Assembly (NCBI GenBank): GCA_000934665.2
Contig: KZ538942.1
Span: 1 to 39,265, forward strand
Source: Catajapyx aquilonaris
Lineage: Eukaryota
Reading direction: 5' to 3'
DNA: 39,265 bases
Part shown: one piece after another, positions 1 through 39,265 of the stretch
How positions within the stretch are numbered: position 1 is the stretch's first letter
Layout of the letters: each line of letters opens with the position of its first letter
Notes under the pieces: generated by a model
What the model saw: the letters and a program-made list of their open reading frames with translations, nothing else
Database searches by the model: none
Told to the model about the DNA's origin: nothing
Translations under genes and position numbers: made by a program

Positions 1-1379
1 GTGATGGTAGCCTACGCGAACGCAATGGCCGTAGAATTACCGAGGTTAGATGCGCAACACCATCATTATTTTTGCGTTAAACTCCTGATAATGAATATAG
101 CCATTCACTCTATTGTATAGAGCTGCTCCGGGATTAAGAATAATCCAACCACCGCCTTATCTAAATGTCACCCACTCCGGATCACCCACCGCGACAACTG
201 AGGGCGATAAGTAGTTTGGAAATATGCGGAGTTTTCATATGAATCTGACTTAATCCCGAATCAAGTACTTGTACGTGTATACTACTTAGTACCCTCAAGA
301 TGTCATTCACTCCCACATCATTGATGCTTACACATTAATCTTAATGGCAAGTGATTACCTAAGGTCTAGTTGGTCAATGAGACAAATGCACAAAATACCC
401 GTCCATTAATAGTGTCTGGGGATTTTGGCGGGTAGTTTTTGAGTACTGACCGTACTACACAAATTGTGCTGCGACTTGTCAGTTATTGTTACCTATCAGT
501 GCAGCACGTCGTGCATTTAGATATAAAAGGATGATGCAAAATACTTGTCCTATTTCAGATGCGGTTTTTTCATACTAAACCTCTTATTATCGCCCAGCTA
601 CTTTGGAATGGTTACTTTTAATAGTCATAAAAATATTTTTGGTTGGCCTGAACAAAATTGGTTCCATCACTGACGTTCGCTGCATATTATTGTTCCAATC
701 GGTCATTCCCAATCATAAATTAATTGCAATTCATAGTCTATTTGGATAGGTGAATCAATTCTGTCTAAAATATGCAGCTAATATTTTCGTAATCACTAAA
801 AGTAACAATTCCACAAATAACTGCCTGGTAATTATAAGTAGGCTAATAAAAAATCGAAAAAAATGACAAGTATTATGATATGGACCACCCTGCATGTACC
901 TGCGAATGGTTTTATTTCCGTCTCAATACTACTTCATCAATTGACTACCCAATTTATATGAAATGTGTAACAAAAATGGTAAACTCTGCGCAGTTGCAAT
1001 ATAATCTGCCCCCAGCACTTATGAGATCAACATCCTCGTCAATGAATAACAAAAATATATATGTTGTAACACTATATATAAGTATATATACACGAGCCGC
1101 GTGCGCTTGACACACGCGTTTTCCAATTACCCCGTGTGGTAATCAAAATTTTATCAACCTCGAGTATGACTGAATAAGGCCTGGAATTAATTATCACTAA
1201 CCATTATTATAATATCGTATGACACGTATACGATATGTAACCTGACAGAACTGCTTCAGTAAATAAATGTGGTACTCTCTCATATACAATGCAATGTATT
1301 TTGTGTACATTCTGCACAAGTGTAGAGTGTATAGACACACCTTAAAGAGAAGCAACACGTTATTGGGGAATAATTTCCG

Positions 1380-1626
1380 GGATGGAGAGGCGCGGATCTC
1401 CACCTCTGCCGCCCCGCCCTGTTCCCGCCCCATCCCTCTGCAATCCATCCCTTTTGTTCGCATTTCCAACCCTGGTCAGCTGTTTTGATCCTCCAGTATG
1501 GAGTAAGGTTTAGGCCTAATCAGCAAGGTCAGCCCTGCCAATATCGCCTCGGCCTTTTATATGCAACATTTTGCCAAAAACGTCGATGTTTTGACGCAGG
1601 GCTTAAAGGCTGGAATAGCAGGACTC
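1380..1626 (+). promoter_or_regulatory. Probable WIPI2 promoter / 5' UTR region
   Basis: GC/CpG-richer patch immediately upstream of the ATG with a GC-box-like GCCCCGCCC near 1410; a second GGGGCGGGCGGG lies in intron 1 near 1787. TSS not determined. Confidence 0.4.
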
Positions 1627-1697
1627 ATGAATCTGGCAAGACAAGAGGGCGAACCTGCCAGTGGAGTCTTCTTTGTCAATTTCAACCAGGATTGCAC
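1627..1697 (+). CDS. WIPI2: WIPI2 coding exon 1 ([23 protein letters not shown])
   Basis: ATG at 1627, FNQD motif typical of Atg18/WIPI N-termini, donor AC|gtaagt at 1698. Confidence 0.92.
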
Positions 1698-4600
1698 GTA
1701 AGTTTGGGGGTGTTTTGGATGTGTGTTGGCTCAGTGGGCGCGCCTGATAGGCTGAGCTTCTTGTTTCTGCTCATTCACACCACAGGGGGGCGGGCGGGAC
1801 GGACAGAGAGAAAGACTGGGAGGGTGATTGGGGAGTGGGAGGGTGCACAAGGCCTCTAAACTGTTGCCCTTCTCCTAGCCCTGCCCAGGGCAGGCTTCTG
1901 CAGGCACTGCAATGTTGACTCTCAGGACGCTTTTTGCAGCCAAAGATCCCCTTACGTTGTGTGTTTCGGTCCAGGCCACCACTTTCCAACATGTGTTAGT
2001 ATGACCTTTGTTTCGTTGGGGGTGTGGTCGGGGGGCGCGAGCACTTCGGAGCAGGTGGAAGTTGGTGACCAACATGCTTGTGTCTTTCAGATCGCTTGCA
2101 GTGGGAACAAAGACCGGCTACCGACTATTCTCCTTGAGCTCTGTCGATAAACTCGAACAAATCTACGAAAATGGTGAGTGTGGTGACATTGTATGGTGGC
2201 CGATATTTCCACTTGACCAACCAGCGGAAAGTAGTTGGAACAATTTTAGATGGAAGAAAATGCATGCTGCTTTGGGATCATTGTAGATAAATTTGTGGCC
2301 GACGAGTTTAGACCCATCGCCCAGAAGTTTGCCTGAAGTATATTGTTGTTTATATTTCAAATGTACCGTTACCCACCCTAGGTCACCACTCGTGCATGAA
2401 AGGCTCTGCAGAGTGTGGATTTATGATTATGCAAGTTGTATTACTGCGAGCTCATTTTGTAGGTCAGCTTGTACAGTGGACTCCAGATATAACAGCCTTG
2501 GTTATAGCAGACTCGAAAGGCTGGTCCCTGCATACTGCCATATACTCGTACAGTCTGTTGAAGGAAAGAATGATCTGACGTCATGTTCAGCCCTGCCTCC
2601 ACCCATTTCTTATGGCCTCTCATGCCCCCCAAATAAATTGCTCTGCAAGCATACTACTGGCATGCTCAGAAAACATGGCTGGTGTGACGTCAGATCGTTC
2701 TTTTGTTGAATAGACTGGATGGCTTTTGCATTTGGCTATAACAGAATCAGTTATCGCAGACTGATTTTCGTGGTCTGTTATGTCTGGAGTCTACTGTACA
2801 TGCATGTGTCTGATTCTTGGGTGAAGTCACAATAACATGACTGATGCATGTTGCAGTCTAAGGAGAGTACCTTTCCACAAGTAATATCAGTTCAATGAGT
2901 AATTTAAGCATTGCAAATAGTGTGGTTTGCTTCTTGAGTTGTCATTGATGGCCTAATTATGTTGTGTTCTGAAGCTTGTGAGAATCTGGAGCTAAAGCAT
3001 GAGCAAACTCCATTCATCTATTGAATCTATGGATGACTCCCGGGACCAAGGGGGTTTCAGAAGTGCCTTCAATTTCTCGCTCACACTTTTGCTAAGGCCA
3101 TTTCTCTTGAGCTTGGGCCTAACTCTTGATTGTCACTGGCAGCTTGAAAGTGATTCAAATTACTGAAGTTCAAATATGAGCCACTGCTAGAGGTTTGGAT
3201 AACTGTATTGGTCAGAACTTGTTTCATATTCATTGATGTATACAGACATTAATACAGAATGACATGTTACTTGTAGAAATGGAAGACATCTGCATCGTGG
3301 AAAGGTTATTTTCTAGCAGCCTGGTGGCTGTTGTCAGCCTCTCATCTCCCCGAAAGCTGAAAGTCTGCCACTTCAAGAAAGGAACAGAAATATGTAACTA
3401 CAGCTATTCCAACACAATTCTGGCTGTGAAGCTGAACCGAGCAGTAAGTACAAAATCATGGCTGTGGAGCCAGGTAACCTTAACTGCTCTTGTTCACAGA
3501 GGCTGGTGGTTTGCCTGGAGGAATCACTTTACATACACAACATTCGTGACATGAAAGTTCTTCACACCATAAGAGACACACCTCCTAATCCATCTGGACT
3601 GTGCGCCCTTTCCATAAACAGTGATAATTGCTACCTTGCATATCCAGGCTCAAGCACCATTGGGGAAGTGCAAATATTTGATGCATTCAATTTGGTAATA
3701 TCAGGAATGATAGGTTTTTTTTAGTTCAACTTTTCATAAAAGGTGTCTTTTCAGCAAGCAAAAACCATGATCCCAGCTCATGACAGCCCACTGGCATCTC
3801 TTGCTTTTAATCCAGCAGGAACAAAGATAGCAACCGCCTCAGAGAAGGGCACTGTCATTAGAGTGTTTGCAGTTCAGGATGGCTCAAAGCTGTTTGAATT
3901 CAGACGTGGTGTCAAGCGTTGTGCTAGCATATACAGCTTGGCATTTAGTGCAGATTCACTCTTCCTAGCCTGTTCCAGCAACACTGAAACAGTGCATGTA
4001 TTCAAACTGGAGGATCCCAAAGAGATGTGAGTACATATTATTAAAGGTAACCATTTTAAACTTCATGTATCGTATATTTGCAGGCAACGACAAGGGTCTG
4101 ATGAGGTTCAGGGCTGGATAGGGTACTTAAGTAAAGCAGTCTCGGCCTCCGCCAATTATCTGCCATCACAGGTCACTGATGTCTTCAGCCAAGGTCGAGC
4201 TTTTGCATCCATTCATCTGCCATTCCAGGGTCTGCGAAATGTATGCACCATAGCAATGTGAGTATGTGCCTGGGCACAGGAAGCTTGTGTGTGACTTACA
4301 TGAGTATGAATGGCTCCTTTCTGGTGCGACTCGGTGGCGGAGTGGTTAGCGCCGCAGCCTTCCACCTCGAAGGTTCCAAGTTCGATCCCCGGGTCGGACG
4401 GAGGATACTTATGTGGATAGAGTTTCGATGGGTTCTCTCCGTGTTCGCGTGGGTTTTCTTGGGGTTCTCCTGTTTCCTCCCACTATCAAAATCCATCACA
4501 GCAAAGGCAATGATTAAAGTCGGTCAATTAAAATATGATCTCCTAAAATGCTCAAGGAGGTTTATCACAGGGTATCCATTATTATTATTATTATAGTATG

Positions 4601-7600
4601 AGTGGCTCTTTTCTGCTGTTGTATGAAGAGTCTTGGATTAGGTAATGTGAATGTGTTGTTTATTTGAAAGACCATTCAGTTGAACTGTAGCTTAACCTGT
4701 TCTCTGACCCATTTTAAAACTGTAAGAAACTTAAGATGAATGCAGATGTTTATGCTGAATTATGCAGTACTGTGTGATGTGGAGAATTACCAAATTATGT
4801 GGGTCAACAAGGCATACAACATGGTTAACACAATGAAGCCTTTAATATGCCAGTGTTTGAGTAACGCTTTTCCACACGTTCTTACTTGCTCATTATAGGT
4901 TTTGTTATGGCTTAGCAAATATTACTGTTGCAGGATTCAAAAGACGCTGTGGGTGCTGGTGGCCTCAGCTGATGGTTACCTTTATGTGTACAGCCTCGAC
5001 TCCACAGAAGGTGGTGACTGCACGCTTGTGAAGCAGCATCGGTATGTGTTGACTCTTTTCTTGCATGAGATTAGTGACTTGCCATTTTTTTCTCAGGCTG
5101 GACGGAAAGTGCGAGCAGCCAAGTGGCAATGCTGCCGCCACTGAAAAAGTGGCTGCAAATGCAAATCCGCCGGCTACGCCAAAGTCCAAGTCAAGTCCCA
5201 CAGGTATTTTTCTTTCAAATTTCCTTGTACCTCGTAGGAGGAACAGCTTCATTTTGGCCTTGTCTTTGCCTGCACGAGTGTTGGAAACATTCCTGTGCGG
5301 TAAAGAGTGGCCCAGAAGTTAATGGTAGCAGTCAGGATGCTTACATGAAAGTGGCAACTGTATATCATGGCTGAGTCTTGCTATTGCTCTGTCAGAGATA
5401 TGAGAGCGGGGTCAAGGGCATTGAGAGTAAATTGCTTTTACAAACATTTTGAAGTCTGGTCAAATGAAATTGGTGAAATATGAATAAATCATGCCTTTTA
5501 TGTGAAACAAGGTTCACCTGTAGTACCACACAGTTTTCTGTTGGGATTGCTTTGGGTGATGATAAAGAGATGTGTTTCTGCCATTTTAATGAAATCTATG
5601 ATTGCCCAGTGTGATAGGGTAGGCCAATCTATGTTTCTTATTGGTTTTTCAGCTCCTATTCCTCACCACCTTGCCCCCTTGCCACCCCTTGCCCTGCACT
5701 GCGTATGTTTATAAAATAACATGTGTAATTACTCATGACAGTACATTTGTGATATTGCAGCATTATTCCATTGCATTTCACGGATCAGTAGTAAAAATTC
5801 CCTTGAAACTACAAATCACAGCACATCCTCCTGGCCTTCCCACAAGTGAAAGTGGGTATCTACATAACACACTACACTGCAAAAAGCATGATATATAATT
5901 ATTATTTGCACCTGCCTGCCTAGTTTTTATACTTTTAAAAATTCACACTTGATATTATTCATTGCAATGTAGTGTAAGGATCCTAAGATTCCCACATGCA
6001 AATCTGCCCCTTTTGTTCATTTAGGGGGGAAGTCGACAGGGGTACCACATTTCTTATCACAATCACAATCTTTTACACTATTGTATTGTAGTACAGGAAG
6101 CCCCGGTATACGCATGACCCGCCTTACAGCGATCTGTAATTACGAAAGGGCTACTAAGGCTCCCAGGAAGGAAAATTTATAATTATTTTTCCTCTTTCAA
6201 TCACTTCTTCATACGTTGACCGACACCAAGTTCAGCATAAATACTGCAGAAGTAATCAACAAGATTGGCAAATCACGTGAGCATGATTAGAGTAGACTTT
6301 TTCATGTTTACTGCTATTGTCCCCAACATCCATTACGGAACTGAGACTGAACCTGAAACCAGCCATAACTCATTTTCGGCCAAAAGTGGACTTACCCCTT
6401 TCCCCCTCCCTCTCCCTATCCCCACCTCCTCCTGCCCCCAGACCGCCCCTTTCCCCTGTTAAAAAATCTATCCTAGAGCAAACCCATCTCTTAGACCGTT
6501 TCTCATCCATCGAAAAAAGTGTTATACCACGGCTCTGTCTGTCCATCTATAAACTGGTACTGTATCAGGTATCAGGGGGCAGGAGGGAGGGGGGAAAGGG
6601 ATGCTCTGGGGAGAATGGGTGGTCAGGGGTAGGGGGTGGTGGGGGGGAGGGGGCAGCCAGGGGGAAGGGACGGATAGAGTGAACCCGGAACCCGAAAATC
6701 GAAAAAGAGTCTTAGAGCACGGCTCTGTCTGTCTGATACCTGTCCACAGACAGACAGAGCCGTTCTATAAGACTTTCTCTCTCCAAAAAGTCTAATAATT
6801 GGGAAACCACATTCTTTGCGCATGTAAACAGACACACGTGATGTTAGTGGTTCGTTGGAGTAGGATCTTGATGCTGTATATATGCACTGTTCCTCAGGAA
6901 TCCGAGTTACATACAAATCCGACTTATGGAGATTTTCAGGAATGTAACCCTGTTCATAGACTGGGGACTACCTGTATATTGTATTCATTCCACTTGGTAC
7001 TCTGCGGACTTCCCACTTAAATCAACTACAGGTGTGGTGTACATGTGCAATTTGAGGATCCGTAGACTATAATGGCTTTCAATTTGTAATGAGCAAGTAT
7101 CTTAAATCAAGAAAAATATATTTGATATGTGTATAGGGGCCTACACATATGAATCCCAGGACCTGCCTTATTCCTTATGTTGGGAATCTGGGGAGGTGTG
7201 GTGGCCGAGATGGTAATGTCTCAGCTTGCTGAGGGAAAGGTCCCAGGTTCGATCCCCGCCTGGGAGTTCCCTTTCGCCTGCGTCGGCGAGGGTCTCTGAC
7301 CCACACCTTGGAGGTGTCTGGCAACCTAACCTCCTGGGGGACTGCACATGGTCCAAACTTGAGACATTGAACCTGTACCGGTGTCCCCTCCCCAACAATC
7401 CCTATCCCTACCATACATCCCGAAGTCCTTCCACGGTGGTTGAAGAAAAATGGAAAATGATTCTCAATGGTAGTAATCCACCCCCCTATAAACCCTAATT
7501 GGGTTATCACGGGGTAATAGAAGTAAAAATTATGTTGGGAATCTGGCAGTCAGTGCTGACCACTCTAGTACCTGGATCAAACTTTTTCAAAAGGAGCTAT

Positions 7601-9857
7601 GCATTCACATTGTACATGTGACTGGCAACTAAACTACGAGGGTTGAGTCACTCAAAAGTCATGGCGCGTATTTTTTTATTCAAGAACGGTAATACATGCA
7701 GAGATGACCTTTGCTGAGATTTGAAGATCCGGCAATTACAATTTTATCTGGCATATAGATGTCGCCCATATCGCAGGGGGGCAAAGGGGGAATGTGGACC
7801 CCCCCCCAACCGCACCATCACCCTAAGACGACCTGCCGCGCTTGGAGCTGTTGGACACTGCATGAGGGACACTCGGAGATGGACAACACTGGAGCTTGCT
7901 TTCAAGTGTGGGACAAGTCAGAGCACTATGACTGGAGCCATGTGTCATCTATCGCCACAGACAGTTTTAAAAAACCATCACCCTCAATACGATAGAGTTC
8001 CAAGCGAGGGAAAAATGGCGGTACTTTTGCACCTCAAAGAGATGGCGAGGAACCAGTGAGGATGGCAACTTCCTGAGACCTGTCAGTCTTTCAGAGTCCT
8101 AAGCATAGTGCTCGGACTTGTCCCACACGCAAAATCAAGCTCCCGTGTTGTCCATCGCCGAGTGTCCAGCATGCAACATCCAACAGCTCCAAGCGCATCA
8201 GGCTCGGGATGTCTCAGGGCGATGGTGCGGTGGGGGGAGGGGGGGGGGTCACATTCCCCCTTCTTCCCCCCCCCCTCCCCCGATGATATCTATATGCCAG
8301 ATAAAATTGTAATCACCGGATCTTCAAAACTCAGCAAAGGTCATGTCTGTATGTGTTACCGTTTTTGAATAAAAAAATACGCGCCATGACTTTTGACTCA
8401 ACCCTCGTATGAAAACCTACTCAACATGATTGGTGCTACCCTATCCTTCAATGGAGTGTTGAGCCTGTTAACAGTGGGCAATGTCATCAGTTTCATTAAA
8501 TGTAAGTTTTAGTGAACAATGTACAAGTGCCATCAACCATTGGTATTAAAATTAATATTTTGAAAAGTAGGTCTTACTTCGTCAGTAAGGGGTGGCATCT
8601 CTTTTTTCAAGTGGGTAACAGGTACTTTCAAGACAGGAAAGAGAGAGTATGTGAGATGAAATGTGTGAGTAAACATTCTTGTGCACATAAAATCAATGAT
8701 AATTCCATTCATCTCATTTGTAAAATAAAAAAATTCTCAATGCCTTTTGACCCTTCCTTTTAGTTTGCCTACATGATTTTGTCTAGTTTAAACTAGTGGG
8801 AATTTAAACATAGCTTTCTGTGTCTGCCATATTGATTTTCACTTCCTGATTATTCCATTATTCCATATATTCCCAAGCATGACAAATACTAAACAGCATG
8901 GTTTTACAACTGTGATGTTATTGGGCTCGAAGGCTTTGAGTGTCTCGTGCCACTAAACGAGCACAGTGTAATGCATGCTGTTGGAAGTGATTGTATGGGA
9001 ATAACCGTCTACATTGTGTGTTTTACACCTTTAGCCAGGGTCGAATTTAGGGAATCCTTAGAAAACTGAGCACTATGGAAGACATTTCCAAATCTGGCCA
9101 TATCTTAAATGCAAAGCCAATGCTGCAGAGATAACTTGAGATGCACCTGGCTAAAGGCTTGTTGTCAACCCACTGACACAAGTTTTTTATACTGCTCTAG
9201 GCTCCATTAGTAGCTACGCAGGGATAGTGAAGGGGCACTCTCCCAGCGGCATGTCAGGTACTGGTATGCTGATGTAATGGCTGTTGCCAAGGTAGTACAA
9301 ATTGGTCTGCTATCACATCCCGCCTCTCTTTGTCTTGCCAGAAGGGGAAACAAGCTTTTTACTGATCAGTGCAGGTGTCCTCTCAGAATCTCACTCTTTC
9401 AAATCAGGCGGAGGTGTATTGTCAGTTGGTGATATTGCCCTGGTTGGCGCGACAGCCTGCACAGCACTGGGGGTGGGGGTGCCTGTGTTTTGTTCCGCTC
9501 GAGCACAAGTTGCAGAGAAAAATGTGCTTCCCTAAGTTAGTAGGCAGACCTTTAATAACAAAGTGAAATGAAAACTGTTAACAGCACTTTTGCACTGTGG
9601 ATGTCATATGATTTTTCTTGGGTTTATTATGATGCTTTGTAACAAGTGTTTTTCATAACAATCATCACTCTTGTAGCATAGCAAAGAGATTAACTGTATA
9701 TGAGGATGTGGAGACTTGGATTTCTTATATACTTATTTACTTTGTAGATTCAGAGAAGTTCCATGAGATGGCTGCAGCTGCAGAGTCGCCTCCAAAAGGT
9801 GGTTTTTGCTTTGATGATGATAGCGAATTTCCTCCTGTCATGCAAAAGATGGGCTGA
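1627..9857 (+). CDS. WIPI2: WD-repeat phosphoinositide-interacting protein 2 (Atg18/PROPPIN family), spliced gene, 10 coding exons, 447 aa
   Basis: Exons 1627-1697, 2091-2173, 3277-3443, 3500-3694, 3755-4026, 4084-4257, 4934-5041, 5097-5203, 9201-9257 and 9748-9857 have GT-AG boundaries with consistent phases and total 1344 nt. Translation [29 protein letters not shown]...[16 protein letters not shown]...[11 protein letters not shown]...[15 protein letters not shown] matches WIPI2/Atg18a, with the FRRG lipid-binding motif at 3899-3910. Confidence 0.95.
2091..2173 (+). CDS. WIPI2: WIPI2 coding exon 2 ([27 protein letters not shown])
   Basis: Acceptor tctttcag| at 2090, donor G|gtgagt at 2174, phase-consistent. 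Confidence 0.95.
2474..2796. mobile_element. pogo/Tigger-type MITE in WIPI2 intron 2
   Basis: TIR CAGTGGACTCCAGATATAACAG matches the reverse complement of the right end, CAGTAGACTCCAGACATAACAG (20/22); TA on both sides. Confidence 0.85.
3277..3443 (+). CDS. WIPI2: WIPI2 coding exon 3
   Basis: [54 protein letters not shown]; ttgtag| acceptor, |gtaagt donor. Confidence 0.95.
3500..3694 (+). CDS. WIPI2: WIPI2 coding exon 4
   Basis: [38 protein letters not shown]...FDAFNL; 56-bp upstream intron. Confidence 0.95.
3755..4026 (+). CDS. WIPI2: WIPI2 coding exon 5 (FRRG motif)
   Basis: [38 protein letters not shown]...[10 protein letters not shown]...[10 protein letters not shown]; donor AT|gtgagt. 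Confidence 0.96.
4084..4257 (+). CDS. WIPI2: WIPI2 coding exon 6
   Basis: [57 protein letters not shown]. Not in the ORF track; read manually, phase-consistent. Confidence 0.93.
4324..4594 (+). mobile_element. tRNA-derived SINE with V-domain core (V-SINE-like)
   Basis: Pol III A box TGGCGGAGTGG (4335-4345), B box GTTCGATCC (4380-4388), core TTCTCTCCGTGTTCGCGTGGGTTTTCTTGGGGTTCTCCTGTTTCCTCCCAC, (TTA)n tail, 21-bp target-site duplication at 4303-4323 / 4595-4615 with 2 mismatches. Confidence 0.88.
4934..5041 (+). CDS. WIPI2: WIPI2 coding exon 7
   Basis: [35 protein letters not shown]; donor CG|gtatgt. Confidence 0.94.
5097..5203 (+). CDS. WIPI2: WIPI2 coding exon 8
   Basis: [35 protein letters not shown]; tctcag| acceptor, G|gtattt donor. 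Confidence 0.85.
6390..6782. repeat. C-rich tract, G-rich tract, direct repeat and terminal stem-loop (unclassified repetitive element)
   Basis: C-runs 6395-6456; G-runs 6575-6670; TCGAAAAA..CACGGCTCTGTCTGTC occurs near 6510-6544 and 6699-6734; hairpin ACGGCTCTGTCTGTCTG / CAGACAGACAGAGCCGT at about 6719-6763. Confidence 0.55.
7192..7529 (+). mobile_element. tRNA-derived SINE (second family)
   Basis: A box TGGCCGAGATGG (7202-7213), B box GGTTCGATCCC (7246-7256), A-rich tail, perfect 17-bp TSD TTATGTTGGGAATCTGG at 7175-7191 and 7530-7546. Confidence 0.9.
7637..8407. mobile_element. mariner-derived foldback MITE (copy 1), arms of about 295 bp around a transposase fragment
   Basis: TA|CGAGGGTTGAGTC ... 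GACTCAACCCTCG|TA; arms about 7637-7930 and 8104-8407 are reverse complements; the spacer on - reads [14 protein letters not shown] (WVPHEL-like). Confidence 0.9.
9201..9257 (+). CDS. WIPI2: WIPI2 coding exon 9
   Basis: [18 protein letters not shown]; ctctag| acceptor, CAG|gtactg donor, symmetric phase 1-1, 57 nt. Confidence 0.75.
9748..9857 (+). CDS. WIPI2: WIPI2 terminal coding exon
   Basis: [35 protein letters not shown]; the acidic D-D-x-E-F-P-P tail is typical of WIPI1/2 C-termini; TGA at 9855-9857. Confidence 0.88.
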
Positions 9858-11257
9858 GGAGATGACAAGGTACAATCATAATCCTATGGATTTGTGGGTT
9901 GGTAAGGGTTAGCAAACTATCATCCTCTCTTGTTATAGGAACACAGCAATCATGGATGTGTAAGCAGTGGTGTCATGGAGTGGGAAAAACTTAATATCTG
10001 CCCATTTACACTGGTCTCTTGAATGACCTATTTGCATTGTGAGATTTGGATTGTTATTTTTATTTTTTCCAACTTGTATAGCTAATTTGGAAATTTCTGG
10101 AAGTGCAATTATTTTAGGGTGGTGAAGCTGTAGCAAGCAAAATTGTAAAATATACTTATATTTGTGCATTAGTGTGCAGGCATATTCCGAAGGATTTCTG
10201 CCCACAAAGTGAAGGGGGGGGGGGGGGGGNATTTAATGGCTCTTTTTTCCTCCTCAAAAGTTTCCAAAAAAATAATTAGATGGATATATGATATATACTA
10301 GGATATAATTCTCTTTTACATTTTTTATTTTCCAGCCATATTTCTACGTGTTTCTAACATTTTCCCTCGTTTAAATTCATGCACTGTGTCACTGCTCATG
10401 GTTGTTACATGTGGGAAACTTCTTTTTCAGAATTTCATGTAGGAATGTAGTTGGTTTTGTATACTGTGACTGTAATTTTAGTGAATGGAGGGAACTGGAC
10501 GACAAGGAAATATTTCCTTTGTGGGCAAAATGCAACAGCATATTGTATACAGCTTGTAAGTTATTTTGCAGTACGTATTTATGTCGAGTCACTTCCAAGG
10601 CATTTCCTAATCTTGTACAAAGGAGTCGTTTTTTCTGAGTATCAACATCATTTTCAGTAGGTGTACATAAGTGTATAATGTTGTGAACAGTACAATTGTA
10701 GCCGTATTGCCATCACAGTCGATGCCATAGGTTACATTTCCCTTTGCTTTTGGCGAAGACATCAGAAAGAGCAGGATGGGTTGGGGCACAAGTTGCTTTG
10801 TCATGGTGTCAATTTTTTAAATTGATGTATTTGTGACTATAGCACGTTGATAAGCCAGTGTATTTAATGTAAACTTGGAAAATGTTAGATAACGGTAATC
10901 TTACACTGCACGGTAAGCTTACTGTAAAAAAACAAGTATTTTGTGTACTTCTGAATCTGTATTTGATCTGAGGTCCAACTGTAATAAATTAAACAGCAGC
11001 TTTTCTTTCTTGCAGTCCTCATTTTCTGCCTTGGCAAAAAAAAAAAAAAAACAAGTTATGACCATAAAGCTATGTAACATGAAAAATGACAAGTGCAGCT
11101 GTTCCATCCTCCCTGTAACTCAGTGGCAGAGCCCATGCTTATGAACCCAGGTTGGATTCCTGGCAGGGATGCTTCATGCAGCTGTCGACGAGCTTGACAT
11201 GTTCTGCTTTTGCAGTATTGCTGTTGGGTGATTGCCTATTCAGATGTAACATGTTGG

Positions 11258-11263
11258 AATAAA
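11258..11263 (+). promoter_or_regulatory. Candidate WIPI2 polyadenylation signal
   Basis: AATAAA followed about 17 nt later by a GT-rich tract (TGTTGTTTGCTTGTGGT); would give a 3' UTR of about 1.4 kb. Confidence 0.45.
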
Positions 11264-11552
11264 AGTTGGAAATCTGAATTGTTGTTTGCTTGTGGTAGAA
11301 AAAAAGGGGAGGGGGTTAGAAGAAAAATCATGTTGTATGCTCAAGTATCCACTTTATTCCACTGGTTGTAGGCAGTTGAGATATTCCAAGAATTGAGCCA
11401 ATGGCCATGCAATATACATCTCCAGAAACATTCAAACAAAATGATGAAAGCTGTGCACCAATTAAGATGATGCAAATCTAACTAGGTAATGTGGATCAAA
11501 ATCAGTGCAATTTGTTGACAAATAAAATTAATGGAAAAGCAATCCATTGCAC

Positions 11553-12142
11553 AATTGAGGGGCTCAGGAGAAAAATGTGTAAACCGCCAGTGGGAAATAC
11601 AAAATGTTCTCAGTCTGAATGTTTTCCGTGGAAACAAATGAAGCGTGGAAGGTGTCATCTGGTGGGGAGTACCTTCATGAGTATTCGTGAATTTTTCCCC
11701 ACCTGCAGAGAGAGTTGGTCGCTGGCAGTCAGTCTGTGAGTGACTGAGCGTAATAGGCACCCGTTGAATTTTCATTTTCCGCGAAAATTAAGGAACGACA
11801 TGAACAGGGTACGACTCACAACTCAGTCACCATTCATCAGTGTTCACGAAGTCGAGATCACCGTTTGAGGAGTCCAGAATGTCCTGCGAGACTTGCAGCT
11901 CCGTCGGTAGGTAGCTTTGGCAGGAATTGAACGTCTCAGGAGTAAAACATGTTCACCTGCACGCGGCAGTGGGCTCATAGGCTGACTGTTAGCGACTGGT
12001 ACTCTCTGCAGGTGGGGAAAAAATTCACGAATACTCATGACACCTTCCATGCTTCATTTGATTCCGAGGAAAACACTCAGGCTGAGAATTTTTTGCATTT
12101 CCCACTGGCAGTTATCACGTTTTTCTCCCATGCCCCTCAATT
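11553..12142. mobile_element. Foldback MITE (inverted arms of about 190 bp) between WIPI2 and NPL4
   Basis: AATTGAGGGGC ... GCCCCTCAATT ends; internal pairs such as CATGAGTATTCGTGAATTTTT / AAAAATTCACGAATACTCATG. Confidence 0.85.
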
Positions 12143-12536
12143 ATTGATAATCCCACCAAAATGTGCATGTGGAATGCTTGAAGCAGCCGTCCAATTCACA
12201 TGCATTTATATCGCTGGTTTTGAATAACTTGTCTGTCCTGTGATGACCACACTCTGTGATTCCAATGTTGAAAAGTCCGTTTTTCTATTTAGATAATTAT
12301 TTACAGAGAAAATGGGTTTTATTTGCAGCATGAATGCTGCAAATTGCTCACCACATAAACTGAACCTTAGATGTAACAATTATACAGGGTATCCAGCAGT
12401 CAGTTCAGGTATGTATGAGAATTGTGGATAGCTTACTAATCAGCTACTATCTCATTGCTCTATTATGAATCCATTAATCACGTTGTCTGAGTTAACAGCT
12501 GATAAGCAAGAGGTACACAATGGTTTACCAAATATA

Positions 12537-12955
12537 CAGGGTGCTGTAATTTAACGTATTGCCACCTTGGGGGATGGTAGAGGGGTTCTAGGCGATCATT
12601 TTAAGTATAGGTATTGTTGGTCTACACAACCTGAGATGATGGGCTTCAAATACAAGGGATAAAATATTCTGACTGGTATGCAGGCCTCTGCACGACCTTA
12701 CCTTTTTGTTTCAAATTTTAGGCTTTACCAGGCAATGTAAATTTGAGGTATGATCACATTATGTGCAGCTGGCAATGGCCTAGGCAATGGAAGGGCTGTA
12801 GGCCGTATCCGAGACAGAAGATGGCATAACGCATTCTTTATTTATTGCTAATTATCTTGGTAACTGGGCTTCAAAGACCCATGATATCTATAAATGATCG
12901 CTTACCACCCCTCTACCATCCCCCAGAGGAAAGTATGTTACATTTCCATACCCTG
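12537..12955. mobile_element. Tc1/mariner-type MITE
   Basis: TA|CAGGGT ... ACCCTG|TA; subterminal pair GGGGGATGGTAGAGGGG / CCCCTCTACCATCCCCC. Confidence 0.75.
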
Positions 12956-13786
12956 TATATCTGAGCTGATATTGAGATTCCCTCTTTAAAAAATGCACAC
13001 TGCACAAAAGTAATGTATCACAACAAAAATCTATTGCGCTTTCGCTTGTCGTATCTTCAGTGGCACTGAAATTCCTCGATGCAAATTGCATAATGCTGTG
13101 GTTGCATATATTAGAGACTTACTACAAGTATTTGTGAATAGTGGTACTTTAGTGTCATAATTTTTACCGTAAGACTTGCAAAAGTTGTAATAAAACATTC
13201 ATTAATGATATTGGTATTATATTAGTTGAAATAATAAGTGGTGAAATTATATTCCATTGGTGTGATTCTCAGAATATTTCAAGGTTTTTCTCACTGACAT
13301 CCAAGTCCTTTGCACATCACATGCAGAAAAAAAAACTTAGACTTCATGAGGTGCTTTATGCCAGCAACATGCCTCATGACAAATTCTAAGGATGATTCTT
13401 GTTATGATGTACTGGTGTATCACAGTTTTATCAAAACACACACACATCACAGAATCAGGCCATTGCTATATGGCAAATGCTTTGCTTGGACGATCAGCTG
13501 CCTGAACAATGCATCTTGTCCACTCTTGAAACAAATTTTGTGCTTAACGAGTCAACACTCGAGCAGAACCCTTTAATTTTTACACAGCAACCATGCACAT
13601 CCACTTTTCAGTGAAATGGGGGCATGTGTATGATTAACCAAAAACATGAAAAAAAAAATCTCTAATGGCTCAAAAAAATTGTTTCCCCCCCACCAACAAA
13701 TGACCTCTTCACCTTCCTCTTCCTTCTGCAAACTTGCTGCAGTGGGGTTCCTGCAAGCAAAATCCAGTGCTTTGTTTCCAGGCTTG

Positions 13787-14086
13787 CTACATTCCAGGTG
13801 CAGCTCGGCCAAGTCTAGGCAGGTTACAGATCTCGCAGTTGTTGAACTCGGCTTGGTTAAGATACGTGCAGTGTGGGCAGGTCCAGAGGCTTGACTCTGA
13901 TGAATTCCTGCCAGCCACACTCATGTCACTCTCTGAATTTGGGAGGCGGGCAACTACAGGGGATCCTGAGCTGGAGCTAGCTGCAAACAGTTCTTCCACT
14001 GTAGCCCAGTGTTCTCCATTGGACCACTCTCGGGCCATGGCCCCGTTCTTAGAGCGGACTGCCTCCAGGAGGGGGCCCATGTGGTC
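13787..14086 (-). CDS. NPLOC4: NPL4 terminal exon (NZF/RanBP2-type ubiquitin-binding zinc finger)
   Basis: [34 protein letters not shown]...[32 protein letters not shown]. Confidence 0.95.
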   Translation of the reverse strand, partial: DHMGPLLEAVRSKNGAMAREWSNGEHWATVEELFAASSSSGSPVVARLPNSESDMSVAGRNSSESSLWTCPHCTYLNQAEFNNCEICNLPRLGRAAPGM

Positions 14087-17000
14087 CTGGAAAGTTAGTG
14101 TGTGTAAAAAGCCACCCATGATTTTACATTTTCATTATACCTCTCCTCAGCCTAGCAGCAAACAACTATATATTTTTCACATCTCCCATAACCAACAATG
14201 TCATATAGGATTTGTTTCTGTAATTTCTACATTACTCTGATTAATCAAAATTGAGAGGCGGGTAATTTTCTTCTGTCCTCAGAAAAGGAAGTATTTAAGA
14301 GGAATTGTGTTATTTTATAAATACAATATCGTGCCCTCTGGTGCACTGCCCAAGTGTAAAGCTGGGTTGGATGGTTGATAATAAATCCTAAACATGTGGT
14401 GGGCCCTTGTTATTCATTGCTTTTATATTGTTTCGATCAATAAATAATAAGGATCAACAACTTGGTCAAGATTTATTATCAATAATGCGAAGAAGAGGAC
14501 AGGGGAGAAGTTATGGATTGCTAACTCCAAAGAAGCAACAATCACAAGTGGACGTGTCCTTGATTGCTGAGGCAAACAATCCTTAACTTCTTCCCTGGCC
14601 CGCATCCTCTTGACTGCAGTCTTGGACACTGCACCACAAGTTGCACCATCCTGCCGAAACCAGGCATCAACTCTTTGCTTTACTACAATATTTTCTACGA
14701 AGGAATTTCACCTACTGGGAACCTACAGTAGTCTCATAAGTCTTCACCAGAATGCCTTTAAAAATATTAAATCTAAACTCATGTACATGTTTTAAAATAT
14801 GCAATACCAAGGCTAAATACTGGATCTGGTAAGAAACTGTTTATGCAAACTAATGACAAGTCAACAGTTCAACCGGAGCCTTGAGGAACAGGATGGATGC
14901 AAATCCTGGACAAGGTTGTTACAACAGGAGTGGGGAAGAACATCCTGCTGTGCCATGTATAGTATACTCAAATCTTGGATGGGCAGCACCAAACACAGTA
15001 AAACAAATCTGCCTGGATTTGTTTAATAAATATACTAGTTCGGTTTAATCGATACTGATTTTGGGGCACCCTGCTTAAAGTCAGGAATCTTCCAAGAATG
15101 GTTACAAAATGGCATTGTAGAAGGCCCTGGTCACTTGCATGATCATTAATAAATTGACTTTGTTAACAACATGTCCAATATAGCAATATTTGAAACAAGG
15201 AATTACAAGCATCAACCAACTGTTTTGGGTTGACTATTAATCACACAACCCAGTCTAACAGGTTATGTTAGAAGGCCTTTAGCAACTACATTTCGCTGGA
15301 AGTCAGGTAATCTTAAGAAAAAAAAGCGGTTAAAAATGTAATTTTGTATCCTTCAGTTACGATGGACTGCATGATTGATAGTAAATCCAGAACAAGTGGA
15401 TGATCTTTGTTATTCATTAATGGTTTTTTATTACTGGAGGTATATTGACTGGCTTTTAAGGGTGACTGGGTAGTGTACAGTAGAGAAGAGCATCTTACTA
15501 CTGATATCTCCCTTGGTATTCCAGAGAACATTCAACCTTTCCATCTTCATCTTTTTGCTCCCGATGGTACATGGGCATGAAATGATCGGGGATACAAAAC
15601 TGTAGGGGATGGGGCTGGCAACCATGGGGTCACTAAACTAGAGTGTGTAGGTGCCAAAACTCCTGCCCTATTGTGAGAGCATGTTATGCCACTGCTAGTG
15701 GACAGAGTATGTAATGGCACTGTCCTTGAATTAGATGGTATAAAGTAATGGGAACCTGGCAAGCACACACAAACACCCACACAAAATGGAATGACATAAG
15801 AACTATTGGAGCATTTAAGTAACTGAATTGTCTGCTGCTATTTTTTATACCTTCCAGCCTCTAATTCTCTCTCTCCTTCCTACATCTTCATCTACATAAC
15901 CCTCACAGTGCATGGTGTGGGTATGGGCCACTTGTATAGGCACACCATGCTCAAATTTGAGTTAAACATTTGAGTTCATGCCTGTTTGCTGTCTCACAGA
16001 AACACTAACATTACACTAACATACCTTCATGGGCAGCATGTCCATCCCAGCAATGTAGATCAGAAAATGGAAGTCTGAAGCTGCTTTAAGGAACTGCTCT
16101 GGTGTGAACTGCCGCATGTAAGCATGCAGTGCTGTGAAATCTTGGATGTGGCCGTCAACAAACCTGAAACCATAGAAAGAATCAAGTGTGTGGAAAAAAC
16201 CATCTTGTATGCTTATGCTCACCTGTTCTCCACTGGAAAGCTCCGGATCTTATCATTAGCAAAGAAGGTGTGTTGTGGATCCAGGGGTGTCGAAACAGGC
16301 ACATCAATGAGAAGGTACTCCACTGGGAGAGGTCGTGCTAGCTTTGTCACTTCATTTCCGTATGCATCTTTTTTCTGCAAGAAAAATAGCAATTATAATG
16401 ATCAGCCCATATATTAATTAGTGTAAACAGGGTAACACCTAACAAAACAGAAGTAGTTTTTCTGACGGTCTCTGATATATTTTAGCAGTTTATAGTGACA
16501 TACATTCCCATACGCTTCTGTGAAGTAGTGTGAATATTCCACAGATATTTGAGTTAACAGTTTCAGTAAACACAGGGTGTTCCAAATATATCAGTGCTAC
16601 TTTTGGTTATAGAGAATTTCGCTGGAAGCTGTGATTTTTTGTAGCTTGTTGCCCCCCATTCCGCTAATGAGGCATCAGGAAAAGGGCGCAACAAGCTACA
16701 CCCAAATAACTACTTCGAGCGATATTAGCGATAACTAAAACGACCCACGAACTAGGAACACCCTGTATAATAGATATAGAACGTCTCCCTATCATGACAT
16801 TCTCTTACCACCAGCCCTTGTGACTTGTGTTCGAACCCGCGCCACACGTATTTCTAAGCCTGCCTGTCTTACGACTGCGCAGTTTTGCGGATGGCAACCG
16901 TCCTTTGTCGACTTGCCCGTAACGCCGCTCAAGGACGCGGCGGCAGAGGTGTGAAGCACAACCAGTAGAACACAGTCGTCTTGGAACCCCCCTACACTGT

Positions 17001-20000
17001 CATATTTCCGCTTAGCAGAAATCCAGCAGATCGAGAAAGGTTGAAAACAAGCGCTCAAGATTAGGCACTCCATGCATGAGCCTACCACCTGCTAGGCCTA
17101 ACACCATTATCCCATCCCTTATCCCGCCTGTGGTCTGACATATTGTCACCAACAGGTCTGCTGGCCTGGTTGACATGCTGCTGTTCCAAGCCTGAGTTCG
17201 GATTCGCAATCATGACTACTCAAGAGGTGGGTACTACATTCAGTCACTCATGGGATAGGTTCGGAATGGGAATTATTGAGTTTTGGAATTGTCAACTGAT
17301 GGAAATGAAGGTGTCATGTGTCGGTATCAGCTGAGATTCTAGGGTTAAGCGGACTTATCCAAAATGTTCCACAGTGGAATTTGGGGCTAGCGCCTGATTT
17401 ATCAGTCTGGTAGGGCAAGTGCCATGCTGCAATGTTATGGCTATTTCAAATGTTATAGTGGAGGGTGTGACCCAGTTATGTAGGCAACATGGGTTCTGCA
17501 ACAACAACAAAAGTCCATAAATGTTAAGTTAGGACTCGAGTTACACGGAAACTGGTGGAATTTTTGTATTTTTCATTAGCAGTAGTGACTTAGCAACTGC
17601 TAAGATTGGAATTTTCATCATATTGCTATCCTCTTTTTGTAAGCCACCGCGAAAGGCCCGGATAGGAGAGGCGCCATGCCAGATTCTGCGCAGTGTGTTA
17701 GGAGCCATTTGACATCCTCGGAAAGTTGGCATGTCTTGCTTATAATTGGCAAGATACCTGTTGTCAAATGCACACTACAATACTTCATCATTCCAAGACA
17801 AGTGTATTTCAGGCCATATTGGTTAAGGCAAAGGTAAATGACCTTTCAGAGAAGGGTAAATGAAGGGTTGTTCTCACATCAGCCATGTTTCCCACCTTAG
17901 CAGTATGTTCGAGAGACCCGGGTCATCTCTAACACGCTGCATGTTAGCAGTGACTGTTCTTAGAAGTAAGACGGAAATTCCACTTGTAGCAGTAAGCTTA
18001 GCAGGTACTTGGCAGTTACTAAGTCACTGCTAATGAAAAACACAAAAATTCCACCAATTTTCTTGTAACTAGCCAATTGTTTAAGAATTGCATCCCCAGT
18101 GTTTATCGAGTGAGCCTAGCTGGCCTTCTCTCTGGTTTGTATACCATTGTGAATATAGAACTGGTACTTCACCATTCGAGTCCTTTCTTCCTGCCACCAA
18201 TACACAAAGGTATCAGCACTTTAACGTTTACAAACGCCACTACAGGGCACACTCTTCTGTTAGTGAAGCACTTCTGGAATTGTTATATTGTTGACTACAA
18301 CAGAAGGAAGGGCCATTCCAGAAAAAAAGTGACAGTGGCATTCAGGAAATGGAAAAGGATCCAGGTATCTTACAGCCAATGACAAATTTCTTGAAGATTG
18401 CTCTGAATGTCTAACTATTTTATACCTATATTAGTTGTACTTGCTGGGTTAATTTAGTAACAATGGTGACCAAGCAGCTAATTAATATAAGTAGTACACA
18501 AGCAGTTAGGGCCCTTTTGAATAACACACAACATTTGGGCAGGATTCCCCTCCCCTCATTAGTTCAATGAGCCAATTTCACTTTCCCCTTATTACCATCT
18601 ATAGCTGTGCCTGATATGAGACTGCTGCACCAATGTGTTTGAAAACTAGTAAGCAGCTGCACTAAAGGATCACATGGCTTTTGCATACTATTTGAGCTAG
18701 TTCTATCCTGTTGACTTCATATAAGGTCATGTTTCACTGAAAAATGCTGCAGCACCACAGAAATACATGTGACTCTTATGAGCCTGCAAGCAGACTGTTT
18801 AGACAAGACAGCCACACTGTCACTTTTATAAAGGGCTATTTGCGAAATCGCTTATTTGATTATGTGTCAGGGCCCTTGCAGTGGGTGGTATGCACCCCTG
18901 CCACCTGCAATTTTTTGTGGCCCTGCTGAATGTGACATCACAATGCTACCAAATGCACTGTTGGTCTTTAGACAATGTATTTTTGAGATCTTCCGAAGTC
19001 TAAATATGCTGTAAGGAGTCCAAGGCAATAGTCAGTTGTCTGCCTGAGAAATCACTACATCAGCACCTCATCCAAGAACTAAAATCTTTCACCTGACTGT
19101 TTCCTAGCCTGCCAAAATGGCTGACATGTTGTCAAATGGGGCGTTGTCATTGCATCTCAGGGGCCATAATTATGACTTGGTATCAACAATTGAAAGGGTC
19201 ACACTCTCAGCTTGCACTGTACCCATATTGCAAATTTCTATATAGCAGGTGTAACTGAAATCGTATGCTCATTGATGGAAGCAGCATTTCTCAACCAGGG
19301 TTTCGTGAGAAAGAGGGATGAATGGGCTAATCATATGTAAATGTATTTTTGAGTCATTAATTGATAGGTCGATAATATGCATTAATTTTTATGTAGGGAT
19401 TCCCTGAGACATGAATATTATTTCAAGGGTTCTGCAAGGTTAAAAAGGTTGAGAAAGTTGGATGAAAGAATAGCAGCACTTTAAAAAATTACAACATGAA
19501 TATAAGCTGGAATCAGATGCAGAAGCCAGCACGTCATGCCTGTAAAGAATTTCCTTCCCAGCTACCTAACTACTACACTAATAGCATCAGACACATTATC
19601 TTGAGATTTGGAAAAGCCTTGGATGGCTTTTTTAGTTGGCAAAAGGCATGTAAATTGCAGCCCAGTATGTCTGGAGGTTATGTCAGGAGAGATCAATTTA
19701 ACTAGCAATTGGAGCATGCAGGCAGGCCTGTCATCCAGCAAAGTATGTGGTCAGTGAGGTAATCCATATTTAATTGCTACTTCGGGTCCTTTTGGGACAC
19801 ATGAACATCTTGCTCTTAGCAGTGTTGTAACAGGGTTGTGCACAAATGTCTGCCAGTGTGTTATAGTCAAACATGTTACTAAAGCTAGGTTGCATTGCTG
19901 AATGTGTACCTTCAACTGAAGGTTTATGGTTATTGTCTAAATCTTTCGGGGGGCATGGTGGTCTAGTGGCTATGCTACTGGCCAGCCAAACGGGAGGTCC

Positions 20001-20090
20001 GGGGTTCAAATCCCATCCCTGTCACCTCTTCCCTTCTCTGCCCAGGGCCAAGAGAAAAGGTCTGGTATTTAAGAGGGTCAGAAATGACTA

Positions 20091-20130
<40 letters not shown>

Positions 20131-23100
20131 CCCCCCCCCAAAAAAAAGGGCCCAAGGTCCTATCACAGGTAAAACAGACAATCAAATACTTGCCAATCTT
20201 TGAGCATAACTTTTCCTTTTGATAAACCATTTGTGTACTTTCACTGCCAGTTCATTTTGGTTTATTTTCAAGGAGGTTTGCAACTACCAAAGATGTGAAG
20301 AAATGACATTTTGTAATTGTACAGGATGCCACAAAGTCAAATGTTTTGGTAAAAATAATATGTATATTCCTGAATTAAATTGGCCATCTTATTGCAAGGT
20401 GCTTGGGCTCCCATGTATTTGCAGGAGGTCTGTGTGACATCACAAGAGTGAACCTCTAGATGGGATTGTACATGAGATTTCTGCCAATACTGGCCTTAGC
20501 CTATTTAATGATAGCTGATTTTTTTCTCTGGTTGGTTATGGTGGTCAAATGTCACATGAACCTGGTTGCTGTTGTAAGGGATTGCTTCCTCTTTACAAAC
20601 TTTACAGGCTAGCGGCAATAACAAAAGAAATGAACATCGTTGTTTTTCTCCAGGGCATCAACCCAGATATCGTACTGGCGCTGGACCAGCTCACCAAGTG
20701 TCATTTCTGCAAGAACCGCTTCAATGAAACAGATCTCCTACCAAAATTCCTGAGCTGTAAGCATTACTTCTGCCTGGCTTGCATTAGGAATGAATTTCTA
20801 CGAGGAAGTGAAGTCTACTGTGTCAGCTGCTGGAACCGTACTTCTGTGCAAGAAGACGGACCTGACTCACTGGAAACCCACACATCCTTGCTCATCTTGG
20901 TACAAAACCTGCACCATTTTCACATGGTTGCATCAACTTCAGCAGGATTTGAACCGCCAGGTCTGGGGCCTCGAGTTAAGGAAAACTGCGCAATTCATGG
21001 GATGCCTCAGGTGTCTTGGTGTTCTTATTGCCAGGAGGGTCTGTGTCATGTCTGTGCACAGGAGCATACAACTAACATGGGCCATCCCCTCAAGTCCTTG
21101 AAGGACATCAAAGAACATATGTCAAACCAGTTGCAAGCTGAAGCTAACAACATTGGCAAGATGGTCAATGAGATCATACGCCTGGAGGGCAAGCAGCAAG
21201 ATTTTCTTCTGAAAGTTAGTATTGAGGTGTTTTTCATACATTTCCCTAATGATGTAGTTACACACGAAGAATTTACTCCTCAAGATTGTGACAGGTAAAT
21301 AGTAATACCATTGCACTTTTCCAGGTTTTGGAAGCGTGCACTACACTTAAACATGACATTGAGTCAGAACTGAAGAACGGCAATCAAAGCATTTCAGAAG
21401 CCCATGAGGTGCATGACCTAATGGGTAATGCTAGACGTGGCTTTATGACGATGGAAGGCCCATCTAGTTTCCTGCTGGCTAATGTCACTGTTGCTGCTCG
21501 GAAGAAAAAGCTGCAGGCTCGATACCAGAAGCTTCTGCTACAAAGTCAGATGGATGACGTAATATCCAACAGCAGCGTGATTGTGGACTTCACAGCAGTC
21601 AAGCATGCCGTGCAGTCAACAAGTCAAACCAAGAACCTGCCAATGTACATGAACAATGGAAATCCATTGAGTGATCCCATCCTTTTTCTGACCAACTACT
21701 GCCTCTCGCGACTGTACCCTCGCCACGTGATGACTGAGTGGCACTCACAACAGAATGGGAACTTTTCTGATATGTTGGCATCCCTACCATCTGCTACGAA
21801 CCTACTCTCCTTACAGCAGCCAACTCAAGGGTCCTCCCAATCATACACTCCCTTGCCACTTCCCAAGCCCCACCACTTCCTGACCCAGCAGGAGAAAATC
21901 ATTGCCCCGCCCAGTAATTCCATGCCACGTGGTCCTCTCCATCCCAAGTTCTTTTTCAACATTGAAATCAATGGAGTGGATGTGGGCCGCATTGTAATTG
22001 AAGCCCGTCCTGATTGTGCACCGAAGATGGTGGAGAACTTCGAGTCACTCAGTACATGTGAGAGGGGGATAGGATACAAAGGATGCTCAATCTTCCAGTG
22101 CTGGAAGGGGGAGTCACTTATCACTGGTGATTTTGAGTACAACAATGGTCGTGGTGGATACAGTGTCTTTGATGAGCCCTACTTCATGCCAGATGATACC
22201 AAGATGCCTGCAGTTCGTGGGGCTGTTGGAATGAGACGCACCCAAAAGCGCCACGACAACAAAGGTCTAGTGGGTTCACAGTTCCGGATCATTCTACAGG
22301 ACATGCCAGGTTTTACAGCCATATTTGGCCATGTCATTGAAGGTCTAGAAATGATGGACAAGCTGTCGCAGTGTGGTGACAATGCAGGAACACCCACAAA
22401 GTTGATATCCATTGCCCACTGCGGGAAGCTGTGAGGCACCAATCTTAAGTTCATAATTATTCGGAATAAGTCAATCTTTAGTCCCTATTCAGAGTGAATG
22501 TGGACATACTTTAGGCGTACGGGTAACACTAAATGCAACGAGCTGTCCCCCAAAGATAAAGCCAACCCTGCGGTTTTAGGCAAACTAGTTATTTTTGTGG
22601 TTTATTCATCTCAGTTCCAATGAAGACTGCCTCTTCATGCCTGGATTCACTGATCCCTGCCCCAAGATTTAACGTGCAATTGCTAGGAGTGAATAAATGT
22701 TAGGTTGCATTTTAAACCTGAGGCTAATCAGGTGATGCATCAGAGATGTTAAAAACCTTCACTTTGCAAGCTGTACAAGTGCCTTCTGAATCCTGTGCAA
22801 GGGACACAATCCCAAGTGTCAGTATGCAGTGATTGCAATTGTATTAAGTCTTCCCAGTAAACATGTTAAGTCTTGGGGACAAGTAAATCAGTGCACCAAA
22901 TTGGCAAATAGAGACATTCAGGATCCGAGAGAGCTTCTTCATCCTTTTTTGTTGCATTTTAAAATGTATAACGGAAAGAATTCTTGAGTTTTGAAAAGAA
23001 AAATTATTTCATGCTGATTTTTATTTTTAAAAGTGTTTTGATTCTAATGCACAAGGACTTGGGCCCAGTCGAGTTAAGACATAGCTGTAACCTAAAAGTA

Positions 23101-26100
23101 GTGTACAAGTGATAAATGGCTAATTTCTGTGTTCTTTGCAGAGTAAAAAAGTTGTATGTGTGAAGTGTTGTTCATGCTTCATTAAGTGGACAAGTACACG
23201 TACGTAATGTAAGGACTTCCATGTTGTTATTGAGTTGTTGCTCTCCTCCATGTAGGGAACGAGTTAGAATATGTTCCTGTCAGTGAAAGCATTCCTCTGT
23301 GAATATAAACTGCTTTTTTTGTGTGAAATGAGAAAGAGGAAGAAACACTCGGCTCAATGGTGTCCTTCCAGAGAATGTTGGAGCTCAAAGCTTGTTTTTG
23401 CTCTACATTCTAGTCCAGTACTCTTCTATCTACACATGTAGACCTATTATTTGTTCTTTGTAACATTGATTGTCAAGTGCTGTCTTGGTTGGGGCAAGGA
23501 GGCAGTCTACATCCTTATGAAGAGGGTTTGCCTAAATTGATTTTGCATTCAGAAATTGAAAATATCACCTTATTTTTCCATGAGTTACAATAGTCACATG
23601 AAGATGTCACATCAAAAGACTGTTTCCAATGCAGCACTTGGTAATTAAAAGCAATGTTGTGTCAAATATTCGTCTTGTTGGTGGGAGGTGTATGTGACCA
23701 TTTTGTTAGTAGTTTATTCCATAGGTGCTACACACGGCCTTTAATTTCATTTGACATGTCTGTGTCTTGGTCATGTGTGGAAAGTGAAAACATGACTGAA
23801 CACCAGACTACTTGTTACCAACTTAAAGATTGATCAGTGAAGATGGTGCATCTCTTACCCTCCCACCTTCCAGTTTCTGTGCCTTCCATGGCCTGGTTTT
23901 TCTTGAACAACTTCCATGTAATTTCCAAGGTGTCCCTAATTTATCCATATCTTTAAAAAAGGCCAATTAATTGTTATTTGGAGTATACTTTTAGTTCCTG
24001 GTTTAAGTTATTAAGTCCTGGTTTTATTAATCACATTTTATGTTTCTTGTGAAAAATGATGTGCACCAGGCAAGATGAGAATTTTCACGTTTTGTTTTTC
24101 GTTGTGTTATCAACAAGTTCACAGTTCATTTTACTAGTTCATTTCAGTTTTCACTTGGTCTATATGAACTATTCTTGTAAAGAAACTCTACTTGAGTCGT
24201 AAAATTACAGTCATGCTTATTTTTTTAGGACGGAAATAAAGTTTATTCTCGTTGAGATAAAGATAAATGCCTTTTTCTGCCAAATCCTGACAATGTACAC
24301 CTCCCTGCATTATACTTATTACCTTAATGAAAGGAGATCGAAAATGGGGGGAGTTCAATTGTATAAGCATCCTTAACCAAAAGTAGGCCTACAAATCTGA
24401 GCACAATGCAACTGCTGAGCAGTAGTTATGATGCATATATTTTTAAAATATCTGAATATGCATAATTTCAATCTCTGAATTTTCGAGCAAGAGAGCCTAA
24501 AAGCCTGGAATTCATAGTCCTCAAAAACCACCCACAATCATTATTGCCCTAAAGAAATACCAATCATCAAAACAAAAGCAAAACGACCACTCATATAACG
24601 TCATCATAAATCTCATCTGTGGCCAGCAAGGTTGTTTGAAACCTCCTGACACCATCATGGGAGCTGTTGACTGTCATCTACATTACAGTGCACACTTACA
24701 CCCATCACAGAGACATTGCTAGGTCACCATTTCAAGGTTTTTGAAATGTCAGATGCATGGTGGAACTCATTGTAGGTAAAGGCTGAATTGGCAGTGGATG
24801 TGCAGATGTGGATAATGGCTCATGTACAAGGGGAGTTCAATCAGTTTCAGGCCATAGGCACTTACACTAAGCGAGGAGGATGAAACTTTGTCATTTTTCA
24901 ACACAGTCCCCTTGACACTGCATGCACTTGTCTCACCAGTGTTGCACCCCATGGTCTCCTTGAGAAAAAAACAAATTCTCGAGGGCTTGCTTGAGGGAAT
25001 CCAATCATATGTTCGTTTCAGCTATCACCTCTTCATCCCTTCCTAATCTTGACTCACAAGGTGTTCTTTCAACTTGGGGGACAGGAAAAAGTTTGACAAA
25101 GCCTTGTCAGGGGATTGGGGGGAGGGGAGGAGGCTCGAAGCCACAGCCATGACATGAGTTGCACACTGCACAACATGATATCCATAGCAGCAGCAGGGGC
25201 AAGAGTTCTAAGGGGGCCTATCACGGGCAGAGGAGAGGATGGTACTTTTGTGCAACACTAAATGTATCTTTGCAACACTAGGGCACTGATATTAGCCCCA
25301 GTAGGTCAGGGGGGCCGGGGGGGGGGGGGGGGCCCCATCTGGCAAATATTCAGCAATAGGCCACAGCCGCTTCCTTTCCTATCCTTGTCCCGTCCATGAG
25401 GAGGTGCGGTGTTGGTGGGGGATTTCTGACTCGCATCGGGGTCATCCTGGCGAACGGGCCCCCTGAGGGACTGCACACGACCCCCAACTTGAGACATTGC
25501 ACATGCACCAGTGTCCCCCCCCTCATTACCCCAATGGGGCTATTTCATGAATGGTCAGTTGGTGATTTTCAAGAACCATATCCTGAATTTGTCGACATTA
25601 TCTGATGTCAATGTGGTGGGAAGGCGTCCTCTGCAGGGCTCTCTCCCCATGCAAAATTGTTCCACCCATTTCTTGATGCCGGTAAGATGGAGTACCATCA
25701 CCCAGTGTCACGTGCATGTCCTAGAGGATTTTTTTTCTCGGTGACATCCCCTTCTTGAAGAGAGATTTGATGGCAGCTACACTCTCTCCATTGTGGTTTT
25801 CACCTCCCATTTGTCTTGCACTCTTTGGCTTGTAGGATGAAAATGGATACTTTGCAGTAGGCCTATCACTTGCAGAGGACATTTGCCTCAGGAGGGGAAA
25901 GCACATTCGCATATGTTCCTTTTACCTTGGTCCCAAAACTTATCGAACTCCAAACACAGATGAGCCTTTATCCAAACCAACCCTTCACATACCCAAGAAG
26001 ATCTTGAACCACTTAGTTAACCTATACTACTCAAAGCATGTCAATCCTATTTCCTTTTGGCAGTGCAGCTCAAGGGGTATCATGGTTCAAACTTACAGAG

Positions 26101-29100
26101 CGATCGATTCAACATGCAACATACCTTATTTCAAGATTAAGAGGTGATGTGACTGATGTCACATCATATGGTTCTAGTGTCCAACCTGCTATGTCAGGTA
26201 AATTAAACTGCAGCAGTATGTCTCCATAGTAATTGCTTGCAATAATTTTTTCCAGTGCTTAAATTATCAGTTTTTGTGAAACAATAATTCAAGGGTGGTA
26301 AATGGCTTTCCATGTGAAACTTGAAGGTGAATTCACAGGAGTAAGCATTCACAAAGGATCCCTCGACCAAGATTGATTTTGCAGTGTATCATGATAATTT
26401 TCATCGGAAGTTGTTCATAATACTATAGTAAGTTATATAATATTAGATTAAAAAATGAAACTCAATTTTCAAGTATCTGTTCTCTAAGTAGTGAAAAACC
26501 TGGTCTTAAAAGTTGACAATTTGCATTTTTTTAAATTTATTTTTTGCATTTGAAATGGCCATAGATAGAGGGTGGAAGGAACAGGGAAAAATTTTAATTT
26601 TTATGGCTGTACCAGATGATGGCTCCATTTTTTAGTTGCATAATTTTTTCACTAACCATAATTTTACGAAAATAAAAATGTACACTCTACTCCCAATTAT
26701 TCAGGTGCGGATTATCCATGTTTCGGATTATCTGTGCATGGCTAAAACAAAGAAAAGTCTGAAAAATGTCAATTTTTCTCACAAACAAAGAAATACAACA
26801 TACTTTCCCAAACGCATGACTATTTGACCACCCCAAAGAAATGCAGTGGTGGGGTTATAAACAAGATGTGATAAAAAGTTTCTATTAAGATTAGCTGGAC
26901 TTTAGAATTGATAATTATGAATAGTAACAATTGAGCTAGGAGGATGCCAAAGAGGAAGTTAATGTGGCAGTTAACAACTGAAATAAATACGATTATAGCT
27001 TGGACAGTGAATTTCTGTGGTGTCTGGTAAAAATTGCTGCCACTATGTTTATTTCTTACTTAGCTGGATGTAAATGTTGATAATGAACCTCAGGGGCCAC
27101 ACAAACCCAAAAACTGGATTGAAATTAATTACTAAAAATCTACCACGGAATTTAAAAACATTTATCATGGCTTGCAGATATTAAATTTTCTGTGCATTTT
27201 CAAATTAAGGCATTTTTAAAGCCATTTTACATTAATTGAATTGAAATTTTTTATCATATCACATTGGACTGAGTTCTAAATAAGCAATACTCTATCACAT
27301 TTTAATTTATCAATAAATAACGCTGTTAAATGTGGTACACCTAAGTGTATCAATTTCTGAAACAATCCACTATCTATATTTTTTAATTCCGTGGTAGATT
27401 TTTTGTAATTGATTTTAATACAGTTTTTGGGGTTGTGTGGCTCCTGAGGTTCATTATCAACATTTACATCCTGCTAAGTAAGAAATAAATGTAGTGGCAG
27501 CAATTTTTACCAGACCACACAGAAATTCACTGTCCAAGGTACAGTATAATTGTATTTATTTCAGTTAACTGTCAAATTAACTTCAACTTTGGTATCCCCC
27601 AGCTCAATTGTTACTATTCATAATTATCAATTCTAAAGTCCAGATAATCTTAATGGAAACTCTTTGACATCTTGTTTATAACCCCACCACTCCATTTCTT
27701 TGGGGGTGGCCGAATAATTATGGGTTTGGGCAAGTACATTTCCCAGAAGACAAACTAAAAATCTACGAAAATTTTCCTAATTGCTATTAAATCATATTTA
27801 AATCAGAGTACAGTCGTTCATTAAAAACCTGTGAATAGCTCATTTTACTGTGATCTAGGACCATTGTTCGATTATCAGTGTTTTCCGATTATCTGGCGAC
27901 ACCCGTGCAGCCATTAGCCCGGATAATCAGTAGTAGTGTATTTATGAATGATTCCCCATTGCAATATCTCCATTTGCAGTGTTGCCACATTGTTCAACCA
28001 GCATTAACTTGAATAGTACGGTAAGTTTAAGTGAACAATGTGGTTAAAAAAATTGGCTATCATCTACCTACTACTGTCATAAAAATTAAAATAAAAATAC
28101 TGGCAGGTAGGCTACCTAGTGTCTTCTGTGGCCATTTTAAATGCAAAAAACCAATCAAATTCTCATTCTTGTCCAGATTTTCACTATGAGGGTGAGTGTG
28201 ATTGTCCCAGGGAATACACATTTCAATAAAAGTGAAAGTACACAGTTCACGTGACTCAAGAGATGGTGTAGAGTTGTAGCCACTTCTTGCCTGCTGTTTC
28301 CCCTCCTAGACTGAATTTGGAAACTCAGGCACACAATAAGTATACCTATTCCCTGTAACCCGAAAACTGCAAGGTAATTATGGCTTGCCCAGTCTGCAAA
28401 ACAGTCAACTCTGGATATAACATACTTCAAGGGACCACAGGAAAAAGCATGTTATAACAGAAGTCTGTTACATCCAAATCACCAATTTTGCAATGAGCAC
28501 GCGACGTTTTCTGCCTGTTGCATGGCTATAATGTACACTACTGCATACCGATTAATGAAACTATCCCCAAAAATGCAAAATTAGCTCACCTGTGAGTTAC
28601 ACAATCGACCAAAAAATCAGTAATTCTCTTTTACCATCTCCCCGTCGCAAAAGTACAAGAAAATTAATGATTTTGACATTTTCGGCAAGTGTAATATCAT
28701 GTCTCTTAACTTGCTGCACGACATCTTTGCCATCTTTGACTCAACTCCCTAACTCTGGTATAGGCTCGGGTCGAGAGTGCCCAAGTTCGGTAACCTAGGT
28801 TAGCTCTGTGACCCAGCACAAAGGATAAAGACTCCTGGATACATTTAACAGAGCACAGATGTGCCTTAACCTTGAAATGCAAAACTTTCGAGTAGGAAGC
28901 TTAGATAAATGACAGATTAGAAAATCACCCCTGATCCAATATATAGTGCCTTCCTTGAGTGGGAAGTGATGCAAAGTAATAAAAAACAGCATATTTTCCC
29001 ACCAAGGGGCCAAGAAATGGTCTGCCATAGCCAAGGTGAGGTGAAAAATGGGTCTGCTGCATGCAGAGTAAAAATACTCAGGGCCTTATGGAAGGATGGC

Positions 29101-32100
29101 AGGTCCTGCCTTTCAAGTCCGTTATAACTGAGGCTGTTATATCTGGAATGAACTGTATAATGGGTGTCCAGTGAAAAAATTAATATGCAAATTCACCTAG
29201 ATGTTGTACTGCAAATGAGACTTAATATCTATTCAGTGTGCTCAGAATTAAGCTCATATCCGTATTGATAGATATGTTGCGGATACTCCTGCATCATGTT
29301 GGTACTCTTAATCCTGAATGCAACCGGCAAAGGATCTTTTCCAGGATTGTTTTTTTTCTCAATCTGACAAAATCTTTTGTGGAAGCTGTTCATAACAATG
29401 GCAGATGAAAAAGTGAACGTCAGTTTTGTTCTATAGATTTGAATTTCGCAAAAATTCGCCTTTCAAATTCTCAGATTTGCCATTTTTCTGCTGTCAAATC
29501 ATGACAGGAGGTACAAGAAAGGAAAATAATTTCAATTTTAATTTTTTCAAGCAATGTAGATTGTGACTGATTTTTTTCAGTTGACAATTGTTTATTAAAA
29601 TTGGAACTAATTATGTTAATGTGTCCAAAATCATACCCTCCCATTGTAGATTACCCCTTTTGAACCTGGATAATCAAATCATTCATGTCAGTCAATCTCT
29701 CATTCAGCAAGCAATTGGCATTTCGAAAAATCAGTCCCAATCTACGATTGCTCAAGAAAATTAAAAGAATTCTTTAACATTTCTTGAGCTTCCAGTTGTG
29801 ATTTTAAAGTGGAAAAATATTACAAAATTGAGAATGGGAAATGCTGCCTTTTGTAAAACCAGGCATTTTTACAACAAAACTGAGTTTCACTTTTTCATCT
29901 GGCGCATCCAGAAAGTTAGTTCCATTTCTTATTAGAAAAGCTGCAAAGCACACCCAGAATGTTTATTATGTACACCTGAAAGGTTCAACTGTCTACTTTT
30001 TTCAACATAGCTTCCCACCAAATTGATGCATTTGTCATCGAGTTACAGAAGATTTTGCATGCCTATGTTGTGGAAGTTTGCCGCCAGCCATTTCCCCGCT
30101 GGACTCCTCGTCATTGTCAAACCTCCGCTTTGCATGTCATTTCTTCGTGTCCATGGACAGGTGGTAATCGCTAGGTGCTAAGTCCCGGTTCTAAGGAGAG
30201 TGATCGAACAATTCTCACTTGAATTGTTGTGGAAGGTATCTAGTACGTACGGCAGTATGCGGGCAGGCATTGTTGTGCAAGAAAACACTCCGGAACTCAA
30301 CATGTTGCTACGTTTCTTTTGAATGGTCATTTTAACATCGGTAAAGTCTCACAATAAACCTTTGGATTGAAAAAAACATAGCGACATAATGAGTTTCGGG
30401 GTGTTTTTCTTGCGTGACAATGCCCGCCTGCATACTGCTGTGCGTACTGGATCCCTGCCGCAACAATTCAAGCGAGAATTGTTCGATCACTCTCTTTAGA
30501 ACTGGGACTTAGCACCTAGCAATTACCACCTCTCCATGGACATGAAGAAATGACATGCAAAGCAGAGGTTTGACAATGACGAGGAGTTGCAGTCCAGCAG
30601 GGAAATGGCTGGCGACAAACTTCAATGACATATGCATACAAAATCTTCTGTAACTCATGACAAATGCATCAATTTGGCTGGAAACTATGTTGACAAAAAG
30701 TAGACAGTTGAACCTTTGTTTCAGATGTATGTGATAAACATTCTGGGTGTGCTGGGGTAGGTCTCTGTATGCCAAGTACTTACAACAGTGAAGTTGTAAT
30801 CTCATAATTTCTCACAAGCCAACATCAACGACTGTGTGTAATTGAGAAAAATAAATACATTGTAGAGAGCAATAAGTCAGTCTTTAAATATCCTGCCACA
30901 TTGGCTGTTAATGATCTGTACACTCATCATAACATATGGCTCAGTTCTGAGAACAGTGGCTGTTCCTGAAGAGAGTAGAAAGGCACATGTCAGGTTAAGC
31001 AAGACACCCCAGTACACTTGTTTTAGTTAATATATCTGAACTGCTTGGTTCCAACATGGCACTTCCTGAGAAGCTCACGGACTTGAAAATAACCGTGTGC
31101 TGCTAACTTTTTCATGAGATTGCAAGTGAGACGATCAGAGTGCACCTGCCTGGGCAGGTTAGTAACTCTCCAAGACTCCATACAGCCAGAAATTTGCATT
31201 AGGTAATAACACTACTTGAAATAACAGTCATCAATTTTAGTGACATCCACACACACGTAAACCTCAGGTTATTTTTTGATGGAATGTATATTAAAATACC
31301 CATCAATACTGCTTTAGCCATGTCATTGTTTTTCGATAGCATATAAATATTCTGGGACCGGGCTCATTGCAGCTCTCTAAACAGCAGCAGCATTGCAAGA
31401 CTTGCTACTAACCTTGTAATAGACATCAGGCACATACTGCTTCTCTGTTGATTCACGTACAAATCCAAGCTCCGGTGCATCTTTGGTGGGAATTAGGCAG
31501 TTGTCCCGAACCAAGGCCATGCACTGGTTTGAAACCTGATATCCTTCCATATGCACTTGATTTGATGCATCACCTAGGAACAAATGACCATTATAGTGAT
31601 AGCTCCCATGCTAACCTATCCAGTTCCTAACTTTGTCTTGAAAATAATATGACTAAGGCTAAAGTTGCCAACATAAGTATCTTCCCATACTTAAGGGGGC
31701 ATGCCCACAGGAGGCAATAATAATGCCACAACCAGCTGCTGATTTCAGCAGTGCTGTTGCTGAGCTGAAGTGTGCACACAAGAGATAACTCAACACTTTC
31801 TCTAATGGAGGGCTGGATTCACAAACTGATTCTTATTATTATTATAGTTGCGGCACCCGGCGTTGCCCGGGAAGAAATGAATGAAGGGAAAACACCTACA
31901 TGTAGCCAAGTCAAAAATTTTCACGCACAGAGCCGATGCACAGAGAGTCGCCATGACACTTTTGGGAAGGGTGGGTCGGAAGGATGGGAGAGGTTTGAGG
32001 TGTAGGAGGCGGTTCACAGATGACGGTTGGCATCCCAGACAGAATCACATCCGTCTTTATTGATATAGATTTTGCTGTCCTTTGGAAAAATGTCACATCT

Positions 32101-35100
32101 ACACACAGCTACAAAGTCAAGTTTCTAGGCAGCCCACCTAAAAACTCAATCTTACTGTTATGTGCAGATGCAACATTTTTCAAAATGACAGAAGTATTGT
32201 TATTCATTGCTGCTATATAAATTTTGCAACAAATCACCTAAACTGTCCATTCTGCTGGTGAATCCATATCCTGGTATGATTAATTGTGGGTGATTGTGCC
32301 TGTCTTGATGCACACACGAATGTACACAGCACAATTATTATGCATGTGCAGTGACATCACTGAGGTCCAGTTACATTATTGAGAGTAACTACAAAACATG
32401 TATGACATTTTATTCCTAATTTGTTTGGATCAGCCATTTGTCTTGCAGCAGGCTGCTTCTGCTTAAAGTTTGCATAAATTTGGCAAGGCCATAAGGTGTA
32501 ACAAAAATTAATTTGACGCATTTTAAAATCTATTAACCCAGATATGCCTGAAAGATTTTTTGTTTAAATTTTTGTTTTTGTTTGATTTTATTAGTTCATG
32601 ATAGTCCCCAAAACACAACAAAAATGATTAAAAAATTTATGGAATGCTAGATTGTAAGAAAAGTGCCGTCCCCTATAGGGGACACTCGGCAAATGTACCC
32701 TTTAGTATGGCTATACTGTAGCCTACAAGGAAAACGTAAGATATAGGCTGCTGTATTGAAATAAAGATGAAAGTGTTTTTTTAATTAATTGAAAAATATA
32801 GAGAAGGAATGTTATAGCTAAGACCCAGTGTCCTATATATAGGACATCTAAATTTGCAATATAAGTGATTGCAACAAAAATATGAAATTCTGAAAAATGG
32901 CTTCTACACCTCCACTACAGAAGGTTCTTTCAAAGTATTTTACTAAATAATTGCACAAATGGCTTCTTGGGTCTCAGGAGGGTTTAGCGGAAACTTGCTC
33001 ATTGCGGAATTTTAGAGTCACTTGCTAGTCAGATATGTACAGGTTGTTCGCTGTATATAAATATACAGTGAACCCTGTCCACAACGGACCCTGTGTATAA
33101 TGGAAACTTACCTATTGCAGAATTTTTCTGGTAACTGGTGTATGAAAATTACACAATTTCCGCTATATTCGACGCGGAAATCGTGTACTTTCCATACGCC
33201 CGTTACCAGAAAAATTCCGCAATAGGCAAGTTTCGGTTATGTTCAGGGTCCGTTATGGACAGGATTCACTCTAGATAAATATGTAGTGAAACCTGTCCAC
33301 AACATACCCTGAGTGTTACAAAAACTTGTCCATTGCGAAATTTTTCCGGGAACGGGCGTATGTATAGGACATAAATACCGTGTCAAATATAGCGGAAACG
33401 GCTGATACACTGTACTATGTATATCCGACATCGAATGGTTCGCGCGCGATCCGCAACAACAGCGCCACTTTTTTTCCTCCCCCACTCTCTGCCCACAATG
33501 CTTTGCGCCGTTGCAGCGTTCACTTCCACTCGTCTTTCCCGTTTGGTGCTGATGACTAGGAAAATCGTAATTTTCAGCGGAAACTTGTCAATTACGATTT
33601 TTCTAGGGCACCGTGCTATTCTGCTATACACAGGTTTCNNNNNNNNNNNNNNNNNNNNNNNNNNNNNNNNNNNNNNNNNNNNNNNNNNNNNNNNNNNNNN
33701 NNNNNNNNNNNNNNNNNNNNNNNNNNNNNNNNNNNNNNNNNNNNNNNNNNNNNNNNNNNNNNNNACCCCCCCCCCCCCCCCCCCCCCGCAATTAGATCCG
33801 CCACTGGGCTTCACTGTACCCAAAAGAGAAAGTTTGTATGCATGATAATGTTTGATTGTACATGGCAATGGATTACCAGCATAGCTATGATGGTTGCCAT
33901 GGTAACCCAGTTGCCGGGTAACCCTTGTTTTAAAAATAGGGATTCATAAAAATTCAGTTCGACAAAACGCACGAAATCCGGATGCATACAGTAGCCTAGA
34001 GTACCGGTGCTTGACTTGCCGGTCCATTTGTGGTGCATTTGCCGAGTGTCCCTCATAGGGGACACCCGATTTCAACGCCACCCTCAGACAAGGAAAGTAA
34101 AAAATATGCCTATATTTCCACATGGACATCATCATTCATAAGTTTTCTAAGTATTACAAACAAAAAATAACTCATAATGCTAATCAACATTCGAGAATTA
34201 ATTACTAATCGTCTTCGGAACGTGGAGGTGCAGCCATTATTTCCTGCGTTAAAATTCAAACACCTGTATCTTAAAAATCTGAAGCAATATTGAGCAGGTT
34301 TGAACTTGTATTGTTAGCTGGGACTCTACTGAAGCCCCCATCACTGCTGCCAGCTCTTTAGCAGCACAAGAACCTGTGCAAAAAATTAAAATGTAATAAC
34401 TGTGCAGGTGTCCCCTATAGGGCACACTCGGCATATCTGGGTTAAACCCACCAAGCAGAGAGATAGTTGCAATTAAATGGGGCTTCAACTGCTATTATTA
34501 CTCTGAGGACAAACGGGAGCTCTGGGTAGCTACTGCACATGCTAGTCTTAATAATGCATTGACGTAACAATTTACGCAAATAGATCAATAAAAAATATCC
34601 TGCTTGGAACCAATAATAATAAAAAAATTACAGAAATTTTCTGGTGAGGGTGTGCCAATACTGCTGATATTAATGCAGGCCAGTACGATCGAAATTTGCT
34701 AATGTCATGATCTGGTGTTTTGTGCAATTTGAAAAGGCCCTCTGCATCACATAGATGGAAAGTATTAAATCACCCTATTGATAACTTACAAGCACTGCAA
34801 AAAACACACAAAAAGCTTTTACTGCTGCAGGAAAAGAATCGCTAATGTCTGCTTAAATGGCATGAAAAATATTACTGTGGGAATTTCAGTTTGAAAAGAA
34901 ATGCAGTTATGGTTCTCCCAATCTACCATTTCTACATATGCAACTGTGTTACACTTTTGTCACACTGCATAGAAATAGGGCCATGAAATATGACTCCTCC
35001 CAGCAGAGGCCAAGGCCTTGTTCTTCCCTACACAATTTAACCCTGGAACCGTGCCGTGCCTACAAGTATTACGGCAACCGTGCCATGGGGTTTTTTCGGA

Positions 35101-38100
35101 CCCAACCATATTTTAATTTTTATTAAGTATTATATTATACTTTTCAATGTATTGAGTATATACAATAATTCTTTGAACAATGCCTAAAAGGATCGCTAAT
35201 TCAAAATAAACCTCCACTTCCTGTTATATACTGTAAAAAAATGGCAGAAGTTCGTTGTAATGATCATTTTAATGCATTTTTTTTCCTTGGGATCCAAAAA
35301 GACCCCACGGCACGGTTCCAGGGTTAAATATTCATCCTTCCTATTATTGTATGTGTTATGGACAATATATGATATGAACACCCTAATAGGAAAGGGGTCA
35401 AATGACATAAAATCTGTGTGAATTATATACGGTTATGACACTTTCTTATGCAGGGGCCATAGAAAGAACAATGAAACCGTATAAACTCGCAGGGACGTTG
35501 CCATACCATCGTCCCCGCGAGTTTATACGACGGTATGGCAACGTCCCCGCGAGTTTATACAGTTCCATTGTTTGGTGAACATGTGGGGGATGTCAACATG
35601 GCAACGCCTAGCAACACGCCGTGTATGGTAGCGATATGGTAGTGTTTGAACTTCCCGGGCGGATGTGACGTCACGATTTGGCCCAAACTTTGGAGGCCTC
35701 GTGAACCCTAACCAGGCCTCGTAGAGCAATATGACCTTCACTTCCATATACTGGTTTTTCACAAGGAATCTCGCTACCCTGTATACAGGATTTGTTGTAT
35801 GCACTCCCACACCCGTGGACCTGGGCTTTGCGTCGTAAAACCAGTGTACTGATTATGAAAGCACTAAATAAAGGTCAGCACTACCCAAATTATTATAATT
35901 ATACTGGGGGCATTAAAAGGTTCTGATCACCACCAGAGGTTTGGTGCAAATGATAAAATAATTCTTTATGAAATTCGCAGTTCACAATACTTCTTTCCAA
36001 AACATATGGCACCCCTTAGAGAGATGGTTTGGTTGGCAACTGTACTACTACCGAACTTACCTGTCACACAAACTGTGACAAATTTCGATCCAAAGGAGCC
36101 AGTTGGGGACAAGCTGCAGGGATTGCAATGCTGGTTTTGAAAGTAGCCTGCCATTATACATTCCTGAGCTGTCAAGAAGTAGCTGTCAATATTTCTCAGA
36201 TGCTTGACCTAAAGGCAAAAAAGTAGTTCTTCATTTGGTCCAAGAATCCTTATGTGCATACGTCAGTTCTGTTAAAAGGCAAATCACACCTACTGCCTTG
36301 TCCAAGTGCAAGCTAATGCAATAACTGATGGTGATAAGAAGCTTGCCAAGACCTGTAGTTATTACGTCATGCATTTAACATAAAATACGCGGGTTGATTC
36401 ATAAGTCATGGTGCGTATTTTTTTATTCAAAGACAGTAGCACATACAGAGCTGACCTTTGCTGAGTTTTGAAGCTCCGGCAATTACAATTTGATCTGGCA
36501 TATAGATGTCGCCCATATCGAGAGGGAGGCAGGGAAACAAAAGGGGATCATGACCCCCCCACCGCACCATCGCCATAAGAAGGCCCGAGCCTGATGCACT
36601 TGGAGGAGTTGGACGATGCTGGCTGGACACTCGGAGATGGACAACATGGGAGCTTGCTTTCAAGTGTGGGACAAGTCAAGAGCAGTCTGCTTAGGACTCT
36701 GAAAGACTGAAGGGTCTCAGGAAGTTGGCATCCTCACTGGTTCCTCACCATCTCTTTGAGGTGCAAAAGAGCTGCCATTTTGCCTTCGCTTGGAACTCGA
36801 TCGCATTGAGGGCGATGGTTTTTTCAAACGGTTTGTGGCGATGGATGACACATGGCTCCGGTCACAGGGCTCTGACTTGTCCCACACTCGAAAGCAAGCT
36901 CCAGTGTTGTCCATGACCAAGTGTCCAGCATGCAGCGTCCAACAGCTCCCAGCGTGTCAGGCTCGGGCCTTCTTAGGGCGATGGTGCAGTGGGGGGGTCA
37001 TGATCCCCTTTCGGTTCCCTGCCTCCCTCGTGATATGGGTGACATCTCTATGCCAGATCAAATTGTAATCGCTGGAGATTCAAAATTCAGCAAAGGTCAT
37101 ACCGTTTTTGAATAATAAAATACACGCCATGACAACACCAAGTCCCACTGAGCCTCTAATCGCTCTCACATATCGCGGTGGGTGAGACCTGCCTTTTAAT
37201 GCTGGATCCAGTACACTGTATTAAAGCACTCACAGTTCCTTTCACAACATCGTCTGCAACTAGGTCCGTAAATATCCAGCCTACTTCGGTAAGTCCTAGT
37301 TTCTGAGCAATGTTCTGCACCAAATCCTTCTTTTCGTCCTTCAGTAGTCTAATAGAATCCCTTGTGCTCTCCTGAAAAAAGGCATCCAGTAATGGTTATT
37401 TCAACCAAGCAGCATGCTGAAATAAATGATGAGCTCAAAATACCTGAGGTGGTTCATAGATGGCTGCAACAGTTGCTCGAATGCCAAGAGGCACATCATT
37501 GTGCACCTCATATCGACCGAAAAGGAATCCAATTCTCTGATGGCCAGTGGACCTCCAGTAATTCAGAAACCTTTCAACCAAGTTGGGGTTCTCAAACATA
37601 ACATTGTCAACATGGCGATAATTCTGCAAAAAAATTAAAAAATCAAATTTGTAGATCAGCATAGTGTGTGTTCCAAGTTTGGGATCCTTTTACATATCAC
37701 AAATTTCACCACAAGTTGTTAATTTTCTGTAGCTTTTTGCCTCCAGATCAAGGTACCCAATTATTCCCGGGTGGGGTAGAATACAGCAGCTGCTACATAA
37801 TTGGGCACCTTGATCGGGGCGCAAAGAGATACACGATAGTAACAATTTCGGAGAAATTTGTGATAGGACCCCAATACTTGTAACACATTGTATATACGAA
37901 TACATGTACCAACATCTACCAACCTGCTGATTGAGTGTAATTGCATTTGGCTGGCACTTGGTGCAAATTCCAAGAGGCCAGGGAAGATGATCCTTGCAGC
38001 CAGCACGGATTTGACAGCTAATGTCCTCTAATGCCACAAACTTGCCTCTGCAGTAGAGAAGCAAAAAATTTCACAATGACTTATTCTGAAAATGTGCTTG

Positions 38101-38265
38101 CAAAGTATGTACACCATTAAAACTAACCTGTCCATTCCTCCTGTCAGCTTTCTTAGGTAGGAATGGAAAGACATATGCTTAATGTTTTGTTCCCTTAGGT
38201 ACTGTTCATCATACGGCTCAAGAGGAGAGCAATGAAAGCAACAGCCATTAGGTCCATGGCGACAG
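13787..38265 (-). CDS. NPLOC4: Nuclear protein localization protein 4 homolog (p97/Cdc48-Ufd1 cofactor), 5'-partial, 9 coding exons in the window
   Basis: Exons (-): 38128-38265, 37924-38047, 37444-37623, 37234-37371, 36061-36208, 31413-31573, 16223-16374, 16025-16163, 13787-14086, all GT-AG and phase-consistent. Zn-finger motifs [12 protein letters not shown] and [17 protein letters not shown]-like core ([43 protein letters not shown]) and C-terminal [13 protein letters not shown]...CEIC. The N-terminal UBX-like exons are not in the window. Confidence 0.96.
14480..14680 (-). pseudogene. Possible highly decayed Tc1/mariner-superfamily transposase fragment
   Basis: The minus strand reads [12 protein letters not shown] (around 14636-14671), resembling the WFQQDGA motif around the second catalytic Asp; the rest is degraded. 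Confidence 0.35.
16025..16163 (-). CDS. NPLOC4: NPL4 exon
   Basis: [46 protein letters not shown]; 59-bp upstream intron. Confidence 0.94.
16223..16374 (-). CDS. NPLOC4: NPL4 exon
   Basis: [50 protein letters not shown]; read manually. Confidence 0.95.
16573..16765. mobile_element. Small Tc1/mariner-type MITE
   Basis: CAGGGTGTTCC ... GGAACACCCTG|TA; internal pair TGTAGCTTGTTGC / GCAACAAGCTACA. Confidence 0.8.
16830..17211 (+). promoter_or_regulatory. CpG-rich patch, candidate promoter / 5' UTR of the nested TRIM-cyclophilin gene
   Basis: Visibly many CG dinucleotides (CCGCGCC, GTCGAC, GACGCGGCGG) in an otherwise CpG-poor intron, directly upstream of a candidate ATG micro-exon. Confidence 0.4.
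17212..17226 (+). CDS. Candidate first coding micro-exon (MTTQE) of the TRIM-cyclophilin gene
   Basis: aatcATG context (A at -3); ATG ACT ACT CAA GAG|gtgggt is a phase-0 donor compatible with the phase-0 acceptor at 20653. Confidence 0.45.
17539..18070. mobile_element. Non-autonomous element with terminal inverted repeats of about 65 bp
   Basis: AGTTACA..TGGTGGAATTTTTGTATTTTTCATTAGCAGT..GACTTAG versus CTAAGTCACTGCTAATGAAAAACACAAAAATTCCACCA..TGTAACT; no clear TSD. Confidence 0.7.
19282..19460. mobile_element. hAT (Charlie-like) MITE
   Basis: CAGCATTTCTCAACC ... GGTTGAGAAAGTTG ends; 8-bp TSD GATGGAAG (19274-19281) / GATGAAAG (19461-19468). Confidence 0.8.
19948..20175 (+). mobile_element. tRNA-derived SINE (third family) containing a (CT)n microsatellite
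   Basis: A box TGGTCTAGTGG (19959-19969), B box GGTTCAAATCC (20003-20013), (CT)n at 20094-20128, 3' TATCACAGGTAAAA; no convincing TSD. Confidence 0.65.
20654..21214 (+). CDS. TRIM-cyclophilin exon: RING + B-box + start of coiled coil
   Basis: gtttttctccag| acceptor; 187 codons [20 protein letters not shown]...KQQDFLLK. Confidence 0.9.
20654..22434 (+). CDS. TRIM-cyclophilin fusion protein (C3HC4 RING, B-box 2, coiled coil, Q/P/S-rich linker, cyclophilin-like domain), nested antisense in an NPL4 intron
   Basis: Exons 20654-21214 and 21325-22434 are joined in frame by a 110-bp GT-AG intron (AAA|gttagt...ttttccag|GTT). [21 protein letters not shown] (20699-20830); B-box [23 protein letters not shown] (20987-21085); cyclophilin [58 protein letters not shown] (21940-22431). 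At least 556 aa; start exon uncertain. Confidence 0.92.
21325..22434 (+). CDS. TRIM-cyclophilin terminal exon: coiled coil, linker, cyclophilin-like domain
   Basis: 369 codons plus TGA; matches ORF-track 21328-22434. Confidence 0.93.
   Translation, partial: VLEACTTLKHDIESELKNGNQSISEAHEVHDLMGNARRGFMTMEGPSSFLLANVTVAARKKKLQARYQKLLLQSQMDDVISNSSVIVDFTAVKHAVQSTSQTKNLPMYMNNGNPLSDPILFLTNYCLSRLYPRHVMTEWHSQQNGNFSDMLASLPSATNLLSLQQPTQGSSQSYTPLPLPKPHHFLTQQEKIIAPPSNSMPRGPLHPKFFFNIEINGVDVGRIVIEARPDCAPKMVENFESLSTCERGIGYKGCSIFQCWKGESLITGDFEYNNGRGGYSVFDEPYFMPDDTKMPAVRGAVGMRRTQKRHDNKGLVGSQFRIILQDMPGFTAIFGHVIEGLEMMDKLSQCGDNAGTPTKLISIAHCGKL
24890..25800 (-). pseudogene. Decayed mariner transposase relic interrupted by SINE-derived sequence
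   Basis: Minus strand 25538-25790 gives [48 protein letters not shown] (N-terminal HTH region). 24890-25160 gives [38 protein letters not shown] (C-terminus). Frameshifts and stops throughout. 25462-25520 resembles the SINE at 7333-7392. Confidence 0.7.
26683..27938. mobile_element. pogo/Tigger-type MITE split by a nested foldback element
   Basis: TA|CACTCTACTCCCAATTATTC ... GGATAATCAGTAGTAGTG|TA; repeated GATTATC subterminal motifs at both ends. Confidence 0.65.
26803..27734. mobile_element. Tc1-like foldback element, inverted arms of about 360 bp
   Basis: TA|CTTTCCCAAAC..TATTTGACCACCCC ... GGGGTGGCCGAATAATTATGGGTTTGGGCAAG|TA; arms about 26803-27160 and 27375-27734 pair over long stretches (e.g. 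CTGGACTTTAGAATTGATAATTATGAATAGTAACAATTGAGCT). Confidence 0.9.
28402..29155. mobile_element. pogo/Tigger-derived non-autonomous element with CENP-B-type HTH remnant
   Basis: CAGTCAACTCTGGATATAAC ... GTTATATCTGGAATGAACTG|TA; minus strand near 28620-28710 reads [26 protein letters not shown], resembling a Tigger transposase N-terminus. Confidence 0.7.
29402..29901. mobile_element. Old, degenerate foldback MITE
   Basis: CAGATGAAAAAGTGAACGTCAGTTTTGTT / AACAAAACTGAGTTTCACTTTTTCATCTG; inner pair near 29536-29577 and 29726-29766. Confidence 0.65.
29947..30753. mobile_element. Palindromic mariner relic: two inverted copies of the transposase 3' half
   Basis: Arms about 29947-30320 and 30370-30753. 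The right arm translates [52 protein letters not shown] (D34D spacing; the left arm has APSDY). Confidence 0.9.
31413..31573 (-). CDS. NPLOC4: NPL4 exon
   Basis: [53 protein letters not shown]; followed by the 15,038-bp intron. Confidence 0.96.
31844..32069 (-). mobile_element. Short Helitron-like element
   Basis: On -, it starts A|TCTATATCAATAAAG, has the GC hairpin CCCGGGCAACGCCGGG near the 3' end, and ends CTAT (a CTRR variant); no TSD. Confidence 0.55.
33066..33271. mobile_element. Near-palindromic pogo/Tigger-type MITE
   Basis: TA|CAGTGAACCCTGTCCACAACGGACCCTG ... CAGGGTCCGTTATGGACAGGATTCACTC|TA; related ends at about 32987-33053 and 33284-33638. Confidence 0.85.
33639..33764. other. 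Assembly gap (126 N) followed by a poly-C run
   Basis: N run in the sequence; a single N also occurs at 10230 after poly-G. Confidence 1.
35041..35323. mobile_element. piggyBac-type MITE
   Basis: TTAA|CCCTGGAACCGTGCCGTG ... CACGGCACGGTTCCAGGG|TTAA (18-bp perfect TIR, TTAA TSD). Confidence 0.92.
36061..36208 (-). CDS. NPLOC4: NPL4 exon
   Basis: [50 protein letters not shown]|gtaagt donor. Confidence 0.95.
36388..37133. mobile_element. mariner-derived foldback MITE (copy 2 of the 7637-8407 family, opposite orientation, right tip truncated)
   Basis: Arms homologous to those of copy 1; the spacer on + reads [19 protein letters not shown] and [21 protein letters not shown]. Confidence 0.9.
37234..37371 (-). 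CDS. NPLOC4: NPL4 exon
   Basis: [46 protein letters not shown]; read manually, phase 0-0. Confidence 0.94.
37444..37623 (-). CDS. NPLOC4: NPL4 exon
   Basis: [60 protein letters not shown]. Confidence 0.96.
37674..37880. mobile_element. Small hairpin MITE in an NPL4 intron
   Basis: TATCACAAATTTC / GAAATTTGTGATA and GATCAAGGTACCCAATTAT / ATAATTGGGCACCTTGATC. Confidence 0.75.
37924..38047 (-). CDS. NPLOC4: NPL4 exon (zinc finger 2)
   Basis: [41 protein letters not shown]. Confidence 0.95.
38128..38265 (-). CDS. NPLOC4: NPL4 exon (zinc finger 1)
   Basis: [45 protein letters not shown]; tttgcag| acceptor, AG|gttagt donor. Confidence 0.95.
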
Positions 38266-39134
38266 CTGCAAATAGACAGAGTGGTGTAAAATATGTACAT
38301 ATGTGCTCCAACAGTAATTAGGCCTAAATATGTCTAACCACTCCCTTACTCTCAGCTTAAAATCTGGAAATAACATTACATGAACATATTAATAATCCGT
38401 GGAGGAAGTGGGGGAAGCCATATGGTTTGCAATGTATTTCTCTTACAGTTGTCTCATGTTACAAACACAGCAGGCTACCAAGCCTCCTTACCAACCCTAA
38501 ATGCCAGACTCCTACCCTTTATGTCATATCTGCAGAGGTTAACTTAGTAGTACAAGGGAATATGGCCAAAATGAGATCAGTCAACTGAAACGAAAATGAT
38601 TTCATTCTGGCAAGTCTGGCCATTTCAATTGCTATAAGCCAATTTTGCCAGTGAACGTCAAATTAGCATTATCAATGATGATATCAGGCAGAAAGATTTG
38701 GGATATTTTGTCCTGCCTACTTCGTACAGGAAAGTCACTTTATATGCATAATTTTCAACAGAGGTTGTCAAATGGAACAATGGAATTTGACACTCTTCTT
38801 GCCATTTCTTGACCATAAGGTCTGACCATGAAAAGAGCCATGTGAAAGACAGGAAAAACAAAGTATGGAACTAAAAATGAGTCAGGCAGAACTTTCCCAT
38901 AAGGGAGAAAGATCTGATCATAATATAGTTTTACATGACTCCAACAATGAAGTAGTAAAATCCTGCCAAAGCCTGGCCCCATAACAAGGCAACCATTTGG
39001 ACTTGTTCATATGATGTTTCACCAGCATTGGGAGAAACCCAATATGAGAGAATGGGGGAGCGGAGCTGGGCCAATAGCACATGCATCTGTGTGCCTGGAC
39101 TTTCCAGACTTGACTCACTGTTTTAAATTATTAC

Positions 39135-39215
39135 TAGGAAAACCCTCGCTCCGCTCGTATTTTCCTATGGCGCTGGCCTAGAAAACCGCTCGCTTCGCTC
39201 GCTCTTTTCTAGGCC
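39135..39215. repeat. Tandem pair of related stem-loops (probable terminus of a repetitive element)
   Basis: TAGGAAAA-CCCTCGCTCCGCTCGTA-TTTTCCTA and GGCCTAGAAAA-CCGCTCGCTTCGCTCGCTC-TTTTCTAGGCC. Confidence 0.55.
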
Positions 39216-39265
39216 TGCGGCCTACAGTGCCCACCACATTTTCAATCTCTTCGGACTTATTGCCA

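Follow-up and report, generated by a model that had tools for sequence, protein, structure and literature searches.

A three-exon RING, B-box and cyclophilin-like gene of Catajapyx aquilonaris, likely the local member of the conserved CG5071 family

The window analysed here is a stretch of 39,265 nucleotides of Catajapyx aquilonaris (contig KZ538942.1 of assembly GCA_000934665.2, forward strand). Two open reading frames on its plus strand, 20549..21298 (249 aa) and 21328..22434 (368 aa), are exons of one gene, which is nested within NPL4, in an intron of 15 kb, and runs antisense to it. The neighbours are housekeeping genes, namely a PROPPIN/WIPI-type gene and NPL4 itself; neither a paralogue cluster nor immune genes were found nearby in the window. 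The locus is a real spliced gene of three exons (17212-17226, 20654-21214 and 21325-22434), and its product of 561 aa consists of a C3HC4 RING, a B-box 2, a helical region, a conserved linker motif and a C-terminal cyclophilin fold. Its features are as follows, each with the evidence used.

17001..17211, plus strand: 5' untranslated part of exon 1, a lower bound set by the extent of the contig carrying the 17226|20654 joint
17212..17226, plus strand: coding part of exon 1, the ATG and four codons (M T T Q E), then GT at 17227; sequence, contig joint and the start MTTVE of relative P0001
17227..20653, plus strand: intron 1, 3427 nt, GT..AG; exactly this stretch is skipped by one spliced contig of run X1
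20654..21214, plus strand: exon 2, 187 codons, with RING, spacer, B-box 2 and the start of the helical region; sequence, Pfam and alignments
20699..20830, plus strand: C3HC4 RING finger, C-x2-C-x15-C-x-H-x2-C-x2-C-x12-C-x2-C; Pfam zf-C3HC4 at residues 16-59 and ligand conservation
20981..21100, plus strand: B-box type 2 zinc finger; Pfam zf-B_box at residues 110-149, aligning to the TRIM3/TRIM2 B-box
21215..21324, plus strand: intron 2, 110 nt, GTTAGT...TTTTCCAG, phase 0, with an in-frame TAA at 21296-21298; sequence and continuous homologues
21325..22434, plus strand: exon 3, 369 codons and TGA, with the remaining helical region, the linker and the cyclophilin-like domain; sequence, Pfam, homology and model
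21325..21627, plus strand: helical (coiled-coil/L2-like) region, continued from 21101-21214 in exon 2; AlphaFold2 model of exon 3
21673..21729, plus strand: family-specific linker motif; invariant columns in 84 rows and a helix in the model
21940..22431, plus strand: cyclophilin-like domain with replaced active site; PF00160, PPIF match, Foldseek and 87/87 homologues
22435..22697, plus strand: 3' untranslated region with AATAAA at 22692-22697; contig to 22664 at least, hexamer read from the sequence

The splice sites of intron 2 are canonical and in phase (GT at 21215-21216, AG at 21323-21324). Both flanking exon ends, 21214 and 21325, fall on codon boundaries and give an in-frame join; retention of the intron would lead into the TAA stop at 21296-21298. 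The intron splits the helical region, and the second reading frame has no nearby ATG, its table-11 start being TTG. Relative P0001 (552 aa, 75% identical) runs unbroken across the join, as do all 87 full-length homologues, and in the MAFFT alignment with these homologues the residues flanking the join rank with the most conserved ones. It is this homology that predicts the 21214|21325 junction.

Additional evidence comes from the public run X1. No kind is recorded for this run; we take it as RNA-derived because its contig joints have GT..AG or CT..AC ends. The 21214/21325 joint is absent among its listed contig pieces, and the run neither shows nor denies the splice. One spliced contig joins 17226 to 20654 with GT..AG ends, skipping 3427 nt, with 226 letters on the shorter side. 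The upstream exon reached in this way holds an ATG at 17212 and the codons MTTQE, whose counterpart MTTVE begins P0001. Position 20654 is the start of an exon and the gene starts further upstream. At the other end, a contig of 556 letters spans 22109-22664 with zero differences. An odd joint from 20962 to 21526 (CT..AC) has 24 letters on one side, fewer than the 31 needed, and was set aside as a likely assembly artefact.

A preliminary description of the window had already joined the 249-aa and 368-aa frames through the in-frame GT-AG intron 21215-21324, and the continuity of the 87 homologues bears this out. It placed the gene at 20654..22434, which holds for the end and for exons 2 and 3; the start has to be moved, as the first coding exon at 17212-17226 was missed. 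For annotation the outcome is that two reading frames and, 3.4 kb upstream of them, a first coding exon of 15 nt become one 561-aa gene, antisense within the NPL4 intron.

Both zinc fingers score just under the Pfam cut-offs: zf-C3HC4 yields 20.4 bits (cut-off 21) and zf-B_box 23.1 bits (cut-off 24.1, which relatives pass at 25.9-29 bits). All eight ligands are nonetheless present in each, numbered along exon 2: C16, C19, C35, H37, C40, C43, C56 and C59 for the RING, and C112, H115, C123, C126, C131, C134, H138 and H144 for the B-box. The zinc-ligand columns of an 84-row alignment show conservation of 90% or more. Among solved structures, exon 2 is closest to TRIM3 (E 5e-5), TRIM2 and TRIM32; a TRIM5/CypA chimera reaches E 0.13. 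An AlphaFold2 model of exon 3 alone places helices at 2-17, 25-41, 46-82 and 89-101 (pLDDT 55-85), and the linker motif lies in a further helix at 118-143. Its residues L122, N124, Y125, C126, L130 and Y131 are invariant in the 84 rows, and Artemia, Musca and CG5071 retain the motif. With these elements, the order of RING, B-box, coiled coil, linker and cyclophilin given in the preliminary description is recovered by Pfam, ligands and model, with a predicted helical region in the place of the coiled coil and the zinc fingers staying slightly below cut-off.

The C-terminal domain is recognised without difficulty. Pro_isomerase (PF00160) matches residues 211-367 of exon 3 with 68.6 bits against a cut-off of 21.7. 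By sequence PPIF is matched at E 6.5e-23 and the solved TRIMCyp cyclophilin 2wlw at E 3.9e-20. Foldseek matches the fold to cyclophilins D and A (TM 0.82, 32-33% identity, E 4e-16), with the TRIMCyp cyclophilin structures 2x83 and 4dga also among the matches. No other part of the protein is conserved as well: the mean identity of the domain to the 87 full-length homologues is 0.70, against 0.52 for the RING, 0.39 for the B-box, 0.36 for the helical region and 0.15 for the second linker.

For the active site we assume the roles and numbering of the CypA residues R55, F60, M61, Q63, F113, W121 and H126. In the phmmer alignment to human cyclophilin D (CypA numbering) R55 is replaced by Q, F60 by E, M61 by S, Q63 by I, A101 by R, F113 by R and H126 by T, and W121 is deleted; a 5-residue insertion is also present, its placement near A101/N102 being uncertain. 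Each replacing residue is found in 87/87 homologues and is invariant in the 84-row alignment as well. From the catalytic and cyclosporin-binding set that was checked only Q111 is kept, and the GSQF strand is conserved too. The resulting signature (F-Q at H54-R55, E-S-x-I at F60-Q63, M-R-R and GSQFR) is present here and in all 87 full-length homologues. It also occurs in nematoceran flies, the pocket replacements are kept in Artemia, and CG5071 keeps the Q at the R55 position; Musca departs from the signature with a K at this position. By alignment, the domain has lost the catalytic residues of CypA. Their identical replacement across the homologues makes it probable that the domain binds a partner without isomerising prolines.

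The closest known protein is Drosophila CG5071, which is uncharacterised and combines RING, B-box and cyclophilin. Its isoform D (P0204) is collinear with both large exons, at 29% identity in the RING/B-box part (E 7e-13) and 50% in the cyclophilin part (E 3e-62), and the linker is collinear too. The two proteins share the RING, the B-box, the helical region with the LTNYC linker motif and the cyclophilin-like domain, including the pocket strings FQ.W..ES.ITGDF and GMRR...GSQFR. The fly protein is longer (680 aa versus 561) and far more diverged outside the cyclophilin part; the fly also has isoforms of 508-509 aa.

The spread of the family was assessed by several searches. With exon 3 as query 236 proteins were found at E <= 0.001, and PF00160 and PF00643 are both present in 79 of the best 120. 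Among these best 120, 58 rows carry species names; they represent 56 species, all insects from many orders, and no species with two loci was seen in the 58 rows (two species appear twice, each with the same locus). The middle region alone (204 aa) is much rarer: an exhaustive phmmer search of 1.84 billion cluster representatives returned only 22, and 11 of the 20 scanned have a cyclophilin match at E <= 0.001. The named matches are Artemia, Corethrella, Musca, Culicoides and Nyssomyia, and the brine shrimp Artemia carries a pair of near-identical loci on the same contig. A quick tree groups this protein with P0001 and puts both, with weak support, beside Artemia and apart from the insect orders; the SH-aLRT value is 86 and a long-branch warning applies. 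On this tree the source of the window is probably a pancrustacean other than an insect. In a protein atlas the matches were all generic cyclophilin clusters scoring below 0.9.

Conservation differs among the flies. Musca is 42-43% identical to Lucilia or Calliphora overall and 64% identical in the cyclophilin part. A search with the whole Musca protein found only calyptrate flies among its matches, along with 8000 low-complexity candidates, and a search with the cyclophilin region reached Drosophila. The apparently fast divergence of the brachyceran flies, together with the K of Musca at the R55 position, suggests that constraint is uneven across the CG5071 family.

Databases name the relatives 'peptidylprolyl isomerase'. 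In the full-text literature we found no functional study of any member of the family. Those passages of an RNAi circadian screen (PMC12084006) that name CG5071 lines do so only among the resources, and the term 'cyclophilin' is absent from the text of Marin 2012 (PMC3503706). A section of Sardiello et al. 2008 (PMC2533329) describes the combination of tripartite motif and cyclophilin in CG5071 as a convergence with owl-monkey TRIMCyp. The possibility of a known family including CG5071, raised as a caveat in the preliminary description, is thereby confirmed by full-length collinearity and by a publication of 2008. Judged from its sequence, the gene belongs to a family that is already known, conserved and poorly studied; it is an ordinary predicted ubiquitin-ligase gene and not a new antiviral factor.

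Comparison with other proteins that combine such modules shows where the likeness ends. The U-box cyclophilins (human PPIL2/Cyp60 type) unite an E2-recruiting RING-like domain with a cyclophilin reported to be a poor or inactive isomerase; they carry a U-box in place of the zinc RING, lack both the B-box and the TRIM coiled coil, and occur eukaryote-wide. Compared by description only, they resemble the present gene in joining an E2-recruiting domain to a cyclophilin. The primate TRIM5-CypA fusions are recent, lineage-restricted CypA retrocopies in which the CypA pocket is kept. Owl monkey and macaque TRIMCyp have the same order of RING, B-box 2, coiled coil (a predicted helical region in the present protein), linker and C-terminal cyclophilin fold, but their cyclophilin is a near-exact CypA retrocopy, whereas the one described here is old and well conserved, is 32-33% identical to CypA, has a rebuilt pocket and lies in one exon with the helical region. 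Nor does the RBCC part resemble that of TRIM5. An origin independent of primate TRIM5-CypA, as proposed in the preliminary description, is supported. The primate fusions are summarised in PMC2533329 and PMC3137616, and the latter source also reports another independent case in which a TRIM module precedes a cyclophilin domain: a single fish gene, created by an insertion into a RanBP2-like gene, whose cyclophilin is preceded by a RanBD and which belongs to a fast-duplicating family. The gene described here has no RanBD and is part of a conserved family.

Taken together, the gene is likely the local orthologue of the pancrustacean CG5071 family, of RBCC/TRIM type, and the rebuilt cyclophilin pocket of its product would bind one conserved cellular partner in a non-catalytic way. 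By analogy with established TRIM proteins, the RING would recruit a ubiquitin-loaded E2, the B-box and helical region would pair two chains and the C-terminal domain would select the target. The selector would in this case be a cyclophilin fold with a rebuilt proline-binding pocket. The invariance of this pocket across the family leads us to read it as a module that may bind one conserved cellular partner and that would be neither a prolyl isomerase nor a sensor of fast-evolving pathogens. The ligase activity, the dimerisation and the loss of isomerase activity are all predictions.

Other readings of the locus have to be weighed against this. Two separate genes or transcripts, one for an RBCC-only protein and one for a stand-alone cyclophilin, are barely credible: the 87 full-length homologues are continuous and highly conserved over the join, the splice sites are canonical and in phase, the intron cuts through the helical region and the second frame has only its TTG start, with no ATG close by. 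The missing 21214/21325 contig among the listed pieces of run X1 fits such a split, as does the RBCC-only product, stopping at 21298, that intron retention would give. It is improbable, too, that the C-terminal domain is a still active prolyl isomerase tethered to an E3 ligase and coupling isomerisation with ubiquitination. In its favour are the complete cyclophilin fold, the conservation of Q111 and of the GSQF strand, and the isomerase names borne by the relatives. Against it, the catalytic Arg55 is Gln in 87/87 homologues, E, S, I, R and T stand in the places of F60, M61, Q63, F113 and H126, and W121 is missing. In CypA mutants and in inactive human cyclophilins, losing R55 is by itself enough to nearly abolish catalysis.

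The preliminary description suggested an arthropod RBCC-Cyp E3 ligase, possibly a pattern-recognition or restriction factor. On this reading the gene would be an invertebrate counterpart of TRIMCyp, and its cyclophilin domain would catch the capsid of a virus or retroelement. Several observations point that way: the domain order is that of TRIM5-CypA, TRIMCyp cyclophilins (2wlw, 2x83 and 4dga) are among the matches, the brachyceran flies diverge faster and Artemia has a local duplicate, and a part of Sardiello et al. 2008 (PMC2533329) notes the parallel. However, the cyclophilin domain is the most conserved and not the most variable part, and the residues with which the CypA pocket holds the capsid loop are replaced, invariantly so in 87/87 homologues. 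Moreover, the family is old, spanning insects and a branchiopod, with a single locus per species among the 58 named rows. In the RBCC part, similarity to TRIM5 (chimera at E 0.13) does not exceed that to other TRIMs (TRIM3 at E 5e-5), and immune genes are absent nearby. We therefore regard a restriction factor as very unlikely and do not maintain the idea. Quite improbable as well, though of a different kind, is the proposal that the rebuilt pocket, which is invariant and has gained charges (Q, E, S, I, R, R, R and T for a hydrophobic proline pocket), is a pancrustacean invention for one slowly evolving target, which in its boldest version would be the capsid-like shell of a germ-line retroelement Gag. 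The sole hint of the germ line is that three fly CG5071 cDNA clones bear the prefix AT, which presumably denotes an adult-testis library. If the target were a retroelement Gag, the family would be an ancient TRIMCyp-like guardian, conserved because its target is conserved.

The gene opens no long-standing question; the TRIMCyp parallel has been in print since 2008. Summarizing, the CG5071 family presents itself as a conserved group of predicted TRIM ligases, present in insects and in at least one crustacean. That the cyclophilin part is the most constrained one, with its catalytic residues identically replaced, narrows the tests that are worthwhile: these would concern the partner of the domain rather than isomerisation or viral capsids.

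Two long open reading frames lie on the forward strand, and joining them gives part of a TRIM-cyclophilin gene with three coding exons.

Reading frames and coding exons of the TRIM-cyclophilin gene (all plus strand)
20549..21298, 249-aa ORF (ORF reading of the window)
21328..22434, 368-aa ORF (ORF reading of the window)
17212-17226, coding exon 1, 5 aa
20654-21214, coding exon 2, 187 aa
21325-22434, coding exon 3, 369 aa

The preliminary description had placed both frames correctly and united them through a 110-nt GT-AG intron at 21215-21324, a proposal that holds. Read directly from the DNA, this second intron opens with GTTAGT at 21215 and runs up to 21324, closing with TTTTCCAG. The exon ends at 21214 and 21325 each fall on a codon boundary of their own frame, and removal of the 110 nt joins them in frame after ...QQDFLLK; if the intron is retained, the first frame stops at 21296-21298. 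P0001, a 552-aa relative, is uninterrupted across the residues matching the join, as are four insect proteins. When the joined 561-aa protein was aligned with 87 homologues (matches listed from the exon 3 search, at least 500 aa and starting with M), the residues flanking the join ranked with its best conserved positions. Since the homologues read through and the flanks are conserved, we regard the predicted 21214/21325 junction as real on grounds of homology.

The gene does not begin at 20654, as had been supposed, since coding starts one exon upstream. Position 20654 is preceded by a pyrimidine tract and AG. Contigs of X1, a public sequencing run taken as RNA-derived, were aligned to 10000-27000, and a joint was counted only with at least 31 letters on each side. 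One contig connects 17226 to 20654, skipping 3427 nt with GT..AG ends (shorter side 226 letters). No joint at 21214/21325 is among those listed for X1, which counts neither for nor against that splice. The coding part of exon 1 opens with the ATG at 17212, encodes MTTQE and is followed by GT, and the N-terminus predicted from exons 1 and 2 agrees with the start of P0001, MTTVERVNPDILLALDQ. Together these observations yield three coding exons and a product of 5 + 187 + 369 = 561 aa. A 556-letter X1 contig covers 22109-22664 without differences, and AATAAA is found at 22692-22697. Another contig joins 20962 to 21526 (563 nt skipped, CT..AC ends, one side only 24 letters) and is probably an assembly artefact. 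The intron 1 stretch 19639-20205 is repeat-rich, with a CT/GA microsatellite at about 20084-20158; its contig depth is 90.9 against 0.6-6 around it, a single place carries as many as 11 contigs, and the stretch looks like a dispersed repeat transcribed elsewhere.

The proposed order of RING, B-box, putative coiled coil, linker and cyclophilin domain is right. Exon 3 residues 211-367 match Pro_isomerase at 68.6 bits (cut-off 21.7), and both fingers of exon 2 score just below their cut-offs (zf-B_box 23.1 against 24.1 bits, zf-C3HC4 20.4 against 21) with eight of eight ligands each, in columns that reach 90% conservation or more across a family alignment of 84 rows. Relatives exceed the B-box cut-off. 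Among solved structures, exon 2 finds matches in TRIM3 (E 5e-5), TRIM2 and TRIM32, over their RING-B-box parts. In the AlphaFold2 model of exon 3 (mean pLDDT 67.7), helices extend to residue 143 and a disordered segment separates them from a beta-barrel at 208-368, which Foldseek matches to cyclophilins D and A (target TM 0.82, 32-33% identity).

Exon 3 (369 aa) as a query retrieves 236 proteins at E <= 0.001, led by P0001 (75% identity, E 1.7e-180) and followed by proteins of 520-645 aa with 42-52% identity across the whole query. Cyclophilin and B-box Pfam families occur together in 79 of the best 120 of these 236. The same 120 include 58 species-named rows, whose genera we take to be all insects (dragonfly, bugs, crickets, stick insects, lacewing, beetles, wasps, ants, bees and louse); no species among these 58 rows of matches listed shows two different loci. 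In Artemia franciscana, P0133 and P0141 are near-identical 552-aa proteins from LOC136039509 and LOC136039512 on the same contig, a local duplication and the only two-locus case seen. The middle 204 residues are family-specific: with phmmer run exhaustively over 1.84 billion cluster representatives, just 22 match at E <= 0.001, and 11 of the 20 scanned have a cyclophilin match at E <= 0.001. Named matches are Artemia franciscana, Corethrella, Musca autumnalis, Culicoides and Nyssomyia. The Musca cyclophilin region leads in turn to Drosophila, one cluster holding Dmel_CG5071 isoforms A, C and D. Our protein and isoform D are collinear, with identities of 29% over RING and B-box (E 7e-13), 21% over the helical region as far as the LTNYC motif (E 0.007) and 50% over the cyclophilin domain (E 3e-62). 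The caveat that the gene may belong to a conserved, poorly characterised CG5071-like family was therefore right, and the gene is not novel in kind; it adds a member to a known, uncharacterised family of insects and Artemia. For CG5071, three fly cDNA clones have names beginning with AT, a prefix that marks an adult-testis library.

Sardiello et al. (2008, PMC2533329) count CG5071 as one of seven fly TRIM genes and treat its pairing of a tripartite motif with a cyclophilin as a convergence on owl-monkey TRIMCyp. It is also listed as a fly RING protein without human orthologue (PMC3166285), belongs to a gene set enriched in single-walled antennal sensilla (PMC6829134) and, according to the resource tables of PMC12084006, was targeted by RNAi lines in a circadian screen. 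The fish gene ftr52 is a separate TRIM-cyclophilin case described by Boudinot et al. (2011, PMC3137616). Literature searches turned up no functional study of the CG5071 family.

Residues of the cyclophilin-like pocket were read from the phmmer alignment to human cyclophilin D and numbered after human cyclophilin A (CypA), at positions that we take to be catalytic and cyclosporin-binding.

CypA pocket positions and the residue in the window's protein
H54: F
R55: Q
F60: E
M61: S
Q63: I
A101: R, then a 5-residue insertion
Q111: Q (kept)
F113: R
W121: deleted
H126: T

Judged from this alignment, the catalytic residues are lost, and the domain is probably no ordinary cyclophilin enzyme. Each tabulated residue is found in 87/87 homologues and is invariant in the 84-row alignment as well; Artemia and nematoceran flies keep them, and in Musca the R55 position is K. 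Averaged across the 87 homologues, identity to our protein is 0.70 in the cyclophilin domain, the most conserved region; the RING reaches 0.52, the B-box 0.39, the helical region 0.36 and the second linker 0.15. A linker motif of 19 residues is another strongly conserved element. Brachyceran flies diverge fast, as seen in P0137 and P0149-P0157 (calyptrate flies) and P0180-P0192 (Drosophila); Musca against Lucilia or Calliphora shows 42-43% identity over the whole protein, and 64% when the cyclophilin part is taken by itself.

The surroundings contain two further genes. Minus-strand ORFs match successive parts of the NPL4 profiles.

Pfam matches of the NPL4 gene (all minus strand)
38031-38333, zf-NPL4 ORF
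37693-38070, zf-NPL4 ORF
37438-37689, zf-NPL4 and NPL4 ORF
37159-37395, NPL4 ORF
35969-36208, NPL4 ORF
31380-31610, NPL4 ORF, profile positions 127-181
16222-16392, NPL4 ORF, profile positions 177-228
16019-16249, NPL4 ORF
13790-14131, RanBP-type zinc finger ORF

Spliced X1 contigs run from 14085 to 16024 and from 16161 to 16221, both with CT..AC ends. This is an NPL4 (NPLOC4-type) gene of at least nine exons at 13790-38333, and the consecutive matches and spliced contigs place the whole TRIM-cyclophilin gene inside its intron of about 15 kb (16393-31379), nested on the opposite strand. The third gene is of PROPPIN type (WIPI/Atg18-type beta-propeller), at about 2005-5141 on the plus strand, with six ORFs covering successive profile positions 12-343 of 345. 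An assembly gap of 126 N spans 33639-33764, and a single N lies at 10230.

The suggestion that the protein is a restriction factor is weak, and as an account of its likely function appears wrong: the recognition domain evolves more slowly than the rest of the protein, the capsid-binding pocket of CypA has been lost, the gene is old and multiple copies are not seen in the 58 species-named rows of matches listed (Artemia has two loci), and the neighbours are housekeeping genes. By analogy with established TRIM biology, the RING would recruit a charged E2, the B-box and coiled coil would pair two chains, and the C-terminal domain would select the substrate. The selector would here be a cyclophilin fold that is kept while its pocket has been rebuilt, newly charged and made invariant. 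We read the cyclophilin-like domain as a putative non-catalytic binding module, probably for one conserved cellular partner; against this reading stand fast brachyceran divergence and the two near-identical Artemia loci.

Follow-up and report, generated by a model that had tools for sequence, protein, structure and literature searches.

An arthropod TRIM-like protein with a predicted catalytically dead cyclophilin domain whose active-site replacements are conserved

It is the target recognised by the C-terminal domain that defines a TRIM ligase. To our knowledge, the only TRIM-cyclophilin fusions to have been studied are the TRIMCyp proteins of primates, which arose recently by retrotransposition of cyclophilin A (CypA), an origin also cited in PMC2533329, and catch retroviral capsids via the intact CypA pocket. 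In another protein, PPIL2, a cyclophilin domain is joined to a U-box E3 domain. TRIMCyp keeps its active site and, as the titles of structures 4dga and 4dgc indicate, binds a retroviral capsid loop and cyclosporin through the pocket. The human cyclophilins PPIL2, PPIL4, PPIL6 and SDCCAG10/CWC27 serve as binding modules in larger proteins; according to the available portion of PMC12865271, they keep the cyclophilin fold, carry another residue at Arg55, Trp121 or both, and neither act as PPIases nor bind cyclosporin. In the same portion, Arg55 is altered only in PPIL4, an inactive cyclophilin, and the change of Trp121 to Tyr or Glu in PPIL2, PPIL4, PPIL6 and SDCCAG10 abolishes both activity and cyclosporin (CsA) binding. 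In Drosophila, Sardiello et al. 2008 described CG5071 as a TRIM protein that carries a cyclophilin domain at its C-terminus, and put its fusion forward as convergent with TRIMCyp (PMC2533329, excerpted text); the architecture itself is already published for this gene. By titles and abstract openings, this was the only report of a TRIM-linked cyclophilin outside vertebrates that was found. CG5071 was absent from the titles and abstracts of the literature naming it, and the passages available were silent on the active site, in which it otherwise figures as an RNAi stock, as a gene enriched in antennae and as an entry in a RING survey. B-box, RING, zinc finger and TRIM went unmentioned in about 53,000 characters of the text of a paper on PPIase repertoires (PMC2447506) and in the text of an aphid cyclophilin paper (PMC3739738).

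The gene described here lies in the window, the whole stretch of DNA that was analysed (39,265 nucleotides of contig KZ538942.1, assembly GCA_000934665.2, from Catajapyx aquilonaris). It comprises two exons at positions 20630-22434 of the plus strand, encodes RING, B-box, helical and cyclophilin parts in about 564 aa, and is nested, in antisense orientation, inside an intron of NPL4. Coding exon 1 (20630..21214, +) specifies the N-terminus, the RING, the B-box and the start of the helical region in 195 codons counted from the ATG at 20630; the choice of this start is provisional, since ttgtttttctccag, a strong acceptor-like site, has its end at 20653. By BLASTP, the exon 1 product was collinear with P0004 (552 aa) from residue 8, with 77% identity over 190 aa. 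A phase 0 intron of 110 nt follows (21215..21324, +; donor GTTAGT, acceptor ttccag), and the splice junction (DFLLK/VLEAC) was confirmed by P0004, in which it is uninterrupted at residues 192/193. A TGA stop codon was read from the sequence at 22432..22434 (+), and a possible poly(A) signal, AATAAA, is present as a sequence motif at 22692-22697 (+). With an open frame and canonical splice sites, the gene is intact. Searches with NCBIfam profiles gave no match to the last exon, and only a sub-threshold rad18 RING match to exon 1.

The C3HC4 RING finger at 20696..20830 (+) has a complete set of ligands in the arrangement C-x2-C-x15-C-x-H-x2-C-x2-C-x12-C-x2-C. Five Pfam RING models matched it with E values of 5e-4 to 0.03, all below their own cut-offs (zf-C3HC4: E 5e-4, 20.3 bits, cut-off 21), and its best PDB matches by phmmer were TRIM3 (4.8e-5), TRIM2 (1e-4) and TRIM32 (2.5e-4), the TRIM3 alignment covering both the RING and the B-box (query 19-173). 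The B-box zinc finger (20981..21100, +) matched Pfam PF00643 with an E value of 9e-5 and 23.0 bits, slightly below the cut-off of 24.1; this model exceeded its cut-off in the relatives P0148 (26.3) and P0145 (27.9) and is precomputed for most full-length homologues. The zinc-ligand Cys and His residues were at least 90% conserved in alignments of 40 and 37 sequences. Judged from its sequence, the N-terminal part is TRIM-like, with a RING and a B-box whose zinc ligands are intact. The last exon opens with a helical (coiled-coil-like) region (21325..21627, +), for which AlphaFold2 (AF2) predicted helices at last-exon residues 2-17, 22-42, 46-81 and 89-101 (pLDDT 54-81) and whose median identity to 36 homologues was 37%. 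The linker beyond it contains a conserved motif (21661..21726, +) in which P118, F121, L122, N124, Y125 and C126 were invariant in 37 sequences and whose median identity was 59%, compared with 28% for the whole linker. The last-exon model places a helix at 118-143 of this linker, at a pLDDT of about 50.

The C-terminal domain of 164 aa (21940..22431, +) was assigned to the cyclophilin fold by Pfam, phmmer, alignment and AF2 with Foldseek, and is predicted to be catalytically dead. PF00160 (Pro_isomerase/CLD) matched domain residues 6-162 with an E value of 1.2e-19 and a score of 71.6 bits (cut-off 21.7), and phmmer searches of the PDB returned CypD (1.9e-23), TRIMCyp (2x83_B, 2.9e-21) and CypA (1.1e-20); in the phmmer alignment, a 16-residue segment was printed opposite STFHRVIPSFMCQAGDF. 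The AF2 model of the domain had a mean pLDDT of 78. In it, strands and helices succeed one another as in cyclophilins, whose fold is an eight-stranded barrel with two helices, and Foldseek matched it to CypA with a TM score of 0.85 and a probability of 1.00; identity to human CypA, CypD and TRIMCyp was 34%. In the two loops of greatest invariance (67-85 and 101-111) pLDDT was under 50, so the model is no guide to the shape or electrostatics of the face. All of the structural motifs listed in the first-pass annotation were present in the domain. CypA/PPIA and CypD/PPIF, its best sequence matches, have the barrel and helices in common with it; unlike them, the domain lacks the catalytic and CsA-binding residues, has a 100s loop longer by five residues and is joined to a RING E3. 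TRIMCyp likewise places a cyclophilin domain, by which it recognises its target, after a RING, a B-box and its coiled coil, with a TM score of 0.85. In the ESM Atlas, only generic cyclophilin clusters were retrieved (score 0.94), the first being a giant-virus 'structural PPIase-like protein L605'.

CypA numbering was taken from a pairwise alignment to the CypA-type representative P0267, with which 56 of the 159 aligned positions were identical (35%) and in which R55, F60, M61, Q63, A101, N102, A103, Q111, F113, W121, L122 and H126 stand at the positions given by PMC12865271. This alignment reproduced the changes H54F, R55Q (codon 22096-22098), F60E, M61S and Q63I that had been proposed by eye. 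The CypA residues H54-R55-I56-I57 are replaced by FQCW (22093..22104, +), with F52, Q53 and W55 standing for H54, R55 and I57, and F60-M61-C62-Q63 by E58-S59-L60-I61 (22111..22122, +), with the loss of proline-pocket and backbone-binding residues. The catalytic Arg (CypA Arg55) was absent whichever alignment was used, Gln53 being found in its place by HMMER, by the MAFFT family alignment and by the pairwise alignment. In the GSQFR segment (22273..22287, +), the equivalent of Q111 is retained as Q114, and F113 has become R116. The 120s segment, QDMPGFT (22297..22317, +), is three residues shorter than in CypA-type sequences through a deletion preceding the FG motif, and in it, as had been claimed, the W121/L122/H126 stretch is both shortened and replaced: L122 is now M122 and H126 is T126, and the equivalent of Trp121, a position where Trp or His goes with activity and cyclosporin binding, is a gap in the pairwise alignment or Asp, depending on the alignment. 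The proline pocket of Phe60, Met61, Phe113, Leu122 and His126 is thus represented by Glu58, Ser59, Arg116, Met122 and Thr126. The first-pass annotation had also described a basic insertion together with F113R, and a basic 100s loop of 10 residues (22231..22260, +), five longer than in CypA-type sequences, was indeed found. The exact substitutions at the start of this loop depend on where the gap is placed: A101R and N102R, as originally proposed, were obtained with HMMER and the family alignment, whereas pairwise MAFFT gave A101Q, N102K and A103R. In neither the HMMER/family alignment nor the pairwise MAFFT alignment did Arg, Phe, Gln or Trp return to the catalytic positions. The domain lacks the residues tied to PPIase activity and cyclosporin binding in the available portion of PMC12865271, and it is predicted to have neither prolyl-isomerase activity nor the ability to bind cyclosporin. 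The proposed contrast with the intact pocket of primate TRIMCyp likewise holds, the pocket being abolished here, and complexes of TRIMCyp with capsid and with CsA were among the fold matches. Whereas the inactive human isoforms change one to a few residues, nearly the whole site is changed in the present domain, along with the longer loop.

The description of the rebuilt face as basic applied to only part of it. Segment 97-126 carries a charge of +4, where the median of 42 canonical cyclophilins is 0; however, acidic groups have been brought into the same face (F60E, W121D/E and D106), and the domain as a whole is close to neutral, with a net charge of -1 in the window gene, with a family median of +2 and a canonical median of +1. 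The acidic peptide or nucleic acid put forward as a ligand in the first-pass annotation is speculation.

The conservation of these replacements was followed in homologues, of which the search returned 236 at E ≤ 1e-3, 120 of them among the matches listed. In 121 homologous domains, each residue of FQCW was invariant, as were E58, S59 and I61 and all five residues of GSQFR, including Q114 and R116. Within the 100s loop, M98, R99, R100, Q102 and D106 were found in 121/121, K103 and H105 in 120, T101 in 119, and R104 (otherwise K) and N107 in 115, while the equivalent of W121 was Glu in 117 of the 121. Eleven of the 13 active-site-equivalent positions were invariant, compared with 53 of the 151 others (Fisher p 7e-4), and the remaining two varied only between T and S and between E and D. 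The domain was the best-conserved part of the protein: its median identity to 120 homologues was 70%, while the helical region reached 37% and the linker 28%. As the same substitutions recur in all 121 domains, they lie far beyond chance, and the invariance or near-invariance of the substituted residues, including the FQCW and RRxQKRH motifs singled out at first pass, argues for repurposing rather than decay. Muscid flies had the altered signatures FKCY and FECH, and the signature is therefore not absolutely fixed.

Among the matches listed, full-length homologues ran to about 520-650 aa, and most homologues had both PF00643 and PF00160; they came from Odonata, Hemiptera, Hymenoptera, Coleoptera, Orthoptera, Phasmida, Neuroptera and other groups; further homologues were found in Collembola (springtail), Artemia, Tigriopus (a copepod), Musca and Drosophila. 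Across pancrustaceans, the conserved site would have an age of several hundred million years. Unlike that of TRIMCyp, the fusion is old, being common to insects, springtail, branchiopod and copepod. Two trees were calculated, in which the clade of the window gene comprised 40 representatives and, in a quick PMSF tree that also held 25 canonical-type representatives, 22. In both, this clade formed one side of a branch with an SH-aLRT of 99, and in the PMSF tree it was separate from the canonical-type cyclophilins; it was united with paralogue clades at an SH-aLRT of 87 in the PMSF tree and 79 in the other. A sister clade of arthropod RING-cyclophilin proteins has an N-terminal RRM (P0219 from Oratosquilla, P0263 and P0202). 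No RRM was detected in six scanned proteins of the window gene's own clade or in the exons of the window gene. The Drosophila proteins P0159 (D. sechellia/simulans), P0163 and P0164, of 654-681 aa, fell inside the clade. They are longer and more diverged, with about 50% identity in the domain, and share with it the signature F-Q-x-W ... GSQFR, in a variant but still dead form (FQAW, ES.ITGDFE, GMRRGQRRQ and GSQFRLV). From their architecture and species, P0159 and its relatives are very likely CG5071, which likewise combines a tripartite motif with a cyclophilin domain. These comparisons mark the window gene as an intact member, kept by selection, of a family of predicted TRIM-like E3 ubiquitin ligases in pancrustaceans.

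We consider it fairly likely that the domain is a pseudo-PPIase with the role of ligand receptor in a TRIM-like E3, with the old pocket turned into a conserved binding site. The cyclophilin beta-barrel is retained, but in place of the catalytic Arg, of the hydrophobic pocket for proline (F60, M61, F113, L122 and H126) and of the cyclosporin-binding Trp there is a fixed set of polar and charged residues (Q53, W55, E58, S59, I61, R99, R100, R116, E/D121 and T126), together with the longer basic loop. The rebuilt face is a putative site for one conserved ligand other than a prolyl peptide, which may be carried to the RING for ubiquitylation in the manner of the SPRY or CypA domain in other TRIMs; a protein motif, a phospho or acidic group and a nucleic acid are candidates. 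Tentatively, it is possible that a mixed-charge floor (E58, R116 and E/D121) under a mobile basic loop, RRTQKRH, reads a non-proline mark, such as an RNA element or a motif that is acidic or phosphorylated. Strict, long-term invariance of the face would also be given by a co-evolving interface inside the ligase, with the domain acting as a scaffold and the face making a structural or regulatory contact, such as docking on the coiled coil or linker helix or higher-order assembly. The invariant linker motif, predicted to be helical, lies in the same protein. However, the linker helix, at its pLDDT of about 50, and region 130-202, at less than 50, give no sign of packing in the last-exon model, and the C-terminal domain of other TRIMs is a target-binding module, which counts against such an internal contact; it is regarded as rather unlikely. 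A complex prediction of the cyclophilin domain (last-exon 204-369) with the helical and linker part (60-146) gave ipSAE values of 0.02 and 0.02 (mark 0.34), the fold of the partner being uncertain, and speaks neither for nor against such a contact.

As a special case of the receptor reading, the ligand could be a nucleic acid (RNA) or another polyanion, making the protein an RNA-directed E3. The RRTQKRH loop, R116 and the +4 charge of segment 97-126 fit such a ligand, as does the RRM of the sister clade, but the whole domain is about neutral, E58, D106 and D/E121 are acidic within the same face, the window gene's clade is without an RRM in the proteins and exons scanned, and Foldseek found no nucleic-acid-binding fold match to the domain model; this special case is considered improbable. 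Persistence of prolyl isomerisation, or of proline-peptide binding, would call for a relocated Arg and a remodelled pocket. Three new Arg residues do occur in segments lining the old site, and one of them (R99, R100 or R116) might in principle extend to the former catalytic position, with the Q111 equivalent and the barrel still in place. Against this, the hydrophobic residues of the proline pocket are now all polar or charged (F60E, M61S, F113R and H126T, with W121 lost), and human cyclophilins altered at far fewer positions lack activity (PMC12865271, available portion), which leaves such activity very improbable. Loss of every catalytic residue, taken alone, would also suit a decaying relic of a cyclophilin fusion without a function of its own. 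This decay or pseudogene reading was rejected as scarcely credible on the conservation of the domain and of the substituted residues: 64 of the 164 domain columns show no variation in 121 sequences, invariance is highest at the substituted residues, the domain is more conserved than the rest of the protein, and the frame is open in the window gene and in hundreds of species.

An old, widespread arthropod TRIM in which the pocket was replaced and then frozen points to a conserved ligand and to a new use of the cyclophilin fold. As the family includes a Drosophila gene, very likely CG5071, the idea of a receptor is open to fly genetics. Automatic annotation of these proteins is misleading, many members carrying the database names 'peptidyl-prolyl cis-trans isomerase' or 'PPIF' although their sequence predicts no such activity. 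If the domain does read a non-proline mark, it would represent a class of TRIM receptor domain not recognised before and, together with the RING-cyclophilin and RRM-RING-cyclophilin sister clades, an arthropod E3 radiation built on dead cyclophilins.

The cyclophilin domain (window 21940-22431, plus strand) was translated without interruption into 164 residues ending ...CGKL, with a TGA stop codon directly after it (22432-22434, plus strand). Residues 6-162 matched positions 2-158 of the 159 in Pfam PF00160 (cyclophilin-type PPIase/CLD, E 1.2e-19), and the best solved-structure matches were human cyclophilin D (1.9e-23), TRIM5-CypA fusions (2.9e-21) and cyclophilin A (1.1e-20). An AlphaFold2 model of the domain, with 40 sequences as input, had a mean pLDDT of 78 and a TM score of 0.85, at 34% identity, against CypA, CypD and TRIMCyp chains. 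On the basis of the Pfam match, the solved-structure matches and the model, the cyclophilin fold was considered secure. The coding region has two exons, and the domain lies at its end. Exon 1 (ATG at 20630 to 21214, plus strand) encodes a C3HC4 RING, spaced C-x2-C-x15-C-x-H-x2-C-x2-C-x12-C-x2-C, and a B-box; Pfam scores were slightly below the cut-offs (zf-C3HC4, 20.3 versus 21; zf-B_box, 23.0 versus 24.1), and the best solved matches were the RING/B-box of TRIM3 (4.8e-5, across both domains), TRIM2 and TRIM32. A phase 0 intron of 110 nt (21215-21324, plus strand, GTTAGT...ttccag) separates it from the last exon (21325-22434, plus strand), in which residues 2-101 comprise long predicted helices, followed by a linker and the cyclophilin domain. 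The linker is poorly conserved overall apart from one sharply conserved motif, NP..(D)PILFL.NYC.S.LY..H (21661-21726, plus strand), a predicted helix in which P118, F121, L122, N124, Y125 and C126 were invariant in 37 sequences and for which no Pfam match was found. In P0004 (552 aa), the closest homologue, the exon junction (...DFLLK/VLEAC...) is unbroken; this protein aligns collinearly with the first exon at 77% and with the last at 75% identity, and begins with a different 6-residue leader. As a strong acceptor-like site (ttgtttttctccag, window 20640-20653, plus strand) ends 8 codons past the proposed ATG, the start codon at 20630 is provisional, and the true N-terminus may derive from an upstream exon. 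The predicted product is of approximately 564 aa.

Pfam was also run on 130 minus-strand frames of at least 45 aa, 9 frames overlapping 20.9-22.5 kb being left out, and an NPL4 (NPLOC4) homologue of at least 9 coding pieces was found on that strand (window 13790-38333). Its pieces matched zf-NPL4 (38031-38333, 37693-38070 and 37438-37689), NPL4 profile positions 31-79, 78-128 and 127-181 (37159-37395, 35969-36208 and 31380-31610) and 177-228 and 227-274 (16222-16392 and 16019-16249), and, below the cut-off at E 2e-4, a RanBP2-type zinc finger (13790-14131). As NPL4 pieces lie on either side of it, the TRIM-cyclophilin gene (20630-22434, plus strand) is nested, in opposite orientation, within an NPL4 intron of about 15 kb between 16392 and 31380. 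Other features of the window were a (CT)17 microsatellite followed by C11 and A8 runs (20094-20147, about 500 bp upstream of the start codon), a 126-N run marking an assembly gap or masked stretch (33639-33764), a single N at 10230, and a tandemly duplicated 44-bp unit (39138-39224, two copies, 80% match).

Active-site positions were mapped with HMMER against CypD, with a MAFFT alignment of 150 representatives including CypA-type sequences, and pairwise against P0267, a CypA-type protein carrying R55, F60, M61, Q63, A101, N102, A103, Q111, F113, W121, L122 and H126 at the positions given in the available text of PMC12865271. For the first half of the site all three independent alignments gave the same result, namely H54F, R55Q (codon 22096-22098), I57W, F60E, M61S and Q63I relative to CypA. 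The second half has GSQFR instead of GSQFF, so that Q111 is kept and F113 is replaced by Arg; relative to CypA-type domains, the 100s loop has 5 extra residues and the stretch leading up to the FG motif lacks 3, with W121 lost as a result (Asp or a gap), Met at L122 and Thr at H126. Gap placement in the 100s loop was method-dependent, yielding A101R/N102R by one alignment and A101Q/N102K/A103R by the other, and neither alignment of the domain restored a catalytic residue. The first-pass annotation, made from the sequence alone, had described the site correctly in every particular that could be checked. According to the same portion of PMC12865271, Arg55 takes a direct part in catalysis and among human cyclophilins is altered only in the inactive PPIL4, a change of Trp121 to Tyr or Glu, as in PPIL2, PPIL4, PPIL6 and SDCCAG10, accompanies the loss of both PPIase activity and cyclosporin binding, and the rest of the site consists of Phe60, Met61, Gln63, Ala101, Phe113, Leu122 and His126. 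All of these site residues are changed in the window's domain, the exception being the Gln111 equivalent, and we infer from the sequence that its PPIase activity has been lost.

A search with the last exon returned 236 homologues at E<=1e-3, and the cyclophilin domains of the best 120 of these were cut out and aligned with that of the window (121 domains). F52, Q53, C54, W55, E58, S59, I61, T62, M98, R99, R100, Q102, D106, G112, S113, Q114, F115, R116, M122, F125 and T126 were identical in 121/121, K103 and H105 were found in 120 each, T101 in 119 and R104 in 115 (Lys in the remainder), and position 121 was Glu in 117 and Asp in 4. Both FQCW and RRxQKRH, whose conservation the first-pass annotation had proposed as a check, are accordingly conserved across this set. 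Invariant positions made up 11 of the 13 equivalent to the CypA active site versus 53 of the 151 others (Fisher p 7e-4). Furthermore, conservation within the protein was highest in the cyclophilin domain, where the window had a median identity to 36 homologues of 70%, versus 37% in the helical region and 28% in the linker. Judged from these alignments, the new site residues are under strong purifying selection. The reading of the domain as one in decay was therefore rejected, the substituted residues being invariant and the domain conserved above the rest of the protein. Sequence and conservation lend good support to the reading of the domain as catalytically dead and repurposed.

Named members among the best 120 of 236 homologues came from Odonata, Hemiptera, Hymenoptera, Coleoptera, Orthoptera, Phasmida, Neuroptera, Phthiraptera and other groups, and further members from the springtail Orchesella, Artemia franciscana, the copepod Tigriopus californicus, Musca and several Drosophila species. 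Searching 1.84 billion representatives gave 46 at E<=1e-30, which share the site signature with lineage variants: FQAW ... GMRRGQRRQ ... GSQFRLV in Drosophila, FFQAW.NESVICGDWE ... GMRRMSKKH ... ASQFRII in the copepod, and FKCY or FECH in muscid flies. The last of these replaces the otherwise fixed FQ[CA]W in P0158 (Musca autumnalis) and P0161, where the 120s segment is also shortened further; by sequence, constraint on the face is relaxed or altered in this muscid-type lineage. In the copepod-type subgroup many representatives (P0168, P0175-P0185, P0188 and P0199) stop after ...SSLNQV and continue into unrelated sequence, and look like gene models that have read through a conserved splice site into an intron. 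Automatic database names of members include 'Peptidyl-prolyl cis-trans isomerase F, mitochondrial', 'Peptidylprolyl isomerase', 'TRIM13', 'TRIM37' and 'bromodomain-containing protein', none of which agrees with the sequence evidence.

In trees of 127 domains (LG+G4) and 63 domains (PMSF mixture model, quick search), the window's clade formed one side of a branch with an SH-aLRT of 99. Given this clade and the signature shared across it, the TRIM-cyclophilin fusion and the dead site are, on sequence grounds, older than the split of the named pancrustacean lineages. Other arthropod RING-cyclophilin proteins adjoin the clade, and their sites are also non-canonical, but differently so. One group has a RING and cyclophilin only (Bacillus rossius P0191, Periplaneta americana P0201/P0328, P0190, P0205 and P0214), with the motif F[KR]A/V...GSQF[HM]IW, Arg/Lys at the R55 position and loss of F60, Q63 and F113; these paralogues occur in insects that carry the window-type gene as well. 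A second group, RRM-RING-cyclophilin (Oratosquilla oratoria P0219, 897 aa; P0263, 1114 aa; P0202, 887 aa), has a non-canonical domain with FF[KR]S-G.G...GSQFMIW, an architecture not met in the portion of the literature searched. P0192 of Cherax (RING/B-box/cyclophilin) groups with the canonical set. The window's clade and sister groups were separated from 25 canonical-type domains with an SH-aLRT of only 87 (63-domain tree) and 79 (127-domain tree), so that a single origin is no more than suggested.

By analogy with other TRIMs, the RING would bring in an E2, the helical region would form a dimer and the C-terminal domain would pick the target, a role for which the rebuilt, invariant face is the natural candidate. 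The first-pass annotation had described this face as basic, which holds for the loop and for segment 97-126 (charge +4, from the loop and R116, versus a median of 0 in 42 canonical domains); however, acidic residues were introduced too (Glu58 for Phe60, Asp/Glu121 for Trp121, and Asp106), and the whole domain is near neutral (window -1, family median +2, canonical median +1). Plausibly, Glu58 and Arg116, which take the place of the proline pocket's two stacked phenylalanines, would pair and fill the pocket, leaving the lengthened RRTQKRH loop and the invariant NNGRGG(R/Y)S loop to make up a new surface. In the domain model each of these loops had a pLDDT below 50, a possible sign of flexibility or simply of a shallow alignment. 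Candidate ligands are RNA, weakly hinted at by the RRM of the sister clade, a protein motif, and a phosphorylated or acidic group. Alternatively, the face may dock within the protein itself, on the conserved linker or the helical region.

The TRIM-cyclophilin architecture is already known. In the available text of Sardiello et al. 2008 (PMC2533329), CG5071 is one of seven Drosophila TRIM genes, and its tripartite motif joined to a cyclophilin domain is termed a convergence with owl-monkey TRIMCyp; that text makes no mention of its active site. From species, length and architecture, the Drosophila proteins in the window's clade (P0159, P0163 and P0164) are probably CG5071. Elsewhere CG5071 is merely listed: one paper names an RNAi stock of it, one counts it among antenna-enriched genes as a 'cyclophilin family peptidylprolyl isomerase', and one includes it in a RING survey. 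No further work on TRIM-, RING- or B-box-linked or inactive cyclophilins in arthropods was found in the open-access text searched, which also appears not to describe how the site was systematically lost and then frozen. TRIM-cyclophilin fusions and inactive cyclophilin-like domains are both known kinds, and the window's protein is a variant of them. Its interest comes from its age and near-invariance, from its mis-annotation as an isomerase and from the prospect of direct tests in Drosophila.
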